NCBI GenBank assembly: GCA_027083135.1
Contig: JALWQH010000052.1
Location: forward strand, 24,448 to 88,447
Direction: 5' to 3'
DNA from: Desulfurococcales archaeon
Lineage (GTDB): Archaea > Thermoproteota > Thermoprotei_A > Sulfolobales > WAQK01
Length of the DNA: 64,000 bases
Part shown: positions 1 through 64,000 of the stretch, one piece after another
How positions within the stretch are numbered: position 1 is the stretch's first letter
Layout of the letters: each line of letters starts with the position of its first letter
Program-made: the position numbers and the translations under genes
Notes under the pieces: model-generated
Seen by the model: the letters and a program-made list of their open reading frames with translations, nothing else
Databases searched by the model: none
Told to the model about the DNA's origin: nothing

Positions 1-219
1 AGGCCCAATAATAGGGGTCTCTATTTCTACAACCATGTCCTGGTGTCTCCGCACAAACCATTCTCTCCAAAAGGATTCAAGCTTCCTCTTTAACGCTGTT
101 CCAAGTGGCCCCATGTCGTAGAAGCCTGCTACTCCACCGTAGATCTCGTAGGATGGCCAGAAGAAGCCCCTACGCCTAGCCAACTCTACGACCTTCAGGT
201 ACCTGTCCTTACTGCTCAT
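1..219 (-). CDS. glyS: Glycyl-tRNA synthetase, N-terminal part (runs off window start)
   Basis: Manual translation from ATG at 219: [47 protein letters not shown], the typical archaeal/eukaryotic GlyRS N-terminus; not in ORF track. Confidence 0.93.
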
Positions 220-286
220 CCCTGAAGCCTCTAGCGTCTTAGAGGCCTCGATCCCCTTAAAAAACTCCACTTAGAAACTTAACGCA

Positions 287-1198
287 GTGGTATTGTTGGA
301 GGAGCTATTCCTTAACAGGTCTCCTGGAAGCATAGTTTCAAGCCCCTGTACTCAGGGCTTCCTAGTAGCGGTTGTAGGTGCACCTCTGGATCACACATCT
401 ACGTATAGGCCTGGCTGTAGGTTTGGGCCTGCAAGGATAAGGGAGGCATACAATAATATTGAGGCATACTCTCTCCGCAGAGGCATAGATGTAGATGAAT
501 ATTGCCTCGAGGATCTAGGAGACATAGCCATTGTCCCTGGAGATCTTGAGGAGAGCCTTAGGAGAATAGAGGTGGTCAGCAGCTCTGTTTTCGCCAGGGG
601 AGGCGTACTAGGACTGCTTGGAGGAGAGCACCTGATAACCTTGCCTGCAGTTAAGGCTCTCTCCGCATCATCCACTCCCTGCCTAGTGGTCTTCGACGCT
701 CACCTTGATCTACGCGAGGAATACCTGGGCCTGAGGCTCAGCCACGCCTCTGTGACGCGACGTATCTCGGAGCTAATAGGGCCTGAGAGGGTTATGATTA
801 TAGGTGTTAGAGCAGTATCCAGGGAGGAATTAGAATATGCGGGAAGTAGGAGGATAGCATTCATAACAAGTAACCAGGCTAGAATACTAGGTGTCAGGGA
901 GGTTTCGAGGAGGATTAGGAGGTTTCTAAGTGAATGTAAGAGTACTTATATCTCTGTTGATATGGATGTATTTGACCCTGCATATGCTCCTGGGGTAGGA
1001 AACCCTGAAGCTGAGGGTATGGAGCCTTGGAGCGTGCTGGACATGGTATCTGTGATCATTGATGAAAGGCTCAGGGGCTTCGACATAGTTGAGGTTTCGC
1101 CTCCCTATGATGTTGGAGGCATAACATCCATACTGGCATCCAAGGTGCTGCTTGAAATACTTGCATCTATACACAGTATTCATGGAGGAAAGCATTAA
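287..1198 (+). CDS. speB: Agmatinase (arginase/ureohydrolase family)
   Basis: GGEH, DAHLD, SVDMDVFDP, PGVGNPE and DIVEVSP motifs. Confidence 0.92.
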   Translation: MVLLEELFLNRSPGSIVSSPCTQGFLVAVVGAPLDHTSTYRPGCRFGPARIREAYNNIEAYSLRRGIDVDEYCLEDLGDIAIVPGDLEESLRRIEVVSSSVFARGGVLGLLGGEHLITLPAVKALSASSTPCLVVFDAHLDLREEYLGLRLSHASVTRRISELIGPERVMIIGVRAVSREELEYAGSRRIAFITSNQARILGVREVSRRIRRFLSECKSTYISVDMDVFDPAYAPGVGNPEAEGMEPWSVLDMVSVIIDERLRGFDIVEVSPPYDVGGITSILASKVLLEILASIHSIHGGKH

Positions 1199-1341
1199 AC
1201 GGCTTTAACTCTCCTTATTGTTGCTGGCCCTACCTTATATATAACCCTGTAACCGCAGTAGGGGCATTTAATACCAGGCAGCAGCTCTATGTCCTTCTCG
1301 TCAAACTCTCTCCCGCATCTCCCACACTTATATCTAACCAA
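1195..1341 (-). CDS. rpoP: DNA-directed RNA polymerase subunit P (Rpo12)
   Basis: Manual translation (TTG start at 1341, alternative GTG at 1350): MVRYKCGRCGREFDEKDIELLPGIKCPYCGYRVIYKVGPATIRRVKAV; two CxxC zinc ribbon motifs; below ORF-track cutoff. Confidence 0.93.
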   Translation of the reverse strand: MVRYKCGRCGREFDEKDIELLPGIKCPYCGYRVIYKVGPATIRRVKAV

Positions 1342-1439
1342 CGCATACACCCGCAGGGTAGAGTGATTAACAAAGACTTTATAAGGTTATTTCACGTCTA
1401 ATTACGACCTGAAGCCAATAAGGTAGGGCTGTAGGGGGC

Positions 1440-1751
1440 ATGGAGGAATACTCATCATCGATATGTGGAGGTTTACCCCCAGAGCTATGCGAGCTACTGA
1501 CCAAAGAGCAGCAGAACATTAAGATACGCTTAGAGAAGAGGAAGTGGGGACGAGAGGTCACTATTATTGAGGGTATAGATGAAAGGGAGGTTGACCTGAA
1601 GAAGCTGGCCTCGCAGCTTAAGTCACGTCTCGCTACAGGTGGGACAGCTAAGAACGGTAGAATAGAGCTTCAAGGCGACCATAGGCATAGGGTCAAGGAC
1701 ATATTAGCGGAGATGGGGTTTCCGCCGGACAATATAATAATAATCGAATAA
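1440..1751 (+). CDS. Translation initiation factor aIF1 (SUI1)
   Basis: [31 protein letters not shown] motifs. Confidence 0.95.
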
Positions 1752-1820
1752 GAGAAGAGCTAGGAGATAGGTAGGAAAAATAGAAGAAGTTGTTTTTACG
1801 CGGGGAGTTAATTATAGCCT

Positions 1821-2744
1821 CTACTGGGGGGGAAGGTTTATTTCAAGCTCCCTGGCAAGCTCCTTATACCTGTTTCTAACAGTAACTTCTGTAACACCTG
1901 CCACCTGGGCTATCTCCTTCTGCGTTCTACGCTCATCCTCAAGCAATGCTGCAATATATATTGCAGCTGCAGCTAACCCTGCAGGATCCTTGCCTGCAGT
2001 TATACCCTTATGCTTCGCCTGCTCCAGGATCTCCGCGGCTCTACGCATGACCTTGCCCTGAAGGCCTAGCTGCGAGCCTATGCGTGGAATATAGTCTATT
2101 GGATCAGCTATAGGGACATTCACCTCAAGCTCCTTGAGGAGAAGCCTGTAACACCTGGCCACTTCTTTACGACCAGCCTTAGTATACTCCGCTATCTCAT
2201 CAAGTGTGCGGGGGATCCTAAGTCTACGGCACGCGGCATATATTGATGCTGCTACTATGCTCTCAATGCTTCTCCCCCTTACAAGCCCTTTCTCCACAGC
2301 CTTCCTGTAAATTACTGCAGCCTCCTCGCGTACTGATTTAGGGAGCCTAAGAAGATCAGATATTCTTTCAAGCTCATTCATAGCCTGAGCTAAATTCCTA
2401 TCGATACTGCTCTGTATCCTAGCCCTAATCTGCCACTTCCTCCATCTAAGTATCTCAAGCCTCCGCTTAGGCTCTAATTTCTTACCAGTAGCATCCCGGT
2501 CACGCCAGTCTATAACTGTGGTCAACCCCTTATCATGAACTGTAGGTGTCAATGGGCCTCCAACCCTGCTCCGCCTCTCCTTCTCCTCTGGTGTGAATGC
2601 TCTCCATTCTGGCCCCTGGTCTATGACGTGGTGTTCTAGGACCTCCCCCGTCTCAAGGCAAATATACTCCCCCCTCTCCTCATCAAAGATAATCATGTCT
2701 TCAGGGCATTCCTCCCTTTTATTCTCAGATGACAAGACTTCCAC
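1821..2744 (-). CDS. tfb: Transcription initiation factor IIB (TFB)
   Basis: N-terminal zinc-ribbon-like segment, B-reader DQGPEWRAF, cyclin repeats, [14 protein letters not shown]. Confidence 0.97.
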
Positions 2745-2893
2745 CGGCGATAGATTTTTATCTCATTAACTAACATGTACATAAACTTTGCTCTACTTAC
2801 CTTTAATAAATATTATGCTTCTTCCATGTGAAGCGGAGTTCATACGGCATCGATAAGCCTAAAATGGTTTCTGAGCACCAGGATTTATTGGGT

Positions 2894-2969
2894 AGCCGGG
2901 TCGTCTAGCGGCCAAGGATGCGGGGCTCTGGCCCCCGTGACCGGGGTTCGAATCCCCGCCCGGCTACCA
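2894..2969 (+). tRNA. tRNA-Gln(CTG), intron-less, CCA encoded
   Basis: AGCCGGG/CCCGGCT acceptor stem, anticodon arm CGGGG-CT-CTG-GC-CCCCG, GGTTCGAATCC T-arm, ends ACCA. Confidence 0.96.
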
Positions 2970-2986
2970 TTACTGATTCCTCCTTT

Positions 2987-4099
2987 TCATGTAGGGGGTG
3001 CAAGCGCCATGACCAGTATTGCTAATGTTATTGTCTGAAGAGTGTATGAGAGTAGTGAGGCTTTCCTCTCAGCACTTATTTTATCCTTTATGAAGAGGTC
3101 GAGCATCTTCGCTCCATCTGTTATGAAGAGGGGTGCGGCGTTAACTAATGCTAAGCTGAAGTTTATCATGTAGCTCCAGTCCACGAAGTTTAAGAGTGCT
3201 TCATAGCTTCGAATGGAGAGTCTTCCAAGCAGGCTTCCAGCAGGCTTGAAATATATTCCTATGATGCTCCTATTAGCAGGTTTGAAGACCGTTATGTTTC
3301 TGGCTTCCCCCTTCATAATTATAGTCATAATCAGTGTTGTCGTGCCTGAGGCGTTTATAAAGGAGTGCAGATCGGTTATGCGGTGTATTCTTGTACCATT
3401 AACCGCTATGATCCTCATGCCTGGCGTTATGCCTGCAGAAGCTGCAGGGGAGCCCTGCTCAACGCTTGTAACAATTATGCCTGCAGGAGCAGCCACGGTG
3501 TAGAAGAGGAGGCCTAGGAAGAGGGCTCCAAGTATAAGGTTAGCAGCCGACCCCGCGGCAAGTATTTTGAGCTTGGAGTGGAGGGGGGCTGAGTTAAGGC
3601 TCTCCTCCTCTGGCTCCACGAAGGCTGCTGGGAACACTAATAGGAGGGCAAGGCCAGCGGAACTCAGCTTAACACCCTCCATCCCAGCCATCACGGCATG
3701 CGCTAACTCGTGGAGAACTATGGCTATAGATGCTGCTAAGAGAAAGTATAGTAGAGCCTCCCCCCATATGGTTAGCCCAGGTATGAGAAGCACTACTCCG
3801 TTCTGGGATGAAGCCCCTATAATCCTCTTGTACGCTATGCCTCCTATGAACCAATAGTAGAGTCCTGCGGAAACAACGGTGAGTATGACGAAGACTTCTC
3901 CAATCCTCCTAGCAGTCTTGCCGCCCTTAACGTTTTCGAGCCATTGAAGCCTCCTAGTGATCCTCCATACTATTAAGGGCACCTGTACCTCTATGCTTCT
4001 CTGCTCGAACCATTGTTTCTTATACCTATACGCAATGTAGACTAGGCTCCAAAAAGCTGTGAGGACTATGAGGAAGCCCATGAGACCCACTATGTTCAC
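2987..4099 (-). CDS. Site-2 protease (M50) with PDZ domain
   Basis: HELAH and NAAPLFITDG motifs, multiple TM segments, PDZ-like GSPAASAGI..GMRIIAVNG. Confidence 0.92.
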   Translation of the reverse strand: MNIVGLMGFLIVLTAFWSLVYIAYRYKKQWFEQRSIEVQVPLIVWRITRRLQWLENVKGGKTARRIGEVFVILTVVSAGLYYWFIGGIAYKRIIGASSQNGVVLLIPGLTIWGEALLYFLLAASIAIVLHELAHAVMAGMEGVKLSSAGLALLLVFPAAFVEPEEESLNSAPLHSKLKILAAGSAANLILGALFLGLLFYTVAAPAGIIVTSVEQGSPAASAGITPGMRIIAVNGTRIHRITDLHSFINASGTTTLIMTIIMKGEARNITVFKPANRSIIGIYFKPAGSLLGRLSIRSYEALLNFVDWSYMINFSLALVNAAPLFITDGAKMLDLFIKDKISAERKASLLSYTLQTITLAILVMALAPPT

Positions 4100-4169
4100 C
4101 GCTCACGCCCAATCTCACGTGAAGGCTATTTAAGCACTATCTGGACAGTTAGCCTAGGATAAGGTACCC

Positions 4170-4901
4170 ATGCCTAGGAGAAAGATTAGGAGGATAGGCG
4201 AGTATAATGAAGTAATATATGATGATGAACATTGGAGGCTTCTAAGAGAACTTAGAAGAGAGGCTGCTGGAATTCTCAAAGCTCTTGAGAGAAGAGGGCT
4301 TAGAGGAGCAGTATATGGTAGCATAGCTCGGGGAGACGTCCATGCAGGCAGCGACATAGACGTGATTCTCCTATACCCTGCTTCATCATATATGGTTGAG
4401 CTGGCCTTAGAGGAGGCAGGATACAGCATCTCACATAAAGCCGTGGTTCAGGCTACACCCCACAGCACGCCTAAGGCCTACATATTCCTAGATGGGGAGG
4501 AAAAGCTCTCCGTATCCTATCCGCTGGCATATCTGCAGGGAAGGGAATACGAGTTCTATAGGTTTGGAGGTCTGCTTGATGAAGGCGGGCTCAGAGAGGA
4601 TAAGAGGGTTCCAGGAGTATCCAAGGAACTCGTGTTGATCCAGCCTACTCTCCAAGGACATATGGAGTCTCCAGTAATAGGCAGGGAGAGCGAGGTTGCA
4701 GGAATACTAGGCATAAGTATTGACACAGTGCTGGAGAGAGTGCGTGTTCTCTCTAGGAGGGATGCTATAGGGCGCACCGGAGTATTCGTCAACATAAAGC
4801 TTGGCTCGCATAGCAGTATAGAGGAGGCTGTAAGAGAAGAGGCACATAGAAACCCTCATTTTAGGAGGATCCTGGCTGAGAGAAAAAGTCCTATAATATA
4901 G
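4170..4901 (+). CDS. Archaeal pol-beta-superfamily nucleotidyltransferase (COG2413-like)
   Basis: YGSIARGDVHAGSDIDV motif; conserved C-terminal RRDAIGRTGVF. Confidence 0.85.
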   Translation: MPRRKIRRIGEYNEVIYDDEHWRLLRELRREAAGILKALERRGLRGAVYGSIARGDVHAGSDIDVILLYPASSYMVELALEEAGYSISHKAVVQATPHSTPKAYIFLDGEEKLSVSYPLAYLQGREYEFYRFGGLLDEGGLREDKRVPGVSKELVLIQPTLQGHMESPVIGRESEVAGILGISIDTVLERVRVLSRRDAIGRTGVFVNIKLGSHSSIEEAVREEAHRNPHFRRILAERKSPII

Positions 4902-5015
4902 TCTAACAGGTTATGGGAAGCATCTCCGCGAGGCTTTTATGGGCAATATGCTGAATATGTTACGCTAAGGATGACTGAGAAGTATTCCTTAACCTATAGG
5001 GCCTAGGCGATAGTC

Positions 5016-6101
5016 ATGAAGCGTAAGATAATTATGAGGGGCAGAGAGGTAGGGCTGACTTTAGGGAGGCTTGCAAGAGGATGCGATCTCTGCTTTGAGG
5101 GAAGCAAGATAGTGGTCTTTGTGACAGGGCTATGCGATGATGGCTGTTTCTACTGCCCGGTTAGCGGGGAACGTATGGGAAGAGATGTAGTATTCGTCGA
5201 CGAGGAGCCTGTCAACAACATGCCTGCCGATATTGTTGAGGAGGCATATAGAATTGAAGCTAAGGGTGCCAGCATAACGGGCGGAGACCCTCTGTTAAGG
5301 CCTCATCGAACAGCCAGCATAATCCAGGCTCTTAAAGCAGAGTTCGGCAGTGGTTTCCACATCCACCTCTATACTAGTGGGCGATATGCTACACGCATGG
5401 TGCTTGAAGAATTAGAGGCTGCAGGACTGGATGAAATACGCTTTCACCCCACACTTCCATGGCTAACTGAGAGAATAAGGCTTGCACTAGAGTATACTTC
5501 CATGAGCGTCGGCGCCGAGGTACCTGTTATTCCAGGCTATCTTCAAGCATTAAAGAAGCTTGCATTATTCCTCGAAGAAATAAAAGCTGATTTCCTCAAC
5601 CTAAATGAGCTAGAGGTGTCGGAGAGCAACCAGGAGGCTCTTACGCTAAGAGGCTTCAAGCCTAGGAGAGATGGGCGTAGCATAGAGGGAAGCCGGGAAA
5701 CAGCATTTAAGCTGCTGGAATGGGCTCAACATAATGTTAGAAAACTTAACATTAGATTCTGCCCAGCCATCTATAAGGATTCCGTGCAGACGAGAAACAG
5801 GCTGCGCAGAAAGGCGAAAAATGAGGCAAGGCTCTACGAAGCCTATACCCCTGAGGGCACTATAATTAGAGCTGAGATCAGCTTCCCCGAAAAGAATAGA
5901 GGAATCGCCGAACAGCTGGCATATAATGGGGCAGGCATTATAGACGGCGAAGTATTTGTAACTCACCCTCTCATAGCACGCTCAATACAGGAAGAGCTGG
6001 GAGGAGATGCAAGAATAGCCGAGTATCACCCCACAGCTTCCAGACTCCTCGTATCCTCTATGCCTCTAGGAAGCAGATATGGGGTAAAAGACCGGAAATA
6101 A
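5016..6101 (+). CDS. Radical SAM protein (archaeal COG2108-like)
   Basis: GCDLC plus CDDGCFYC (CX3CX2C), ITGGDP, GLDEIRFHP. Confidence 0.85.
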   Translation: MKRKIIMRGREVGLTLGRLARGCDLCFEGSKIVVFVTGLCDDGCFYCPVSGERMGRDVVFVDEEPVNNMPADIVEEAYRIEAKGASITGGDPLLRPHRTASIIQALKAEFGSGFHIHLYTSGRYATRMVLEELEAAGLDEIRFHPTLPWLTERIRLALEYTSMSVGAEVPVIPGYLQALKKLALFLEEIKADFLNLNELEVSESNQEALTLRGFKPRRDGRSIEGSRETAFKLLEWAQHNVRKLNIRFCPAIYKDSVQTRNRLRRKAKNEARLYEAYTPEGTIIRAEISFPEKNRGIAEQLAYNGAGIIDGEVFVTHPLIARSIQEELGGDARIAEYHPTASRLLVSSMPLGSRYGVKDRK

Positions 6102-6153
6102 ATATATTCCACAGCTTTATAATTCGAAAACATCTGGTTGGGAGGCAGAATTC

Positions 6154-7086
6154 ATGCTGCTTGAAGCCAGGGATCTCTGGAAAAGCTTTGGGGGAAGACC
6201 TGCCCTTAGAGGAGTAGAACTGAGCATCAAGGATAAGGGAATAGTAAGCCTACTAGGCCCTAACGGTGCAGGCAAATCCACCTTCATGAAAATTGCTGCA
6301 GGGATCCTGAGGCCTGAGAGGGGCTCCATACTCGTAATGGGCCGTGATCCAAGGGATCCCGAGGCCCGTAGCCTTATAGCTTATTGTCCTCAGGAGCCAG
6401 GGCTTTTCGATGAGCTGAACTCATGGGATAACCTTATGTTCTATGCAAGGCTCTACAGCCTTCCAGAGCAGAAGGCTCGGGAAAAGGCACGGATACTGCT
6501 CGAAGAGCTGGGAATACTTGATCATGCCTCAAAGCCCGTGGGAAAACTCTCAGGAGGAATGAGGAAGAAGCTTGGACTAGCCATAGCCATGCTTGCCGAG
6601 CCCCCACTCTACCTGCTAGATGAGCCTACCACGGGAATGGATCCAGGCTCCAGGAGAGATGTGTGGAGGATCTTAAGGGAGATTAAGGCTGATGGGGGCG
6701 CAGTACTGCTGGCCACCCACTATATGGATGAGGCAGATGAGCTATCCGACACAGTATACATAATGGATAAGGGGAGAATTGTTGCTTCAGGCAAGCCTGA
6801 GAAGCTTAAAGAGAGATATGGTCCTCCATCGGTGGTAGAGATAATGTTCCGCAGAGTGCCTTCGCAGAGTAGTGTAGAGGATGCTCTCCGAGGACTAGAG
6901 CATACATGGAGCGAGGGTAAGCTGCGTGTAAGCGTTGAGAGGCCTGAGAAGGTTGTTCCCCGCCTAGTAGAGCAGCTGTATTCTCTGGGTGCCGACATAG
7001 GCTCAGTGAGAATAGTTAAGCCGACATTAGAGGACGTGTTCCTCAAACTAACTGGGAGGAGGCTGGAGACCAGTGAGGAGAAGTAG
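6154..7086 (+). CDS. ABC-2 (multidrug/DrrA-like) transporter ATP-binding protein
   Basis: Walker A GPNGAGKS, LSGGM signature, LLDEPT, THYM. Confidence 0.93.
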   Translation: MLLEARDLWKSFGGRPALRGVELSIKDKGIVSLLGPNGAGKSTFMKIAAGILRPERGSILVMGRDPRDPEARSLIAYCPQEPGLFDELNSWDNLMFYARLYSLPEQKAREKARILLEELGILDHASKPVGKLSGGMRKKLGLAIAMLAEPPLYLLDEPTTGMDPGSRRDVWRILREIKADGGAVLLATHYMDEADELSDTVYIMDKGRIVASGKPEKLKERYGPPSVVEIMFRRVPSQSSVEDALRGLEHTWSEGKLRVSVERPEKVVPRLVEQLYSLGADIGSVRIVKPTLEDVFLKLTGRRLETSEEK

Positions 7087-8353
7087 GATAAAGGCGTTTC
7101 TAGTAGCCTCAACTAAGAGCTTCTTCAAGGATAAGGGAAGCGTGTTCTGGGTTATAGCATGGCCCATAATACTTGTCCTAATGTCAGCCTATGTCTTCAT
7201 ACCCCCCTCGGCAGGTAGCCCCATGACTATGAAGCTCGGCATAGTAAACCATGATGCAAGCAGGTCTCCCTTCAACGGCTCGTCGCTGATAAGTGTGCTG
7301 AGTAATGTTAAGTACAATGGAACCAGGCTTTTCGAAATAAAGGTGTATAAAGCTGAAGAGGATATGCTGGCAGACCTAGATAAGGGTAAGCTTGATGCAG
7401 GCATAATCATACCAAGCGGGTTCGGCAGAAACCTAACTCTAGGAACAGCCTTACTGAAAGCCTATGTTGGTGGAAAAAGCATCTACTCAATACAGGTTAA
7501 TAGGGGGATTCTTGAAAGCTTTCTATGCGGCTTTGCAAGGGAGATAGGGCTCCGTAAAGCAAACATAGCTCTAAACTATATAAGCGGAGCTCCCTCCAAC
7601 TGGACTCATCCATCACAGTTTAACGCCACGTTTAAGGAGTTCGTTTATAGGTTCATGGTAGGGCTAGTTGAACCCATAAACACCACGCTCGTGGAGAAGG
7701 CCCCCAAGGCTCTCACTGAGAGGCCCCGTATCCTGGGATGGTATGTGCTGGGAGCAGTAGGTATGATGATGCTGTACTCAGGCTTCTCCCTGGGAGCCAC
7801 AGCCATAGTAGAGGAGAAGGAGAAGGGAAGGCTTGAACGGATACTCTCAACACCATCCACGCCTGCAGACCTACTTGCAGGTAAAATGCTTTCAGGCCTA
7901 TTAATCCTCCTCCTATCATCAATAGTGATAATACTCTCGGGCCTAGCAGTGCAGGCTGAGGTGAGATGGAACCCGCTGAGACCAGCTGATCTACTAGTAC
8001 TTCTCCACTTCCTGTTGCTCGGAGTCATGACAATAAGCATGGGCTTCCTCCTATCACTGGTAAGCAAGACTACGAAGGGTGCAGGCAACTTAGCGGTAGG
8101 ACTGGGCCTCCTCTTGTCCTTCACTGCTGGGATATGGTTCCCGAAGGAATGGATGCCTGGAGCACTTAGAATGCTGGCAGACGTGTTTCCACCAACATGG
8201 AGCCTCGACGCAATTAGAGATATAGTGGTCTATAGGGTGGGAATAGGAGACGTGGCGCTGCTCACTGTTGAAAGCCTTGCCGCAACCCTAATACTCTTCC
8301 TCCTCGGAGTCGAGGCTTATAGGAGGGTGATTAGAAGGTATGTGGAGGCCTAG
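7073..8353 (+). CDS. ABC-2 transporter permease
   Basis: N-terminal TM, extracellular domain, EKEKGRLERILSTP, C-terminal TMs; overlaps the ATPase gene. Confidence 0.9.
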   Translation: MRRSRIKAFLVASTKSFFKDKGSVFWVIAWPIILVLMSAYVFIPPSAGSPMTMKLGIVNHDASRSPFNGSSLISVLSNVKYNGTRLFEIKVYKAEEDMLADLDKGKLDAGIIIPSGFGRNLTLGTALLKAYVGGKSIYSIQVNRGILESFLCGFAREIGLRKANIALNYISGAPSNWTHPSQFNATFKEFVYRFMVGLVEPINTTLVEKAPKALTERPRILGWYVLGAVGMMMLYSGFSLGATAIVEEKEKGRLERILSTPSTPADLLAGKMLSGLLILLLSSIVIILSGLAVQAEVRWNPLRPADLLVLLHFLLLGVMTISMGFLLSLVSKTTKGAGNLAVGLGLLLSFTAGIWFPKEWMPGALRMLADVFPPTWSLDAIRDIVVYRVGIGDVALLTVESLAATLILFLLGVEAYRRVIRRYVEA

Positions 8354-9408
8354 TGCTGGGAAAACCTGTATCTAAGGATTGCTGCCAGTCCTCCTAGATG
8401 CCTGAGCCTTAGACCCGCCCCACTGTTCCTGGGAACTATGTGTATTTTCCCTCTAGCCTTGTCGATGAGAGTCATGGTCTCCTCCACTCTCCGTCGAAGC
8501 TCTAGATCCATGCTTCCCACATACTCGTCGAGTATAAGTAGATGCTCTACAGCACCCGCAGCCGCAGCCTCGTACACCTGGTCTAAACCATAGGCTACAC
8601 GTTCAGGGTCCTTTGCTAATAGACGCATAAACTCCTCTAGCAGCCTCTCAGCCTCAACTATGCTGATATGCTCTAGGATCTCCCTGACCCTTCCACGCCT
8701 AATAACCTCATGTACCCCTGCCTCACCACCCATCGAGACGGAGTCAACCATCACTCTCACCCCTTTCCCACGCAGCCTGGCGGCCAGCTCGTCTTTGAGG
8801 CTTCCAGGCCCAGCCACTATAATTGCCGACACTCTGCGCCTCTCAAGCTCCCCTACCACCATACGGTCTATCTCAGCTAGACGTTGCTCAAGTATAATGC
8901 TTCTGCCAGCATCATCTTTTCCTGGAAGCCTCATCCTACCTGACGATACTATGCGTACACCCTGGTTCGAGGCTAATGCAATGCTATATTCATCGTAGTC
9001 TAAAGCCACTATGAGTGTGAGGATGCCTTTAACCCCTGATTCACGTATCTTCTTTAAGAGGGGCTTAGGCCAGCCTTCCTCCTTAACTATAACTAGAATG
9101 CTTCCAGGTTCAATGCTTATCGTGTGGTGAAGCCCTTTCAACCCATATTTATCGGGGCCTTCCACTATTATCCCCCTTATCCTCAGCCTCCTCGTGAAAG
9201 GCTGAAACTCTGTTGCTTTGACCCTTATTCCAAGTGTTAGGGGAATTCTTCGGCTCCCCCCGCCCTCAGGTTGCTTTATCTCTCTAGTCGTCCTAGCATA
9301 CACTATGTCACCCGGCGTTATTGTCAAGTGCAGGATCCATAGATCATCGCTGCTCTCCGCCTGGAGTTTCAGTAGCCCAGTCTTCTCATCATACTCCAGT
9401 ATTTTCAT
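8350..9408 (-). CDS. pelA: Pelota (Dom34) ribosome rescue factor
   Basis: MKILE.., DDLWIL, RLRIRG, YGL, LGGLAAILRY; start moved to ATG 9408 because the longer ORF-track start overlaps the divergent gene. Confidence 0.95.
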   Translation of the reverse strand: MKILEYDEKTGLLKLQAESSDDLWILHLTITPGDIVYARTTREIKQPEGGGSRRIPLTLGIRVKATEFQPFTRRLRIRGIIVEGPDKYGLKGLHHTISIEPGSILVIVKEEGWPKPLLKKIRESGVKGILTLIVALDYDEYSIALASNQGVRIVSSGRMRLPGKDDAGRSIILEQRLAEIDRMVVGELERRRVSAIIVAGPGSLKDELAARLRGKGVRVMVDSVSMGGEAGVHEVIRRGRVREILEHISIVEAERLLEEFMRLLAKDPERVAYGLDQVYEAAAAGAVEHLLILDEYVGSMDLELRRRVEETMTLIDKARGKIHIVPRNSGAGLRLRHLGGLAAILRYRFSQH

Positions 9409-9484
9409 CGCTGTATCCACGCTTAACCCTAGGCTTCGAGACAAATTAATGGTGTGATGCCTTAATGAATCACTGGAGCCTACT

Positions 9485-9940
9485 GTGATCAGGGAGGCCT
9501 CTCCACGCGACTTAGGCTGGATAGCCGTGCTGGAGGAGAAATGCTTCCCCAAGTATCCTTATCCAAGATGGTTTTTAGCGATGCTTCACTCAATATCACC
9601 TAGCCTTTTCCTAGTATACGAGGCTGATGGCAGGATCATAGGATACGCATCGACAATTATACGTAGAAGGATAATATGCCACCTCATGAGCCTCTGCGTA
9701 GAGCCATCCATGCGTAGAAGAGGTGTAGGCAGAGCTCTCCTGGATGAGACTGAAAGGAGATCTCGTGAAGCAGGCTGCTCTACACTTAGGCTAGAGGTAT
9801 CCTACGTTAACATGCCTGCCTTGAGGCTTTATTCAAGCCTAGGCTACAGGCCTGCATACTTTAAGCCCGGATATTATCCTGGAGGCGAGCCTGCACTAGT
9901 CATGTATAAAGCATTGCTCTTAGGGAGAGATAAGTTATAG
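9485..9940 (+). CDS. GNAT N-acetyltransferase (RimI/Ard1 type)
   Basis: RRRGVGRAL acetyl-CoA motif, LEVSYVNMPA..LYSSLGY, YYPGGEPALVM. Confidence 0.88.
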   Translation: MIREASPRDLGWIAVLEEKCFPKYPYPRWFLAMLHSISPSLFLVYEADGRIIGYASTIIRRRIICHLMSLCVEPSMRRRGVGRALLDETERRSREAGCSTLRLEVSYVNMPALRLYSSLGYRPAYFKPGYYPGGEPALVMYKALLLGRDKL

Positions 9941-9964
9941 CCTGCCGCTGCGCTAGATCTATTA

Positions 9965-12900
9965 GTGTATGATGCCTTGAAAATACGGTTCATGCCCCTT
10001 GACGCAAGCTACGAGGTCAGGGGTAGGAGGCCTGTAATAATAATTTGGGGGATAGATAGGAATGATGAGAGAATAGCTCTTCTAGTTGAAGGGTTCCACC
10101 CATACTTCTATGCTCTCCTCTCCAAGGATGCTGAGTGGAGGGATGTTGCCAGCAGGGTGAAGGCTCTTTCCAAGCCTTCCTCACCCATAGTAGCAGTTGA
10201 ACCTGTTGAGAGGAGATATTATGGGAGGCCTGCACAGGTCCTTAGAATAGCTACAATCATACCCGAGTATGTGAGAACGTATAGGGAGCAGGTGGCTAAG
10301 ATACGTGGAGTCGAGGAAGTATTAGAGGCTGATATAAGATTTGTAATGAGATACCTCATGGATAAAGATGTGAGGCCCTTCTCATGGTACGAGGTTGAGG
10401 TTGAGGAGCAGGGCGATGTGGGAGGAATGAGGGTGAGCAGAGTCTACAAGGCTAAAAGCGATCCTAGTCCAGTTGAGGATAGCTATATGCCGAGCCTAAG
10501 GGTGCTGGCATTCGATATAGAGGTGTATGCGCCTTCAGGGACCCCCCACCCCTCAAAGGATCCCGTCATAATAATCTCAACCATGAACGAGCAGGGGGAG
10601 GTAAGGCAGTTTACAGCCTCAGGACATGATGATAAGGGCGTTATAGAGGGATTTGCAGAGTATGTTAGACGCCATGATCCAGACATAATAGTCGGGTACA
10701 ATAGCAATAAGTTTGACTGGCCCTACCTGCTTGAAAGGGCTAAGAGGCTTGGCGTGAAACTTGATGTGAGTAGAAGGGTAGGTGTAGAACCCGCGACAAG
10801 CGTGTATGGACATATATCAGTTGCAGGGCGCTTAAACGTCGACCTCTACGATTACGCTGAGGAGATGCCTGAGATCAAGGTGAAGAGCCTGGAAAACGTT
10901 GCCGAGTACCTGGGGGTCATGAAGAAGTCTGAGAGAACGATTATAGAATGGTATGAGATGCCTAAATACTGGGATGACCCTGCTAAACGCAGTGTCTTCT
11001 TACAGTATGCTAGAGACGATGTTGTAGCCACATACGGTGTGGCTGAGAAAATACTTCCATTCGCAATTCAGCTCTCCTTTGTCACAGGGCTCCCCTTAGA
11101 CCAGGTGGGGGCAGCCAGCGTGGGTTTCAGGCTGGAATGGTATTTGATGAGGGAAGCATACAAGTATGGTGAACTCGTGCCTAATAGGAGGGAGAGGCCT
11201 CCCCTCAGCTATCGTGGTGCAATAGTCCTTGAGCCTAGGAAGGGAGTGCATGATAATATAGCTGTGCTTGACTTCAGCTCCATGTATCCTAATATCATGA
11301 TAAAATACAATGTGGGTCCAGACACCATTCTGAGGCCAGGTGAGTCTGAGCCTCCTGAAGGTGTATGGGTGGCACCTGAGGTTGGACATAGGTTTAGGAG
11401 GAATCCGCCAGGATTCTTTAAGAAGGTGTTGGAGTATCTCTTAAAGCTGCGTAGAAGCATAAAGGATGAGTTGAAGAAATACCCGCCTGATACACCTGAA
11501 TACAGGGTTCTAAATGAGAGGCAGAAGGCAGTCAAAGTGCTTGCTAACGCCACCTATGGGTACATGGGCTGGACAGCTGCACGCTGGTATTGTAGGGAGT
11601 GCGCAGAAGCAGTTACAGCTTGGGGGAGGCAAACCATAAGCAAGGCCCTGGAGATAGCTAGGAGCCTGGGGTTAGCTACAATCTATGGGGATAGTGTGTC
11701 AGGGAGTACCGAGATACTTGTCAGGAAGAATGGGGAGATACGGTTGGTAAAGATAGCTGAGCTGTTCAGCGGGGAACCTGATCAGAGAAGCCCTGAGGGA
11801 AAGGAGTATAGGTTTCTGAAAGACGTTGAGACGATAACTATAGATAGGGATGGTAGGCTGGTCTGGAAGCCTATACGCTACGTGATGAGGCATAAGGCAG
11901 GGAAGCATATGTATAGGATATGGCTTACTGATGACTGGTACATTGATGTCACCGAGGATCACAGCCTCATAAGCTATGTTAATACGGTTAATGAGGGAAG
12001 GGTGAATGCTGAAAGGGCGAGGCTAGTTGAAGTAAAGCCCACTGAGCTTAGGGAACATGCTGAAGTCCTGGTCGTCCCTAATGCCCCTATAATAAGTGGC
12101 TCTGAGGCCAGCAGTATTGATGAGAGGGTATGGGAGTTTGTGGGACTAGTCGTAGGTAATGGGAGCAGTGTGGAGGAGCATCTAGGCAAATATTATGTAC
12201 GATTGCATCTAGGGGGGGATAAGGAGGAGATATCTGAAAGACTGCTTAAACAGCTGGAAAAAGCCGGAGTCATAAGCAACTGGTATGAGGAGGATGGGAG
12301 AGGAGTTATCATCGTCCTCTCAAAGAAGTTGGCCGAGATCCTTGGGGACTTCGAGGTATCTGAAGGCAGGATCATCCCAGCATACATGCTGAGCATGCCT
12401 GAGCCTCTAATAAGGGCGTTTCTAAGAGGCTATTCCACGGCTAATGGCACTGTTATGCTCAGGGATGGAAAACCCCTGGTAAGACTGACAGCAGTAAATG
12501 AGGATGTAGCCAGGATTATTAGAGCCCTGCTCTTCATCACCGGCATCTCTAATAATGTTCTCAGAGGAAATGATTCTAGTAGGCTTATTGGAGACGGACT
12601 TAGCGTTTACAGCAGGCATATTGTTGTAAAAAATGTTGTAGGATTCGCTGAGAAAGTGGGGTTCCTGTCGGATAGGGAGAATAAGAGGCTTCTTGAAGCC
12701 ATACGTAATGTAAGGGAAAACGGTGTAAGAGACGCGGGCTTCGATCTACAAGCAGTACGGAGGGTTGAGAGTATAGGAAACAAGGGGTATGTATACGACA
12801 TAGAGGTTGAGAGTACTCATAGGTTCTTCGCCAACTGGATCCTAGTGCATAATACAGACTCCCTGTTCGTATCTTATAAGCCTGGAGCCGTGGAGGAGTT

Positions 12901-13516
12901 TATACGTAGGATTGAGGAGGAGCTTGGCTTCGACATCAAGGTTGATAAGCTGTATACTAGGGTGTTCTTCACCGAGGCTAAGAAGCGGTACATAGGTCTG
13001 CTTTCAGATGGTAGGATAGATATTGTTGGGTTTGAGGCTATAAGGGGTGATTGGGCAGAGATAGCTAAAGAGATCCAGGAGCAGGTGGCTGAGATAATAT
13101 TGAGGAAGGGCGATGTAGAGGAGGCTGTGAGGCATGTGAGAAGAGTTATAGAGAGGCTGCGTGAGGGGAAGATTCCTTTAGAGAAACTGGTGATATGGAA
13201 GACCCTCACCAAGCCTCTTAAAGAATATGCTGTTGAGGCGCCTCACGTTGCTGCTGCTAGGAGGATGCAGGAGGCTGGATACAAGGTGGAGGTAGGTGAT
13301 AAGATAGGGTACATTGTGGTGAGGGGGAAAGGCAGGCTTTCAGATAAGGCTTATCCTTACTTCATGGTCTCATCAGACCAGGTTGACTACGACTACTATG
13401 CTGAACGCCAGATAATTCCCGCCGCCTTAAGGATCCTAGGTTATTATGGTATAACTGAGACGAGGCTGAAGGCAGCCTCTAAGGGACAAAAAAGCCTCTT
13501 CGACTATCTAGGATGA
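9965..13516 (+). CDS. polB3: Family B DNA polymerase (PolB3) precursor containing one intein
   Basis: Exo I AFDIE, YNSNKFDWPYL, DFSSMYP, KVLANATYG, YGD|TDS split by intein; extein 796 aa. Confidence 0.96.
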   Translation: MYDALKIRFMPLDASYEVRGRRPVIIIWGIDRNDERIALLVEGFHPYFYALLSKDAEWRDVASRVKALSKPSSPIVAVEPVERRYYGRPAQVLRIATIIPEYVRTYREQVAKIRGVEEVLEADIRFVMRYLMDKDVRPFSWYEVEVEEQGDVGGMRVSRVYKAKSDPSPVEDSYMPSLRVLAFDIEVYAPSGTPHPSKDPVIIISTMNEQGEVRQFTASGHDDKGVIEGFAEYVRRHDPDIIVGYNSNKFDWPYLLERAKRLGVKLDVSRRVGVEPATSVYGHISVAGRLNVDLYDYAEEMPEIKVKSLENVAEYLGVMKKSERTIIEWYEMPKYWDDPAKRSVFLQYARDDVVATYGVAEKILPFAIQLSFVTGLPLDQVGAASVGFRLEWYLMREAYKYGELVPNRRERPPLSYRGAIVLEPRKGVHDNIAVLDFSSMYPNIMIKYNVGPDTILRPGESEPPEGVWVAPEVGHRFRRNPPGFFKKVLEYLLKLRRSIKDELKKYPPDTPEYRVLNERQKAVKVLANATYGYMGWTAARWYCRECAEAVTAWGRQTISKALEIARSLGLATIYGDSVSGSTEILVRKNGEIRLVKIAELFSGEPDQRSPEGKEYRFLKDVETITIDRDGRLVWKPIRYVMRHKAGKHMYRIWLTDDWYIDVTEDHSLISYVNTVNEGRVNAERARLVEVKPTELREHAEVLVVPNAPIISGSEASSIDERVWEFVGLVVGNGSSVEEHLGKYYVRLHLGGDKEEISERLLKQLEKAGVISNWYEEDGRGVIIVLSKKLAEILGDFEVSEGRIIPAYMLSMPEPLIRAFLRGYSTANGTVMLRDGKPLVRLTAVNEDVARIIRALLFITGISNNVLRGNDSSRLIGDGLSVYSRHIVVKNVVGFAEKVGFLSDRENKRLLEAIRNVRENGVRDAGFDLQAVRRVESIGNKGYVYDIEVESTHRFFANWILVHNTDSLFVSYKPGAVEEFIRRIEEELGFDIKVDKLYTRVFFTEAKKRYIGLLSDGRIDIVGFEAIRGDWAEIAKEIQEQVAEIILRKGDVEEAVRHVRRVIERLREGKIPLEKLVIWKTLTKPLKEYAVEAPHVAAARRMQEAGYKVEVGDKIGYIVVRGKGRLSDKAYPYFMVSSDQVDYDYYAERQIIPAALRILGYYGITETRLKAASKGQKSLFDYLG
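11693..12853 (+). mobile_element. Intein (387 aa) at the YGD/TDS (pol-c) site with degenerate LAGLIDADG homing endonuclease
   Basis: Begins SVSGSTEIL after YGD, block B VTEDHSL, block F YVYDIEVES, ends ILVHN followed by Thr; central motifs EFVGLVVGNGS and AFLRGYSTANGT. Confidence 0.95.
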
Positions 13517-14680
13517 AAGCACATCGTTAAACGTGAGGAGCTGTAGGTCGAAAGGCCTCTTTGTAACACTACCCATCTTAGCACCTATAATTATCTTCAC
13601 GCCTTTAGATGAGGCGACGTCGACCAGCCTAGGAGTTATTATGCCGTCGAATACTACGGCGTAAGCTTTATCCTCATTCATTTGGGCTAGTCTATCCACG
13701 AGGTCTCGGACAGGCAGCCTCTCCACGGCTTTCCATTCCTTATCATATATTATTGCCTCCAGCGTTCCCTGCAGCGATTTCATATCCTTCAATAAGTGTT
13801 CTGGGAGGGTGAACATCTTCTCCTCGACCTCAGGTTTCGCCTCGGCCTGGGGAGCTCGAGGCCTCTTGGTGATCATTGCTAAGTACTGGGCAACCGGGAT
13901 TTTGTTTCTTAATGCTCTTTCAATCTCCTTGCCTGAGAGGTCTTCAACCTCCTTACCCGGCGGAGCCCTAGCCACATAGTCTATGTCAGCCACTTTCAGC
14001 AGTTCTCTCAGTATTAGTTCTCCACCGTGATCGCCGTCCACGAAGGCTATGGCTGTTTTCTCCCTGGCCAGCTTAATTATTGTTTCAGGTATTTTGCCTG
14101 TTGCCCCCTCAAGCGCGATGACATTAGTGTAGCCATATTGGAGGAGGTTGAGGACATCGGCTCGTCCCTCAACTATGATTATTGTGTCGGAGGATTCGAT
14201 TCCAGGCCCTGCGGGGAGGCCTTCAGGCCCATATTTAGTTATCTCGGGTGGTTTCAGCGCCTTGCTTATCTCGTTTACCACTGCCTTCAGGTCGAGTTCC
14301 TTCTCCCGCCCCCATGTCATCAATATTTCCTTGGCACGCTCGATTATCTTCCTCAGCCTCTCCTCTCTTAGATCAACTATTTCAAGCAGCTGTACACGTG
14401 CGTTATAGGGCCCTACTTTATCAATGTTTTCAAGCATTGCTGCTATAAGTGCTGTCTCTATCCTGTCGAGGTTTGAAGGTATTATTATCTCTCCAACGGT
14501 TTTCGAGTTAACGCTCTTGAGATCCACGTGGATCCTGCCTATCCTACCCTTATCCTGCAGGTCCCGTAGATCGAAGCTTGGGCCTAGCAGCCCCTCAGTC
14601 TGACCGAATATTGCCCCTATGACGTCGGGTTTATCCACCATGCCGTCAACCTGTATTCTGGCTTTTACCAGGTACTTCAT
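13508..14680 (-). CDS. dnaG: Archaeal DnaG (exosome-associated TOPRIM protein)
   Basis: DVIGAIFGQTEGLLG, IIVEGRADV, FVDGDHGG. Confidence 0.96.
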   Translation of the reverse strand: MKYLVKARIQVDGMVDKPDVIGAIFGQTEGLLGPSFDLRDLQDKGRIGRIHVDLKSVNSKTVGEIIIPSNLDRIETALIAAMLENIDKVGPYNARVQLLEIVDLREERLRKIIERAKEILMTWGREKELDLKAVVNEISKALKPPEITKYGPEGLPAGPGIESSDTIIIVEGRADVLNLLQYGYTNVIALEGATGKIPETIIKLAREKTAIAFVDGDHGGELILRELLKVADIDYVARAPPGKEVEDLSGKEIERALRNKIPVAQYLAMITKRPRAPQAEAKPEVEEKMFTLPEHLLKDMKSLQGTLEAIIYDKEWKAVERLPVRDLVDRLAQMNEDKAYAVVFDGIITPRLVDVASSKGVKIIIGAKMGSVTKRPFDLQLLTFNDVLSS

Positions 14681-14762
14681 GTCTGGTCACCGTTTCCTGT
14701 CTACGATACCAGGATTGGTAGTTCACAATAGGGTTTGCGGCTAGCCTCTTTTAAGCTATAGG

Positions 14763-15866
14763 TTACCTTGAAACTTTCGTGTTGGCTAGTTTTTCAAGTA
14801 TGCGTCTAGCCTCAGCATCCTCCTTAAACCTCCTCCTCACAGGCTCAAGTATTTTCGCCAGGGCTTCGGCTGTAGCTTTCTTCAAGTCGAGCGGATGCAG
14901 CTTCCCCTCCGCATATAGTTTTTCAAGCTCCTCATAGCTGTAGATGTCTAGGGGGCCTCCATACTTGGCAGGCCTATCCACGTGAAGGATGAAGCCAGGC
15001 TCCGCGAACAATATATACTTGTTAATCTCCATCACTGGATTATACCTTGCTATCCGCGGAGGACAGTAGGCCTTCATTATCTTCCTCCTAATATCCTCGG
15101 GGCTATCGTGTACGAAGAGGGCTGTCTCAGGCTTCGACTTGCTCATCTTGTAATCTACTGCATGAGCCTCTTCATCCAGCCTTGCTGTCTCCATGCGCCC
15201 TACGCCTTGAAGCCCTGTGAGCAGGGGTGTGTGTATAGCCACGACTTTCTTCCTTCCAAGCTTTGATGCCAGCTCTCTTGCAAGCATGTGTGCCTTCCGC
15301 TGATCGGTTCCTCCTAACGCTATATCCAGGTCGAGCATGAAGATATCTGTAACCTGCATGCAGGGGTATATAAGCTTGGAGAAATCCATCTCTGCTTCAT
15401 CAGCCCTCCGCCCCATTATAGTTAGGGCTCTTTTAATCCTGGCGAGCGATGCTGATTTCGCCACCTTGATGAGTGTTGCCCAGTAGTCTTTACTCGAGAC
15501 GAGCTCCTCAGCATCTATCCTCCTAACTCTTGATGAATTGACTCCAAGGGCCTCAAGCACTATTGAAACATATCTCGCCGCATCCCTGATGAGCCCCATG
15601 TCTCCGCCTAGCTTATCATTTATCCATGCATGCCACGTAGCTTCAAGCAGCGTGAAATCTACTCCGGCTTCAACAAGATCTCTTACCTTCCTAGCCCATA
15701 TCATCCAGCCTACGTGGAAAAGCCCGCTAGGCTCGAATCCAAGGTAAGCTTTAGGATGAGCATTGGTTTCAAAGAGCAGTTTCAGCTCCTCTAAGGTTAT
15801 TATCTCAGCGGTATTCCTGGATGCTAGCTGCACCTTGCTCTCCACATCCATGCCTGATCCCCGCAT
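14763..15866 (-). CDS. tyrS: Tyrosyl-tRNA synthetase
   Basis: YLGFEPSG..HVG, YPCMQVTD, GGTDQRKAH, KMSKS; true start may be the Met at 15851. Confidence 0.96.
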   Translation of the reverse strand: MRGSGMDVESKVQLASRNTAEIITLEELKLLFETNAHPKAYLGFEPSGLFHVGWMIWARKVRDLVEAGVDFTLLEATWHAWINDKLGGDMGLIRDAARYVSIVLEALGVNSSRVRRIDAEELVSSKDYWATLIKVAKSASLARIKRALTIMGRRADEAEMDFSKLIYPCMQVTDIFMLDLDIALGGTDQRKAHMLARELASKLGRKKVVAIHTPLLTGLQGVGRMETARLDEEAHAVDYKMSKSKPETALFVHDSPEDIRRKIMKAYCPPRIARYNPVMEINKYILFAEPGFILHVDRPAKYGGPLDIYSYEELEKLYAEGKLHPLDLKKATAEALAKILEPVRRRFKEDAEARRILEKLANTKVSR

Positions 15867-15943
15867 TATCTCTGCTTACCTATGAGGCTCTCTTATTATA
15901 GTTTAGCTTCGGAAAGCTTGATAGGGCTCGCATATAGTATTCA

Positions 15944-16004
15944 TGTGGGGCGGCTCACTTAGGCCCCGTCGGAGAGAGCCTGGCTGAGGGGGCTTGCCGC
16001 CCGC
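15944..16004. other. GC-rich nested hairpin between pheT and tyrS (candidate structured RNA)
   Basis: GGGCGGC/GCCGCCC and AGGCCCC/GGGGCTT stems; on the minus strand the hairpin is followed by ACA. Confidence 0.4.
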
Positions 16005-16018
16005 TGTGATGCTAGGTG

Positions 16019-17701
16019 TTAGCGGCGGGGTACAGCCGCCCCCGTTAAATCAGCTTCGAATCCTGCTACAGGGTAACGTATGTTCCTTGACTCGAGAATC
16101 TCCGGCCTTACCTCGCCTAAAATAGCCTTGCCTCCGGGGAACTTTATTTCAGCGCATCTGCCATCCATGAATAATGCATGCGTGTGTTTCTCTGCATGGA
16201 GGCTTAACCCGAGGTTCCTCAGCAGCGAGTATAGTGCCGCCTGTATTTCCTCAAATCCTGTCTTAGAGGACATCACAGCTGCTGCTACGTGTAGCCTGGT
16301 TCTCACCTTGGTCTCAGCTTTCTCATCAACCTCTACCACGTCTCCTACCTCAAACACCTTAACAGGCATTTCTGCATACTGGTTTAGAGACAATGTTCTG
16401 AGGAGGCCTGGCAGGATCATTGCTCGAAGCGCTGAAAGGTCGTGCGAAATAGGGTTGGCTACGATCACTATTCTCTCCTTAGAAATACCTGATTCAGCCA
16501 TGTCATCTGGATTTGACAACATGAATCCAAGGATCTCCTGGAATCCCAGTCCTATCATGAGGTCTCTCACCGCGTTGATCAGCCTCCACTTCGGTAGTGG
16601 TTGAGGCCTTGTACGCTTCTCCAGAAAGGATAACGGTATGGCTGAATACCCTATGCTCATAGCTATATCTTCGACTAAATCCACAGGGTGCAGGAAGTCA
16701 GCTCTGAATGGAGGTATAAGTGCCCTAACCTCCCTGCCCTCAGCCTCTGCATCCAGCCTCATTCTTGCTAGATGATACGCGGCCTCTCGGGCACTTATAC
16801 TGATGCCTAGCAGTCTGGAGGCATACTCTGCATCTAACCTCATCTCCCTGACTCTGAGAAGAGGTGTCTTCTCAACGCTCTTAATCCCGTATACTTTAAT
16901 TCTCCCTATGCTTCCTCCGCGTTCTGCAAGCGTGGTTGAAACTATATCTATGGTTTGAAGCACTGCGTTAAGATCTGTTCCTGTGACATCTATGAGGAGG
17001 TGCTTTGTGCCAGGCTCTATCCTCGTGATCTCGGCATTTATTACTGGGGGCATGCTTATAGGCTCTCCGCCTGCCAGTATAAGGGGGTGTTTATCACCGC
17101 TGAGTGCCAGGTTTCCATAGCTCCTGCCCTGCTCTGTCCCAGCCAGTATTTGCCTCATGCTCATAGGCTTATCTCCATGTAGGGGTGTGAATACAACCTC
17201 ATCTACGCTGTATGCTCCATACACTAAGCTGCGGCTTGGAAGCTTATCTAGGTCGTGTAGCCCTATAGCCATCTTTCTCCTCCGGCGTCCTAGGGTTGCA
17301 TGAAGCTTTTCCTGAAATTCGACGAGTTCTACTAGGAACTCCTCGTCGACGTTAACGTCTCGTACGATGGCAACGGCTATGTAAGGCCTGCTTGGAACAT
17401 CCTTCACCCTCAGCTCTAGGTCCTCATCTACTACTCGGTAGCGGGGCATGCCCAGCTCTAAGCCCAGTATTCCTTTAGCAGCCCTAGCTATGCCCTCTGC
17501 TAGCAGCATGTCGGGCCTATCGCTGTTAACCTCTATTTCCATGCGTCCATCCTCAAGTAGATCAGCCTCACACTTAAGCCTGAAGAGAAGCTCCTTGATT
17601 TCATCTAAGCTCAGATCTCTTCCAAGAAGCTCAATTATTCTCTGAGGATAGGTGTGTATTACTGGCGTAGCCACCACCTCACAGGTTGCTCTCTCAGCCA
17701 T
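16019..17701 (-). CDS. pheT: Phenylalanyl-tRNA synthetase beta subunit
   Basis: NSDRPD, FQEKLH..GRRRRKMAIGLHD, RADFLHPVDLVEDIA; directly downstream of pheS. Confidence 0.96.
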   Translation of the reverse strand: MAERATCEVVATPVIHTYPQRIIELLGRDLSLDEIKELLFRLKCEADLLEDGRMEIEVNSDRPDMLLAEGIARAAKGILGLELGMPRYRVVDEDLELRVKDVPSRPYIAVAIVRDVNVDEEFLVELVEFQEKLHATLGRRRRKMAIGLHDLDKLPSRSLVYGAYSVDEVVFTPLHGDKPMSMRQILAGTEQGRSYGNLALSGDKHPLILAGGEPISMPPVINAEITRIEPGTKHLLIDVTGTDLNAVLQTIDIVSTTLAERGGSIGRIKVYGIKSVEKTPLLRVREMRLDAEYASRLLGISISAREAAYHLARMRLDAEAEGREVRALIPPFRADFLHPVDLVEDIAMSIGYSAIPLSFLEKRTRPQPLPKWRLINAVRDLMIGLGFQEILGFMLSNPDDMAESGISKERIVIVANPISHDLSALRAMILPGLLRTLSLNQYAEMPVKVFEVGDVVEVDEKAETKVRTRLHVAAAVMSSKTGFEEIQAALYSLLRNLGLSLHAEKHTHALFMDGRCAEIKFPGGKAILGEVRPEILESRNIRYPVAGFEADLTGAAVPRR

Positions 17702-19134
17702 GAAATATCCTGCGAGTACATTTTCCTGATGTCATCTATACCCATGAGCGTCATCGCTATTCTATCCAACCCCATGCCCCACGCCCCTACAGGGTTCTCT
17801 ACGCCTAGTGCTTCGAGGACCTCGGGCCTGAACATGCCTGCTCCGAATACTTCAACCCAGCCTTTCCCCTCGATCCACACGTATCCCTCGACGCTGGGCT
17901 CCGTGAATGGGAAGTATCCGGGCTTAAACTTAACCTCCTCTATGCCGAGCCTCTCAAAGAACTCTTTGATTACTCCGAGAAGCCTGGAGAAACTCATATC
18001 CTCCTCCATGACTATTCCCTCAAACTGATGGAACTCTGGCAGATGCCTAGAGTCTATGACGTCTGGCCTAAACACCCTGCCTATGCTGAATACTCGTAGC
18101 GGAGGCTTAGGCGACGAGGCCAGCACTCTTGCTGAGACCGCCGTGGTCTGTGAGCGTAGTACGAGCCTAGCAGCTATTGCTGGATCCCACTTGTACCCCC
18201 AGCCTGTGCTTCCACTTCTACCCCCATGCTCATGTATACTTCTTACTCTTTCCATGATTTCTCCGAGTTCTTCTAGGCTGCCTCGGCTGGGGTGTTTAAG
18301 CCAGAAGGTGTCGTGGATCTCTCTGGCCGGATGATCTTGGGCCTGAAACAATACATCATAGTTCCAGAACTCTGTCTCCACGTAGGGCCCCTCAGCCTCC
18401 TTGAACCCCATCTCGTAGAGTATGCTTCTAACCATGTTCATGAACTCCACAAAGAAGTGTTTTTTGCCAGGGTATAGTCTAGGAGGCTCTGCTACCACAT
18501 TATAGGGCTTGAAGGAGTATTTACGCCAGGTGCCTGAGACAAGCATTTCAGGAGTGAGCCGGGAAGCCTCTACCATAGCTTCTGCCAATATTTCTTCAGG
18601 TCTTCTCAGAGGCCTCACTATTACGACATGCTCTTCTACGGGTTCGAGCATGTGTCTTGAGGCCAGCTCCTTGAACCCGTGATCTCCTTCTGCCTTCCCC
18701 TCAGCAGCTTTTTTAAGCATCATTCTATGCTTCTCGTTTACTGCTCCAGGCTTCAATAACACTACTCTGCCTCTCTTAATCCTCACCCATCCGAGCTTCT
18801 TAGCCCATCCAAGCGCTACTGTGAGGGTGTTTTTATCCATCCTGTCTGCCAGCTTTCTGATATCCGCTTCTCCCCCCATTGCTTCAAGCAGTCTGATAAG
18901 CTTTTCCTCGGGGAATCCTTCTAGAAGGGCTCTCCTACCCTCCTCTGTAAGCCTGTATGTGATCTTCTTAACCCTAGATACTTCGAGCAGGCCTTTCTCT
19001 CTTAGAAGCTCGATGCCTGCCATTATTGTTGATGCTGGGAGGCTGCTCCTCCTAGCCAGCTCCTCAACCTTCATCTCCTCTGCTTCTCTCAGAGCCTCCA
19101 CTATCTTATGCTCCGTCTCGCTGAGCCTTATCAT
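17659..19134 (-). CDS. pheS: Phenylalanyl-tRNA synthetase alpha subunit
   Basis: QDHPAREIHDTF, HLPEFHQFEG, YFPFTEPS, AWGMGLDR. Confidence 0.97.
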   Translation of the reverse strand: MIRLSETEHKIVEALREAEEMKVEELARRSSLPASTIMAGIELLREKGLLEVSRVKKITYRLTEEGRRALLEGFPEEKLIRLLEAMGGEADIRKLADRMDKNTLTVALGWAKKLGWVRIKRGRVVLLKPGAVNEKHRMMLKKAAEGKAEGDHGFKELASRHMLEPVEEHVVIVRPLRRPEEILAEAMVEASRLTPEMLVSGTWRKYSFKPYNVVAEPPRLYPGKKHFFVEFMNMVRSILYEMGFKEAEGPYVETEFWNYDVLFQAQDHPAREIHDTFWLKHPSRGSLEELGEIMERVRSIHEHGGRSGSTGWGYKWDPAIAARLVLRSQTTAVSARVLASSPKPPLRVFSIGRVFRPDVIDSRHLPEFHQFEGIVMEEDMSFSRLLGVIKEFFERLGIEEVKFKPGYFPFTEPSVEGYVWIEGKGWVEVFGAGMFRPEVLEALGVENPVGAWGMGLDRIAMTLMGIDDIRKMYSQDISWLREQPVRWWLRQ

Positions 19135-19194
19135 CGGCTTCCTCCTCTCGTTGAAGGGAGGGTTTATAGGGATAATTAAAAATAGTGTGGGAGC

Positions 19195-19887
19195 CTAGAA
19201 CTCAAGCTTCTCGCCGGGTTTAAGTACGGCTATTTTTGTGGGGAGGCCTTTCTCCTCAACTCTCCTTTTAAACTCGTCTGGTGTCCCTGTGAGCATGGGG
19301 AACGTGCCGTAATGCATTGGTATGGCTATCCTAGGCTTAAGCATTTCAACAGCCTTGGCAGCCTGGTAGGGATCCATGGTGAAGTGCCCTCCTATGGGAA
19401 GCATGGCAATATCTATTTTGTACAGCTCTCCGAGCAGCGCCATCTCCGCGAATAGGCCTGTGTCGCCTGCATGATATATTGTTGCCTCTTTGCCTAGAAG
19501 CATGACGCCTGTAGGGGATCCTCTCTCAGCACTATGCAGCGCAGGGGTCAGCATTATCCTTGTCCCAGCAACGTTCATGGGGCCTCCTATATTACCTCCG
19601 ATAATCCTATCCTGAGGAATGCCCTTCTCGCCTGCGAGTAGGGCTAGCTCATATATTGCGGCGAACACTGCCTTAGGGTTTGCTTTCAGCAAGTCTATGG
19701 CCTCGCCTAAATGGTCGCCATGATCATGTGTAACAACCACTATGTCGACATTACCTGTGTAGTCCTTAAGGGATGCCACGCTTTTAGGGTTTGAGAGCCA
19801 GGGATCAATGAGTATTCTCCTACCATCCAGCACTACTTCGAAGGCCGAGTGGCCTAGATATCTCACATACCCCATAATTTCCACCAT
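19195..19887 (-). CDS. Metallo-beta-lactamase-fold metal-dependent hydrolase (UPF0173-like)
   Basis: THDHGDH, YHAGDT, LPIGGHFTM, IPMHYGTF. Confidence 0.9.
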   Translation of the reverse strand: MVEIMGYVRYLGHSAFEVVLDGRRILIDPWLSNPKSVASLKDYTGNVDIVVVTHDHGDHLGEAIDLLKANPKAVFAAIYELALLAGEKGIPQDRIIGGNIGGPMNVAGTRIMLTPALHSAERGSPTGVMLLGKEATIYHAGDTGLFAEMALLGELYKIDIAMLPIGGHFTMDPYQAAKAVEMLKPRIAIPMHYGTFPMLTGTPDEFKRRVEEKGLPTKIAVLKPGEKLEF

Positions 19888-19960
19888 TCTTTAAGGAGGC
19901 GGAGTAGGAAAAAATATTTCGCCTGAATGTTAGAGTGGGTTCCCGCAGAGGCGCTGGGCT

Positions 19961-20863
19961 TTGGACAGCAAGGTTCTCGAGAAATACATTGAGGCTGGGA
20001 GAATAGCCTCAAGGGTGAGGGATGAAGCCCACCGTTACGTTAGGCCTGGAGCCAGGCTTCTAGACGTATGTGAGGCCATTGAGAACAGGATAAGGGATAT
20101 GGGGGGGCAGCCTGCCTTCCCATGCAACATATCGGTAAACGAGGTCGCAGCGCATTATTCCCCGCTGCCGATGGATAACTCCACTATTCCTCCAGGAGCA
20201 GTGGTTAAGATAGACCTAGGAGTTCATGTAGACGGCTATATCGCTGATACTGCTAGGACAGTTGTTCTAAGCCCGAGATACGAGGATCTAGCCGAGGCTT
20301 CCCGCAGAGCATTGAATAGGGCCTTAGAGATGGTTTCAGACGGGGTGAGATTCAGGGATGTCGGCAGGGTTATAGAGGAAACCATAAAGTCAATGGGTTT
20401 CAAACCCATACGCAACCTCACAGGCCACAGCCTGGATAGGTATATCATTCATGCTGGTGAATCGATACCCAACGTATATGAGAGGCTTGTGATGGGGAGG
20501 TTCCGTGCAGGAAGGGCTTACGCCATAGAGCCCTTCGCAACTAATGGCCTGGGATTCGTGGTTAACGACAGGTATGTGGGCATATATTCTCTGGCCAAGG
20601 CTAGGGTTAAAGGAGTGTCAAGCTTTGATAGAGAGGTATTCGAGGCTGTGAAAAACAGGTTTAGAACCCTGCCATTCACTCCTAGATGGCTTCTGGATCT
20701 CGGTGAACCACGAGATGTTGTGAGGAGTGTTGAGAGGCTTGCCTCTAGGAAGGCTTTCCACAGGTATCCAATACTGGTTGAGGCTGGGGGAGGAATGGTT
20801 GCTCAGTTCGAGCATACATTAGTGGTTCTGAGAGATGAGGTTATAATAACCACGAAATCCTGA
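19961..20863 (+). CDS. map: Methionine aminopeptidase type II
   Basis: AFPCNIS, AAHYSP, DLGVHVDGYIADTA, GHS, AIEPF, AQFEHT. Confidence 0.96.
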   Translation: MDSKVLEKYIEAGRIASRVRDEAHRYVRPGARLLDVCEAIENRIRDMGGQPAFPCNISVNEVAAHYSPLPMDNSTIPPGAVVKIDLGVHVDGYIADTARTVVLSPRYEDLAEASRRALNRALEMVSDGVRFRDVGRVIEETIKSMGFKPIRNLTGHSLDRYIIHAGESIPNVYERLVMGRFRAGRAYAIEPFATNGLGFVVNDRYVGIYSLAKARVKGVSSFDREVFEAVKNRFRTLPFTPRWLLDLGEPRDVVRSVERLASRKAFHRYPILVEAGGGMVAQFEHTLVVLRDEVIITTKS

Positions 20864-20910
20864 TTAACCGGGGTATACGGGTTAGCCTTAGGGAAAGTAG
20901 GGTGTAGCAT

Positions 20911-22008
20911 GTGCCGGCAGGAGCCGCTGACTGGATAACGGCTATATCGAACCTGGCCTTCATGATCATATTCCTCCTCATATTCCTTGGATTCAACCAG
21001 AAGTTCCAGGTTTACATATGGGGGAGGAATATCAGGGCCAGGCTAGCCATACTTGAACGCTACGCTAAGGAGTCGCGGGAGAAGGCTGAAAAAATGTTCA
21101 GCCAGGCTGGAGCAGAGAAGCCTAAGGAGGCTATGGATAAACTTGTAGAATACTTTGTGATAGAGCCTGTATCACTGGAGCCTACGGATATTATTAGGAG
21201 ACTTGAACATGTCCTGAACATCAGGGAAAAGCGGTTTAAAGGCGTGGTGGAGCGCTTCGCCCCTAAGGCCTCGGAGGTTGAGCGGAGCATAATAGAGACT
21301 GCCGCTGAGATAAGCGCAGCCCTCAACTTCCTCTACAAGATTGTGAGACACTACCTCCTCTTCGGCGAGAAGACGAACAACTGGGTTCTAATAATGCAGC
21401 TTGAACTCATAATGCCGCAGCTTGTGAAGATGGCTGAAACGTACTTCAAAGCCATGGATACATTTATTGAGGGAAAGCCTGTTGGAGACGGGCTGGGCCC
21501 CCTAGTTGCATACCGCCTCATAGGGACAGGTAATGCTAGGAGCATAGCCGAGGACACTGTTATGGCTGAAATAGGCTTCGAGGGCCGCAAGCTAATAGTT
21601 GTTAAGGCTAAGGGGCCTGGAAGCAGTGTTGGGAAGCCAGGCGAGGCTGTTGCAAAGATTGCTGAGAGGCTTGGAGGAGACTTATCCATGATAATAACGG
21701 TTGATGCTGCCCTTAAGCTCGAGGGAGAGGAGACTGGAAGCATAGCTGAGGGCAGTGGGGCCGCAATAGGTGATCCCGGGCCTGAGAAAATAAAAATCGA
21801 GAGGGCTGCAGCCAGGTATAATATCCCTCTAAGAGCCATAGTGGTTAAGATGGCTATGGAGGAAGCCATCCAGGAGATGAAGGAGGAGGTTGTGAAGGCT
21901 GCTGACAAGGTTGTAGACATGATCAAGGACATAATATTAAGTGAGACCAGGGAAGGCGACAGGATATTGATAGCGGGAATAGGCAACACTATTGGAATAG
22001 CTCAGTGA
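20911..22008 (+). CDS. DUF1512-family membrane protein
   Basis: N-terminal TM, PVGDGLGP, VDAALKLEGEETG, GIGNTIGIAQ end. Confidence 0.8.
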   Translation: MPAGAADWITAISNLAFMIIFLLIFLGFNQKFQVYIWGRNIRARLAILERYAKESREKAEKMFSQAGAEKPKEAMDKLVEYFVIEPVSLEPTDIIRRLEHVLNIREKRFKGVVERFAPKASEVERSIIETAAEISAALNFLYKIVRHYLLFGEKTNNWVLIMQLELIMPQLVKMAETYFKAMDTFIEGKPVGDGLGPLVAYRLIGTGNARSIAEDTVMAEIGFEGRKLIVVKAKGPGSSVGKPGEAVAKIAERLGGDLSMIITVDAALKLEGEETGSIAEGSGAAIGDPGPEKIKIERAAARYNIPLRAIVVKMAMEEAIQEMKEEVVKAADKVVDMIKDIILSETREGDRILIAGIGNTIGIAQ

Positions 22009-22009
22009 G

Positions 22010-22309
22010 GTGACAGTGATGGGGGGGCAGGATGCATGGTGGTTCATGAGCCTCCTTGCACTCATATTCCTCGCTGCCGCGAGCCTCACACCCCTTCTAA
22101 CACCGAGAAAGAAGGAGGAAAAATGGAAGAGTATAACGAGGGTTAAATGCATGTCATGCGGCTACACTGAGGAGAGAGACTTCACCAAGGGAGACTATGT
22201 GGGTAAAATAGTTGGTAAGTGCCCTAAATGCGGAGGACAGCTAGTAGTTGATGCGATATTCAGGCGTAAGGAGGAGCCCTCTAAGGCTGACAGGCAAGGC
22301 AAGCTTTAA
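22010..22309 (+). CDS. Small membrane-anchored zinc-ribbon protein
   Basis: TM helix then CMSCG and CPKCG; 1 bp downstream of the DUF1512 gene. Confidence 0.75.
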   Translation: MTVMGGQDAWWFMSLLALIFLAAASLTPLLTPRKKEEKWKSITRVKCMSCGYTEERDFTKGDYVGKIVGKCPKCGGQLVVDAIFRRKEEPSKADRQGKL

Positions 22310-22312
22310 TAA
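22305..22312 (+). promoter_or_regulatory. Probable TATA box of the 5S rRNA gene
   Basis: TTTAATAA about 25 nt upstream of the 5S 5' end, preceded by a purine-rich BRE-like stretch. Confidence 0.55.
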
Positions 22313-22336
22313 CCATACAGCATTCCAGAGGATTTC

Positions 22337-22464
22337 GGCCCGACCCGGCCATAGCGGCCGGGCAACACCCGGACTCGTATCGATCCCGGAAGTTAAGCCG
22401 GCCGCGTTGGGGCTCCCCGTATGGTCCGAGAGGCCATGCAGGGGCCCCAAGCCGGGATCGGGCC
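22337..22464 (+). rRNA. rrf: 5S rRNA (stand-alone)
   Basis: GGCCCGA/TCGGGCC terminal helix, CCATAGCGGCCGGG..ACACCCGGACTC..CCCGGAAGTTAAGCCGGCCGCG crenarchaeal 5S pattern. Confidence 0.95.
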
Positions 22465-22514
22465 ACAAAGCCGTTATCCACGCCTTAAAGATCAGCTTCC
22501 TATAGGAGTAGGCT

Positions 22515-23453
22515 TCACTGCCATGAAGATGATAGTTCTATCATTTTCTCCAGCAGCATTACTCCGTTCTGCATGCTCACCTTTATTGATTCTGGGCTCC
22601 AAGGCGAGCCTGTTAGGCCGCTATCAGATATTACAGCTATTTTTATGAATGGTATGCCTAGCCTGTAGCATGTTAGGCCGAAGCCGTAGGCCTCCATCTC
22701 CTCAGCATCTGTTCCAAGCTCCTCATGTATTCTTTCAATATAGGTGCTGTTAGCAGTCCATATGTCGGCTGAGGCTATGGTTCCGTTAAGCCATACTTTA
22801 GGCTTGTATGGCTTCTTTGATCCTATTAGATCTGCTGGTGTTTCTGGAAGCTTTATGGCCTCTGCGGCTCTTGAAGCTAGGCTTAATAGTTTTGCTGAGC
22901 AGTTGAGGTATAGGAATTTCATCCAAGTGGTGTTTGGAAACGTTATGCCTAGCCTCATGTATCTCCACTTAGTATAGCTTGTATACATCCTGTTGCCATA
23001 GGGAATTATTCTAGCAGCAACTATGACGTCGCCTGTATCATGGTTAAATGCGTGGCTTCCAGAAGTACCTATATCGACAAACCATGTCACATTGAATAGA
23101 ATGTGAGTCGCCTCCACAGCTCCTGCAGCAGCCTCCTCCCCTATTCCTGAGATAACCAGTACTACAGGCTTGCCCGCCATTATACCAGTAGTGAAATTGT
23201 AGCCGAGGGCTGCGAAACTCCTCTTATTAGTAATCCTGCTTAGAACATATTTTGCCTCAGAGGGCATGGCTACAAGGATGCCTACTCTAGGAGTATTATC
23301 GTAGAGTGCCACGAATTCTGCATTGCCTCCCAGCACCTTCTCGGCGCCCCTAGTGTTCACGCCGTACTTGTAGCCTGCATAGAAGAAGCCTATAACAATA
23401 ACCACTATAAATAGGGATAAATAGAGCCTCCTACCCCTCACATCCCCCACCAT
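22515..23453 (-). CDS. MTA/SAH nucleosidase (PNP/UDP family) with N-terminal membrane anchor
   Basis: ILVAMPSE, SGIG, IGTSG, EEMEA, VISD motifs; N-terminal hydrophobic helix LYLSLFIVVIVIGFFYAGY. Confidence 0.8.
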   Translation of the reverse strand: MVGDVRGRRLYLSLFIVVIVIGFFYAGYKYGVNTRGAEKVLGGNAEFVALYDNTPRVGILVAMPSEAKYVLSRITNKRSFAALGYNFTTGIMAGKPVVLVISGIGEEAAAGAVEATHILFNVTWFVDIGTSGSHAFNHDTGDVIVAARIIPYGNRMYTSYTKWRYMRLGITFPNTTWMKFLYLNCSAKLLSLASRAAEAIKLPETPADLIGSKKPYKPKVWLNGTIASADIWTANSTYIERIHEELGTDAEEMEAYGFGLTCYRLGIPFIKIAVISDSGLTGSPWSPESIKVSMQNGVMLLEKMIELSSSWQ

Positions 23454-23591
23454 GCTTCACACTTAACACACATATAATTAAAGATTACTTTGAATACATG
23501 TTTAAAATTTACATATATGATTAAACATCCATACCAGCCGTTGGGGTAAGATATTATTCCGTGGGGCTTACAGTGTGACTGGCGCTGGACT

Positions 23592-25175
23592 TTGAGGGTT
23601 GTAGGCCTAGTTAATGGGAGAATATACATATCATATAGGCCGCTTAGAAAGGCTGAGGGGCTGGTCTTCTCCTCGGGGAGAATACTGTATGTAGGCTCAT
23701 CTGAGAAGGCCGGAGATATTGCGAGGAGCCTTGGAGGAGTTGTAAGGGATCTTGAGGGCAGGGTGGTTACGCCTGGCTTCATAGATGTGCATATGCATGC
23801 TGATGGCCTAGGCCTAGCCTTAAGATCACTGGATCTCAGGGGTGTTCGCTCCATAGCTGAGCTAAGGGAGAGGCTTAGAAAATATTATGAGGAGCATGGC
23901 GAGGCATCCTGGATTATTGGCAGAGGCTGGGATCAAGAGTTATTCGCTGAGAAAAGGTGGCCTACCCGCTGGGATCTAGATGACATTGCTCCAGACAAGC
24001 CTGTCCTGCTTGTCAGGGTATGCGGGCATGCAGCCGTAGCTAATACTAAGGCCCTAGAGGCTGCAGGACTACTCGAGAATCCTCCAGGCGACCTCGTGTT
24101 TAGGCGGGATGAGGAGGGCAGGCTTACAGGCCTAGTCGTAGAGCATGGTGTAGGATACTTGAGATCCAAGGTTGAATTCACTGATGAAGAGGCTGAGAGA
24201 ATGCTGGAGGAGGCGATGATGCATGCAGCCTCTCTTGGAGTCACAACCCTCGGCTTTGTTTCCTGTAGTCCTAGGATGCTGGGCCTGCTTGAGAAGATTA
24301 GGCTTAGGCTAGGCAGACTGCCTGTGAGGATTAGAGTATACCTCTCCAAGGATGCTGTCGAACCGCTCCTGAAGCTGGGTTTGAGGAGGGGGTTAGGCGG
24401 CCCATACCTTAAGATCATGGGGGTAAAGCTTTTCACTGATGGATCCCTGGGCGCCAGAACGGCCCTGCTCTCAGAGCCATACGAGGATGATCCTGCAACG
24501 AGCGGTGTAGCTGTAGTAGGAGAAGAGGAGCTTGAAAGCCTAGTAGAGAGGATTAGCAGGGCGGGCCTACAGCTAGCCGTACACGCCATAGGAGATAAGG
24601 CCGTTGACATGGTTCTTAAAGCCTACTCAAAACTGGGGGAAGGAGTTGTTAGGATGCGTCACAGAGTGGAGCATGCCTCCATACTGAGGCCAGAGCAGGT
24701 TAAACTCATGGCGGAGCTGGGAGCAGCCGCAGCGGTGCAGCCCCGCTTCGCAGTATCCGACTGGTGGGCTGTGCAGAGGCTGGGGGAGAGGAGAGCAGCC
24801 TGGATATACCCCTTCAAAACCATGCTTAAGGCAGGCATACCCCTAGGATTCTCAACGGATGCTCCTGTAGAGCCCCTTAACCCATGGGAAACAATCTATG
24901 CTGCTGTAACCAGAGGCGAGGCTGAGGGCGTAGAGCTAGCATCACTTACACCTCAGGAGAAACTGGAGATAGGTGAGGCGCTTGACGCCTACACTAGGGG
25001 ATCAGCCTACCTCCTCCACGAGGAAGACATGATTGGAGAATTAAGGCCAGGCATGTATGCCGACCTCGTAGTGCTGGATAAAGACCCCTTCGAGGTGGAT
25101 GCAAATGAGCTTAGAAGAATCAAAGTGCTGGAAACAGTGGTGGGAGGAGAAACCGTGTACAGAATTAATGGTTGA
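23592..25175 (+). CDS. Amidohydrolase (YtcJ/amidohydrolase 3 family)
   Basis: PGFIDVHMH, VCGH, KLFTDGSLGART, HAIGDKA, RVEHAS, FSTDAP. Confidence 0.92.
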   Translation: MRVVGLVNGRIYISYRPLRKAEGLVFSSGRILYVGSSEKAGDIARSLGGVVRDLEGRVVTPGFIDVHMHADGLGLALRSLDLRGVRSIAELRERLRKYYEEHGEASWIIGRGWDQELFAEKRWPTRWDLDDIAPDKPVLLVRVCGHAAVANTKALEAAGLLENPPGDLVFRRDEEGRLTGLVVEHGVGYLRSKVEFTDEEAERMLEEAMMHAASLGVTTLGFVSCSPRMLGLLEKIRLRLGRLPVRIRVYLSKDAVEPLLKLGLRRGLGGPYLKIMGVKLFTDGSLGARTALLSEPYEDDPATSGVAVVGEEELESLVERISRAGLQLAVHAIGDKAVDMVLKAYSKLGEGVVRMRHRVEHASILRPEQVKLMAELGAAAAVQPRFAVSDWWAVQRLGERRAAWIYPFKTMLKAGIPLGFSTDAPVEPLNPWETIYAAVTRGEAEGVELASLTPQEKLEIGEALDAYTRGSAYLLHEEDMIGELRPGMYADLVVLDKDPFEVDANELRRIKVLETVVGGETVYRING

Positions 25176-25378
25176 ATATTATCCTGCCACTATTTCTGAT
25201 AATGGTTTTCTCTAAGTACATGGATTCTCATACTTCTCACAGGCATCGTGGACTGCATCGAAGGAGACAAGGGTATTCAGCTCCTAAGAAGCAATAATCA
25301 CGGGGAGATCAAGGGTTCAGTCGAATAACATATGAAGTCTTCCAGGGATCCCATAACTTTAGGGCATGGAGATGTTAG

Positions 25379-25423
25379 GTTTGCTTGGTGGGGCCGCGGG
25401 GATTTGAACCCCGGACCACGGGG
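25379..25423 (-). repeat. att-like 45-bp direct repeat (3' part of tRNA-Pro plus 7 nt beyond CCA)
   Basis: GTTTGCTTGGTGGGGCCGCGGGGATTTGAACCCCGGACCACGGGG identical to 26637-26681. Confidence 0.92.
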
Positions 25424-25566
25424 CTCCAGCAATATGCCAGGTTCTATTCAGCAGGCATATAGCTGATATGCCAAGTTAGTAAAGTGATGTTCAACTAGTG
25501 TTGTCAAGTCAGCTATTAGCTAAAACTTGATATGCCACGACATGGCATTTATTATCATGGGTACGT

Positions 25567-25968
25567 CTATGTAGTTCTGCTATGGGGTTGTCTCTCTATC
25601 TTCTCTTTTACGTACTTTAGCGCTTCCTTAAATGCTTCTTCAATTTCTCCAGGATAATGGTATGGCTTTACTATATGATCGTGTTTTTCGTGGAAGTGAT
25701 GAGGAAAAGTTGATATATGTCTATGTGCTTCATGTGGTGTATTATCCCATCGATATATGGTACCATCTATGTGACGCCTCTCCCAATGTATGGCGTATCT
25801 ATTAGGCAGTCTCCGCGAAATCCATACATCAATAAAGCTTTCATCGATGAAGTATATTCTTAATTTACCATACACTATCTCTGTATCAATAACTATTTCT
25901 GGATATAAGCTGATAGCAAGCTCTCTAAGCCTCTCAAGTATCTCATCCATATTATCGCTTTCACTCAC
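25567..25968 (-). CDS. Putative toxin, DUF6516/TumE-like
   Basis: KLRIYFIDESFIDV, YAIHWE, RWDNTPH..H..TFPHHFH motif recognised as DUF6516-like. Confidence 0.7.
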   Translation of the reverse strand: MSESDNMDEILERLRELAISLYPEIVIDTEIVYGKLRIYFIDESFIDVWISRRLPNRYAIHWERRHIDGTIYRWDNTPHEAHRHISTFPHHFHEKHDHIVKPYHYPGEIEEAFKEALKYVKEKIERQPHSRTT

Positions 25969-26261
25969 TCCCTTGTGCCCTCCAATTCCTCTAAAAGGTT
26001 CTTTAACTTCTCCTCTCGGTCAAGTAAGTAATCGAGACGAGTAAGATCCTCAAAGACCTTTGTTTCCTCTAGTTCTCCTCGCCTAATCTTCTCGTCAAGT
26101 TCTTCAATACTCGATACACCGTATCGAGCCATAATGAGTTTAGATTCCGACTTAACATGTCTAAGCTCGGATAAAATATACTGGCGTAACGCTTCTCTTT
26201 CTAGTACATCCTCTTCAACGCCAAGTATCTTAGATGCCCTTTTATATAATAGACTAGCCAA
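25965..26261 (-). CDS. Putative antitoxin (small helical protein, TumA-like)
   Basis: 4-bp overlap upstream of the toxin-like gene; RYGVSSIEELDEKIRRGEL..FED pattern. Confidence 0.6.
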   Translation of the reverse strand: MASLLYKRASKILGVEEDVLEREALRQYILSELRHVKSESKLIMARYGVSSIEELDEKIRRGELEETKVFEDLTRLDYLLDREEKLKNLLEELEGTRE

Positions 26262-26643
26262 TTCCTAGCACCATCGTCTCTAATTATACTTTAAGATGCC
26301 AGCCCTCATAATTCTAACGCTAAGACTTTAAACCCTAACGATGCAACACATTGTAATAATCCACTAATGTATTAAGCTTCTTCCACTATTACACTTATTG
26401 TCATGCTACTTATCTCGCTTGAGAACCCACCTATACCCTCTTTATCTCTGATTTTAATTTCTTCAATAAGCTCATAGAATTCTTTGAAAACATAACTATT
26501 CGAGCCTCCTCACTTTCCTAAGTCTGTTTTATTGGAAAATCAAGACACAAGAGTTCATGTGCGATACGCCAGTCTAAAAATGTAGTATGCCAGGTCACCT
26601 AGCATCGATTAGAAGTATGGAGAAGCAAGTATATGTGTTTGCT

Positions 26644-26721
26644 TGGTGGGGCCGCGGGGATTTGAACCCCGGACCACGGGGGCCCAAGCCCCGCATCCTG
26701 GCCAAGCTAGACGACGGCCCC
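26644..26721 (-). tRNA. tRNA-Pro(TGG), CCA encoded
   Basis: GGGGCCG/CGGCCCC acceptor stem, anticodon arm CGGGG-CT-TGG-GC-CCCCG, GGTTCAAATCC, ACCA. Confidence 0.96.
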
Positions 26722-26735
26722 CATAATCTCTGAGG

Positions 26736-27128
26736 TTACCGGGCTTGGTTTTTAGTGTTGCTGGTTTCCCTCCTATGCCTATGCTTATAGTATATGTGTA
26801 GCGCTAGGGCCAGTGGGCTGTTTAATCTTAGGCCGCAGATGGGGCACTGAGTCTGCTCTCCGATCTCCTCAAGTATCTCCTGGATCTCCTTTGGCTCAAC
26901 CTGCACTCCTTGAGGCTTGAGATCCGCTATATCTCCAGCTAGCTGCGATGTTCCTATTAGGTACCATTTCCTCTGTGTTCTAAGCTTTATCTCTTCTCCG
27001 GTGTATAGGTATATGACTATGTAGCTTCCCCTCGATCTATCTTCGAAGGACACATATTCGACGGGGATCCCTGCCTCTCTCAGCTCTCTTAGAAGCTCTG
27101 TGGCCATGGTGTCCCTATACGTGCTCAT
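26736..27128 (-). CDS. Hypothetical protein with C-terminal C2H2 zinc finger
   Basis: CPICGLRLNSPLALALHIYYKH; GGGTG-type RBS upstream. Confidence 0.7.
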   Translation of the reverse strand: MSTYRDTMATELLRELREAGIPVEYVSFEDRSRGSYIVIYLYTGEEIKLRTQRKWYLIGTSQLAGDIADLKPQGVQVEPKEIQEILEEIGEQTQCPICGLRLNSPLALALHIYYKHRHRRETSNTKNQAR

Positions 27129-27241
27129 AGCCTACACCCTGTTTCGGAGGCTGGGCTGAGGCTACGCATATATAAGTGCTGTGCTCCTAGAATAACTACC
27201 TTTTAATTTAGTGGGCCCTGCATTGTTCTCGGTGATATATT

Positions 27242-28321
27242 TTGCCTGCATACAGGGATAGGAGAATCAAGGTTATTGGAAAGGCAGGTGTTAATGCCCT
27301 GGTTATAGGGTATCCAGCTAACATGAGGTATCTTGTAGGAGTGGGGCTTGAGACCTATGAGAGGCCCTGCCTACTCCTGGCTAATAGGGATCACGCTATA
27401 TTGCTTGCCCCTGAACTAGAGGCTGAGAGAGCTCGGAAAGCCTCCGTTAACGACTTAATACTCTATGGAGATGACGATAATCCTTATCGAATAGTGGCTG
27501 AAGCCTTGGAGGACATGGTGCCCAGGAAAGGCGTGGTAGGCTTTGACGGATGGATGCCCCTTAAACACTATATACGTATAGTGGAGAACCTGGATGTGAG
27601 GACAGTCTTGGTGGATGAGGCGCTGTATAGTGTTAGAGAGGTTAAAGATGAGGAGGAGATAAGGATTCTACGCCGATCTGCTGATCTCCTACAGGAGATC
27701 TTTGAGCGCATTCCAGGATTATTGGAGAAGGGTATAAGTGAAGCAGATCTGGCATTTGAGCTTGCAAGAATTGCTGCTGGGAGGGGGGCAGAGGATGCCC
27801 ATGCACTCGTCCAGTTCGCTGAGAACTCAGCTATACCTCATCACACGTATTCTGCGAGAACTCTGAGGCAAGGTGAACTCGTGTTGGTTGACATGGTTCT
27901 AAGCCTGAATGGATACTACTCAGATATAACCAGGATGTTCAGCCTCGGAGAGCCTCCTAGAGAAGCCGTCAAAATAGCTAGAATAGTGGGTGAGGCTAAC
28001 AGGGCTGCACGGCTTAAAGCGTCACCAGGTGTTAAGGCAGGCATAGTTGACGAGGCGGCGCGCCGCGTGATAGATACGGCAGGATATGGGGATTATTTTA
28101 CTCATCGTACAGGCCATGGACTGGGATTAGAGGTTCATGAAAGACCCTTCATAGCCCCTGGAAGCAGCGTGGTCTTATCTGAGGGAATGGTATTCACAGT
28201 GGAGCCAGGAATATATCTGACAGGACGCTTCGGGGTTAGAATAGAGGATGACGTGGTGGTCACGGAAAATGGTGTAGAGGTTCTGACAGGCAGGTTGCCT
28301 AGGAAAATAATTGCTGTCTAG
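27242..28321 (+). CDS. pepQ: Xaa-Pro peptidase (M24B)
   Basis: AIPHH, YYSDITR, HRTGHGLGLEVHE, TVEPGIY, GVRIEDD. Confidence 0.9.
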   Translation: MPAYRDRRIKVIGKAGVNALVIGYPANMRYLVGVGLETYERPCLLLANRDHAILLAPELEAERARKASVNDLILYGDDDNPYRIVAEALEDMVPRKGVVGFDGWMPLKHYIRIVENLDVRTVLVDEALYSVREVKDEEEIRILRRSADLLQEIFERIPGLLEKGISEADLAFELARIAAGRGAEDAHALVQFAENSAIPHHTYSARTLRQGELVLVDMVLSLNGYYSDITRMFSLGEPPREAVKIARIVGEANRAARLKASPGVKAGIVDEAARRVIDTAGYGDYFTHRTGHGLGLEVHERPFIAPGSSVVLSEGMVFTVEPGIYLTGRFGVRIEDDVVVTENGVEVLTGRLPRKIIAV

Positions 28322-28884
28322 GAGCCTGGCCTGGCCCAGGGCTTCTTATTAAACATTATTTCAAGTGCTCTGAGAAAAGCATCCTCATCGTAGGCTTCAT
28401 CAATTCTCCAAGGCTGCGGTTCAACCCTATAGCCTATCCTACTCCAGAAATACTGCTTCACCTCGTCCTCAGGAGCTGTTATAAGCCACGAGAGTACTGA
28501 TAATTGTCTTCCAATGCTTTCCACTGAAGCCTCTCCGAATATCCGTAGAAAACCCAGCATTACTGAAGCATCTACGGGGGGCGGGGCTCTCAACCAGCTT
28601 CTAACCCAGAAGGTTTCATGAAGCCTGTGAACCCACATCTCCTTACCCTTCTTCACAGCAGGCCTTACAAAGGCCTCCCACAGTGCATCCTCAGCTACAT
28701 GTGCGAGAACCCCTCCAATATAATTCTCAGGTAGTTTGAAAGCCTCGTAGAATCCTCCCCCCACCAGGTACATCCTTCTATGAAGCACAGTCTTAGCAGG
28801 CTCCAAATCACAGGCAAAGGAGATTAAAGCATCTTTCTCACTCATAAATTTCTTTGTGAGAAGATAATGTAGGTATGTATGCAT
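28318..28884 (-). CDS. Hypothetical protein, possible zinc-dependent hydrolase
   Basis: N-terminal HTYLH, central DL and GVLAHVAED motifs like phospholipase C/P1 nuclease-fold metal ligands; co-oriented just downstream of GH18. Confidence 0.45.
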   Translation of the reverse strand: MHTYLHYLLTKKFMSEKDALISFACDLEPAKTVLHRRMYLVGGGFYEAFKLPENYIGGVLAHVAEDALWEAFVRPAVKKGKEMWVHRLHETFWVRSWLRAPPPVDASVMLGFLRIFGEASVESIGRQLSVLSWLITAPEDEVKQYFWSRIGYRVEPQPWRIDEAYDEDAFLRALEIMFNKKPWARPGS

Positions 28885-28903
28885 GAACCCTCAGCCTGTG
28901 CTT

Positions 28904-30340
28904 TCATATTGTGTTATTTTTCTTGGTGTAGTAGTATGCTGCTGCTGGTATTATGATGATTATTATGATGGTTGCAGCCCAGAGGCCAGCAGTAGAAGCA
29001 CCCCTCTCAACAGTCTTGGTCAATGTGCTTATGGAAAGCGTACTGGATACAATGGTTCTTGTCACCGTGGTTGTCTTGCTAGTTGTTGTGCCTGTACTGC
29101 TAGTGGTGGTTTTGCTGTGAGTACTAGTGGTCGGCGTGCTCGTCGTGGTTTTCATGGTAGTTGTGGTGGTCTTGCTGGTTGTGGTGGTTCTACTTGTCGC
29201 AGTACTCGTAGTCGTAGTAGTCGTGGATGCAGTGCTACTAGTAGTCGTAGTAGAAGTAGTGGAAGAAGCAGCAGTACTCGTAGTCGTTGTAGTGGTGGTG
29301 CTTGGCGTTATTTTGCCTATGAGGGTATCGTATATGGCCTTCCATATTAGGGGATCTCCTCCGTCAAGCCTCCATACAGCCACTCCGGGGAGCTTGTATT
29401 TTCTAGCTATGATGGCCTTGTAGACCACTGTTTCATGGTCGTTGTAATATATGGCTGTAGTACCTAGATCCAGGTATTTTTCCTTGTATGTCTGGTCGAA
29501 TACGGGTTTCAATCCTCTCTCTTTGATTAGGTTGGAAATGTAGTCGTACATATGCCAGTCAACAAGTTTACCGTCTTTCGTCCACTCCCATCCATAGGAT
29601 GGTATGCCCATCAGGAGCTTGTTTCTGGGAATATAGTTGAGGGCATATTTTACGCAGGCTTCAACCCAGCTTGGAGGTGCTACGGGTCTGGGGACTCCTT
29701 TAAGCTCATAGTAGTCGTAGGTCATTATCATAATGTAGTCTACCCCTGATTGTCCAAGAGCCTTGTAATCGTATGCTCCTAGGAAGCTGTTAGTCGAATA
29801 TGCCATGCGTTTTGCAGCCACATCTACTGTGAGCTTGAGGCCTGCCTTATGGAATACGTAGGCTAGTCTGCTTAGAAACTGGGCGAAAGTCTGAGCGTCT
29901 TCAAGCATAGGGGCTTCGAAATCTATGTTAAAGCCATTATACCCGTAGGTCTGTGCTATTTTTATCAGGGTGCTTGAGAAGTTATGGAAGGCTGCTGGAT
30001 TAGTGAAAAGCTGATGCATTCTTTCAGGCACGTTGCTTACAACCATTGGGTGAATCTTTATCCCATACTGGGAGGCCAGGTTGATCAGGTTTAGATCATT
30101 AGCACCGCGATCAGTGAATACCCCTATGCTTCCATTATCCTTGAGGACGAACCAATCGGGCGATATCCAGCTTATGTACTCATGGTTCTCCTTGATCACA
30201 TCATATACCTGGGGAGTAACCTTGTAGATCCATGCTACTACTAGGGGCTTAGTCGAGCTGCTGGCTCCATAGGTTAGGTGTATTCCCGGTGCTAGGGAGA
30301 TCATTATAAGGACAGCCAGCATACACGCATACTTGAACAC
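28904..30340 (-). CDS. Surface-anchored glycoside hydrolase family 18 (chitinase / spore-cortex-lytic-like)
   Basis: Signal peptide, GYNGFNIDFE catalytic motif, IMTYD, LLMGIPSYG, GVAVWRL, Ser/Thr linker, C-terminal TM plus basic tail. Confidence 0.9.
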   Translation of the reverse strand: MFKYACMLAVLIMISLAPGIHLTYGASSSTKPLVVAWIYKVTPQVYDVIKENHEYISWISPDWFVLKDNGSIGVFTDRGANDLNLINLASQYGIKIHPMVVSNVPERMHQLFTNPAAFHNFSSTLIKIAQTYGYNGFNIDFEAPMLEDAQTFAQFLSRLAYVFHKAGLKLTVDVAAKRMAYSTNSFLGAYDYKALGQSGVDYIMIMTYDYYELKGVPRPVAPPSWVEACVKYALNYIPRNKLLMGIPSYGWEWTKDGKLVDWHMYDYISNLIKERGLKPVFDQTYKEKYLDLGTTAIYYNDHETVVYKAIIARKYKLPGVAVWRLDGGDPLIWKAIYDTLIGKITPSTTTTTTTSTAASSTTSTTTTSSTASTTTTTTSTATSRTTTTSKTTTTTMKTTTSTPTTSTHSKTTTSSTGTTTSKTTTVTRTIVSSTLSISTLTKTVERGASTAGLWAATIIIIIIIPAAAYYYTKKNNTI

Positions 30341-30481
30341 AGCTCTACACCCTGATAGGATAGGGAGGGGTGAGTAAAGTATCTTGAATAATTACTTTAC
30401 ATGTATGGAACTTGTTGTTCTTGACACTACTTTATTTAGAGTCAGGGAATACGCTCTAAAAGAACAGGGTAATAGTGGGAG

Positions 30482-32398
30482 GTGTGTGGGTTCTTGATTA
30501 AGGATAGGATAAAAATAATCGGTATGAGTGTAATACTAGCAGTAATGCTGTTGTCCTTGATCTCCCCCTCCATAGCTCATGCACAGCAGAAAGAGACAGT
30601 ATTGAAGGTTGGTATTCCTGGAGAGATCGATAACTTCAACCCGCTCATAGGGCTCTTCGGCGCAGCAGGCTATATTAGAGGCCTGCTGTTCGATACACTG
30701 CTCATAATGCCATCTAATAGGAGCTACTGCCCCTGGCTTGCTCAGAGTTGGACGGTTAACGAGAAGAACTTGACAATAACCTTTAAGCTCCGCCCCAACC
30801 TGAAATGGCATGACGGCCAGCCGCTGACAGCTAAGGATGTTGAGTTCACATTCAACCTAATCATAAACTCCAAGTACACGCCTAAGCTGGATAGATGGAA
30901 CCTCCACAACTACATAGCCTATGTTAAGGCTATTGACAACCGTACTGTGGTCTTCAAGCTGAAGGAGCCGTTTGCTCCTATCCTATGGTACATAGGCCTG
31001 TTAATACCTGTGCTACCCGAACATATTTGGAGCAAAGTTGATCCAACAACGTTTAAGAACACGGAGCATCCTATTGGAAGCGGTCCATTCAAGTTTGTGA
31101 AGTATACTCCAGGCGTATCAGTAGAGCTTGAGGCGTTCGATGACTATTTTGCAGGCCGCCCCAAGATAGACAAGTTGATCATAGGACTATATAAGAGCAC
31201 TGACAGCGTCCTGCTAGACCTTCAGGCAGGAGCCATAGACGCTATTGCAGGCATGACTGTGGCCCCGGAGCTTGTGCCAACACTACTCAAGGATCCCCAT
31301 ATAAGAGTAGTGATAAGGCCTGACCTAGGATACATAAGGTTCATGGGCTTCAACCTAGACAAATATCCCTTCAATGTGAGGGAGTTCAGGGAAGCCGTGG
31401 CATACGCCATAGATAAAGACTATATTGTTAAGACAGTTATGCTAGGATATGCTGACCCTGCAGCAGATGGCTGGGTTCAGCCGATCCAGGGCATATGGTA
31501 TAATAAGGCCATAGGCTATAGGAAGCAGAATCTCACTAAGGCTATGCAGATACTTGACTCCATAGGCTTCATAGATAGGGATGGAGACGGTATAAGGGAG
31601 ACGCCTAATGGCACTAAGCTAGAGTTCACGCTGTTGACGCTGGCAGGCAGAACAGAGTTCGAGAGGACTGCTGAGATAATTGCAAACTGGCTTAACCAGA
31701 TAGGAATAAAGGTGAAGGTTGAGGCCTATAGCCTTGGCACAGTAGACCATAAGGAGGGTGTAGGAGACTTCGACATGGGACTCATGGGTGTGGGAGGCCT
31801 TACAGCTGAGATAGATTACTATCTATACCCAAGGTTCCACAGCAGCGGCGCACCACCCATAGGCAAGTATGCGCCTAGAAACTGGTTTAGATATAGGAAC
31901 CCTGAGGTAGACAAGCTGCTAGAGGAGCAGAGAACAGAGCTTAACCTCACTAAGAGGATACAGATAGTCTACAAGATACAGGAGATCATAGCCCACGACA
32001 TACCAGTAGTGACACTATATGTGAAGAGATATGTAACCGCCTATAGGACTGACCGCTTCGTCAACTGGAATGAGAAGGAAGGACCTGCAAGCAAGCTATC
32101 ACTACTGCAGGTTAAGCCTAGGGGGCCAGCAACAGTAACAACAACTAAGACAGCCACCTCTGTGACAACCTCAGTTGTCACAACAAGCAAGGTCTACACA
32201 ACTGTTGTAAAGACAACGATAAGCGGCACACCTACAACCGTTGTTAAGACCATGACCTCTGCCACAACCTATACGACCACAGTGCCAGTAACCTACACTA
32301 AGAAGACGGGGATAAGCACCGCTGCGGCCATAGGAATCGCAATAATAATAGCAATAATTGCCGCAGCAATAGCATACTGGGCTGCTAAACGGGGATAA
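30482..32398 (+). CDS. Opp/Dpp-family ABC substrate-binding protein, C-terminally anchored
   Basis: LRPNLKWHDGQPLTAKDV, IGSGPF, FREAVAYAIDK, DRDGDGIRE; Thr-rich linker plus TM. Confidence 0.93.
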   Translation: MCGFLIKDRIKIIGMSVILAVMLLSLISPSIAHAQQKETVLKVGIPGEIDNFNPLIGLFGAAGYIRGLLFDTLLIMPSNRSYCPWLAQSWTVNEKNLTITFKLRPNLKWHDGQPLTAKDVEFTFNLIINSKYTPKLDRWNLHNYIAYVKAIDNRTVVFKLKEPFAPILWYIGLLIPVLPEHIWSKVDPTTFKNTEHPIGSGPFKFVKYTPGVSVELEAFDDYFAGRPKIDKLIIGLYKSTDSVLLDLQAGAIDAIAGMTVAPELVPTLLKDPHIRVVIRPDLGYIRFMGFNLDKYPFNVREFREAVAYAIDKDYIVKTVMLGYADPAADGWVQPIQGIWYNKAIGYRKQNLTKAMQILDSIGFIDRDGDGIRETPNGTKLEFTLLTLAGRTEFERTAEIIANWLNQIGIKVKVEAYSLGTVDHKEGVGDFDMGLMGVGGLTAEIDYYLYPRFHSSGAPPIGKYAPRNWFRYRNPEVDKLLEEQRTELNLTKRIQIVYKIQEIIAHDIPVVTLYVKRYVTAYRTDRFVNWNEKEGPASKLSLLQVKPRGPATVTTTKTATSVTTSVVTTSKVYTTVVKTTISGTPTTVVKTMTSATTYTTTVPVTYTKKTGISTAAAIGIAIIIAIIAAAIAYWAAKRG

Positions 32399-32409
32399 GA
32401 TAGCCTGGT

Positions 32410-33399
32410 GTGAGGGAGACTCCCAAAATGCCATCCTCTTTTTTGGTACGGAGGTCAATTAGACTCATCATAACATTCTTCATTATAGTTATCCTAGACT
32501 TCCTTCTCCCCAGGCTTATGCCTGGAAACCCTGTGGCAATACTCGTCAAGCAGAGCGGGCTGCCGGACTCAGCTATCCAGCAGCTCACAAAGCAGTTTGA
32601 ACTGGATAAACCTTTGTATGATCAGTTCATAGCATACATAGTTAACCTCTTCAAAGGTAACTGGGGGTATAGTTACAGGTATTATCCTACACCGGTGAAG
32701 GACCTGATATTTCAGAGGCTTCCATGGACGCTCCTGCTGCTCGGCACGTCCTCGATAACCGTCTTTCTCTTCGGCGTTTTTCAAGGCTTTCTGGCAGGAT
32801 GGAGACATGGAACCAAGACTGATTCAACCATAACGCTCGTAGCGGTCCTAGTATACGCTATACCCTACTACTGGCTTGCACTAGTGCTTCAATACTTCTT
32901 CGGATACAAGCTTAAATGGCTGCCTACATCTCAGGCCTTAACGTTTGGAGCAGTATATCATAATTTCCTAGACTATGCCTTAGATGTGGCTCGGCACCTT
33001 GTGCTGCCTGTAACAGCTATAACGCTCACAGCATATGCTGCATACACGCTTGTTACGAGAAACACCATGATAGATGTGCTTGGAGAGGACTTCATAGTCA
33101 CAGCTAAGGCTAAGGGTCTTCCTGAGAGGAAAGTTATGTGGCATGCTGCTAGGAATGCTATGCTACCCCCTGTCACTATGCTGGCAATAAGGCTTGGACA
33201 CATGGTTGGGGGAGCAGTATTCACGGAGACAGTGTTCTCGTATCCCGGAGTAGGGCTACTCATCTATGAATCAATAATCTACAAAGACTACCCGGTGCTT
33301 AACGCTGCATTCTTCATTCTAGCTATAACCGTGATCATTGCCAACTTCATAGCAGACCTGCTATATGCATGGCTTGACCCCAGGGTGAGATATAGATGA
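32410..33399 (+). CDS. Opp/Dpp ABC permease (OppB-like)
   Basis: LMPGNP, EDFIVTAKAKGL, ETVFSYPGVG, DPRVR. Confidence 0.93.
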   Translation: MRETPKMPSSFLVRRSIRLIITFFIIVILDFLLPRLMPGNPVAILVKQSGLPDSAIQQLTKQFELDKPLYDQFIAYIVNLFKGNWGYSYRYYPTPVKDLIFQRLPWTLLLLGTSSITVFLFGVFQGFLAGWRHGTKTDSTITLVAVLVYAIPYYWLALVLQYFFGYKLKWLPTSQALTFGAVYHNFLDYALDVARHLVLPVTAITLTAYAAYTLVTRNTMIDVLGEDFIVTAKAKGLPERKVMWHAARNAMLPPVTMLAIRLGHMVGGAVFTETVFSYPGVGLLIYESIIYKDYPVLNAAFFILAITVIIANFIADLLYAWLDPRVRYR

Positions 33400-34292
33400 C
33401 CAGGATCACGCTGAGCGAGGAGAGAAAGGAGAGCATTACCAAGCTTCTACATGGACTATACTATATCTTCATAAAGGATAAAAAGGGCTTACTAGGCTTC
33501 ACCATAATTATGGGCTTCGCCATAATAGCTATCTTTGCTCCCCAGCTAGCCCCCTATAATCCGCGTGCAATGATTGGAAGGCCGTTTGAGCCTCCCAGCC
33601 ACAAGCATCTCCTAGGAACCAATGATGTTGGGCAGGATATTCTCAGCGAAGTCATATATGGGACAAGGGTGAGCTTCTATGTGGGGCTGACAGCCCCTAC
33701 GATATCCACTATAATAGGCCTTCTCCTAGGTCTGGCTGCAGGGTACATGGGTGGCAAGATCGATGAGCTTATCTCAGGCTCCATAGACGTGATGTTAGCC
33801 ATACCTGGCTTACCATTAATCATAATACTTGCAGCGTATCTGGGGCAGAGCCTCAACAACATTATACTAGTATTAGCGATAACAGGCTGGGTAGGTGTGG
33901 CTAGAGTCGTACGATCTCAGGTTCTAAGCATAAAGGAAAGACTATATGTTGAGGCTGCAAGAGCGGTAGGTGCAAGTGACTCTAGGATCATGCTTAACCA
34001 CATTCTTCCCAACGTAATGCCCCTTATGGCTGCCTATGTGATCCTAGGGGCAACCAGCGCTATACTGACTGAGGCTGGGCTAAGCTTTCTAGGACTAGGC
34101 GATCCCACGGCTATTAGCTGGGGCCAGATACTTCACCATGCGCAAGTGAAGCATGCTCTTCAGCTTGGATTATGGTTGTGGGCCATAGTGCCAGGCTTAA
34201 TGATAGCTCTAATGGGAATGGGCTTCACGCTGCTAGGCATGTCGATGGAGGAGTACCTTAACCCCAGGCTTAGAAGCTACCAGGCAGCCTAG
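33396..34292 (+). CDS. Opp/Dpp ABC permease (OppC-like)
   Basis: HLLGTNDVGQD, YVEAARAVGAS, HILPN, LSFLGLG, NPRLR. Confidence 0.93.
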   Translation: MTRITLSEERKESITKLLHGLYYIFIKDKKGLLGFTIIMGFAIIAIFAPQLAPYNPRAMIGRPFEPPSHKHLLGTNDVGQDILSEVIYGTRVSFYVGLTAPTISTIIGLLLGLAAGYMGGKIDELISGSIDVMLAIPGLPLIIILAAYLGQSLNNIILVLAITGWVGVARVVRSQVLSIKERLYVEAARAVGASDSRIMLNHILPNVMPLMAAYVILGATSAILTEAGLSFLGLGDPTAISWGQILHHAQVKHALQLGLWLWAIVPGLMIALMGMGFTLLGMSMEEYLNPRLRSYQAA

Positions 34293-34294
34293 CC

Positions 34295-35833
34295 CTAATC
34301 ATTAAAACAAGTATGTCCTGAAGGAAGTTTTTCGCTTAAAGTTATGGGTAGCCTGCCTTTAGGCCTGCATCTCCCTTTAATCAGGTTGAAGAGCGCTTTC
34401 AGGGAACAATACCTGTAGCTGTAAGCTGCTACTACAACCTTATATCCGCTTAGATCTACTTGTCTAAGCCACACAGGATTTCCAAGCGATACCAGCATCC
34501 ATCCTCTGGGCGGAAGCCTTGATAAATCCCCGGCCGAATAGAATAACACTATCATTCTCTCAGGCTCTAGTTTCCCTGCACCTAGCCTGACGCACTCAGC
34601 CTTTATTCCCGTCTCACGAGCGATGCCGCACGCCGATATAACTCCTCCGGCTCCTGCTACGGGTGAAGGGGCGTTAAGCCTAGGAGGATAGGTTATCAGA
34701 GGCTTTGAGGGAGGATTACCGAGTTTGCTGCATCCTCTAATTACCGTGAGAGCCCTGCAGGCCTGCTCAACGCATTTTTCAACATGTTTCTTGGAGCCTA
34801 CTATTTCTTCAGGCCTGCTTGAAGGCTTTATTCTTAGCCGCTTGGCCAGCATCTCCCTCCTAGTAATGCTGGCCTTCAGCCTATCCTCATCTACGTCTCC
34901 TCTCAGAACCAGTTTAAGCATTCTGTCATAGGCTCTCTTCTGAACCCTGAGCGTATGGGAGAACATTATTATGTCTAGGCCTGCCTTTAATGCCAGGTCT
35001 ACTATCTGCTCTGGAGTATACCTGGATGCCACGGCCTTCATCTCCATGCAGTCTGATACTATTAGGCCGTTAAACCCCATGTCTCTAACCATGTTTACAG
35101 CCCTGGCCGAGAGACTTGCAGGAACCTTTGAGTCAATCGCATCCACGAGTATGTGTCCAAGCATGACTGCATCAACTCCTCTCCGCACAGCGTATCTGAA
35201 GGGGGCTACATGCTCCTCCAGCTCTAATGCACTTAGCCTCACCCTAGGTAGATCATAGTGTGAATCAATGATCGTTGATCCATGGCCGGGGAAATGCTTG
35301 GCAGTAGCACCTACGCCTGAGGAGTGCAGCCCTTCTATGAAGGCTGCCCCCAGCTTTGATACGAGTTCAGGGTTCTCTCCAAAGCTTCTTTCGCTCACAA
35401 CGCTGCTTTCAGGCTCCTTAAGCACATCGAGGACTGGTGCCAGATCTAAGTTTATACCCATTGCTGCAAGCTCTCTTCCAATGATCCCTCCAGCCTGCCT
35501 CGCCTCGCTCTCCAAGCCTATAGCCCCTAAAGCCATGTTTCCAGGCATAGGTGTAGTGTACCTAGGCATTCTGAGAACCATTCCACCCTCCTGGTCAACC
35601 ATTATGAGGGCTCCGCTAAGCCCCCGGCTCCTCACGTGCTCATCAATGCTTCTAGTGAGAATTGAGACCTGCCGAGGATCTCGGAGATTCCTATTGAATA
35701 AGACTATGTTAGGTATATTCCACTCGGCAATGACCCGGCGTGCATGATCGTCTTTCAGGCTTACTCCATCGAAGCCGAAGGCAAGCATACTACCCGCAAT
35801 ATCCTCGGGTTCAAAAATACCCGTGGACCTCAC
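34295..35833 (-). CDS. nagZ: GH3 beta-N-acetylhexosaminidase (NagZ type)
   Basis: VDQEGG.V.R, APVLD, RSFG, NagZ signature KHFPGHG...DSH, nucleophile SDCMEM. Confidence 0.9.
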   Translation of the reverse strand: MRSTGIFEPEDIAGSMLAFGFDGVSLKDDHARRVIAEWNIPNIVLFNRNLRDPRQVSILTRSIDEHVRSRGLSGALIMVDQEGGMVLRMPRYTTPMPGNMALGAIGLESEARQAGGIIGRELAAMGINLDLAPVLDVLKEPESSVVSERSFGENPELVSKLGAAFIEGLHSSGVGATAKHFPGHGSTIIDSHYDLPRVRLSALELEEHVAPFRYAVRRGVDAVMLGHILVDAIDSKVPASLSARAVNMVRDMGFNGLIVSDCMEMKAVASRYTPEQIVDLALKAGLDIIMFSHTLRVQKRAYDRMLKLVLRGDVDEDRLKASITRREMLAKRLRIKPSSRPEEIVGSKKHVEKCVEQACRALTVIRGCSKLGNPPSKPLITYPPRLNAPSPVAGAGGVISACGIARETGIKAECVRLGAGKLEPERMIVLFYSAGDLSRLPPRGWMLVSLGNPVWLRQVDLSGYKVVVAAYSYRYCSLKALFNLIKGRCRPKGRLPITLSEKLPSGHTCFND

Positions 35834-35837
35834 CTCT

Positions 35838-35859
35838 CATGCACAGTATACTGTGCATG
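35838..35859. promoter_or_regulatory. Perfect 22-bp palindrome, candidate operator
   Basis: CATGCACAGTATACTGTGCATG in the divergent nagZ/regulator intergenic region. Confidence 0.55.
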
Positions 35860-35915
35860 CTATTTTGCTTTTAATTTTATATGCCATGCTACATTAGGTT
35901 TTTACATGGGTTACA

Positions 35916-36887
35916 ATGCTTGTAGAAACACGTAAGGTTATATCGGCTGGCAGGCGCTCCAGAGCCGTAACGCTCCCTAAGAAATGGGTTGTTGAGCACG
36001 GGGTGAAGCCCGGAGACCCTATGGAAATAGTGCTAGAGGAGGACGGCTCTCTTAGAATACGGCCGTTGAAGACCTCTCCAGCCACACCCATGGTAAGCGA
36101 GGTATTCGTAGAGAAGCCTGGCAGCAATGTCAACGATATAGTGTTCACGCTGATAGGATACTATGTTAATGGGTATAATGTGGTGGTGATGCCTCCATCC
36201 CCGCAGGTATATGAGGCTCTCTCCAGGCTTGAAGACATGCTTATAGGAGTATTATACATTGATCTAGGAGAGCAGGTCAAGGTTAAATTCATAGTCTCGG
36301 AGGGTAAGATAGGATCGTACGAGATAGCATCAAGGCTTGCAGGCCTGCTTTCAAGGCTCTCCAGCAAATATATGGATTCCCTGGAAACAGGTAGCATGAT
36401 GGACCTCAATGATGTTCTCCGCATTGAAAGCGAGGTTGACAGGCTATATTATTTAGGACTAAGAGTACTTAACACCGAGCTTACTAGAAGCATAGCTGAA
36501 TGGCATATCAAGGAGTATGTCAGGCTCTCATCGATGAGAGTAGCGCTTAAAGTCATGGAGGATATATCTGATGCTTTTGACCGTAGCACTAGGACAATAC
36601 TTAGACTAGGCTTAGGCATAGTGAGTGAAGAATACCTTAAGATACTGAGAAGCGTCTCTAAAATAGTGGTTGATGCTGCCCAATCCTTCCTGGAGCTAGA
36701 TAGACTCAAGGCTAGCAGAATACTTAAACTCAGAATAGATGTGAAGAAAGATCTAGTCGAATTCAAGAAAAAAGCATCTGTTGAAACTCAGATGCTTATA
36801 TCAGAGCTTGAAATAATGCTGGCTCTAGCAGCAGATCTAGCTGAAATAGCCATAATGGATTCCATAACAAGCAGAAAGCATGCATAA
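35916..36887 (+). CDS. AbrB-PhoU type regulator (COG0704-like)
   Basis: N-terminal RKV..GRRSRAVTLPKKW AbrB domain; ESEVDRLY PhoU-like helical domain. Confidence 0.85.
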   Translation: MLVETRKVISAGRRSRAVTLPKKWVVEHGVKPGDPMEIVLEEDGSLRIRPLKTSPATPMVSEVFVEKPGSNVNDIVFTLIGYYVNGYNVVVMPPSPQVYEALSRLEDMLIGVLYIDLGEQVKVKFIVSEGKIGSYEIASRLAGLLSRLSSKYMDSLETGSMMDLNDVLRIESEVDRLYYLGLRVLNTELTRSIAEWHIKEYVRLSSMRVALKVMEDISDAFDRSTRTILRLGLGIVSEEYLKILRSVSKIVVDAAQSFLELDRLKASRILKLRIDVKKDLVEFKKKASVETQMLISELEIMLALAADLAEIAIMDSITSRKHA

Positions 36888-37097
36888 GGATAAAGGGAGC
36901 CTACCTACAAGTACACTAGCATACAGACCTTTAGCCTCCTCTTATGCGAGTACTATTCAATTCAACAAAACATGGATCCTCCGATTACAACTAGGTATAA
37001 AATGCAGAGATGCCGGTGGGAGTAGCCTGCAGGATGCAGGAAGCGGAAAATAGTATAATAAACACATGCATATCATGTTTCAGGGAAGGGTGGAATC

Positions 37098-38894
37098 ATG
37101 GACGCCCGTCTAGCCGCATCTGTGGCAATAATAGTGTTAATAATAGTAGCTTCTGCTTCAGCCATATATCTCCGGTCTCGTAGAACGGCATCCACGACAA
37201 CTTCAAGCAGTCCGAGTAGCCTGCCTCCTTCCACAATTACCTCAACTACAAGTACATCTATGGCTGCGCGTACAAGTACGTATAGTACGAGAACCACTAC
37301 TAGCACTACTATCACGACAACCACTATATCATCATCGAGCACCACTACAACTACTCATACTACTCCGAGTCCAACTACTACCATGACAACTAAAACACCA
37401 ACATTCACCACAACCAGCACCACCACGATGACCAGTACTACAACCACTATCTCGAAACCCAGCCTCTCCCAATACCTTGCTAGGCAGATCAACGGGCTGC
37501 TTGAACTCTACCCTGAACTCAATCTTAACGCAACAGGCATACTTATCACCACTCTGAACGGAACAGTATTGTACTCGCTTCACCCCCATGAACCTCTCAT
37601 ACCAGCATCAAACATGAAGCTCCTAACAGCAGCGGCGGCTTTAAAGTACCTTGGGCCAGACTATAAGTTCAAGACGGTCTTCATAGTCACAGGGAAAATC
37701 GAGAACTCCACGCTTCACGGAGACATAATAGTTAGAGGCACAGGGGATCCCACCCTTGTTAGCGGCGATTGGGCTGATGAATGGTCACATAAGGTTGCCT
37801 ACCTCTACGATACTGAGCACCTCTTAGATGATGCTGTGAAGCCCTTAGAGAAGCTAGGAATAAAGCGTATCGATGGAAACATAATAATAGATGACTACTA
37901 CCTTGACCACCAGTGGGTTAACCCTACCTGGGAGAAGGAGGATCTCTCACACTGGTATGCTGCTCAGATAGGGGCCCTTGGAATAAACAGGAATATCGAG
38001 CTGCTTGAACTATACCCGCAGCCTTCAGGCAAGGTCAAAATAAAAGTCGTGCCTGACGTCGGCTACATCAACGTGACCTTCGCTGGAAGAGTAGTGAAGA
38101 GCAGCAGCGATGTAAAACAGTGGGCTGTAGAGGTCAGAGAGCCTGGGACAAATAATGTTAAAATAGTCGGAGATCTTCCCATGGATATAGATGTCTACTA
38201 CCTATCTGTAACGGTTAATGATCCAGGTATGTATTTTGGAGCAGTATTCAAGAAGGTCCTAGAGGATCATGGGATAAAGGTTATGGGAGGAGTCAAGCGG
38301 GCTAATACTACTGGGTGGAAGAATCAGACGATCACTGTGATAACTCTTCAATCAAAGCCTCTTAAAGATATTATAAGATTAATGCTTAAGAAGAGCCTTA
38401 ATCTCTACGCAGACCACCTCTTCAAAGTTCTAGGAAAAGTAGTGGTAGGCGAGGGCTCCTGGAAGGGAGGCTCTAAGGCTGTGGAAAAAATGCTGAGGGA
38501 TCTGAGCATAATGGAGGATGGAGTTAAAATAGTTGATGGTTCAGGGCTCTCCAGGGAGAACAGGGTTACTCCAAGCCTCCTAGTAAATTTGCTGCGCATA
38601 TATGCAGGTAATAAGATCCTCTATAATTCCCTGCCCATAGCAGGCTGGGACGGCACGCTTAAGCATAGGATGCTGGACACCCCTGCTGAGGGTAACTTAA
38701 GGGCTAAGACAGGAACCCTCACAGGAGTATCAGCTCTTAGCGGCTATGTTAAAACCAGGGATAATGTAACACTAGTATTCTCAATGCTGTTCAACGGCTT
38801 CCATGCAACAGCGCACAAGGTTAAATACGAAATAGAGGACTATATAGGGGCTCTTCTAGCAGACATAAATACATCTAAGTACAAGGTGCCCTAA
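37098..38894 (+). CDS. dacB: D-Ala-D-Ala carboxypeptidase/endopeptidase (PBP4, peptidase S13), membrane-anchored via Ser/Thr stalk
   Basis: PASNMK (SxxK), GTGDP, KKSLN (SxN), DGSGLSREN, AKTGT (KTG), LSGY; N-terminal TM and long Thr/Ser linker. Confidence 0.92.
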   Translation: MDARLAASVAIIVLIIVASASAIYLRSRRTASTTTSSSPSSLPPSTITSTTSTSMAARTSTYSTRTTTSTTITTTTISSSSTTTTTHTTPSPTTTMTTKTPTFTTTSTTTMTSTTTTISKPSLSQYLARQINGLLELYPELNLNATGILITTLNGTVLYSLHPHEPLIPASNMKLLTAAAALKYLGPDYKFKTVFIVTGKIENSTLHGDIIVRGTGDPTLVSGDWADEWSHKVAYLYDTEHLLDDAVKPLEKLGIKRIDGNIIIDDYYLDHQWVNPTWEKEDLSHWYAAQIGALGINRNIELLELYPQPSGKVKIKVVPDVGYINVTFAGRVVKSSSDVKQWAVEVREPGTNNVKIVGDLPMDIDVYYLSVTVNDPGMYFGAVFKKVLEDHGIKVMGGVKRANTTGWKNQTITVITLQSKPLKDIIRLMLKKSLNLYADHLFKVLGKVVVGEGSWKGGSKAVEKMLRDLSIMEDGVKIVDGSGLSRENRVTPSLLVNLLRIYAGNKILYNSLPIAGWDGTLKHRMLDTPAEGNLRAKTGTLTGVSALSGYVKTRDNVTLVFSMLFNGFHATAHKVKYEIEDYIGALLADINTSKYKVP

Positions 38895-39072
38895 AGAATA
38901 CTAGGAACATGTGATGCCATGTAATGCATTGTTCTTTTAAGGCTCCATATAATTTCAAGAGGAGCCCTACCCTGAAGAAGCTGGAGGAGATTTGCCTTCA
39001 CACCCATAATGTTGTTAGGAATCCATATATTCTAGAGGATGGATTAATATTCCCCTAATATTAGGGCTAAGC

Positions 39073-39351
39073 TTGGGGAGAGGCATGGTGCGCGTCAGAC
39101 TAGTTGCAACGCTTCGCTCTGAGGCAGGGATAGATGAGATCGAGATAAATGGTTCGGGAATGCTCATGGACATACTTGCTGAGGCTAGGAGAAAGATCCC
39201 TGTGTTGAGGAGGGTTATAGGGGAGGAGGGGGAGCCTAAGCCCACGGCACTTATACTTGTAGATGACGTTGACTATAGGCTGCTTGGGAAAAAATTAAGG
39301 ATTGGCAGGGATAGTGTGATAACAATAATACCTGTCATTCATGGTGGTTAG
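39073..39351 (+). CDS. Ubiquitin-like sulfur carrier (Urm1/SAMP-like)
   Basis: Beta-grasp size, C-terminal IPVIHGG; start may be the ATG at 39085. Confidence 0.8.
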   Translation: MGRGMVRVRLVATLRSEAGIDEIEINGSGMLMDILAEARRKIPVLRRVIGEEGEPKPTALILVDDVDYRLLGKKLRIGRDSVITIIPVIHGG

Positions 39352-39353
39352 GA

Positions 39354-39953
39354 TTGCAGGAGGTTCCTAGCTTCCTTAACGTCAGCTGGGACGATATAGA
39401 TGAGCTCTCCCTAAGCCTGGCTGAACGCATAATCTCATCGGGATTCAAGCCTGACGCTATAGTAGGCATAATGCGTGGAGGCTGGATACCGGCTAGAATA
39501 CTAGCCGATCTCCTTGGAGTCGATATTCTTGACGCCATAGAGATAAAATTCTATAGAGGTATTGGTGAAACACGTGAGAAACCCGTAGTCACCAGGCCCC
39601 CCCTCTCAGATCTCAGGGATAAATCTGTCCTACTAGTAGATGATGTGTCTGATACTGGTAAGAGCCTGTCAGTAGCCGTGTCAGCATTAGTTCTTCTAGG
39701 GCCGGCGCGTATAAGAACAGCTACACTGTACATAAAGCCATGGAGTATGAGCGTGCCAGACTACTATGCCGCTAGCACTGAGTCATGGATTATTTTCCCA
39801 TGGGAGAAAGGAGAGATACTGGGAGAAATAGCCGAATATGCATCCAAGCTAGGCGAGGATCCCCTGGACTTCGCTGTGCATAGACTAGGCTTCCAGCGGG
39901 AACATGTTAAACGTATTTCCAGGGTCAGGGGGCTCGAGATCATTGATAATTAG
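39354..39953 (+). CDS. Purine phosphoribosyltransferase (type I PRTase)
   Basis: GIMRGG, LLVDDVSDTGKS PRPP loop, WIIFPWE. Confidence 0.9.
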   Translation: MQEVPSFLNVSWDDIDELSLSLAERIISSGFKPDAIVGIMRGGWIPARILADLLGVDILDAIEIKFYRGIGETREKPVVTRPPLSDLRDKSVLLVDDVSDTGKSLSVAVSALVLLGPARIRTATLYIKPWSMSVPDYYAASTESWIIFPWEKGEILGEIAEYASKLGEDPLDFAVHRLGFQREHVKRISRVRGLEIIDN

Positions 39954-40482
39954 GGCTGAGACCTCAGGCTGGAATGATCTCTGGGTTCTAGCAGTACTTA
40001 TACGCCTTCCACCCAGCAGGGCTGAGGAGCATGCCCTAAGAATAATTAAAATAGCGGATGATAGAGGACTGCCTTACACGCAGGTTGTCAGGCCTGAAGC
40101 ATTAGTCGGCCCCCTTCACGTCTCCATAGCTTCTGTAACGGCTTATAGAAGACATAGCGCTGGGAAAGGCATAGCCCGATCCCCGTCAATCGAGCTTCTA
40201 CTGAGACTTGCCGGAGAGAGGCAAGTATCCAGAGCTCTAGGAAAACTTGGTGTAAGGAGAGGTGCAGAGCAGGCCTGCCTCATATCGGTCTCACACTTTA
40301 GAGAAAAGATGCATAGCTTCCTAGAAGGCGAGCTAAAGAACATGTTGCTAGGTGAGTGCAGGTGGGGTGGGATCAAAGCAGCGGCTCTTTACGGCTTTAA
40401 CCCCGAATCCTGCATCAGCCCCGAGAAGAGATGCGCGGAAATACGCGCAGCATCCATGGCGGTGAGACCCGAAGTATCATGA
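39904..40482 (+). CDS. cgi121: KEOPS complex subunit Cgi121-like
   Basis: IARSPSIELLLRLAGERQVSRALGKLG motif; start uncertain. Confidence 0.7.
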   Translation: MLNVFPGSGGSRSLIIRAETSGWNDLWVLAVLIRLPPSRAEEHALRIIKIADDRGLPYTQVVRPEALVGPLHVSIASVTAYRRHSAGKGIARSPSIELLLRLAGERQVSRALGKLGVRRGAEQACLISVSHFREKMHSFLEGELKNMLLGECRWGGIKAAALYGFNPESCISPEKRCAEIRAASMAVRPEVS

Positions 40483-40555
40483 AGTTCTCAGCAATGCTTT
40501 AAGCCTGAGACTTTTCAGAGATATATCTGTGGATACACTGTTAGGGGGGTGCATC

Positions 40556-40648
40556 ATGTTCGAAGAGGAAGAGTGGTGGGAGGAAGAGGAAGAAGAAGAG
40601 GAATGGTGGGAAGAGGAGGAAGAGGAAGAAGAATGGGAGGAATTCTAG
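40556..40648 (+). CDS. 30-aa Glu/Trp microprotein MFEEEEWWEEEEEEEEWWEEEEEEEEWEEF
   Basis: ATG with GGGGGGTG RBS 4 nt upstream; Glu codons alternate GAA/GAG in frame; TAG stop. Confidence 0.7.
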   Translation: MFEEEEWWEEEEEEEEWWEEEEEEEEWEEF

Positions 40649-40713
40649 GCCTGAATAGTCAGCCTTATTCTTTAACAGCTTACCCTGCATATCATCCTAT
40701 GTAGATTTAAGGA

Positions 40714-40773
40714 GTGCTCAGATGATGCTGATCCTCATCCCCTAGGATCAGAGCCGTCACCACTCATCATAGC
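40714..40773 (-). ncRNA. Box C/D methylation guide sRNA
   Basis: Minus strand: C ATGATGA, 12-nt guide GTGGTGACGGCT, D' CTGA, C' GGGATGA, 13-nt guide GGATCAGCATCAT, D CTGA; canonical archaeal spacing. Confidence 0.85.
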
Positions 40774-40891
40774 TGCTATGAAGACAATCATCTTCATAGG
40801 CTTTAAACAATTAAATGCTCTCTCCGGATTCCTCTCTAGATATTTGTCCTGGCCTCATAAGACATATAGTTAAGCCAACTATTCCCCTGGT

Positions 40892-42718
40892 ATGAGGCCT
40901 GGAGACAGCAGGGGGATAGAGATGAGGGTTGCGGCAATAGACTATGAGCTCTGCAAGCCCAGCAAGTGTGGATTAGAGTGCATAAGGTTTTGCCCTGTTA
41001 ATAGGATGGGGTCTAAGGCAATAGAGCTTAGCCCTAGTGTTGGAGGCAAACCTGTAATATATGAGGATACCTGTATAGGGTGCGGAATATGCGTTAAGAA
41101 ATGCCCCTTCAAAGCCATAAGCGTTGTAAACCTGCCCGAGGAGCTGGAGGAGGAGGCTGTACATAGATATGGTGTCAACGGCTTCAAGCTTTTCAGGCTT
41201 CCCACTCCTAGGAGGGGAAAGATCCTCGGCATCATAGGTAAGAATGGAACGGGGAAGACAACAGCTCTCCGCATACTAGCAGGAGAACTTAAGCCTAATC
41301 TTGGAAGAATAGGTGAAGAAGCATCATGGGATGATGTTCTAGAGCACTATAGGGGCACAGAGCTCTACGACTACTTCAAGCTGATAGTGAATGGGAGGAT
41401 GAGGGTAGCCCACAAGATACAGCATGTGGACAGGGTGGCCAGATACGTTAAGGGGAGTGTTAGAGAACTATTAGGGAGAGCTGATGAGAGAGGCCTGGCC
41501 TCAGAGCTGGCTGAGAAGCTTGGCTTAAAAGAGATCTGGGATAGGGATATAAGGAAGCTTAGCGGTGGTGAGCTGCAGAAGCTCCTCATAGCCGCGGTTG
41601 TGTCAAAGGATGCTGAGGCATACTTCTTCGATGAGCCTAGCAGCTACCTGGATGTTAGGGAGAGGATAAGAGTGGCCAAGATCATTTCAACAATGCTTCC
41701 CGCCAACAAATACATATTAGTTGTGGAGCATGATCTCGCAATACTTGACTATCTCTCTGACCTGATCTCAATAATCTACGGCGAACCAGGCGTTTATGGA
41801 ATAGTGTCAAGGCCGTATGGCTCAAGAGCAGGTATAAACCACTTCCTCACCGGCTACCTGCCTGCAGAGAACATGAGGATCAGGCCGACCCCCATAAGGT
41901 TCCATGTAAGAGCCTCTGCCCCTGCGAAAAGCTCTGCTCCCCAAACATACTTAGAGTGGAGCAGCATGGAGGTTAGGCTGGGCTCCTTCACCCTAAGCAT
42001 CGAAGGTGGGGAGGCTCTTAGAGGAGAGGTTGTTGGAATAGTGGGTCCTAACGGCATAGGCAAGACAACATTTATCCGCGTCCTGGCAGGCGAGGTGAAG
42101 CCCATTAAAGGTAGTGTAACATGTAGTGGACTCGAGATGAGCTATAAGCCACAATACGTTTCACCAGATATGTATGAGGGTAAAACAGTTGAGGAGGTTT
42201 TACGCGATGCTAACCCTAACTCCCTGGCAAGCGGCAGCTGGCTTTACACGGAGCTTATACGTAAGCTAGGTCTTCCAAGACTTCTAGAACGCGATGCATC
42301 AAGCCTCAGCGGCGGCGAGCTGCAGAAGCTGGCAGTGGCTGAAGCCTTAGCAAGGGAAGCCGACATATACTTGCTCGACGAACCCTCAGCCTACCTCGAC
42401 GTGGAGGAGAGGCTCACAGTTGCAAGAATTATAAGAAGGCTCACAGAGGCCCGCGGCATAACAGCCTTTGTAGTGGAACACGATGTATCTATACAGGACT
42501 TCATAGCCGACAGGCTAATGGTGTTCAGAGGGGAACCAGGAATACGGGGAGAGGCATCAAGACCTCTCAGCCTCAGGCAAGGCATGAACACGTTCCTCAA
42601 AGACCTAGCCGTAACCTTCAGAAGGGATCCCGAGACAGGCAGGCCCAGAATAAATAAGGAGGGAAGCCATCTCGACAGACTTCAGAAAAAGAAGGGAGAA
42701 TACTACTATGCCGTCTAA
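40892..42718 (+). CDS. ABCE1/RLI ribosome recycling ATPase
   Basis: Fe-S domain CKPSKC..CIRFCP and CIGCGICVKKCP, two NBDs with LSGGELQ; likely start at MRVAAID (40922). Confidence 0.97.
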   Translation: MRPGDSRGIEMRVAAIDYELCKPSKCGLECIRFCPVNRMGSKAIELSPSVGGKPVIYEDTCIGCGICVKKCPFKAISVVNLPEELEEEAVHRYGVNGFKLFRLPTPRRGKILGIIGKNGTGKTTALRILAGELKPNLGRIGEEASWDDVLEHYRGTELYDYFKLIVNGRMRVAHKIQHVDRVARYVKGSVRELLGRADERGLASELAEKLGLKEIWDRDIRKLSGGELQKLLIAAVVSKDAEAYFFDEPSSYLDVRERIRVAKIISTMLPANKYILVVEHDLAILDYLSDLISIIYGEPGVYGIVSRPYGSRAGINHFLTGYLPAENMRIRPTPIRFHVRASAPAKSSAPQTYLEWSSMEVRLGSFTLSIEGGEALRGEVVGIVGPNGIGKTTFIRVLAGEVKPIKGSVTCSGLEMSYKPQYVSPDMYEGKTVEEVLRDANPNSLASGSWLYTELIRKLGLPRLLERDASSLSGGELQKLAVAEALAREADIYLLDEPSAYLDVEERLTVARIIRRLTEARGITAFVVEHDVSIQDFIADRLMVFRGEPGIRGEASRPLSLRQGMNTFLKDLAVTFRRDPETGRPRINKEGSHLDRLQKKKGEYYYAV

Positions 42719-42808
42719 ACATATTCTACTCCTGGCTATTCTATATATAGGTGAGAAAGTTTTAAAGCAATGGTACACGTCAAATATATATCTGACAAGG
42801 TGATTTGA

Positions 42809-43843
42809 GTGAAGCCGTACTACATAGTAGTGCTTGCAGCCATTATAGGTATACTAGTATCAACAGTCCCTGCAGTAGCCTCCCCTCATAACACGGATAC
42901 GGGATCATATTATAACGGCGTAGTGTTTCAGGGAAGCAGCCTTAGAGTAGGGCTTAATGATTACGGCGTTCTAGGAGTATATAATACTAGCCTAGGTGCA
43001 GTAGGTTTCCAGTATCCTATAGGCTCATCTTACGAGAGCCTGGCTACAGGATGGTGGGGTGACGGGTGGTCCATATTCTACGGCTCCTCAAGCGCAGGTT
43101 TCTCCCCAAGCGATGATGCTTGGGGGACTATTAGTGGGGTCACCCCTCAGGTAGCCTATGCTAGAGGCATAGATGGAGCAACGCTTACAAGCACCATAGA
43201 GACCAGTGACGGTGCGATTAGAATAACCACAAAGATACATGTATGGAATACTAGGAAATACGTGGTTGCCGATATAGTGATAACCAATATAGGCTCCACC
43301 ACTCTAAGCAACGTTGAGTTCAAGAAGATAGTTGACTGGGATGTATGGGAACCGTATACTGGCTCCTATGATGATTACTGGGGCATCGACTCCCGCATGC
43401 CGCAGCTGCACCTAACCGTGGCATTCCTCAATACAAGTATAGCTCCGGGAACAGTGTACATGGGTTTTGCCTCAACTCCAGGTCCAAATGCTGTTGACTT
43501 ATACTGGGATGACTATACTTCTAGGGGCATAAGCTCCCCTACAGTAGTTTACCTCGACTCGAATGGCGCATCTCCCTCCGCTCCCTTCGATGGTGCAGTC
43601 GTATATGATTGGATTCTCGGTGACATGGCTCCCGGAGAATCTAGAACAATACGCGTAGTATATGCTGCAGGCAATAATTTAGGCGAGCTGGAGACCAATA
43701 TAGCTGACGCTCTATCTGCAACGGTGGGTGGAAGTCTAGTTACATCTGGGAGAAATATTACATCTCTAATATACATGCTTCCTATAACGATGCTTGCAGT
43801 ACTGGCTGCAGCGCTTTATGCACGTAGTAGATTCAAAGCCTGA
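42809..43843 (+). CDS. Secreted/surface protein of unknown function with C-terminal TM anchor
   Basis: Signal peptide, beta-rich Tyr/Trp/Asp body, VGG motif followed by TM and basic tail. Confidence 0.7.
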   Translation: MKPYYIVVLAAIIGILVSTVPAVASPHNTDTGSYYNGVVFQGSSLRVGLNDYGVLGVYNTSLGAVGFQYPIGSSYESLATGWWGDGWSIFYGSSSAGFSPSDDAWGTISGVTPQVAYARGIDGATLTSTIETSDGAIRITTKIHVWNTRKYVVADIVITNIGSTTLSNVEFKKIVDWDVWEPYTGSYDDYWGIDSRMPQLHLTVAFLNTSIAPGTVYMGFASTPGPNAVDLYWDDYTSRGISSPTVVYLDSNGASPSAPFDGAVVYDWILGDMAPGESRTIRVVYAAGNNLGELETNIADALSATVGGSLVTSGRNITSLIYMLPITMLAVLAAALYARSRFKA

Positions 43844-43905
43844 GTTTTTCTAAAATACCTTTATTTTTAAACCTTTATCTCAGATCATTCTAGTGGCCGG
43901 AATCA

Positions 43906-44718
43906 ATGTTCTTCAATCCTCTTGATAGGAAGCCTATAGGTAGAAGCGGCGAGCATGTGTCTGCTATTGGTATAGGTACCTGGGGCATTAGGGATTATGG
44001 CAGGGCTGAGGACACGTTAGCAATGCTTCCCGAGTACGGCATAGATAATATAGATACTGCGGAGATGTATGGTGGGGGATTAGCTGAGAGGCTTGTGGGA
44101 AGAGTTCTAAGGAGAGTTGGCAGGGATAGGTTATTCATAACCACTAAGATGCTGCCCTACCATCTCTCCTCAAGGGATGAAGTAATATCTGCTGCTAAAG
44201 CCTCGCTTAAAAGGCTTGGCGTAAGCCAGGTGGATCTATATCTAATACACTGGCCTAATAGGGAGATCCCTATTTCAACACAGGTTAGGAATTTTGAGGC
44301 GGTGTATGAGGAAGGTTACGCCAGGTATATTGGGGTCAGCAACTTTGATGTCGGAGAGCTTGAGGAGGCTATGCATTCAACCAGGATAGCTGAGATAGTT
44401 GTTGACCAGGTTCGCTACAGTATTCTGAGACGGGATGTAGAGTGTTCTCTCCTCCCATACGCGGTGAGAGAGGGCATCACTCTGCAGGCATACACCCCCC
44501 TCGAGCATGGAGCCGTGGCTAGCCATGAGGCTGTGATCAAGGCTGCTAGAAGAGTTGGAAAAACACCTATACAGGTTGCATTAAACTACCTTATATCTAA
44601 GCCTAGGGTGATAGCCATACCTAAAACTGAGGATCCGGGGCATCTAAGAGAGATTGCTGGCTCCATGGGTTGGCGGCTTCCAGCAGATCTGCTGGAAGCG
44701 CTCTCACATATTGTTTGA
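43906..44718 (+). CDS. Aldo/keto reductase
   Basis: IGIGTW, IDTAEMYG, DLYLIHWP, IGVSNF, IPK. Confidence 0.93.
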   Translation: MFFNPLDRKPIGRSGEHVSAIGIGTWGIRDYGRAEDTLAMLPEYGIDNIDTAEMYGGGLAERLVGRVLRRVGRDRLFITTKMLPYHLSSRDEVISAAKASLKRLGVSQVDLYLIHWPNREIPISTQVRNFEAVYEEGYARYIGVSNFDVGELEEAMHSTRIAEIVVDQVRYSILRRDVECSLLPYAVREGITLQAYTPLEHGAVASHEAVIKAARRVGKTPIQVALNYLISKPRVIAIPKTEDPGHLREIAGSMGWRLPADLLEALSHIV

Positions 44719-46671
44719 TGAGGCCTCTCCTAATAGATGCTTGTCGAACCATTCTTTTATCGCCTTAATCCTTGCCACTCTTCTCCTAGGCTTGCCGCTG
44801 CGGCTTAGATTATGGTTCTCCTCTGGGAACAACAGCATTTTAACTTCAACTCCCTTCTCCTTTAGTGCTGTGTATAGTTGTAGTGCTTGGTCTAGCCAGC
44901 ATCTATAGTCTTCTAGGCTGTGTATTATTAGGAGGGGCGTCTCAACACCATCAACATACCTCAAAGGACTCCTAAACCAATACTCCTCATGACTACGCCA
45001 TGGCGGTAGACCTCTCCCAATCTGCTCCTTATTATAGTAGAAGCCTATGTCGGTTGTCCCATACTTGCTTGTCCAGTTGCTTATGGATCTCTGGGTGACT
45101 GCTGCTTTGAACCTGTTGGTGTGGCCTATGATCCAGTTCGTCATAAAGCCCCCATAACTACCACCAGCAACCCCTGCCTTACCAGGATCAAGCCCTATGC
45201 CTACCATGGCATCATACACGTCCATGAGATCCTGATAATCCTTGTCTCCGTATCCTCCCCTAATATCAGCGAACTCCTCACTATAACCGTCGCTCCCCCT
45301 AGGGTTTGGTAGGATGAGGGTATAGCCTGCGCCGCTAAGCACGTGGTATTCATGCATGAAGCCGCATCCATGCATCATCTTAGGGCCTCCATGAATGTAA
45401 AGTACCCATGCTCCATTAGGCTTTACAGCTGGCTCCAGGATCCAGGCATCTATGCTGAGCCCATCCCTCGTTCTAACATCTATGCGTCTCTGCCTCCCCA
45501 AAACTCTGCGCTTAACCCAGGTCTCAGTGTGCCTGGTAAGCCTCTTAGCCTCGCCTCCTTCCAGCAGGTATAGTTCTTTAGGGGATGCTGGATCCATGTA
45601 GGTGTATGCTAGTACCCTCCTTCCAGCTGAAAACTCGTCCACTACGCCGCAGTCTGGGGTGATCACAGGTTCCACTTCTCCCTCAGGGCTGGCTCTGTAG
45701 AGATGCGTTCTCCCCGCATCTGAGATTTGAAAGTATATCCACTTGTCCTCAGGCCATGCAATGTTTTTAGAGCAGGAGGGGCCTCGCACATCGCTTCCAG
45801 CAGTATTAAGAGCATTTCTCCTAAGCCTACATGTAACGCATTTAGCCTCACGGCCTCTAAGGTTGATCACATGTACCTTGTAGTGGGATGCGAAGCCTTT
45901 CCCAAAGCTCCTAGCAATAACCGCAAGCATGTCTCCCCGAGGGCTCCACTCTATTGATACAATGGAGTATCCTTCCAGCAGCCTCTCCTCGGAACCTGTT
46001 TCAAGGTCAAGCACCATGAGTCTCTGTAAGTGGGGCTTAAGCTCATCATAGGTTCTCGCATAGGCTATCTTACCTCCATTGGGGCTTACAGCGTAGGAGG
46101 ATATGTCGAAGGATCCGTGAACCAGCTCCTCTATCCTGCCTGAAGGCACCTCAACCCTATAGAGACCTGTAAACCTGTCGAAGATGAATCCCTCCCCGTT
46201 AAACCATACGGGGAGCCTGGAGACCTCCAATACATCCCTGTCACGATAATCCTTCCATCCCCCTCCTCCTAGGGGAGCTCTGCTTAAAGCATAGATAAAC
46301 CTGCCTTCAGGATCCCATGAGAGGCTGCTTGCCCCATGCCTAATTACTGCAAGCTTCCATGCCTCCCCTCCCTCCCTACGTATAAGCATAATCTCTGATC
46401 CCTTTCCATCATCAGGGCTTCTAAGAAATGCCAGCATAGTTCCATTAGGATTCCAGGCTGGACACTTATCGCTGGTTCCTCCAGTTAAAGGCCAGGTCTC
46501 TCCACCGTGATCTACGAGCCATATGGATGACTCGTACCTATTCTTATCCAGGTTGATCCTTGTTAAAATGTAGGCTGTTAGCCTTTGATCAGGGCTTAGA
46601 ACAGGGTTTGAAACTAGAGGCAGCTCGCCTAGATCCTCTGCTTTAACCGTGTTCTCAGCCAATATCCTCAC
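44704..46671 (-). CDS. S9 family acylaminoacyl peptidase
   Basis: Beta-propeller N-terminus, IHGGP, GGSYGG nucleophile, EDYRC, ENH. Confidence 0.92.
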   Translation of the reverse strand: MRILAENTVKAEDLGELPLVSNPVLSPDQRLTAYILTRINLDKNRYESSIWLVDHGGETWPLTGGTSDKCPAWNPNGTMLAFLRSPDDGKGSEIMLIRREGGEAWKLAVIRHGASSLSWDPEGRFIYALSRAPLGGGGWKDYRDRDVLEVSRLPVWFNGEGFIFDRFTGLYRVEVPSGRIEELVHGSFDISSYAVSPNGGKIAYARTYDELKPHLQRLMVLDLETGSEERLLEGYSIVSIEWSPRGDMLAVIARSFGKGFASHYKVHVINLRGREAKCVTCRLRRNALNTAGSDVRGPSCSKNIAWPEDKWIYFQISDAGRTHLYRASPEGEVEPVITPDCGVVDEFSAGRRVLAYTYMDPASPKELYLLEGGEAKRLTRHTETWVKRRVLGRQRRIDVRTRDGLSIDAWILEPAVKPNGAWVLYIHGGPKMMHGCGFMHEYHVLSGAGYTLILPNPRGSDGYSEEFADIRGGYGDKDYQDLMDVYDAMVGIGLDPGKAGVAGGSYGGFMTNWIIGHTNRFKAAVTQRSISNWTSKYGTTDIGFYYNKEQIGRGLPPWRSHEEYWFRSPLRYVDGVETPLLIIHSLEDYRCWLDQALQLYTALKEKGVEVKMLLFPEENHNLSRSGKPRRRVARIKAIKEWFDKHLLGEASSNNM

Positions 46672-48551
46672 CTTTCCTCGTGGTGCTCGAGCCCCAGCTT
46701 CTCACGGAGCCAGCGGATCTTATACTCGTATCTTTTCCTACGGTGCCTGGGTTCAGCAAGCCTGCTGTGCCCGTGGCTTCCCTTAGTGAATACTAGTAGT
46801 GTTGTATCCTTCCCCCTCATGGCCAGTGAGACATGCATTGAAAGGGCCTGGTCTATGAAGCACCTATAATCCTCCAAGCTATGTATGAAGAGTATGGGTG
46901 TCTCCACATCATCGACGTGGAATGCAGGGCTCTTCTCCAAATAGCCTCTTAGATTATCATGGGGAGTACCGCCTATTTGGTCAGGATCAAACCAGTAGCC
47001 TATATCACTTGCCCAGTAATCAGCAATCCAGTCTCCTATGCCGTTCTCGCTCACCGCTGCCTTAAACCTCTTGGTCTTGGTCACCATGACATTCGTCATG
47101 TATCCGCCATAACTTATCCCTGTTACAGCCATCCTATCCTCATCGATCCAGCCTTCATAATTCTCTAGGACTTTATCTAAGAAGGCCATGAGCTGTGCGT
47201 AGTCTTTGTCTCCGTATCCTCCCCTAATATCAGCGAACTCCTCACTATAACCTGTGCTTCCACGGGGATTCGCGTAGGCGACTGCAAAGCCTTGTGAAAC
47301 CATTAGTTGCATCTCGGGGTGGAAGAAGTAGCCGTACATTCCTTTAGGCCCGCCATGCACGTAGAGTATGAGGGGGTGCTTCCCATTCTTCTCGGGCAGC
47401 ATAATCCACCCATCCACCCTATCTCCACCATGCTCTACTACTAGATGCTGGGGCTCGATCAGCCGCCTCTCCTTTACAATCCATTCATTAAACCTCGTCA
47501 CGCCTACGCGTCTTCCATCAGCATGCAAGTATACTTCAGGAGGCCTTGTAGGAGATGATGCTATGAAGCCTGTCACCCCGGAGTTGCTGTGGGCTTCATG
47601 CACATATTCCCCGTGCTTAGTGATAGGTTCCACAGCGTCATCGGACACTGAGGCCAGCAGGCTTGAACCAGCATCCTCGTAGACTATTAGAGGCTTATGA
47701 TCAAGGCTTCCAGCAATACTCCTAACATTTCTGTCCAGCATCCTGCATGTAAGGCATACAGGCTTCTCATCAAGCATCCATAACTTGTGATGTGAGGATA
47801 TGCCTATCTCGCCCCTATGCATGAGGGCATGCAGCCTGCCCTCCAGGCATCTTAACATTGATATAGAGTAGCCTTTAAGCACCTCTTCTTCAGAGCCGTC
47901 CGTCACATTGATCTTCACAAGCCTATGCCTCGTAGGATCACGCCAGTCAATCGGCTCAGCGTAGAACACTGTTTCCCTGCATGCTTCGGCAGCCACTATT
48001 ATGTTGGGGGAGGAGGCTAGGAGCCTTGTCCTCCCCGACCAAACGTCTAGGAGCCTTACCTCGTAGCTAAGACCTGCTATAAGCCCCTCCCTGTCGAACC
48101 ATAATGGAAGCCTATCAGTAGCCACGTAGTCGCCATCCTCATCGTAGAAGCCCTTCCTTGGGGCAGGGGCAACTATAAGCAGCGACCCCTCACTAAACCA
48201 TTCCAAATGCTTGACACCATGCTTAAACCATGCCAGCCTCCTAGGCTCCCCTACACCGCTCCACAGGAAGACTCCTACACCCTTCTCCTCCTCTCTTACC
48301 CCCCGCCTACTAGTGAAGGCAAGCATATTCCCGCTTGGACTCCATCTAGGCTTCGAGTCTCCCTTACCTGTCAGGAAGGCTTTAGCCCCGTCTTTACGGA
48401 TAATGTGCACCTCAGTGTAGTTCTCGTTTTTGGCGAGATCGCTTCTAGAAGCTATGAATACCAGATCCCCCTTAGCTGAAACCCTTACATCTGACGGTAT
48501 TATGAGGCTTAAAATATCCTCAACCGATAAGCCTGGCTTCATACCTGTCAT
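46668..48551 (-). CDS. S9 family acylaminoacyl peptidase (tandem paralog)
   Basis: VHGGP, GISYGG, EDYRC, GSHG; 4-bp overlap with its paralog. Confidence 0.92.
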   Translation of the reverse strand: MTGMKPGLSVEDILSLIIPSDVRVSAKGDLVFIASRSDLAKNENYTEVHIIRKDGAKAFLTGKGDSKPRWSPSGNMLAFTSRRGVREEEKGVGVFLWSGVGEPRRLAWFKHGVKHLEWFSEGSLLIVAPAPRKGFYDEDGDYVATDRLPLWFDREGLIAGLSYEVRLLDVWSGRTRLLASSPNIIVAAEACRETVFYAEPIDWRDPTRHRLVKINVTDGSEEEVLKGYSISMLRCLEGRLHALMHRGEIGISSHHKLWMLDEKPVCLTCRMLDRNVRSIAGSLDHKPLIVYEDAGSSLLASVSDDAVEPITKHGEYVHEAHSNSGVTGFIASSPTRPPEVYLHADGRRVGVTRFNEWIVKERRLIEPQHLVVEHGGDRVDGWIMLPEKNGKHPLILYVHGGPKGMYGYFFHPEMQLMVSQGFAVAYANPRGSTGYSEEFADIRGGYGDKDYAQLMAFLDKVLENYEGWIDEDRMAVTGISYGGYMTNVMVTKTKRFKAAVSENGIGDWIADYWASDIGYWFDPDQIGGTPHDNLRGYLEKSPAFHVDDVETPILFIHSLEDYRCFIDQALSMHVSLAMRGKDTTLLVFTKGSHGHSRLAEPRHRRKRYEYKIRWLREKLGLEHHEER

Positions 48552-48664
48552 CGCGTCCTAAGTCTCCGCAACCTGTATAAATATATGTGGGGAAATATTG
48601 TGAGCACAGTGCCTGCTAAGAGGAGCCTACACACGGGTTTAGATTTAATGAAGCACCATGTTAC

Positions 48665-48943
48665 ATGAGCATGGGGGGAGAGGTGAAGATAAGGTTCTAC
48701 GGGATGCTTAGAGATTATGCAGGGGTTTCTGAGCTGAGCCTTAGGCTTAACGGGGAAATAAGTGGTGATGAGCTTCTGAGAATGCTTGTCGAGAGGCTTC
48801 CAGGATTACGCGAGGTCTTGGATTCTGCTGGAATGGAGAGGCTTGGCATAGTGATCCTGGTTGGCAATAAACCCTATGATAATAGGAGGCTTATAGGCGA
48901 TGAGGCGGTGGTTGATATACTGCCTCCTGCGTCGGGTGGATAG
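48665..48943 (+). CDS. moaD: Molybdopterin synthase sulfur carrier subunit (MoaD/ThiS)
   Basis: C-terminal ILPPASGG; adjacent to moaE. Confidence 0.85.
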   Translation: MSMGGEVKIRFYGMLRDYAGVSELSLRLNGEISGDELLRMLVERLPGLREVLDSAGMERLGIVILVGNKPYDNRRLIGDEAVVDILPPASGG

Positions 48944-48945
48944 CT

Positions 48946-49407
48946 ATGGGAGTAGTGGTCAGGCTCACCGAGGATAAGGTTGATCTAGGTAGGCTTGCAG
49001 GGGAGTTAGCGTCAACCACCTCTATGAAGGGGGCAGGTGCCTTAGTAGTATTCATGGGTTTCGTTAAAGGAGTGGTTGGGGGAGCAAGGGTAAAGGAACT
49101 AGTCTATGAGGCCCATATCCAGTACGCGTTGGATAAGCTGAGGGAGATTGGAATAAATGCTGAGGAGAAATACAAGCTGCATGAGGTCGTTATCATCCAC
49201 AGGGTCGGCAGGATCCAGCCAGGCGAGCCTACAGTATATATCCTAGTAGCCGCTGAGAGTAGAAGAGAGGCCTTCAAGGCGGCTGAAGAGATCCTTGAGA
49301 GAGTTAAGCATGAAGCCCCCATATATAAGCTTGAGCGAAGGGAGGATGGTGAATACTGGGTTATGGGTGATGGGAGAAGGATTAGGAGGCCTAGAAAACA
49401 GGCATAA
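48946..49407 (+). CDS. moaE: Molybdopterin synthase catalytic subunit
   Basis: GALVVFMGFVKG, LVYEA, HRVG, VKHEAPIYKLE. Confidence 0.92.
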   Translation: MGVVVRLTEDKVDLGRLAGELASTTSMKGAGALVVFMGFVKGVVGGARVKELVYEAHIQYALDKLREIGINAEEKYKLHEVVIIHRVGRIQPGEPTVYILVAAESRREAFKAAEEILERVKHEAPIYKLERREDGEYWVMGDGRRIRRPRKQA

Positions 49408-49472
49408 AGGAGAGCATTAGTATCCGCCCCCACTTCGACACGCTATTATAATTCCAGGGAGATTACAGGGTA

Positions 49473-50459
49473 GTGGAGAAGCAGGCCTTGAGGCTGAGTA
49501 ATAGTGAAATAGTTGGAGAAATAATTGAGGCTGAGCATCGGATAAGAAAATATATTCGTGAAACACCTGTGGAGTACTCCCCACACCTCAGCAGCATTAC
49601 GGGGGTGGAGGTTTACTTAAAGCTTGAGAACATGCAGGTTACAGGCTCCTTTAAGATTAGAGGAGTATTAAACAAGCTTCTCTCCCTCAGCCATGAAGAA
49701 AGGCGGAGAGGAGTGGTGACAGCATCTACCGGGAATCATGGAGCAGCATTAGCCTATGCTGCAAGGATCCTGGGTATAAGGGGAGTAGTGGTTCTTCCGA
49801 AAACCGTGCCCGAGGACAAGGTACGCGACATTGAGGCTTACGGCGCTGAAATAATAGTTCATGGAACTGATAGCCTTGAGGCAGAGCTATATGCTAGGAG
49901 ACATGCTGATAGGCATGGAATGACATATGTATCTCCCTATAATGACATTCATATTATTGCAGGTCAGGGGACAATAGCTTTAGAGCTGCTTAGGCGGCTT
50001 GGAAGCATTGACGCGGTACTTGTGCCTGTAGGAGGCGGAGGACTCATCTCAGGTATTGCAGGCTATCTTAAAGGGAAAGGGTTAAGAGTGGATATTTATG
50101 GATGCCAGCCCTCCAGCTCTGCTGTAATGTATGAGAGCCTACGGGCTGGGAGAGTAGTGCAAATACCCTATAAGCCAACGCTTGCCGACGGGGTTGCAGG
50201 AGGAGTTGAGCCGGGCTCCATAACATTAGAGCTGTGTAGAAGATATGTCGATGGATTCTACCTGGTAGAAGAGGGGGAGATAGCTGATGCTATCAAACTC
50301 ATGGTTGAATACCACCACATGCTGGTTGAGGGGGCAGCAGCTCTACCCATAGCAGGCCTCATCAAGTCAGGAGACACGTTCAAAGGAAGAAGAGTGGTTT
50401 TAATCGTAACTGGGAGGAGAATAGGCTTGAAGACTCTGCAACATATAATGTGTTCCTAG
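49473..50459 (+). CDS. PLP-dependent threonine/serine dehydratase family
   Basis: KLENMQVTGSFKIRG, STGNHG, VGGGGL, VEGAAA; no ACT regulatory domain. Confidence 0.88.
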   Translation: MEKQALRLSNSEIVGEIIEAEHRIRKYIRETPVEYSPHLSSITGVEVYLKLENMQVTGSFKIRGVLNKLLSLSHEERRRGVVTASTGNHGAALAYAARILGIRGVVVLPKTVPEDKVRDIEAYGAEIIVHGTDSLEAELYARRHADRHGMTYVSPYNDIHIIAGQGTIALELLRRLGSIDAVLVPVGGGGLISGIAGYLKGKGLRVDIYGCQPSSSAVMYESLRAGRVVQIPYKPTLADGVAGGVEPGSITLELCRRYVDGFYLVEEGEIADAIKLMVEYHHMLVEGAAALPIAGLIKSGDTFKGRRVVLIVTGRRIGLKTLQHIMCS

Positions 50460-50467
50460 CCTACCGT

Positions 50468-50875
50468 TCATACCCGTTTATCCCTGCAGCCTCTATCCCC
50501 GAACTCCTCCTTCTCCCTCCAGCCCTCATCTGTTCTCAGCCTCCCCTCAAGGAAGGCCTGAAGAACATCCCCCACTCTTCCATGTACTCCCTGCACAACC
50601 TTTATTCCAAGCTCCTCAAAATACTCTAATGCTCTTCTCCCAACACCGTAGGCTAGCACTACGTCCCCCCCATGCTCCTTAATGAATTCTGGCAGCGCTC
50701 CGGGCCAATGCTCCCTATAGGGTGCAGGGACAACCTCAACGTTCATCACCTTTCCTTCAGCCACATCTATGAAAGTATAGTAAGGTGTATGTCCGAAATG
50801 CCTGCTCACATAGCTGTCCAGACCCCTGTCATCAGTGCTGGGGACAGCTATCCTCATATCAGCCCACCAACCCAC
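50468..50875 (-). CDS. NifB/NifX-family (dinitrogenase FeMo-co domain) protein
   Basis: MRIAVPS, VSRHFGHTPYY, VGRRA..FEELGIKVV. Confidence 0.85.
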   Translation of the reverse strand: MGWWADMRIAVPSTDDRGLDSYVSRHFGHTPYYTFIDVAEGKVMNVEVVPAPYREHWPGALPEFIKEHGGDVVLAYGVGRRALEYFEELGIKVVQGVHGRVGDVLQAFLEGRLRTDEGWREKEEFGDRGCRDKRV

Positions 50876-50988
50876 ATATCAGGCTACAGGGATTTATAGC
50901 GTTCCTTTCAGGCTGGCACCAATCTCCATATCAGGAGCCTCGGAATACTAAATAACCATAGCCCGGATACTGATGCTGGTAGAATTCC

Positions 50989-51588
50989 ATGGCCAGCCAT
51001 GCTGGCAGAGCCAGAGGGATTAAGGAAGAGGTGTATAAGGCTAGAAGAAAATATCTCTCCGCTTTCAACACGGCATTGATAATCATCCTAGCCGTCCTGC
51101 CCTGGATCTATTATTCGAGGCTTCCTGAAATAGTGCCAACACACTGGAACTGGGAGGGACAGGTTACAAGTACTGGTTCAAGCTTCAACACCATGCTTTT
51201 ATTATCACTGGTCATGCCTCTCGCCAATATAATCATAGAGGCAATATACTTGGCGCGCTGGAGGATTCTCAGAGGTTACCCCTACCTGATAAACCTGCCT
51301 GCGATAACGGTGCTGCTGGGCAGTGAGAGGATAAGTCCCCATGATAAGAGGAGGATTATTGAGGATGTCTTCACAGTTATGCTTATGGTCGGAGTACTCG
51401 TGGGGATTTATCTCCTAGTCTTAGAGATAGGCATTCTGGAATCCATGAGGACAGGGGTAGAGCCTTCATGGATGCTTCCCTACACCATAATTGGAGCAGT
51501 AGCTATAATTATACCCCCCCTAATGATGTATAGGAGAATATACAGGGAGGAAATCCTACCTCTACTCGGAGAGAGGAAAGGACTATGA
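50989..51588 (+). CDS. DUF1648/SdpI-like membrane protein
   Basis: LPEIVPTHWNWEG motif, four TM segments. Confidence 0.75.
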   Translation: MASHAGRARGIKEEVYKARRKYLSAFNTALIIILAVLPWIYYSRLPEIVPTHWNWEGQVTSTGSSFNTMLLLSLVMPLANIIIEAIYLARWRILRGYPYLINLPAITVLLGSERISPHDKRRIIEDVFTVMLMVGVLVGIYLLVLEIGILESMRTGVEPSWMLPYTIIGAVAIIIPPLMMYRRIYREEILPLLGERKGL

Positions 51589-51667
51589 GCCTCAGCAGGA
51601 TGATCCTCAGAGCCCCCGGCATCAGCTTATTATTTGAAACCTAATTAATAAGTGTCGGGAGATCCAC

Positions 51668-51997
51668 GTGGAGCTGTACGATGTGGAGGATTTCTGGAAG
51701 TTTAAGCTCAGAGTAGGCAGAGTTGTGAATGCTGAGAAGCTTAGGAGGACGAGGAAGCTGCTTAAACTAGAGGTGGATTTTGGAGACGAGAGGAGGACAA
51801 TAATAACAGGCATAGCTGACCAATACTCCCCCGAAGATCTTCAGGAGAGAAAGTTCATATTCCTCCTAAACATTAAGCCCAGGAAGTTTTCAGGTGTTGA
51901 GAGCAGGGGGATGCTCCTAGTAGCAGAATCGGAGGAAGGTGAGGTTTACCTCATCCCCGTGCCTGATGATATACCTACAGGGATCAAAGTATGGTGA
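51668..51997 (+). CDS. tRNA-binding OB-fold protein (Trbp111/MetRS C-terminal/CsaA-like)
   Basis: LRVGRV, KLLKLEVDFG, IITGIA, GVESRGMLL. Confidence 0.88.
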   Translation: MELYDVEDFWKFKLRVGRVVNAEKLRRTRKLLKLEVDFGDERRTIITGIADQYSPEDLQERKFIFLLNIKPRKFSGVESRGMLLVAESEEGEVYLIPVPDDIPTGIKVW

Positions 51998-52041
51998 CCT
52001 TTTACCTGAGACCGCTGTTGACTCTGCTGATCACTATGAAT

Positions 52042-53472
52042 TTAATCCTCCTCATTTTTCCTGCTTTTCTCTCCAAACATCTTGGATTTAACGTATCCTT
52101 TGAGAGCCCTGTAGGCGATGTCCCATATGGTCTTGAGCCTGCCCTTCCTTATCTGGCTTAAAATGAATCTAGGCCTTAGGTAAAAGCTCCGATACGCCCA
52201 ACTTATGATCTTGAAGAGATCCTCTCTTCTAAAATGGAATCCCCTCATAACAGGATAGATTGTAGTATAGTAGTCCCAGTCCGTTATTTCTATGAGGTTG
52301 TGCTCCTTAGCCATGTAATATAGGGGTGTTCCAGGATATGGTGTTGCAACGGTGAATTGAGCATAGTCTACTCCAAGCCTCTCAGCGAATTTCACAGTGT
52401 TCTTCATGTCGTCTATGGTCTGCCAGGGGAAGCCTAGTATAAAGCTTCCAGCACTCTCTATGCCTGACTCCCTGGTCCATTTAACAGCGTTGATCACCTG
52501 TTTCATTGTTATGCGTTTCCCTATTTTCTCTATATCTTCATCCTTGTATGACTCTACTCCATAGTATATTGTAGTGCATCCAGCCTCCTTTAACCGTTTA
52601 AGCATCTCCGGGGTAACGCTGCTCACCCTTGAGCCACAGGTGAACGTTATGTCTAGGCCACGCCTCTTAATCTCATCTGTCAGGTCGAACACCCATTTCC
52701 TTATCAATGTGAGCTCATCGTCGGAGAATACGACTATGTTTGTCTTATACTTCTCCACTGCTTTCTCTATTTCATCCACGACTTTCTCCACGCTTCTAAT
52801 CCTATACCTTCTCCCCCAGAAGTAGCTGGTGGTGCAGTATATGCATCCATAGGGGCATCCCCTACTAGCCATCACGTGTATTATCTTTATAGGCTTGTCG
52901 AACAGCGTGTACTTGTCCATGGGTAATAGGTGCCTGGCAGGCTCTGGAAGCTCGTCTATGTTCCTTATCAATGGCCGTGGAGGAGTTGCCTTCAGCCTCC
53001 CCTCCTTATCCCTGTAGACTAGGCCTTTAACCTGCTTAGGCTCCTCGCCCATACCTCTGGCTTCAAGATGCTCCACTAGTTCCAGCATAGTGTATTCTCC
53101 TTCACCCACTGCAACATAATCTGCACCGTTTTTCAAGGCCTCCTCATACATGAATGAGACATGCGGGCCTCCCATAACTACAGGTATATCGCTGTCAGCC
53201 TCTTTAACCCTCCTTGCAACAGCGTATCCTCCCTTAACGGTAGGTGTGACAGCTGAGATCCCCACAACATCAGGGTTTTCTGCGAGAACCGCTTTAGCCG
53301 CATCCTTCACGCTCATTTCAAGCGATGCTGCATCAATTATGCTGACCTTGTGTCCAGCCTGCTCCAATACTGCGGCAATGTAGGCCAAGCCTAGAGGAGG
53401 GGCTCTAACCCCTATACTCTGATATATCTCCAGCTTCCTCAGGCCAGGGGAGTATAGGAGCGCTACCTTCAC
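52042..53472 (-). CDS. B12-binding radical SAM methyltransferase-like (possible GMGT methylase Gmm)
   Basis: PPLGLAYIAA, GGPH, GEGE cobalamin domain; SRGCPYGCIYC; YGVES; PYPGTP. Confidence 0.8.
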   Translation of the reverse strand: MKVALLYSPGLRKLEIYQSIGVRAPPLGLAYIAAVLEQAGHKVSIIDAASLEMSVKDAAKAVLAENPDVVGISAVTPTVKGGYAVARRVKEADSDIPVVMGGPHVSFMYEEALKNGADYVAVGEGEYTMLELVEHLEARGMGEEPKQVKGLVYRDKEGRLKATPPRPLIRNIDELPEPARHLLPMDKYTLFDKPIKIIHVMASRGCPYGCIYCTTSYFWGRRYRIRSVEKVVDEIEKAVEKYKTNIVVFSDDELTLIRKWVFDLTDEIKRRGLDITFTCGSRVSSVTPEMLKRLKEAGCTTIYYGVESYKDEDIEKIGKRITMKQVINAVKWTRESGIESAGSFILGFPWQTIDDMKNTVKFAERLGVDYAQFTVATPYPGTPLYYMAKEHNLIEITDWDYYTTIYPVMRGFHFRREDLFKIISWAYRSFYLRPRFILSQIRKGRLKTIWDIAYRALKGYVKSKMFGEKSRKNEED

Positions 53473-53486
53473 CTTTAACTGCCCCT

Positions 53487-54998
53487 CTACCTCTTAGGCA
53501 CGGGTGCTAGGGGTTGCACCTCCACATTGGGCTTAGGTATTTTGTCCCAATACTCCTTGTTTAAAATGCATCCTGGATCAGGGGCTGTTATATCCCTGAA
53601 GTACGCGTATGCCCTGGCCCTGCATCCACCGCACACATACTTGTAGGGGCATTCAGCACAGTATCCTTTGAGCAGGCTTCTATCCCTGAGAGTCTGGAGC
53701 ACGGGGGATTCCTCCCATATCTCGCGGAAAGACTTCTCCCTGAGGCTTCCCACCTTTATCGGGAGGAACACGCATGGAACCACGTCCCCGTTGGGCTGGA
53801 GGCCAGCGTATATTCTCCCAGCCCCGCATCCCCCGACAAACTCTGCGAGAGCGTTGACTATCTTGTTCTCACCTATATAGAAGTGGGTGGGTGAAACCTC
53901 CTCTCCCTGACTTTCCTCTAATACTACTCTAGCATACTGTGGAGCGGTGCTCTCGATCTCCAGATGCCTGTGCTTCATCTCCCTGTAAATGGTTTTTAGA
54001 AACTCCTCCCTCTCCTCGGGTGTTAGGTCCAGCCAGGCGTAGTCTTCTCCCCTCCCTGTGGGAACGAAGTTGAAGAATATCACTCTATTCACACCTATAT
54101 CCTCGGCGAGATCCAGTATGTCTTCAACCTCGTTTATGTTCATCTTGGTGATAGTGGTGGCCATGCCGTTATTGACTCCCAGCTTAACAGCGTTTCTAAG
54201 AGCCTTCACAGCCTTCTCCCATGCCCCGGGAACACCTCTGAACCTGTCGTGGACTTCAGGCTTAGCACTGTCAACGCTTACCTCCACGTATCTAAGCCCT
54301 GCATCCACGGCTTTCTTCAGGTTATCCATGTTCGCGAAGAATGTTCCATTAGTGGCTACTGATACATATATGTCCCTGTCAGCCAGCTCCCTCACTATCC
54401 TGTAAAAGTGCGGATGTATGGTCGGCTCTCCGCCGCTTAGAGCCACTGCGGCTACTCCTGCCTCATCCAGCTGTCTCACCACCTCCAGCTTCTCCTCAAG
54501 CGTCAACTCGTCTGGCAGGGGTTTGTCAGCCCTCTGATAGCAGTGTATGCATCTGAGATTACACATATTGGTGAAGTTCCATACAATTAGGAATGGTGCA
54601 GGCATCTTCTGAGGCACTGTTACACCGTATTTTGCAAGCCCCTCAACCACTAGGGATACACCACGCCTCACCGCTGGATCCCTGACCCCTTCCCGGGCGC
54701 TCTCAAGGTCTCCTTTAAGAACCCATAATCCAACCCTTATTGTAGCTCTGATAAGCCAGCTTAGAAATCTGGCTGTCACGGGGCATCCGTAAACCTTAGA
54801 GCCAGCGAAGGCTGAGAGCGCATGGAATAGTATTGTTTGTTCTCTGCATCTTTCCCCCTCCTCACAGCACTTAACCCTCTTAGCACCAGCTCTAAGGTAA
54901 GCCCTGGTGGCAGGATTATTGAACACCATTCTTATCCCTGTCAGTAGTCTCCCAATATCAGCCTTCTTCTCAGCCTTTCCACTGCCATTAACACCCAT
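53487..54998 (-). CDS. Radical SAM/SPASM protein (possible GMGT synthase Gms)
   Basis: CNLRCIHC, SGGEP, GCGAG..PCVF, CAECPYKYVCGGCRARA SPASM; helical N-terminal extension. Confidence 0.8.
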   Translation of the reverse strand: MGVNGSGKAEKKADIGRLLTGIRMVFNNPATRAYLRAGAKRVKCCEEGERCREQTILFHALSAFAGSKVYGCPVTARFLSWLIRATIRVGLWVLKGDLESAREGVRDPAVRRGVSLVVEGLAKYGVTVPQKMPAPFLIVWNFTNMCNLRCIHCYQRADKPLPDELTLEEKLEVVRQLDEAGVAAVALSGGEPTIHPHFYRIVRELADRDIYVSVATNGTFFANMDNLKKAVDAGLRYVEVSVDSAKPEVHDRFRGVPGAWEKAVKALRNAVKLGVNNGMATTITKMNINEVEDILDLAEDIGVNRVIFFNFVPTGRGEDYAWLDLTPEEREEFLKTIYREMKHRHLEIESTAPQYARVVLEESQGEEVSPTHFYIGENKIVNALAEFVGGCGAGRIYAGLQPNGDVVPCVFLPIKVGSLREKSFREIWEESPVLQTLRDRSLLKGYCAECPYKYVCGGCRARAYAYFRDITAPDPGCILNKEYWDKIPKPNVEVQPLAPVPKR

Positions 54999-55113
54999 TT
55001 TGAACTACCTAGTTATAATAAAGATCGAATTTAAGCCTTTAGCAATACTTGTAGATTCCATGTACGGGATTAAAGGCATTTTTCAATGCAACTTGTATAC
55101 TGTAGGCATGATG

Positions 55114-55770
55114 CTATTCTTTAAGCCATCTTAGTATCGGTGATACTTTGAGAAGCTCCTCCTCCCTTTCAGGCATGTAGGGGAGTATGAGGCGTAGAAT
55201 ACCTCTCCATCTTTTAAGATAGTTCAGCAGCTCTCCTTCAAGCCTTCTCAGCATCCTCCTATTATCATACATTTTCAGTATTCCTCCAAGGGTTCTCTGC
55301 ACTGATCCCGGGTCATACGTCTCCATCAGCTTTGCAAGCCTTATGATGTTTATTCTTATGATGTTCCCTTCTATTCTTCCAGCGAGCCTGAGATATATTG
55401 CGTGGGAGTGGGGAGAGAACACTGTTTCCAGGCTGCGGGCGTCTATTCTATCCACAGGGATGAGCCTGTCTCCACATCTCAGCTCCCTTACAGGCCCCAC
55501 TATGTGCTCCACCTCTATCTGGAAATTCGTGTTAAGATACTTATAGACAGGTATGCTGGCCATGCCTAGGGGCAGGTCTTTCCAGAAGCTTCGAACGGCA
55601 TACTGGTATAAACCTAGGCTGTAGAGCATTCCAGTTGTGGCTGTAGGAGGATCTATGCATCTAAGCCTCTCACCATAGCAGCATTCAAGTAGGGCTGTTA
55701 TGGCCTTGCCAAGTATCTCTATGTTTCTCTTCTTTCCAGCCCATCTAACTATACCCTGATCAATTATCAT
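55114..55770 (-). CDS. Hypothetical protein
   Basis: 218-aa ORF filling the intergenic space; no recognised motif. Confidence 0.6.
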   Translation of the reverse strand: MIIDQGIVRWAGKKRNIEILGKAITALLECCYGERLRCIDPPTATTGMLYSLGLYQYAVRSFWKDLPLGMASIPVYKYLNTNFQIEVEHIVGPVRELRCGDRLIPVDRIDARSLETVFSPHSHAIYLRLAGRIEGNIIRINIIRLAKLMETYDPGSVQRTLGGILKMYDNRRMLRRLEGELLNYLKRWRGILRLILPYMPEREEELLKVSPILRWLKE

Positions 55771-55866
55771 GTGCAGCCACTCACGGCTTGCTGGAACATG
55801 CCCAGATCTATGAGGTATATTGGCGAATATATTAGTGACGGCTGATGGAGGATTACCTGGCAGGTT

Positions 55867-57099
55867 TTACAAGGCTAGGATCAGTAGCATGGAGGCTAAT
55901 AGTGCGGTTCCCAAGACATCGGCTATGCTTGTAAGTATAGGGGCAAGCACGTTGTCGGGATCTACTCCCAGGTTGAATGAGACTAGGGCTGTATAGTATG
56001 TTATGATGGATACGAGTATGGTGAGTATTAGGCCTGCCGATATGACTGCCGCCATTACTTTAAGGCCCCATAGAGAAGTGGCTCCACCCCAAAGAGCCAT
56101 GAGGTATCCGAAGGCTCCTAAGGAGCTGAATATTATTAGAGCATGCATAATGTTTACGGCTAATTGTACTAGAACCCACCTGTCACGTGGAGCCAGGCTA
56201 AGCGTCACTCTGCCCAGGTGGAGGGATGTTGAAAGCCGGGCTGAGAACCTAGAGGCTATGGCTCCACCATCCTCTAGGAAGGCAGGTATCACGGCTAGTA
56301 TGCCTGCACCAGCTATGATCTTCCCCATGTTGGCTAGGAGTATGATGCCTGCAGCCGTGCTGAGCGTGGTGGATGCTATTATGGCTAGAAGGTTCTGTCT
56401 AAGTATCTCCCACGCCCTCCTATAGGATCCTCTGAGTCTTACTTTGAACACTATGATCAGCGACATGCATGCGGCTGCTCCTAGGAGGCTAAGTATCACG
56501 GCTAGCCTTGCCTTCAAGGGAAGCCTCAGGGAGGCCTCGTATCCGAGCACTATGGTGGGTATGGTCACAATGTCTCCGAAGAGAGTGGCTATGGGGGCCA
56601 CCACGTTGTCGGGATCTATGCCTCTCCTGAAGGCCGTGAAGGCAAGCCAAGTTGTAGCTGTAACCATTAGTGGCGCTGCGATCAGCGCTGATGATAGTGC
56701 TGTTAGAATGGTGGTGGATGCATCCATCCCTCTCTCAGCGTGGAGACCCCAGGCTGCAAGCATGGTCAGCAGGCCTATCCACGTATTTATGCTTATGAGT
56801 ATGGCGAGCAATGCTGCCAGCTCTTCTCTGATCATTTTTTTAGCTAAGCCTAGGTGCAGAAGAGTTCCAAGCCTCGAACCATAGCTTGAATACACGTCTC
56901 CTCTAGCATCACTCGCCGCGGGGAGGAGTGCTAGGAGTATGGGGGCTGATCTTATTACGGGGGAGAAGAACTGGAGGAAGAAGCCTGAAACATAGTCGCC
57001 GAGATTGCAGAGTATGAGGGAGAGAGCTCCCTCCACGAAGTCCTTCCGCTCCTCACCCCCCCATATCCTCCTCAGCGGTCTTCCAGGAATGCCCCGCAA
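55867..57099 (-). CDS. MgtE-type integral membrane transporter (duplicated MgtE TM domain)
   Basis: Two GIDPDNVVAP..TLFGD / GVDPDNVLAP..SIAD motifs; GSRLGTLLHLG. Confidence 0.85.
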   Translation of the reverse strand: MRGIPGRPLRRIWGGEERKDFVEGALSLILCNLGDYVSGFFLQFFSPVIRSAPILLALLPAASDARGDVYSSYGSRLGTLLHLGLAKKMIREELAALLAILISINTWIGLLTMLAAWGLHAERGMDASTTILTALSSALIAAPLMVTATTWLAFTAFRRGIDPDNVVAPIATLFGDIVTIPTIVLGYEASLRLPLKARLAVILSLLGAAACMSLIIVFKVRLRGSYRRAWEILRQNLLAIIASTTLSTAAGIILLANMGKIIAGAGILAVIPAFLEDGGAIASRFSARLSTSLHLGRVTLSLAPRDRWVLVQLAVNIMHALIIFSSLGAFGYLMALWGGATSLWGLKVMAAVISAGLILTILVSIITYYTALVSFNLGVDPDNVLAPILTSIADVLGTALLASMLLILAL

Positions 57100-57277
57100 C
57101 TCCCCGCAGCCTTGAATACATAGCTATCTTCATCGCATTTAAATGAGGCAACGTGGTAGAAGGGGAGTTTGCCTCTGGAACTTACCTCGTAGTTAAAAGC
57201 CAAGATGCATGCGGGGCCTCATGGAAGCGTAGCGCTAGGTTTTCTGGAGGCATTGCCAGACGGTGAGGCGTAAAGTT

Positions 57278-57877
57278 CTATGGAGACTTTGATTGATGTT
57301 TAAATGGCATCTGGCTTATGAGGATCTCCACGTATTTCTCTGCAGGGATATCGGGGGGAGGTCTGAGCACATAGCAGAGGAGGGCTCCGAAAAATGATCT
57401 TATAGCCACCCTATATCTGGGATCAGCTGATCCGAAAACCCTTGCTGCTACGCTTTGCACACGCTCCCTGCATATCTTCCTAACCTCCTCCCTTATGCGG
57501 GGGTAAACTGTCTCAGATGATAATGTGTGGAAAAGCAGGTTCTTGAGGACCTCGTCCCTATATTTGTCCAGGTATCCTCTGCCTATGCATCTAAGCAGCT
57601 CTGCGCCCTTCAGCTCTCTGCTAAGGCATTCTTCTATTATGTCGGCGGGCAGGCTTCTATGAGCAACCTCAAGTATCAGCTCATCCTTGCTTCTAAAATA
57701 CCAGAATACCAGTCCCTTTGACACGTCTGCCTCCATGGCTATGAGCCTTACAGGGGCCCTGAAGAAACCGTACTTTGAGAAGACATGCATGGATGCCTTA
57801 ATGATTTTTTCACGCACCTCTTCACTATAACTCGTCTCCCTGCCTTCTCTTCCAGGCTGTACCTCTGTTCTCCTCAT
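57278..57877 (-). CDS. TetR/AcrR family regulator
   Basis: REKIIKAS..VF..YGF..IAMEADVSKGLVFWYFRSKDEL HTH. Confidence 0.9.
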   Translation of the reverse strand: MRRTEVQPGREGRETSYSEEVREKIIKASMHVFSKYGFFRAPVRLIAMEADVSKGLVFWYFRSKDELILEVAHRSLPADIIEECLSRELKGAELLRCIGRGYLDKYRDEVLKNLLFHTLSSETVYPRIREEVRKICRERVQSVAARVFGSADPRYRVAIRSFFGALLCYVLRPPPDIPAEKYVEILISQMPFKHQSKSP

Positions 57878-57943
57878 ACTACCACCAATACGTGTTGGGA
57901 AAATATTTGCGGTGGGATGGTATTATTCGTTGCCTGCATCCCC

Positions 57944-59068
57944 CTAGGAGCCATTAGAATGCTTCAGGATCCTGTGGATCAATGGGGCTGCAGCTATGTA
58001 GGCTATGGCTATCACGGGCTGTATTGCAGGCACCAGTGCTGCGGGAAGCGCTGCTGCGGGTCCTATGGCCATTACAGCCATGGCTGCCGCCACGCTTTCA
58101 TTTTTCGTCATAGCTATGAACACTATTCCCATGTGGTCCTCGTATCTCATCCTGATAGCCTTGCTGAGCGCTAGGAGCAGCGATATTACTATGCCGTATA
58201 CTACGAGCTGGGCTCCTATTATGTCTGCAGCTATTACGGGCTTCTTCACGAGTAGTCCAGCCTTGTTTGCAATCAGCATGAATATTAGTATCAGCATGAA
58301 CAGCATGGTTGCTAGGGAGAGGTAGGGTTTGAGGCTTCTGCTTATCCTGCCCTCAATGCATTCCACAGCGTCTTCTAGGCGACTTATGAAGTCCTCTATT
58401 CCGTCGACGAATGGTATGTTTTTACAAGGCATTTCAACCTCCTTAGATTTAAGCAGTATTCTGGCCCTCCGCTTCACCATATAGTACCTGGTAAGCTGGC
58501 CTAGAATAAAAGGCGTCACCAAGGCTATTGTGACTGATTCCGCCAGCAGGCTTACAGGAATACTCACTGACACGCTGGTAGCGTAGAAGCCGACATAGAG
58601 GGGTGCGGCGACGACTGCTCCTATAATGCTGAGTATTGCCAGCACTGTTGCAAGCTCAACATTGCCTTCAGCCAGCATCACGTAGGCTATTGAGGCGCTT
58701 GAAGCTGGAACAGCATTAGCTGCGACGAATCCTATTCCAACCTCCCTGTGCCCAATGTAGCCTGCCGCGAACATGGCTACTAGGGGGGCTACGAGGAATA
58801 CTAGGAGCAGGCCTATAGTAGTCTCCCAAACCTTCACCCTAAGCTCCGAGCCCATCTTCTCAGCTCTAAGCTGAATCATAGAGGGATACAGTGTTGCCAC
58901 AGCTAGTGATAGTATAAGCATCTTCACCTGCTGTATATGGGCCTTGAAGAACCAGGCATAATGATAGCCTATAGGTATAGCCACCACTATGTCCAGCAGC
59001 ACGTATAGCAATAGGTATTCTCTGAGGTGGGATGCAAGCCTCAGCGTTCTTTCCCCCACACTACTCAC
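57944..59068 (-). CDS. BART/ACR3-bile acid:Na+ symporter family membrane protein
   Basis: About 10 TMs, LYPSM, LAEGNVELA, KNESVAAAMA, PAIQ motifs. Confidence 0.75.
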   Translation of the reverse strand: MSSVGERTLRLASHLREYLLLYVLLDIVVAIPIGYHYAWFFKAHIQQVKMLILSLAVATLYPSMIQLRAEKMGSELRVKVWETTIGLLLVFLVAPLVAMFAAGYIGHREVGIGFVAANAVPASSASIAYVMLAEGNVELATVLAILSIIGAVVAAPLYVGFYATSVSVSIPVSLLAESVTIALVTPFILGQLTRYYMVKRRARILLKSKEVEMPCKNIPFVDGIEDFISRLEDAVECIEGRISRSLKPYLSLATMLFMLILIFMLIANKAGLLVKKPVIAADIIGAQLVVYGIVISLLLALSKAIRMRYEDHMGIVFIAMTKNESVAAAMAVMAIGPAAALPAALVPAIQPVIAIAYIAAAPLIHRILKHSNGS

Positions 59069-59199
59069 CCATTCCGTATCAAAAGCTCAGGAGTTATAAA
59101 TTTACCGACTGGTCAGTCAAACCATATGGTCAATACTGGGATAAGGGTTTTGAGGGGGCTCTGCTCAAAATGCCTGGCAGGGATATGTGGGGCTAGGGC

Positions 59200-61773
59200 T
59201 TGGCTGAAACCAGGGTCTACATGGTCTTCCCCGTTGGCTATGCTCATATAGATAGTGAGTGGCTGTGGGGGTTGGAGGAGGCGCTTGAAGCCTGCAGGCT
59301 CACTTTCGAGAACACGCTGAGATTGATGGGGAAGCATGACTTCATCTTCGCTGAGGGCTCCTCCCTATACTACGAGTTCCTGGAGAAACGTTACCCTAGT
59401 ATTTATGGTAGGGTATTGGAGGAGGCGCGTAAGGGGCGTTGGAGGATCTCCGCTGCCTCCTACCTGGAGTTTGATGCTAATATGCCGTCAGGCGAGTCTC
59501 TGCTGAGGCATCTCCTCTATGGTTCAATGTACTTTAATAGGCGTGGCCTTTCAGCCCAGGTGTTCTTCCTACCTGACTCCTTCGGCTTTCCAGCCACTCT
59601 CCCTAAGATCCTGGCAGGCTTCGGGGTTAGATTCTTCGCCACATATAAGCTGAGCTGGAATGACACCAATGAGCCACGCTATAATGCCTTCCTATGGCGT
59701 AGTCCTGGAGGATACGAGGTGCTGGCATACTTGCTGCCTGGAAGCTATAGCGACTATCTGTCAAGCATTAGGAGGATACTCTTGAACATTCATACGCAGG
59801 TGAAGAAGCAGGGGATACCGGTGGTTCTCCAGGTCTTTGGAAGAGGGGATCATGGGGGAGGCCCCGAGGAGGAGGAGCTCCTCAACTTAGAGGAGTGGCG
59901 TGGGAGACATTCGTCCCTCCTAAACATCACTAGGGGTGGCATGGAGGAGTTCTTCAAGTATCTTGACAAGCATCGCGGCAGGCTGCCAGTCATAAATGAT
60001 GAGCTGTACCTGGAGTTTCACCGCGGGGCCTTCACTACAGGTAGGCTGGCTAAAAAGCTGAACAGGCTTAATGAGAGCCTAGTATTAGAGGCTGAGAAGC
60101 TCTTCTCCCTTCTTGAAACCCTAGGCTGGGCTGAATACCCTGAGGACAGGCTGCATGGAATCTGGGAGATGATCCTGGTTAGCCAGGGCCATGATGCACT
60201 CCCAGCAACAGTGACAAGGGGCGTCTATGGTAATGTTGTTCGAAGGGGGGTAGAGTCATACAGGTTGCTGTTAAACATTATTCACAGAGGCTTAGAGGAG
60301 GCGGCAGGGAAAACCTGCTCCAAGTACATTGTCTTCAATCCTCACAGCTGGAGTTCCTCCACTTACATAAGGGTTAAAGAAAGGCTTAGCGGGATCCACC
60401 AGGAGCTGGGCGACGGTTCAAGCCTAGTCTACGTGGATAATATGCCTCCACTGGGATTCAAGGCTTATAGAGAGCCTGGAGACAAGCCTAGAGGCAAAGT
60501 GAGGGCCTGGAGGAGCGGGGAAAACTATGTGCTTGAAAACGAGCATATAAGGGCAATTATCTCAGCCAGTAAGGGGTGGATTACAAGCATATATGATAAG
60601 GCTAATGAACGCGAGGTTTTAAGGGGTCCTATTAGGCTGCGGGTGATGTGGGACTACCCGACGCCGCTTAGATGGTCGGCTGCACCTGCAGTCCTCTTTG
60701 ATGCATGGGAAGCCTACTATAATGAGGGTTTAAACAAGTATTTCCACAGGGATTTAAAGGCTTATAGAAGCTTCATCTCTGAGAAAGGGCCTCTCTACGC
60801 CTCCATCACCATGATGTACAGGTATAGGCAGCCTCTCGCAGGGAGCTCGGTATTCGAGGTAGAGGCAGGATTATATGCTGGTAAGCCCTACCTGGAGCTC
60901 AGGTTCAAGGCTTATTGGAGGGCGCGTCACAGGTTCTTGAAGCTCCTAATACCCCTTAATACTGGTTCAAAGGAAGCCTTGTTTGAAACACCTTACGGTG
61001 CTGTGAGGAGGATGGATTCATGCCTAACCCGTAACCCTGTTAATAAGGCTAGATACGAGGTCTGCGGGCATAGATGGGTTGATGTATCAGACAGGGATCA
61101 TGGTACCGCGGTGATTAACGACTCAATATACGGGTTCAGCTGGTGTAACAGGGTGCTGGGAGTAAGCCTGCTGAGGGCCCCCACCCCTCCCGAGAGAGAA
61201 GTATTAATGAGACTGGTAGAGGAGAACAAGAAGATGCAGGCAGAGTTCAGGGATATTAGCCTGCGACGCTCAGGTAAGGCTAGGAGGCTTGCATTAGCCA
61301 TCACATTATGGCTCCAGTCAGCCGTCCGAGAGCTTCTATATTCAAGTAAGCTTAAACCAGTAGACCAGGGCTACCATACAGCCACTATATGGATATACCC
61401 CCATAGAGGAGACTACGTTAAAGGAGAAGTCGCTACGTACGCAGCAGAACTCAATACACCCTATATAATGCATAGGCATGAGGGCTACATGAATGGAGTT
61501 AACGAGGGGTTCAGTCTTCTTGAAGTTAAGCCTAGTCACGTTCAACTCGTAGCGGTAAAGCCATGTGAACACATGAAATGCCTTGCAGCAAGATTGTTTA
61601 ATACATCATACAAGAGCCTCAGAGCACAGATAATATTAACTGGGAAAATTAGGAGTATTCAGGAAGCCAGTCATGCTGAGACACCCGTAAGAAAGCCCCA
61701 AGTATTGAAAGGAGAAACTTTCACCATGGAATTCAAGCCCTATGAAGTTAAGACCATTCTATTGCGGTTATAG
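59200..61773 (+). CDS. Glycoside hydrolase family 38 alpha-mannosidase
   Basis: AHIDSEWLW, EFDANMPSGESL, LPDSFG nucleophile, GDHGGGP, ELYLEFHRG, QGHDALP. Confidence 0.92.
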   Translation: MAETRVYMVFPVGYAHIDSEWLWGLEEALEACRLTFENTLRLMGKHDFIFAEGSSLYYEFLEKRYPSIYGRVLEEARKGRWRISAASYLEFDANMPSGESLLRHLLYGSMYFNRRGLSAQVFFLPDSFGFPATLPKILAGFGVRFFATYKLSWNDTNEPRYNAFLWRSPGGYEVLAYLLPGSYSDYLSSIRRILLNIHTQVKKQGIPVVLQVFGRGDHGGGPEEEELLNLEEWRGRHSSLLNITRGGMEEFFKYLDKHRGRLPVINDELYLEFHRGAFTTGRLAKKLNRLNESLVLEAEKLFSLLETLGWAEYPEDRLHGIWEMILVSQGHDALPATVTRGVYGNVVRRGVESYRLLLNIIHRGLEEAAGKTCSKYIVFNPHSWSSSTYIRVKERLSGIHQELGDGSSLVYVDNMPPLGFKAYREPGDKPRGKVRAWRSGENYVLENEHIRAIISASKGWITSIYDKANEREVLRGPIRLRVMWDYPTPLRWSAAPAVLFDAWEAYYNEGLNKYFHRDLKAYRSFISEKGPLYASITMMYRYRQPLAGSSVFEVEAGLYAGKPYLELRFKAYWRARHRFLKLLIPLNTGSKEALFETPYGAVRRMDSCLTRNPVNKARYEVCGHRWVDVSDRDHGTAVINDSIYGFSWCNRVLGVSLLRAPTPPEREVLMRLVEENKKMQAEFRDISLRRSGKARRLALAITLWLQSAVRELLYSSKLKPVDQGYHTATIWIYPHRGDYVKGEVATYAAELNTPYIMHRHEGYMNGVNEGFSLLEVKPSHVQLVAVKPCEHMKCLAARLFNTSYKSLRAQIILTGKIRSIQEASHAETPVRKPQVLKGETFTMEFKPYEVKTILLRL

Positions 61774-61876
61774 TTTTAAAGCAGACATCAACAAATTATT
61801 ATTGAGAAAGTATCTATCCCTGCCAAATTCTCCAAGATTCTATGCGGGCGTGTGTTGCATGAAGAGAATAAGGTTC

Positions 61877-64000
61877 TCAGAAGGATCTTCTGAATAGGAC
61901 AGGGCCTTCGAATATCCTATAAACCATTATTTTCACAGCATCACTTATCGCGAACCATAGGAGAGCATATGCCCATATGAAGCCTGCAACCCATAGAGGT
62001 ATAGGCGTAACTAGTCCTATTCCTAGAATAGCAACAGCCGTTGCCGCAATCTTAGTTATAACTGCTGCTGAGAGTAGCCATTTCCCAGGCCTTATGCTCC
62101 AGAAGGGGCCTTTCGTCCTGGTTACAAATATTGTGAGGTGCCCTGCTACTGCTAGTTTCAGAAATATGAATGTCTGCAATGCTGCTAGATGCTTGCTTGG
62201 AGAAAAGCCGAACACTGCTATGCCTATATATAATGCTAAGAAACTACTTACCAGTCCTGTTAGACCTATTGCCGTGGAAAGGGCTAAGACATGCGGTATA
62301 TTCCATTTTTCAGGCCTCTTACTTATCTTAACATTATCGTAGGCTATGGCAAGTATCGGCAGGTCGTTGAGAAGCGCAAGCAGTATTATCATTACGGGAG
62401 TTATCGGATAAAAATTGAAGGCCAGTATAGCGAATGTTATGAAGAACAGTATCCTTATCGTCTCTGTTATTCTGTAGATAACGTAGCTGTACATTCTCCT
62501 AAAAGTCTCTCTAGCAGCCACTATGGCGTCTTTGATGACTGAGATCCCCTGTGCAAGCAGCGCTATGTCGGAGGCAGCTCTAGCTGCATCTGTTGCGCCT
62601 GCGACAGCTATGCCTACATCAGCTTTTTTCAACGCTGGGGCATCATTGACGCCATCCCCTGTCATAGCTACAGCGTGCCCCGCTCTTTGCAGGGCATCTA
62701 CGATCATGTACTTATGCTCAGGCATAACCTCGGCAAAGCCATCGGCCTCTTCGATCATTCTTGTCTGCTCGCTTATATGCGCCTTCCTAAGCTCATCAGC
62801 CGTATAGATCCTGCTGCCTATGCCTACAAGCCTCCCTATTTCTCTTGCTATAGCTACATGGTCCCCTGTTATCATTTTCACCTTAATGCCCATCTTCTTT
62901 ATCTCTCTGATAGTCTTAGCAGCATCTTTCCTTGGAGGATCATAGAGTGGCACTAAGCCAAGATATACCCACCTGTCTCCATATGTCCTGGCTACACCGA
63001 TCATCCTATATCCTCTTTCAGCATACTTATCAACGATTGCAGAGACCTTTTCGGCCAGCTTCTCTGAGGCTCCTGTAAGGCTGAGTATTACTTGAGGAGC
63101 ACCCTTAGCCACCCTGAACTCCTCGCCTTTAGGTGATCTGACTCGAGCCTCAGTTCTCTTGGTTTCAGGGTCAAAGGGCTTGAATTTTATTTGCTTATAC
63201 TCTGCATACTTCTCTTTTAATCCATATTTACCGAGCGCCTCCAGGACGGCCAGGTCTATGGGATCCTTGTCCTCCTCTCTTGAAGCAAGCGCGGCATATA
63301 GTATCACATCCTCTATCCTAAGCCCTTCAGCCAGAGGTTCGGGATCAATTATTGTAAGCTTATTTACAGTTATAGTTCCAGTCTTATCAGCACATAGGGT
63401 ATCTACCCCAGCTAGCTCTTCAATGGCCACTAACTTAGTGACTATTGCCTGCCGTCTAGCAAGCTCGTAAGCTCCTATAGCCATGGTTATGGAGAGTACT
63501 GCAGGCAATGCTGCAGGAATAGCTGCAACAACTAGTATTAGGGAGAACTTGGTTAACTCGATTATATTCATCCCTCTACGTATTTCTACCAGGACTACTA
63601 GGGAAACAAGGATCAATGTTAACAATATCAGGTAGTCTCCGATCCTAAGGATCAGTTTTTGATACTTGCTAATGGTCCTAGCCTTCTCCACAAGTTCCAC
63701 TGTTCTACCAAAATACGTGTTTAACCCTGTAGCCACGACAATGCCTGTCATCTCACCTCTCTTGACCAGTGTCCCAGCATAAGCGACATCGCCTACCTTC
63801 TTCTCAACGGGTATCGATTCACCTGTTACGACAGACTCATCTATCATTGCATATTCTCCTTCAACAAGTTTAACATCCGCGGGCACTATGTCCCCAAGCC
63901 GTATCCTAACAACATCTCCTGGAACCAGTTCCTTTGCTGGAGCAGTAATCCACCTACCATCCCTCAGGATCCTTGTGGTGAGTGATAGCTTCTTCTTAAG
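61877..64000 (-). CDS. P-type IIIA plasma-membrane proton-efflux ATPase (5' end beyond window)
   Basis: TGES, IPAALP, CADKTGT, KGAPQ, TGD, GDGVNDAPAL, ALLND; frame stays open to the window edge (LVPGDVV..GDIVPAD). Confidence 0.92.
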   Translation of the reverse strand, partial: LKKKLSLTTRILRDGRWITAPAKELVPGDVVRIRLGDIVPADVKLVEGEYAMIDESVVTGESIPVEKKVGDVAYAGTLVKRGEMTGIVVATGLNTYFGRTVELVEKARTISKYQKLILRIGDYLILLTLILVSLVVLVEIRRGMNIIELTKFSLILVVAAIPAALPAVLSITMAIGAYELARRQAIVTKLVAIEELAGVDTLCADKTGTITVNKLTIIDPEPLAEGLRIEDVILYAALASREEDKDPIDLAVLEALGKYGLKEKYAEYKQIKFKPFDPETKRTEARVRSPKGEEFRVAKGAPQVILSLTGASEKLAEKVSAIVDKYAERGYRMIGVARTYGDRWVYLGLVPLYDPPRKDAAKTIREIKKMGIKVKMITGDHVAIAREIGRLVGIGSRIYTADELRKAHISEQTRMIEEADGFAEVMPEHKYMIVDALQRAGHAVAMTGDGVNDAPALKKADVGIAVAGATDAARAASDIALLAQGISVIKDAIVAARETFRRMYSYVIYRITETIRILFFITFAILAFNFYPITPVMIILLALLNDLPILAIAYDNVKISKRPEKWNIPHVLALSTAIGLTGLVSSFLALYIGIAVFGFSPSKHLAALQTFIFLKLAVAGHLTIFVTRTKGPFWSIRPGKWLLSAAVITKIAATAVAILGIGLVTPIPLWVAGFIWAYALLWFAISDAVKIMVYRIFEGPVLFRRSF

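Follow-up and report, generated by a model that had tools for sequence, protein, structure and literature searches.

The locus at positions 27242-38894 of the window, the 64,000-nucleotide stretch of a Desulfurococcales archaeon contig analyzed here, probably forms the entry part of a muropeptide-scavenging pathway of bacterial type in an archaeon that lacks peptidoglycan. The evidence for the peptidoglycan reading is genomic and supports it, and we place at roughly two in three the probability that the locus supplies the surface and uptake end, together with the first cytoplasmic step, of peptidoglycan-fragment scavenging, with nutrition as its main purpose. An earlier sequence-only reading had proposed an outside-in route for feeding on or attacking bacterial cell walls, and this proposal is strengthened by AnmK, NagA, NamZ, PF00144 and S66 proteins encoded elsewhere in the source genome (G000; 99.6% complete), by the subgroup of the GH18 glycosidase and by protein fusions in other archaea. 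No description of such a pathway in archaea was found in the literature.

All genes of the proposed set (GH18, the Opp-type binding protein and its pair of permeases, GH3, a regulator, S13 and M24) were confirmed in place (Table 1), and no ABC ATPase gene lies among them. The contig is clearly archaeal, encoding TFIIB, a family-B polymerase with an intein, an aRF1/Pelota-type protein, ABCE1 and SUI1, and the GC content of the locus (0.455-0.50) is no different from that of the remaining window. Neither a transpeptidase (PF00905) nor a Mur ligase was found in the genome, and its gene content supports the view that the archaeon makes no peptidoglycan of its own.

Table 1. Genes and other features of the locus and its surroundings, with positions in the window.
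Feature	Position	Strand	Basis
Amidohydro_3 (YtcJ-like) metallohydrolase, 527 aa	23592..25175	+	PF07969, E 5e-121
M24 Xaa-Pro-dipeptidase-like peptidase, cytoplasmic	27242..28321	+	PF00557 199.5 bits; Creatinase_N
Conserved 188-aa protein	28318..28884	-	20 bp downstream of GH18, same strand
Surface-tethered GH18, YaaH/SleL/YdhD subgroup	28904..30340	-	PF00704 96.6 bits
Divergent intergenic region, GH18 operon/transporter operon	30341..30481	.	gene coordinates
Family-5 (Opp/Dpp-type) substrate-binding protein, membrane-tethered	30482..32398	+	PF00496 (SBP_bac_5) 305.8 bits
ABC permease, OppB/DppB type	32410..33399	+	PF00528; BPD_transp_1_N
ABC permease, OppC/DppC type	33396..34292	+	PF00528; OppC_N
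Cytoplasmic NagZ-type GH3 beta-N-acetylglucosaminidase, 512 aa	34295..35833	-	PF00933 242.4 bits
22-bp perfect palindrome between NagZ and regulator start codons	35838..35859	.	1 match in window, 0 in 100 shuffles
AbrB/SpoVT-fold (AbrB/MazE-fold N-terminus) transcription regulator, 323 aa	35916..36887	+	PF04014, E 1.1e-11
Surface-tethered S13 (PBP4/DacB-type) DD-carboxypeptidase/endopeptidase	37098..38894	+	PF02113 356 bits

Surface enzymes and their relatives

The S13 peptidase scores 315.2 bits against the PBP4 model TIGR00666 (cut-off 107.8), can be aligned over its whole length with B. subtilis PBP4a (1w5d; 1.2e-54) and with E. coli PBP4 (2ex2), and has lost none of the PBP4 motifs and none of the three domains. 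Its S171-NM-K174 (SxxK), S433-L-N435 (SxN) and K537-T-G539 (KTG) motifs are intact, and K174, S433, N435 and K537-G539 are invariant across nine clade members. Topology, here and below called by a hydropathy and composition script run on the protein sequences, comprises an N-terminal transmembrane (TM) segment (residues 1-28), a Thr/Ser/Pro stalk from about 30 to 125-136 and catalytic domains at 127-588. Profile match, motifs and TM segment together confirm the earlier identification of a surface-anchored PBP4/DacB.

The GH18 enzyme was likewise found to be anchored as described, with an N-terminal hydrophobic segment (signal peptide), an S/T/P-rich stretch at 327-453 and a C-terminal TM segment at 446-472; its catalytic domain spans about residues 30-340 and contains D140-F-E142. 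The best solved relatives are 5jh8, 4wiw, YdhD (3cz8), 4q6t, YaaH (4s3k) and SleL (4s3j), with E values from 7e-27 to 4e-18, whereas classical (ChiA/ChiB-type) chitinases match at about 1e-5 or weaker, which places the enzyme in the YaaH/SleL/YdhD subgroup. The YaaH/SleL/YdhD group is given as GH18 with glucosaminidase activity in Table 1 of PMC10653849. The source annotates bacterial homologues with 32-33% identity as YaaH, and a further homologue (33%) has PG_binding_1/2/3 domains. We propose that the enzyme acts as an endo-N-acetylglucosaminidase on the glycan of peptidoglycan.

Further support for the peptidoglycan reading comes from other archaea, because this GH18 type is there fused to an S13 domain or an amidase, or lies beside an amidase and AnmK. 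The 941-aa protein P0007 carries a TM segment, a stalk, GH18 and S13 in that order, with 46% identity to the window protein in the GH18 part and 58% in the S13 part. Genome G018 encodes a 910-aa GH18, Amidase_2 and GHL10 fusion beside an Opp-type operon, the Amidase_2 partner being a MurNAc-L-Ala amidase, and in G214 a GH18 gene and an Amidase_2 gene are divergently oriented, and AnmK is encoded at a distance of 2.3 kb.

Downstream of the GH18 gene, and probably co-transcribed with it, lies a 188-aa open reading frame that the sequence-only reading had not listed. Ten relatives were found among 1.84 billion representatives, and H6, D26, H35, H62, D66, H86 and E90 are invariant. Its AF2 model is all-alpha (pLDDT 89.6) and gave no match in a Foldseek search; the top five VIA-align hits are Zn-dependent phospholipase C and S1-P1 nucleases at Z scores of only 4.1-4.7, and an Atlas lead to PF00882 is weak. 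The protein is possibly a metal-dependent hydrolase.

Uptake, cytoplasmic enzymes and regulation

The binding protein has an N-terminal segment, a Thr-rich S/T stretch at 545-613 and a C-terminal TM segment at 608-637. It is closer to Vibrio chitooligosaccharide binders and a Thermotoga mannoside binder, which with 8efz are its nearest solved relatives (E about 1e-44), than to OppA (5e-23); AppA matches at 4e-41, and MppA is absent among the 60 matches listed. The suggestion that an Opp/Mpp system imports murein peptides is thus unsupported as stated. The binding protein is the best match in the source genome of the binding proteins in AnmK/NamZ loci of four genomes of family f7 (27-30% identity), and its identity to the binding proteins of f7 AnmK loci is only 27-32%; the OppB/DppB-type permease is the best match of permease 1 in the AnmK loci of that family (36-38%).

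The GH3 enzyme carries the NagZ signature (K179-HFPGHG, D190-S-H192) and has neither a signal sequence nor any hydrophobic segment by the topology script, in agreement with the cytoplasmic NagZ-type enzyme first described, and scores 189.2 bits against NF003740, slightly below the cut-off of 207. Among solved structures it is closest to 6k5j (2.5e-72) and B. subtilis YbbD/NagZ (2e-57), and some relatives are fused to PF05913/PF19200 or PF05036, which we take to be MupG and SPOR domains.

Of the AbrB/PhoU regulator proposed earlier, the AbrB part holds (PF04014), whereas no PhoU domain was detected at E <= 0.01; PhoU is matched only by the homologue in G329, which is 25% identical to the window protein. 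Weak homologues (25-29% identity) occur in the AnmK loci of G008, G048, G058 and G329, and the G018 regulator matches across 48 residues only. The palindrome in front of the regulator gene is a candidate operator, and no motif common to the GH18/transporter intergenic region and other promoter regions was established. The regulator and the M24 peptidase lack hydrophobic segments by the same script. The presence of an Xaa-Pro peptidase stands (M24, Creatinase_N, PepQ-like; 174.7 bits against PepQ_Arch, under the equivalog cut-off of 630), although no specific tie to the pathway was found and its membership is uncertain. The Amidohydro_3 gene sits outside the coordinates first given for the locus; its product shares 42% full-length identity with a G329 protein whose gene immediately adjoins those for AnmK and an AbrB/PhoU regulator, and it is a possible accessory member of the pathway.

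Much of the remaining route is encoded elsewhere in the genome. One divergent cluster on contig C43 holds AnmK (NF007148, 452 bits; cut-off 387), NagA (TIGR00221, 307.6 bits; cut-off 225.65), a PF00144 protein that scores best against the PBP4B model and a UPF0309 SIS_2 protein, while NamZ lies on C9 and an S66 LdcA-like peptidase gene adjoins gamma-glutamyltransferase (GGT) on C29. AnmK, PF00144, SIS_2, NagA, NamZ and S66 show no hydrophobic N-termini by the topology script, and the genome also encodes a ROK hexokinase. B. subtilis AmiE is listed as a PF00144 protein in Table 1 of PMC10653849, E. coli murQ-murP-yfeW (PBP4B) is described as a single operon (PMC5061867), and NagZ, AmiE and NamZ are reported to digest peptidoglycan jointly (PMC8054146).

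Searches of the source genome turned up no canonical MurQ (TIGR00274), no AmpD-type amidase, no Amidase_2 or Amidase_3 protein and no NagB (PF01182), and two steps therefore depend on unproven analogues. The search for an alanine racemase yielded nothing convincing, its one PF01168 match being BhcC/D-threonine-aldolase-like. The similarity of the SIS_2 protein to SCO4393/NagS reaches E 2e-45, and within the SIS enzymes NagS is placed next to MurQ by the NagS paper, which also describes distant UPF0309 homologues without NagS activity (PMC12680351); the family has no known etherase activity.

Use of chitin, chitooligosaccharides or other GlcNAc glycans such as N-glycan chitobiose cores, in which GH18 would free GlcNAc oligomers, the transporter import them and NagZ split them, with S13 an unrelated neighbor, is an unlikely alternative that draws on several of the same proteins. 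GH18 is the main chitinase family, the Vibrio chitooligosaccharide-binding proteins rank among the top solved relatives of the binding protein, and 6k5j, titled only "GH3 beta-N-acetylglucosaminidase", is presumably from a chitin-degrading Paenibacillus. NagA and a ROK hexokinase are encoded in the genome, a GH38 mannosidase lies 20 kb from the locus, and GH18 has a sub-threshold match to GH85 (endo-GlcNAc-ase; E 7e-4), with weak GH85 and EndoS matches in its G329 homologue. It is countered by the GH18 scores (1e-18 to 1e-27 on YaaH/SleL/YdhD structures), by the lack of a Pfam carbohydrate-binding domain on GH18 and by the failure to find a PIG-L deacetylase. The earlier argument that chitin alone does not explain DacB can be extended, since chitin use gives no role to S13, AnmK, NamZ, the PBP4B/AmiE-like protein or S66, and these are linked to this GH18 type by co-occurrence, fusion or proximity.

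Distribution and the question of antagonism

Among 61 genomes of the order, S13 and the NagZ-type GH3 each occur in the source genome alone, a GH18 domain in 3, AnmK in 7 and NamZ in 5, all confined to the source genome and family f7, whose AnmK loci contain an Opp-type binding protein, two permeases, an AbrB-type regulator, PF00144, and NamZ or SIS_2. None of these genes occurs in the two closest relatives (G001, G002), which makes the set a recent or patchy acquisition. Across 401 sampled genomes of the phylum, with overlaps counted by hand from lists, there is strong co-occurrence of AnmK, NamZ and this GH18 type: AnmK is present in 34, NamZ in 42 and both in 32, and AnmK accompanies the GH18 type in 18 of 25 genomes as against 16 of the 376 others, counts that overstate the support because related genomes are not independent. 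S13 occurs in four of the 401, three of them with AnmK. The gene order of the locus is kept in none of the five other archaeal S13 contigs (L059, L099, L103, L095 and L096), where the S13 gene has no GH18, NagZ or Opp neighbors.

Such patchiness is taken as typical of weapons by Strock et al. (2025; PMC12352652), who report that 175 of 3,706 archaeal genomes encode modular peptidoglycan hydrolases and show that two of these enzymes kill a bacterium. A locus that is primarily a weapon of antagonism or predation, with tethered S13 and GH18 lysing or weakening adjacent bacteria that come into contact with the cell and with uptake incidental, would fit this precedent and the extracellular position called for both enzymes by the topology script. 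It is nevertheless distinctly unlikely, as both enzymes are membrane-anchored rather than secreted and have no wall-binding domain reported by Pfam, an importer and a cytoplasmic glycosidase are encoded alongside, and the genome holds a near-complete catabolic route for the products. We also know of no S13-type DD-peptidase that acts alone as a lytic weapon. Weapon and scavenging readings are not mutually exclusive, and feeding and attacking cannot be told apart from sequence.

That the enzymes act on the envelope of the archaeon itself or on peptides in general, with S13 serving protein fermentation as a general or D-stereospecific peptidase and with GH18 and NagZ recycling the cell's glycoproteins, would suit a peptidase-rich genome (two S9 in the window, M24, S9 beside NamZ) and crenarchaeal surface proteins, which are heavily glycosylated with chitobiose-linked glycans, but is very improbable given that S13 and the NagZ-type GH3 are missing from 60 of 61 order genomes with envelopes assumed to be similar, that S13 retains every PBP4 motif and all three domains, and that AnmK and NamZ would be left without a substrate.

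Proposed scavenging pathway

In the scavenging pathway that we favor, tethered S13 would cut D-Ala-D-Ala ends and D-Ala-(meso-DAP) cross-links outside the membrane and tethered GH18 would cut GlcNAc-beta-1,4-MurNAc bonds, yielding small muropeptides such as MurNAc(peptide)-GlcNAc, although enzymes held under or within the S-layer may reach only small soluble fragments. These fragments, or others shed by bacteria, would be imported by the family-5 binding protein and its two permeases, presumably powered by ATPases encoded elsewhere. In the cytoplasm, NagZ would take off non-reducing GlcNAc, NamZ non-reducing MurNAc and the AmiE/PBP4B-like protein the stem peptide, which the S66 peptidase and general peptidases would handle. 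AnmK is predicted to convert 1,6-anhydroMurNAc to MurNAc-6-P, the NagS-like SIS protein beside NagA is a candidate lactyl-ether lyase in place of the missing MurQ, and NagA would deacetylate GlcNAc-6-P. Control of the locus is probably exerted by the AbrB-type protein, acting at the palindrome.

The purpose would be mainly nutrition, with the debris of bacterial walls at a hydrothermal site as a source of carbon and nitrogen, and contact damage to live bacteria would be possible and secondary. If this is true, a heat-loving archaeon without peptidoglycan would consume fragments of bacterial walls by means of surface enzymes, an importer and internal enzymes.

Composition and topology of the locus

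The gene list that the sequence-only reading had given for 27242-38894 was borne out by an ORF listing combined with Pfam and NCBIfam scans, which also recovered a 188-aa ORF absent from that list. The regulator, described before as AbrB/PhoU, retains its AbrB fold, and no PhoU domain was detected in it by the Pfam scan. According to a hydropathy and composition script, both the GH18 and the binding protein begin with a hydrophobic segment and end in a transmembrane (TM) segment that is preceded by a long Ser/Thr/Pro-rich stalk, and in the Peptidase_S13 protein (S13) an N-terminal TM leads into a stalk of approximately 100 residues; a hydrophobic segment is absent from the GH3, the M24 peptidase and the regulator. 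This topology backs the earlier proposal of surface anchoring for GH18 and S13 and of a cytoplasmic GH3.

Features of the window and of other contigs of the source genome (G000); coordinates are those of the window unless a contig is named
Feature	Coordinates	Strand	Basis
Family-B DNA polymerase gene	9965-13516	+	
Amidohydro_3 protein	23592-25175	+	
TumE-family toxin gene and small upstream ORF	25567-26261	-	
M24 peptidase with Creatinase_N	27242-28321	+	ORF listing, Pfam/NCBIfam scans
188-aa ORF	28318-28884	-	ORF listing, Pfam/NCBIfam scans
GH18	28904-30340	-	ORF listing, Pfam/NCBIfam scans
Family-5 binding protein	30482-32398	+	ORF listing, Pfam/NCBIfam scans
Two permeases	32410-33399 and 33396-34292	+	ORF listing, Pfam/NCBIfam scans
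GH3	34295-35833	-	ORF listing, Pfam/NCBIfam scans
22-bp perfect palindrome	35838-35859		
AbrB-fold regulator	35916-36887	+	ORF listing, Pfam/NCBIfam scans
Peptidase_S13 protein	37098-38894	+	ORF listing, Pfam/NCBIfam scans
Two tandem S9 (Dpp5-like) peptidases	44704-48551	-	
GH38 alpha-mannosidase	59200-61773	+	
AnmK/PF00144/SIS_2/NagA cluster with upstream GlmS-like and HD-associated genes	G000:C43:49808-57208 (L041)		
AnmK	G000:C43:52915-54120		
S66 peptidase and gamma-glutamyltransferase	G000:C29:38999-41498 (L115:6999-9498)		
Second, weak GH18-like ORF	G000:C38:36880-38079 (L042:6880-8079)		

Contamination or misassembly of the locus can be ruled out, because the housekeeping genes that the window carries on both flanks are archaeal (TFIIB, an intein-bearing PolB, a protein of aRF1/Pelota type, ABCE1, SUI1 and PheRS) and GC content is even along its whole length; it is also countered by the recurrence of the Thr-rich stalk and TM architecture in other proteins of G000 and related genomes. 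The intein of the family-B polymerase contains a LAGLIDADG domain, and tandem S9 peptidases and an alpha-mannosidase are encoded elsewhere in the window. Two kilobases upstream of the locus, the Amidohydro_3 protein is 42% identical to one of another archaeal genome, G329 (L097:10243-11835), whose gene directly adjoins AnmK and an AbrB/PhoU regulator; the window protein may belong to the pathway discussed here. The stretch from the Amidohydro_3 gene to the locus holds the TumE-family toxin gene and its small upstream ORF, which probably form a toxin-antitoxin pair.

The divergent GH3 and regulator genes have between them the 22-bp perfect palindrome CATGCACAGTATACTGTGCATG, which occurs once in the window and in none of 100 shuffles. 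No operator motif common to the promoters of the window and those of the pathway genes on contigs C43, C9 and C29 of G000 was found, only short k-mers being shared (compared with a script without statistics). Directly downstream of GH18, the 188-aa protein belongs to a tiny family, with 10 matches among 1.84 billion representatives. Seven of its His/Asp/Glu residues are invariant, and its predicted structure, modelled with confidence, is all-alpha. A Foldseek search of the PDB returned nothing at E <= 0.001, and the sole weak resemblance, obtained with VIA-align, was to Zn-dependent phospholipase C and S1-P1 nucleases; since the Z-scores were only 4.1-4.7, no fold was assigned. One possibility is a new metal hydrolase associated with the locus.

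Enzymes, importer and candidate inner steps

S13 is a member of the PBP4/DacB family and is predicted to be a DD-carboxypeptidase/endopeptidase, with putative hydrolysis of D-Ala-D-Ala or of cross-links. It scores 356 bits against PF02113 (cut-off 22.8) and passes the PBP4 equivalog model TIGR00666 at 315.2 bits (cut-off 107.8), and its alignment covers all domains of B. subtilis PBP4a (1w5d) and E. coli PBP4. The SxxK (S171-NM-K174), SxN (S433-L-N435) and KTG (K537-T-G539) motifs are present and align with those of 1w5d, and K174, S433, N435 and K537-G539 are invariant across nine members of the S13 clade.

The closest solved structures to the GH18 are 5jh8 (E = 7e-27), 4wiw (8e-24), YdhD (6e-23), YaaH (7e-20) and SleL (4e-18), followed by CHID1 (2e-12) and the ChiA/ChiB-type chitinases (1e-5 to 1e-7), so that by structure-database scores the YaaH/SleL/YdhD subgroup is nearer in sequence than the chitinases. 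The catalytic D-x-E is kept (N138-IDFE142, aligned with the DFE of 5jh8 and 4wiw), and the two upstream Asp of the classical DxxDxDxE motif are Asn. SleL and YaaH carry LysM or other wall-binding domains. No such domain was found on the window GH18, for which Pfam reports the catalytic domain alone, and a Thr-rich stalk and TM are present instead. The marks of a GH18 chitinase were not recovered: similarity to ChiA/ChiB is weak, Pfam reports no carbohydrate-binding module, and G000 has no PIG-L deacetylase. Cleavage of GlcNAc-MurNAc bonds, the predicted activity, is supported only by the context of related GH18 genes, which are fused to S13 and to Amidase_2 or neighbour Amidase_2 and AnmK. Some bacterial relatives bear the name YaaH in their source, and PG_binding domains occur in one more. 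A published table gives YaaH/SleL, YdhD, YkvQ and YvbX as the B. subtilis wall hydrolases of family GH18 and credits B. anthracis SleL with demonstrated glucosaminidase activity (PMC10653849, Table 1). A second GH18-like ORF of G000, on contig C38, shows 32-38% identity over part of the domain, has no Pfam match at 1e-4, and is adjoined by a GH130 mannoside phosphorylase and a GT4 gene.

The GH3 matches PF00933 at 242.4 bits and carries the signature K179-HFPGHG with D190-S-H192, aligned with 6k5j. Its best solved relatives are GH3 N-acetylglucosaminidases, B. subtilis NagZ/YbbD among them; against the NagZ equivalog NF003740 it scores 189.2 bits, below the cut-off of 207, and an additional C-terminal region of approximately 180 aa has no Pfam match. 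Some bacterial relatives are fused to PF05913/PF19200, which we take to be MupG, or to PF05036, presumably a SPOR domain. Like those of the GH18, these bacterial relatives agree with the peptidoglycan links seen in other archaea.

The binding protein has the SBP_bac_5 fold and is encoded alongside two OppB/C-type permeases, as in an Opp/Dpp importer. The sequence-only reading had invoked Opp/Mpp import of murein peptides, and similarity specific to MppA/OppA did not emerge. The protein is non-diagnostic by sequence: among solved structures it stands nearest to binders of chitooligosaccharides and mannosides (E ~1e-44), followed by AppA (4e-41) and OppA (5e-23), and the score against the OppA model NF011684 is only 48 bits. 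No ABC ATPase gene lies between 27242 and 38894, and OppD/F-like pairs are encoded on contigs C43 and C49 of G000.

Families were searched one at a time in the genome of G000 (1.75 Mb in 57 contigs, 99.6% complete). Neither a transpeptidase nor a Mur ligase was found, and the organism therefore makes no peptidoglycan. Among the catabolic enzymes that the sequence-only reading had singled out for a genome search, AnmK is present (PF03702, 314.7 bits; NF007148, 452.4 bits vs. a cut-off of 387), as is NagA on the same contig, C43 (TIGR00221, 307.6 bits vs. 225.65). Canonical MurQ was not found, the best TIGR00274 match reaching 33.7 bits against a cut-off of 302, nor was an alanine racemase, the sole PF01168 match being BhcC-like (alr, 43 bits vs. 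168). Of the amidases, Amidase_2 and Amidase_3 were not found in G000; a PF00144 protein beside AnmK is a candidate. NagB, like PIG-L, was not found in the family searches.

On C43, AnmK and the PF00144 protein face a UPF0309 SIS_2 protein followed by NagA, in one divergent cluster. AmiE is itself a PF00144 protein (PMC10653849, Table 1), and the best model for the archaeal one is PBP4B, at 188 bits against a cut-off of 385. The SIS_2 protein passes NCBIfam NF002805 and matches NagS (SCO4393) at E = 2e-45; from its context and the shared C3 elimination chemistry, it may be the missing lactyl-ether lyase (MurNAc-6-P etherase), and it is the only candidate substitute for MurQ. Two steps, etherase and amidase, thus rest on non-canonical candidates, which counts against the peptidoglycan reading. 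Immediately upstream of the cluster lie two proteins, one GlmS-like and one HD-associated, and a second GlmS-like ORF occurs on contig C4.

Further candidates are spread over the genome, the pathway genes occupying at least four contigs. NamZ is encoded on C9 (NamZ_N, 183.8 bits; NamZ_C, 137.3 bits) and a ROK hexokinase on C2. On C29 the gene for an S66 LdcA-like peptidase stands directly ahead of one for a gamma-glutamyltransferase, in the same orientation; together the two enzymes could act on stem peptides, trimming the D-Ala end and the gamma-D-Glu bond. By the hydropathy script, the cytoplasmic enzymes all lack a hydrophobic segment at the N-terminus.

Occurrence and gene linkage in other archaea

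Four independent links that join genes of the window to peptidoglycan were found in other archaea. A small S13 clade (56-97% identity) has the TM-plus-stalk architecture in all four members whose sequences were read, and one member of the clade, P0007 (941 aa), is built in the order TM, stalk, GH18, S13, its GH18 part being 46% identical to the window GH18; a metagenome scan did not recover the contig that encodes it. In G018, a genome from another family of the order, a 910-aa protein combining GH18, Amidase_2 and GHL10 is encoded next to an Opp-type operon. In G214, from a third lineage, a GH18 of the YaaH/SleL/YdhD type is divergent to an Amidase_2 gene, with AnmK at 2.3 kb. Lastly, the AnmK loci of family f7 contain an Opp-type binding protein, two permeases, an AbrB-type regulator and a PF00144 protein, together with NamZ (G008, G018) or SIS_2 (G048, G058); the best G000 matches of their binding proteins and first permease are the window's own, at only 27-38% identity. 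Both f7 loci with NamZ (L050, L051) also have a GH13 alpha-amylase-family protein (659-704 aa) between AnmK and the Opp permeases.

Families detected among 61 genomes of the order, G000 included
Family	Genomes	Distribution
S13	1/61	G000
NagZ-type GH3	1/61	G000; 13 further GH3 matches fall on proteins of 657-783 aa (25-33% identity)
GH18 catalytic domain	3/61	G000, G008, G018; the other 11 matches are to the stalk only
AnmK	7/61	G000 and 6/6 in family f7
NamZ	5/61	G000 and 4/4 in one f7 genus

None of these five families occurs in the two nearest relatives, G001 (96% complete) and G002 (87% complete). In a single, evenly drawn sample of the phylum (401 genomes; overlaps counted by hand from the genome lists), 34 genomes had AnmK and 42 had NamZ; the two co-occurred in 32, leaving 2 with only AnmK and 10 with only NamZ. 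In nine of these genomes, which belong to several families, no more than 8 kb separates the two genes, so that a conserved archaeal MurNAc module is far from confined to G000. The GH18 type occurs in 25/401 genomes, 18 of which have AnmK compared with 16 of the 376 others (by genus, 9 of 11 GH18-bearing genera vs. 9 of 151 others), and S13 in four genomes of three genera and three families, three of them with AnmK; since related genomes are not independent, these co-occurrence counts are descriptions, not tests.

A search of genome contigs with the single window S13 protein returned no relative; repeated with an alignment (A1) as query, it returned 35 loci, one of them archaeal (L059). Synteny in other genomes, which the sequence-only reading had proposed to check, speaks against that reading: no GH18, NagZ or Opp gene lies near S13 in any of the five other archaeal contigs of sufficient length (L059, L099, L103, L095 and L096; L094, L100 and L101 are too short), and the exact locus is therefore not conserved. 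In a near-identical strain (S13 97%, NagZ 93% identity), both proteins are recorded with a 12,227-bp contig, and in a more distant one, P0002 (S13, 76%) and the NagZ homologue P0130 (60%) are both recorded with a 26,350-bp ENA contig; the equal size of the recorded contigs suggests S13-NagZ linkage as a candidate in both strains.

Relation to known systems and proposed route

The closest known systems, with homologous parts as judged by sequence, are the muropeptide rescue operon of B. subtilis and Gram-negative peptidoglycan recycling. The former, murQ-murR-murP-amiE-nagZ-namZ, is described as a muropeptide rescue or MurNAc operon (PMC8054146; PMC5061867), whose NagZ, AmiE and NamZ are reported to digest peptidoglycan jointly from non-reducing ends (PMC8054146). 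The same three exo-enzyme families are present in the archaeon, as NagZ (GH3), the AmiE-like PF00144 protein and NamZ, and in both the route would lead to MurNAc-6-P and GlcNAc-6-P; GH18 glucosaminidases of the YaaH/YdhD type likewise belong to the wall-hydrolase set listed for B. subtilis (PMC10653849). In contrast, B. subtilis secretes NagZ, AmiE and NamZ, whereas the archaeal counterparts lack signal sequences, and it takes up monosaccharides via PTS transporters, whereas the archaeon encodes an ABC importer whose binding protein is tethered. MurQ, MurR and MurP were not found in the archaeon, which has AnmK, while the B. subtilis control gave no AnmK match; moreover, the archaeal genes are scattered across at least four contigs, and the outer enzymes are tethered by stalks.

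Gram-negative recycling proceeds through AmpG or Opp/MppA, NagZ, AmpD, LdcA, AnmK, MurQ and NagA, and its E. coli PBP4 is soluble and periplasmic. The archaeon resembles it in its cytoplasmic NagZ, AnmK, NagA, S66 LdcA-like peptidase and PBP4B-like protein, and in an S13 of the PBP4/DacB family; PBP4B itself is encoded by an E. coli murQ-murP-yfeW operon (PMC5061867). It differs in that AmpD-type Amidase_2 and MurQ were not found in G000, its binding protein is not MppA-like, and its S13 is tethered by a Thr-rich stalk. Because the host makes no peptidoglycan, the archaeal route would be one of scavenging rather than recycling.

Scavenging of MurNAc with NamZ1 and NamZ2 is reported for Tannerella forsythia, which uses it to build its own wall (bioRxiv 10.1101/2021.12.02.470905). 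Fragments from cohabiting bacteria and NamZ-type exo-muramidases would be common to both organisms; unlike T. forsythia, the archaeon has no wall synthesis genes and must therefore catabolise MurNAc. Modular archaeal wall hydrolases have been shown to serve as weapons against bacteria, in a study (Strock et al., 2025; PMC12352652) that addressed killing and whose screen demanded both a catalytic and a wall-binding domain; its main text contains none of the words S13, carboxypeptidase, GH18 and Thermoprote-, although its supplementary tables S2 and S10 could list some of these families. The locus proteins share with those hydrolases a bacterial type and a patchy distribution among archaea devoid of peptidoglycan, but they are membrane-tethered, have no binding domain reported by Pfam, and are accompanied by uptake and catabolic genes. 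NagS (SCO4393), a Streptomyces GlcNAc-6-P dehydratase, is placed next to MurQ among SIS enzymes, and the same study reports true orthologues only in Streptomycetaceae and distant homologues without NagS activity (PMC12680351). For the archaeal SIS_2 protein the etherase role is therefore only a proposal, drawn from gene context and the elimination chemistry at C3.

From these gene families, motifs, topologies, fusions and co-occurrences we infer the putative substrates and an inward flow. The tethering, the importer and the cytoplasmic NagZ, NamZ and AmiE-like protein argue for a route in which oligomeric wall fragments would be imported by the ABC system with its tethered binding protein and then broken down inside. 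The SIS_2 protein would serve as lactyl-ether lyase in place of MurQ, the AbrB-type regulator may act through the palindrome as a candidate operator, and the purpose would be nutrition. No description of AnmK, NagZ or muropeptide catabolism in archaea was found in the literature, in a search with most subscription journals and supplements outside it. Relative to the known systems the parts are homologous; what differs is a host that makes no wall, stalk-tethered outer enzymes, ABC uptake, and the absence of MurQ and AmpD.

These observations are also compatible with a more far-reaching reading, to which we assign a probability of 0.35. Bacterial wall would be a regular food for part of the Thermoproteota, about one tenth of the sampled genomes carrying a horizontally acquired, MurQ-free MurNAc/anhMurNAc module with a NagS-like SIS protein as a new MurNAc-6-P lactyl-ether lyase. 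The vent archaeon would have gone furthest, adding tethered DD-endopeptidase and glucosaminidase "teeth" (one fused protein in a relative), dismantling polymeric peptidoglycan at its own surface, and perhaps preying on live bacteria.

Peptidoglycan is among the largest pools of bacterial necromass. If the full uptake and catabolic route holds true, peptidoglycan-less archaea would draw carbon and nitrogen from bacterial walls in hot, anoxic environments; in a geothermal community study, wall-degrading enzyme families rank among the most abundant, without assignment to archaea (PMC10437873). Interactions between archaea and bacteria would then include feeding as well as the killing demonstrated by Strock et al. 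(2025). The route would also supply thermostable enzymes for study, namely DD-peptidases, glucosaminidases and exo-muramidases, with perhaps a new type of MurNAc-6-P etherase, and the UPF0309/NagS-like SIS family outside Streptomyces would gain a testable function.

Follow-up and report, generated by a model that had tools for sequence, protein, structure and literature searches.

A gene at 37098..38894 (+) in the DNA analyzed here (64,000 nucleotides from a Desulfurococcales archaeon; hereinafter the window) codes for a stalked protein, P0001, with a predicted S13/PBP4-type DD-peptidase activity. The best reading of this protein, which we consider fairly probable, is that of an outward-facing DD-endo/carboxypeptidase of a peptidoglycan-scavenging system, with both the locus and the genome carrying genes predicted to act in the catabolism of peptidoglycan fragments. 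The initial annotation had likewise proposed that the enzyme faces outward and acts on D-amino-acid peptides of non-self origin, and this stands as the best reading given the presence of such catabolic genes and the lack of Ddl and Mur ligase matches in the genome.

P0001 (an open ORF of 598 aa) is a real and intact member of the S13/PBP4 family. It matches the Pfam family PF02113 (Peptidase_S13) over aa 128-576 with an E-value of 3.6e-106 (356 bits vs a cut-off of 22.8) and the NCBIfam model TIGR00666 (PBP4) with 315.2 bits vs 107.8, and scores below the cut-off of the E. coli-type equivalog NF008322 (232 vs 527). The same Pfam search (E <= 0.01) recovers no family besides PF02113 and, in particular, no wall-binding domain. 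Sequence matches in the PDB include PBP4a (1.2e-54) and E. coli PBP4 (6.9e-54). Upstream of the ORF, an A/T-rich TATA-like box (37047-37062, +) might constitute its own promoter and a GGGTGG (37088-37093, +), 4 nt 5′ of the ATG, a putative ribosome-binding region, both as read by eye. None of the RNA runs contains this locus.

The three-domain PBP4 catalytic module at aa 121-598 (37458..38891, +) was delineated using alignments, invariant columns and an AlphaFold model. Residue-level alignment with the PBP4 of E. coli and the PBP4a of B. subtilis identifies the SxxK motif as S171-N-M-K174, the SxN motif as S433-L-N435 (aligning with E. coli S306-D-N308) and the KTG motif as K537-T-G539, all three being invariant across 9 aligned clade members. 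An alternative candidate for the SxN motif, SGLSREN at 482-488, was rejected, as the alignment places that motif at S433-L-N435. Thus, the two family matches and the three aligned motifs confirm the earlier assignment as a DacB/S13 penicillin-binding protein with a complete serine catalytic set. We further examined the subsite that receives the free meso-DAP end, using the positions of E. coli D155, F160, R361 and Q422, B. subtilis D145 and S416, and PBP4a T394, a small Thr; the roles of these residues are described in PMC5054556 and PMC3276566. By alignment, P0001 retains this subsite as D282/Y287/R486/T542 plus T520, corresponding to E. coli D155/F160/R361/Q422 and B. subtilis D145/S416/T394. 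The model of the module (pLDDT 96.6, pTM 0.94) displays the three nested domains, with II inserted in I and III inserted in II, and Foldseek returns TMq values of 0.87 to PBP4a (1w5d), 0.85 to R39 and 0.80 to E. coli PBP4. With PBP4a, 484 columns of the model are aligned with an rmsd of 2.2, and the sequence alignment spans chain residues 7-460 of 462.

The S13 gene is the last in a locus coding for a GH18, a family-5 solute-binding protein (SBP5), two permeases, a NagZ-like GH3 and a regulator. The GH18 (28904..30340, −; PF00704, 96.6 bits; catalytic motif NIDFE) is a predicted surface-tethered enzyme of the YdhD/YaaH/SleL type, whose members are spore-cortex peptidoglycan glucosaminidases. 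Its best PDB matches are 5jh8, 4wiw, YdhD (3cz8), YaaH (4s3k) and SleL (4s3j), among which YdhD (5.7e-23), YaaH (7.4e-20) and SleL (3.9e-18) rank third to sixth with the “probable chitinase” 5jh8 ahead of them. The SBP5 (30482..32398, +; PF00496, 306 bits) has a signal peptide and a C-terminal stalk and anchor, and its closest relatives among solved structures are binders of chito-oligosaccharides, peptides or mannosides. As a point against peptidoglycan scavenging, the GH18 and SBP could serve chitin or the chitobiose of N-glycans. The OppB/OppC-type ABC permease genes (32410-33399 and 33396-34292, both +; PF00528, PF19300, PF12911) have no adjoining ABC ATPase gene in the window. The GH3 (34295..35833, −; 512 aa; PF00933, 242 bits) has no N-terminal hydrophobic segment and is predicted to be a cytoplasmic NagZ/YbbD-like β-N-acetylglucosaminidase: its best PDB matches are GH3 β-N-acetylglucosaminidases, including B. 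subtilis YbbD/NagZ, and its best family is the β-N-acetylhexosaminidase model NF003740 with 189.2 bits, under the cut-off of 207. Finally, the AbrB/MazE-domain regulator (35916..36887, +; 323 aa; PF04014 at 1.1e-11) has similar proteins of 308-324 aa adjoining GH18-amidase genes of two related genomes (G217 and G225; see below), with the window version being 27% identical to the type found in the GH18 loci of relatives (tblastn E 2e-12).

The possibility that P0001 is a contaminant bacterial gene or the product of a chimeric assembly is vanishingly small, and we regard it as refuted for practical purposes. What could be held in its favor is compositional: the S13 gene has a GC fraction of 0.464, at about the 4th percentile among the long ORFs of the genome, and the bins at 36-40 kb have a slightly higher AT content than the window does on average. 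However, this low GC is common to the S13, GH18, SBP and regulator genes, and the codon-usage distance of the S13 gene to the genome mean lies at the 10th percentile, i.e., is typical of the host. A contig from run X1 (possibly the source sample) covers 34167-41000 with 0 differences, and a 4,111-nt contig from a second study (X2) carries the regulator end, S13, a small ORF and a PRTase gene in the same order at ~93.5% identity. The best labelled bacterial matches to P0001 are at most 39% identical, and the contigs of its stalked relatives, one of them recorded as archaeal, include genes for a FEN1-type nuclease and an arginyl-tRNA synthetase among the neighbors. Together with the flanking archaeal genes of the window, namely ABCE1/RLI (40892..42718), TFIIB, eRF1 and family-B DNA polymerase, which the initial annotation had also pointed to, the conserved order in the second study and the typical codon usage bear out its claim of a native gene fitted to the host envelope.

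Beyond the locus, the window's genome (G000; 99.59% complete) has no matches to Ddl (PF07478) or Mur ligase (PF08245). As the organism would thus make no D-Ala-D-Ala peptides of its own, the substrate of P0001 is likely to be bacterial peptidoglycan. The genome does carry AnmK (C43; NF007148 with 452.4 bits vs 387, PF03702 with 314.7 bits), adjoining genes for a PBP4B-like PF00144 protein, a SIS protein and NagA (TIGR00221, 307.6 bits vs 225.65). The substrate of AnmK, 1,6-anhydro-MurNAc, is a product of bacterial wall turnover and not of the enzyme set described here. Further homologues include an S66 LD-carboxypeptidase (LdcA-like; 128 bits on the N-domain, with the C-domain also present), LysA (305.2 bits vs 297.9, split over two contig ends), an L-Ala-D/L-Glu-epimerase-like protein (227 bits, below the cut-off of 500) and an alanine racemase family protein (100 bits). 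None of the S66, LysA and epimerase-like genes adjoins the S13 locus. Other components of a canonical pathway are missing from the window's genome, which counts against scavenging: the best match to the MurQ equivalog NF003915 has 35.8 bits vs 168, PF01510, the MurNAc-L-Ala amidase family, has 0 matches, and there is no permease-adjacent ATPase. The GH3 scoring below the NagZ cut-off is a further point on that side. The SIS_2 protein next to AnmK belongs to another subfamily than MurQ (NF002805, 280 bits).

An S13 domain scoring above the cut-off occurs in just 2 genomes out of the 325 for the order, 3 out of 351 for the class and 4 out of 401 for a sample of the phylum, and is thus too rare for a core envelope function. 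In the phylogeny suggested as a check by the initial annotation, P0001 groups with other stalked S13 proteins of archaea in a small clade, which is the sister group of an unstalked Thermoproteota clade (bootstrap 97/SH-aLRT 99); the tree does not resolve a bacterial donor. The members of the unstalked clade have no signal peptide and are apparently cytoplasmic. Their genes (L039/L041, L003) adjoin those for MurQ (315 bits vs 168), a NagK-like kinase, an L-Ala-D/L-Glu-epimerase-like protein and LysA (453 bits).

Domain fusions among the relatives join the GH18 domain either to S13 or to a further wall-directed activity. A 941-aa protein, P0008, combines an anchor, a stalk, a GH18 and an S13 domain, with its GH18 half being 46% identical to the window GH18 (E 4e-89). 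In four genomes of the order (G217, G222, G225 and G018), a GH18 is fused to Amidase_2 (E about 1e-29), a MurNAc-L-Ala amidase, plus a GHL10 domain. The GH18 domains of the first three are close to that of the window (42-45% identity, E <= 7e-75), and that of G018 is more distant (28%, E 3e-24). By Pfam, an SBP5 lies beside the fusion in G217, G225 and G018, the G225 version being an orthologue 65% identical to the window SBP5; in G222 it lies ~4 kb upstream with four unscanned ORFs in between. G217 additionally has two permeases and an ATPase, the latter recognized by eye via its Walker motifs. Each of the 10 genomes in which the GH18 has a strong orthologue (E <= 1e-67) also carries AnmK, which is present in 23 of 325 overall; these counts are not independent since the genomes represent about five lineages of kin. 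In G049, the genes for GH18, a GH84 NAGidase and AnmK lie side by side.

Against the scavenging reading, other S13 genes of the stalked clade are not beside wall-related genes. Those of L002/L024/L028 directly follow a MoxR-DUF58-DUF4129-DUF4350 cluster, those of L026/L025 lie among DUF1464, DUF1152, dehydrogenase and radical-SAM genes, and in G217 the S13 and GH18-amidase genes are on separate contigs. A MoxR-type cluster of the same kind is also found near the unstalked L003. These neighborhoods could be taken to indicate a target other than murein, such as an endogenous envelope component or another D-amino-acid polymer or peptide antibiotic, or else transpeptidase work; the entry title of the PBP4-type enzyme R39 indeed names it a DD-transpeptidase-carboxypeptidase. 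We consider this improbable, as the mDAP subsite is conserved in P0001, no Ddl or Mur ligase is found in its genome, the gene is much too rare to have an envelope role, and the S13 domain shares a protein or a locus with a peptidoglycan-type GH18, which is in turn fused to a MurNAc amidase.

The proposed outward orientation of P0001 draws in part on its N-terminal region. The N-terminal TM anchor claimed earlier is recovered as a hydrophobic segment at aa 5-23 (37110..37166, +), which is the best 19-aa Kyte-Doolittle window with a mean of 2.69, as compared to 1.12 for the next best beyond aa 40. We predict that it is a signal-anchor, with a cleaved signal peptide being less likely. It is followed by a Thr/Ser/Pro-rich stalk at aa 30-120 (37185..37457, +), in which 46 T, 21 S and 6 P account for 80% of the 91 residues, as compared to 16% of the remaining protein, and which is probably glycosylated. 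The relatives P0004, P0005, P0007 and P0009 share this layout, and a related strain shows 75 nt in place of 60 nt in the stalk region plus 3 nt missing, as expected of a length-tolerant linker. The likeness to the stalks of the neighboring proteins, asserted in the initial annotation, holds in part: both the GH18 and SBP have Thr/Ser-rich stalks, but these are C-terminal, ahead of a C-terminal hydrophobic anchor, and a scan for 40-aa stretches with at least 60% T+S recovered the GH18 and S13 proteins alone, the SBP5 stalk being T/V/K-rich as read by eye.

The flanks of the hydrophobic segment are at odds with an outward-facing S13 domain. The C-flank contains R26, R28 and R29 and the N-flank merely the four residues M-D-A-R; hence, the positive-inside rule would favor an N-out/C-in arrangement. 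The stalk and S13 domain would then lie on the inner face of the membrane and remove D-Ala from imported muropeptides, much as the unstalked sister clade, without signal peptides and in a MurQ/epimerase/LysA cluster, presumably does in the cytosol. Several observations make such cytoplasm-facing trimming quite improbable. Anchor-adjacent Thr/Ser stalks are also seen on the GH18 and SBP5, both of which start with an N-terminal hydrophobic signal-like segment, and in P0008 and the GH18-amidase fusions, which share the anchor-stalk layout, the N-flank is clearly positive. Moreover, N-X-S/T sequons in the catalytic part of P0001 reach 2.87 times the compositional expectation, as compared to a median observed/expected ratio of 0.58 among 148 other domain rows (bacterial where labelled), with the enrichment being uneven in its clade (0.66 to 2.89). 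We also know of no cytoplasmic role for a 90-residue poly-Thr linker. In a separate departure from the tethered arrangement, an A-S-A|I sequence could, by our own reading, be a signal-peptidase site yielding a free secreted enzyme.

An extracellular enzyme specific to a polymer made only by bacteria could also be an antibacterial weapon that, alone or with the GH18, lyses or weakens live competitors, with any nutrient gain being secondary. The patchy spread of the gene (2/325) resembles that of the bacteria-killing archaeal peptidoglycan hydrolases described by Strock et al. 2025 (PMC12352652), and Bdellovibrio bacteriovorus exports S13 DacB homologues, Bd3459 and Bd0816 (3v39, 5cer), onto the peptidoglycan of its prey (PMC3276566). 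However, the latter are soluble and injected into the prey, whereas P0001 is predicted to be tethered to its producer via the anchor and stalk. They are also described as having no counterparts of the E. coli PBP4 pocket residues D155, F160 and R361 (PMC3276566), whereas P0001 has retained both domain III and the free-mDAP pocket seen in the housekeeping PBP4s, and they are distant from it in both structure (TMq 0.49-0.51 vs 0.87 to PBP4a) and sequence (E about 1e-5). Further, P0001 has S13 as its sole Pfam domain, with none for wall-binding; its locus codes for an importer and a cytoplasmic NagZ-like enzyme, the genome for AnmK, NagA and an LdcA-like protein, and the sister clade is apparently cytoplasmic and placed within a catabolic cluster. 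The antibacterial role that the initial annotation had floated is thus disfavored, and we judge it unlikely. More speculatively, the stalked S13 and GH18 domains, and in relatives the GH18-amidase-GHL10 proteins, might form a surface wall-stripping apparatus for contact-dependent grazing by hyperthermophilic Thermoproteota on live bacteria, with the ABC importer and AnmK/NagA/LdcA set consuming the wall thus released. While we give this a low probability, it would provide a first mechanistic example of archaeal predation on bacteria by means of a dedicated surface multi-enzyme system.

Returning to scavenging, we propose the following scheme. P0001, a class C1 low-molecular-mass PBP, would be displayed on the outer face of this archaeon of a Desulfurococcales-type order, held to the membrane by its N-terminal anchor and ~90-residue, probably glycosylated stalk. 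Its substrate would be environmental bacterial peptidoglycan, most likely soluble DAP-type muropeptides and wall debris from neighboring bacteria. As suggested by the motifs and fold, Ser171 would be acylated by the D-Ala-D-Ala or D-Ala-mDAP bond, and water would then free the terminal D-Ala or split cross-linked dimers to monomers. The locus, fusions and homology suggest that outside the cell the tethered GH18 would cut the glycan, with the SBP5/ABC system importing the pieces. Inside, the NagZ-like GH3 is predicted to take off GlcNAc, and AnmK and NagA to route the amino sugars to central metabolism, while the S66 homologue, the L-Ala-D/L-Glu-epimerase-like enzyme, LysA and the alanine racemase homologue might recover the amino acids of the stem peptide. 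The purpose would be nutritional, providing scavenged carbon, nitrogen and amino acids.

The closest kin of P0001 are the class C1 PBPs of MEROPS S13, namely B. subtilis PBP4a/DacC (1w5d), Actinomadura R39 (1w79) and the PBP4/DacB of E. coli and H. influenzae (2ex2, 3a3d). It shares with them the three nested domains, the SxxK/SxN/KTG motifs and the mDAP subsite, despite being just 28-32% identical. In contrast to them, it has an anchor and 91-residue Thr/Ser stalk in place of the bacterial signal peptide, it has 16 residues inserted at about aa 229-244 as compared to PBP4a, and it comes from an archaeon without Ddl or Mur ligase matches, so its substrate would be foreign rather than self. Among archaeal enzymes, the Pab87 “CubicO” peptidase of Pyrococcus abyssi is likewise a serine peptidase of the penicillin-recognizing fold from a vent organism with DD-carboxypeptidase activity on muropeptides, from which it takes off D-Ala at 90 °C, and Delfosse et al. 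2009 suggested that at vents it handles bacterial wall debris as a food source (PMC2651629). However, Pab87 is a euryarchaeal S12 and not an S13 enzyme, with a lipocalin domain and a self-compartmentalizing octamer enclosing a central chamber, and is thus presumably intracellular; its stated context comprises an aminotransferase, a D-aminoacylase and a dipeptide ABC transporter, with no mention there of GH18, AnmK or an amidase (PMC2651629). The modular hydrolases of Strock et al. 2025 (PLoS Biol) are, like P0001, archaeal, horizontally acquired and patchy, and cleave bacterial peptidoglycan extracellularly, but their role is killing, whereas the context of P0001 points to feeding. They were defined by the presence of at least one catalytic plus at least one cell-wall-binding Pfam domain (PMC12352652); P0001, without a wall-binding domain, would therefore fall outside that count, and none of the terms S13, PF02113, carboxypeptidase, GH18 and Thermoprote occurs in the main text, the S10 Table domain list apart. 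A wall-binding-domain requirement thus makes surveys miss genes like P0001.

Peptidoglycan is a very large bacterial pool of carbon and nitrogen that archaea do not make, and the prior evidence for its use by them consists of one presumably cytoplasmic Pyrococcus S12 peptidase (the 2009 proposal) and secreted modular weapon hydrolases (2025). Our findings suggest that hyperthermophilic Thermoproteota have a more complete feeding system, comprising the tethered S13, SleL-like GH18, GH18-amidase fusions, importer and salvage enzymes including AnmK. If confirmed, this would show that bacterial walls are recycled across domains at hydrothermal vents, explain why murein-free archaea keep D-amino-acid and MurNAc enzymes, and supply muropeptide chemistry with thermostable enzymes of the PBP4, GH18 and amidase types. 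Compared with the bacterial peptidoglycan recycling set (NagZ, AnmK, MurQ, NagA, LdcA, L-Ala-D/L-Glu epimerase and Opp/MppA), the archaeon has homologues of AnmK, NagA, LdcA and LysA, a NagZ-like GH3, an epimerase-like protein and an Opp-type importer, along with a GH18 that has the Bacillus cortex hydrolases SleL/YaaH/YdhD among its best solved relatives. It differs in having no MurQ equivalog or amidase in the window's genome and in the predicted tethering of its extracellular enzymes by Thr/Ser stalks. As the host is without murein, the system would represent the catabolism of a foreign wall, rather than recycling as in bacteria.

The open frame at 37098..38894 (+) encodes a 598-aa protein in which Peptidase_S13 (PF02113) is the sole Pfam family (E 3.6e-106, 356 bits, aa 128–576) and which passes TIGR00666, the NCBIfam PBP4 equivalog, with 315 bits against a cut-off of 107.8. 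Among solved structures, its sequence is closest to that of B. subtilis PBP4a/DacC (1.2e-54), then to E. coli PBP4 (6.9e-54) and Actinomadura R39, the alignment with PBP4a spanning chain residues 7–460 of 462. The three PBP motifs, S171-N-M-K174, S433-L-N435 (aligned with E. coli S306-D-N308) and K537-T-G539, are invariant across nine aligned members of the clade. An AlphaFold model of aa 120–598 from an input alignment of 40 rows (pLDDT 96.6, pTM 0.94) superposes on PBP4a with a TMq of 0.87 and rmsd of 2.2, on R39 with 0.85 and on E. coli PBP4 with 0.80, as against just 0.49–0.51 for the Bdellovibrio predatory endopeptidases. Membership in the S13/PBP4 family is supported by every sequence and structure test. 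D282, Y287, R486 and T542 align with E. coli PBP4 D155, F160, R361 and Q422, and D282 and T542 also with B. subtilis D145 and S416; PMC5054556 and PMC3276566 describe a pocket of this type as taking the free end of meso-diaminopimelate. T520 aligns with T394 of PBP4a, which the same sources describe as a small residue tied to endopeptidase competence. A substrate other than murein is quite improbable.

The N-terminal region comprises a hydrophobic segment (aa 5–23, mean hydropathy 2.69) and a stalk (aa 30–120) with 46 T, 21 S and 6 P per 91 residues. The initial annotation had described a complete serine PBP catalytic set behind a membrane anchor and Thr/Ser stalk, and the profiles, motifs, model and composition bear this out. 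Only M-D-A-R precedes the hydrophobic segment, while Arg26, Arg28 and Arg29 follow it. We posit that the segment would act as a signal-anchor, albeit of uncertain orientation, with the stalk placing the enzyme within the space below the S-layer or farther out; the opposite topology, with the enzyme facing the cytoplasm, seems very improbable. The catalytic part carries 8 sequons, 2.87 times expectation (median of 0.58 among 148 other domain rows), on which grounds the stalk is probably glycosylated. An A-S-A stretch followed by I is a possible cleavage site, which could set the enzyme free.

The contig that contains the window is 107.6 kb long and belongs to a 1.75-Mb genome of 99.6% completeness; the window also carries ABCE1, TFIIB, eRF1 and a family-B DNA polymerase. 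In sequencing run X1, possibly that of the source sample itself, a single 10,747-nt contig covers 34167–41000 with zero differences. A 4,111-nt contig from a separate study (run X2) conserves the order of the regulator gene end, the S13 gene, a small downstream ORF and a PRTase gene; it differs from the window at 100 positions over 37359–38895 (~93.5% identity), with replaced stretches confined to two intergenic regions and the stalk, where 60 nt give way to 75 nt. In a set of 714 ORFs of at least 300 aa, the percentiles of which are rough because overlapping spurious frames were not removed, the S13 gene has codon usage typical of the genome (RSCU distance at the 10th percentile) and a low GC of 0.464 (~4th percentile), similar to that of the neighboring GH18, SBP and regulator genes. 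The archaeal flanks, the identical X1 contig, the conserved order in X2 and the typical codon usage uphold the earlier claim that the gene is no bacterial contaminant and speak against a chimera, and an artefactual origin is hardly conceivable. In G001, a genome of the same family, synteny is limited to the PRTase and ABCE1 genes adjoining S13. A search of sequencing runs found no RNA runs matching 34000–41000, and run X4 aligned with almost none of the region.

A word-indexed search recovered a tight group of homologs (P0002–P0010) with 56–97% identity, every one of them of metagenome or MAG origin, the next matches being at most 39% identical. The anchor-plus-stalk layout is common to the full-length P0004, P0005, P0007 and P0009. 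One locus of this group (L002), the record of which is titled Desulfurococcales archaeon, is the same DNA as contig C2 of the archaeal genome G217. A second archaeal group (P0037, P0038, P0040 and the loci L003 and L039/L041), with one record titled Thermoprotei archaeon, consists of proteins of 453–459 aa in which the S13 domain begins at the very start, with neither signal nor anchor. Trees were computed from 78 and later 40 of 165 extracted domain rows, with all archaeal and named bacterial rows retained and the remainder sampled at one in three. In the quick tree (LG+G4, 78 rows) each archaeal group has a support of 100 and their sister relationship 99; in the careful tree (LG+C20+F+G4, 40 rows by 475 columns) the values are 100/100 for each and 97/99. 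The phylogeny proposed for finding the donor lineage did not reveal one, as the 40-row tree has no well-supported bacterial sister of the archaeal group (31/80). One row (L029) shifted position between the trees, a long-branch effect that we do not interpret. S13 domains above the cut-off occur in 0/40 genomes of the nearest relatives, 2/325 of the order, 3/351 of the class and 4/401 of the phylum sample, the window's genome included. The most parsimonious account is a single ancient transfer into Thermoproteota, followed by gain of the anchor and stalk in one branch and then patchy spread. Separately, Bacillus, Brevibacillus and related Bacillota (P0011–P0036) code for ~960-aa proteins with two complete tandem S13 domains, an old duplication because the two domains fall in separate clades.

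Upstream of the S13 gene are a GH18 protein (28904..30340, −) with a signal peptide and a C-terminal Thr/Ser stalk and anchor, an SBP5 binding protein (30482..32398, +) with a C-terminal stalk and anchor of the same kind, two Opp-type permeases (32410..34292, +), a cytoplasmic GH3 (34295..35833, −) and an AbrB/MazE-domain regulator (35916..36887, +); next to the permeases there are no ABC ATPase genes. Among solved structures, the GH18 best matches 5jh8 and 4wiw, and next B. subtilis YdhD and YaaH and B. cereus SleL; these latter three, entered in the PDB as sporulation, germination or cortex-lytic proteins, are glucosaminidases acting on spore-cortex peptidoglycan. The GH3 has β-N-acetylglucosaminidases as its best relatives, B. 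subtilis YbbD/NagZ among them, and scores 189 bits, below the NagZ cut-off of 207. The relatives of the SBP bind chito-oligosaccharides, peptides or mannosides, and therefore do not decide its ligand. Taken by their own sequences, the GH18, SBP and GH3 may also fit a chitin or N-glycan role.

Several other genes of the window deserve mention. Directly 3′ of S13, a small ORF (39073–39351, +, 92 aa) with a Gly-Gly end, retained in the X2 strain, looks by eye like a ThiS/MoaD-type ubiquitin-like protein but has no Pfam match at E ≤ 0.001. The 344-aa product of 42809–43843 (+), which belongs to no Pfam family and bears a signal-like segment at its N-terminus and a hydrophobic anchor at its C-terminus, is predicted to be another surface protein. 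The flanks contain two tandem S9 prolyl-oligopeptidase/acylaminoacyl-peptidase genes (44704–48551, −), an M24 PepQ-like dipeptidase (27242–28321, +) and an Amidohydro_3 protein (23592–25175, +), which may take part in peptide breakdown; an S9 peptidase also adjoins the GH18 in the archaeal genome G251. The window also has the polymerase gene, which is split by an intein (9965–13516, +; Intein_splicing, aa 589–963), an ORF with a TumE toxin domain (25567–25968, −; PF20126, E 1.4e-15) and neighboring B12-binding radical-SAM and radical-SAM/SPASM genes (52042–54998, −), a pairing that suggests a peptide-maturation or cofactor pathway.

The relatives of the GH18 offer a guide to its role. P0008 (941 aa) combines an anchor, a stalk, a GH18 and an S13 domain on one chain, its GH18 part being 46% identical to that of the window (E 4e-89). 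Across the order's 325 genomes, a search with the GH18 domain recovered strong orthologs (E ≤ 1e-67) in 9 besides the window's own. In G217 (L119:7835-10564), G225 (L120:7685-10444) and G222 (L121:9137-11806), and with a more distant GH18 (28%, E 3e-24) in G018 (L127:8487-11219), the GH18 is fused to an Amidase_2 domain (E ~1e-29), an N-acetylmuramoyl-L-alanine amidase, and a GHL10 domain. These proteins of 889–919 aa, with anchor and stalk, are predicted to be large archaeal surface proteins. The fusion gene of G217 neighbors an SBP5 and two permeases confirmed by Pfam and an ATPase recognized by Walker motifs only; an SBP5 also lies near the fusion in the other three loci, by Pfam in G225 and G018, in a scan that excluded the intervening ORFs and those of G222. 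GNAT, ROK-kinase and regulator genes occur in some of the four loci; the regulator that adjoins the fusion in G217 and in G225 is of the same PF04014 type as that of the window. Elsewhere, the GH18 adjoins a GH84 N-acetylglucosaminidase and AnmK (G049) or an orthologous SBP (G202). AnmK is present in 23/325 genomes of the order, including 10/10 with a strong GH18, although these represent about five lineages rather than ten independent events. The fusions to S13 and amidase, together with the AnmK link, argue for a role in peptidoglycan rather than chitin or N-glycan metabolism.

The surroundings of S13 genes differ between the two archaeal clades. In the sister clade (L039/L041), S13 sits between an L-Ala-D/L-Glu-epimerase-like gene and LysA, with MurQ (315 vs 168 bits) and a NagK-like kinase close by and homocitrate-synthase and isocitrate/isopropylmalate-dehydrogenase-family genes upstream; in L003, an Orn/DAP-decarboxylase is near S13. 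Lysine synthesis by the aminoadipate route is usual in Thermoproteota, and if this route is used, a DAP decarboxylase beside S13 would be sensible only for DAP from bacterial walls. The stalked S13 genes of L026/L025, among DUF1464, DUF1152 and other genes, and of L002/L024/L028, following a MoxR-DUF58-DUF4129-DUF4350 cluster, have surroundings unrelated to the wall, and in G217 the S13 and GH18-amidase genes are unlinked. In one lineage (L002:4128-9684, L024:4203-9774) this MoxR (AAA_3) cluster immediately precedes the stalked S13, and in L003 (81-6498) it also lies within 4–10 kb of the unstalked S13.

The window's genome encodes AnmK (452 bits vs a cut-off of 387) in a cluster (G000:C43:52921-57200; L129:9916-14209) with a PBP4B-like PF00144 protein of the β-lactamase fold, a SIS-family protein and NagA (308 vs 226), with GlmS upstream. 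A profile search of this genome found neither the MurQ equivalog nor Amidase_2. The SIS_2 protein beside AnmK belongs to the NF002805 family, not MurQ, and may stand in for it; the ortholog of the G202-type SIS protein was rejected as MurQ, being a 6-phospho-3-hexuloisomerase (TIGR03127). On contig C29 (L141:1-1905), an S66 LD-carboxypeptidase homolog adjoins a γ-glutamyltranspeptidase gene, and the pair could break down the γ-D-Glu-mDAP part of stem peptides. The genome also has LysA (305 bits vs 298), an alanine racemase family protein and an L-Ala-D/L-Glu-epimerase-like enolase (227 bits, under its cut-off); no Ddl or Mur ligase was found in it. The MR_MLE homolog on contig C7 was rejected as a wall-locus gene, its surroundings being redox genes.

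We propose that the S13 protein is a surface-displayed DD-peptidase within a peptidoglycan-scavenging system. In bacterial muropeptides, Ser171 would attack the D-Ala-D-Ala and D-Ala-mDAP bonds, removing terminal D-Ala and splitting cross-linked dimers into monomers of a size that the binding protein and permeases could take up, while the GH18 would shorten glycan strands. In the cytoplasm, the GH3 might take off GlcNAc, AnmK and NagA process the sugars, and the S66 protein, epimerase-like enzyme, LysA and racemase recover the amino acids. Growing bacteria shed anhydro-muropeptides, and the use of AnmK suggests that these are a main food. P. aeruginosa PBP4 acts on anhydro muropeptide forms (PMC5054556). 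The initial annotation considered the enzyme possibly antibacterial: a weapon against bacteria would suit the scattered occurrence and recent findings on archaeal hydrolases (PMC12352652), but it agrees poorly with the apparent tethering, with the absence of any wall-binding domain, with an architecture still of the housekeeping kind and with the catabolic genes that accompany it, and we regard it as unlikely.

Databases already automatically label some proteins of the S13 group D-Ala-D-Ala carboxypeptidases; a full-text literature search outside subscription journals found no publication dealing with archaeal S13/PBP4 enzymes, AnmK in archaea or fusions of GH18 to an amidase. New here are the archaeal S13 clade with the anchor-and-stalk layout, its predicted cytoplasmic sister clade within muropeptide-catabolic clusters and, within a single archaeal order, a wider predicted array of tethered enzymes (GH18, GH18-S13 and GH18-amidase) together with AnmK. 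Feeding of vent archaea on bacterial wall peptides was already proposed for the S12 peptidase Pab87 (PMC2651629), and archaeal peptidoglycan hydrolases were demonstrated as weapons in 2025 (PMC12352652). The survey in the latter counted only proteins with a wall-binding domain, and S13, carboxypeptidases and GH18 go unmentioned in its main text, supplementary tables S2 and S10 excluded. The S13 protein of the window is a true member of the S13/PBP4 family, and its novelty lies in its setting.
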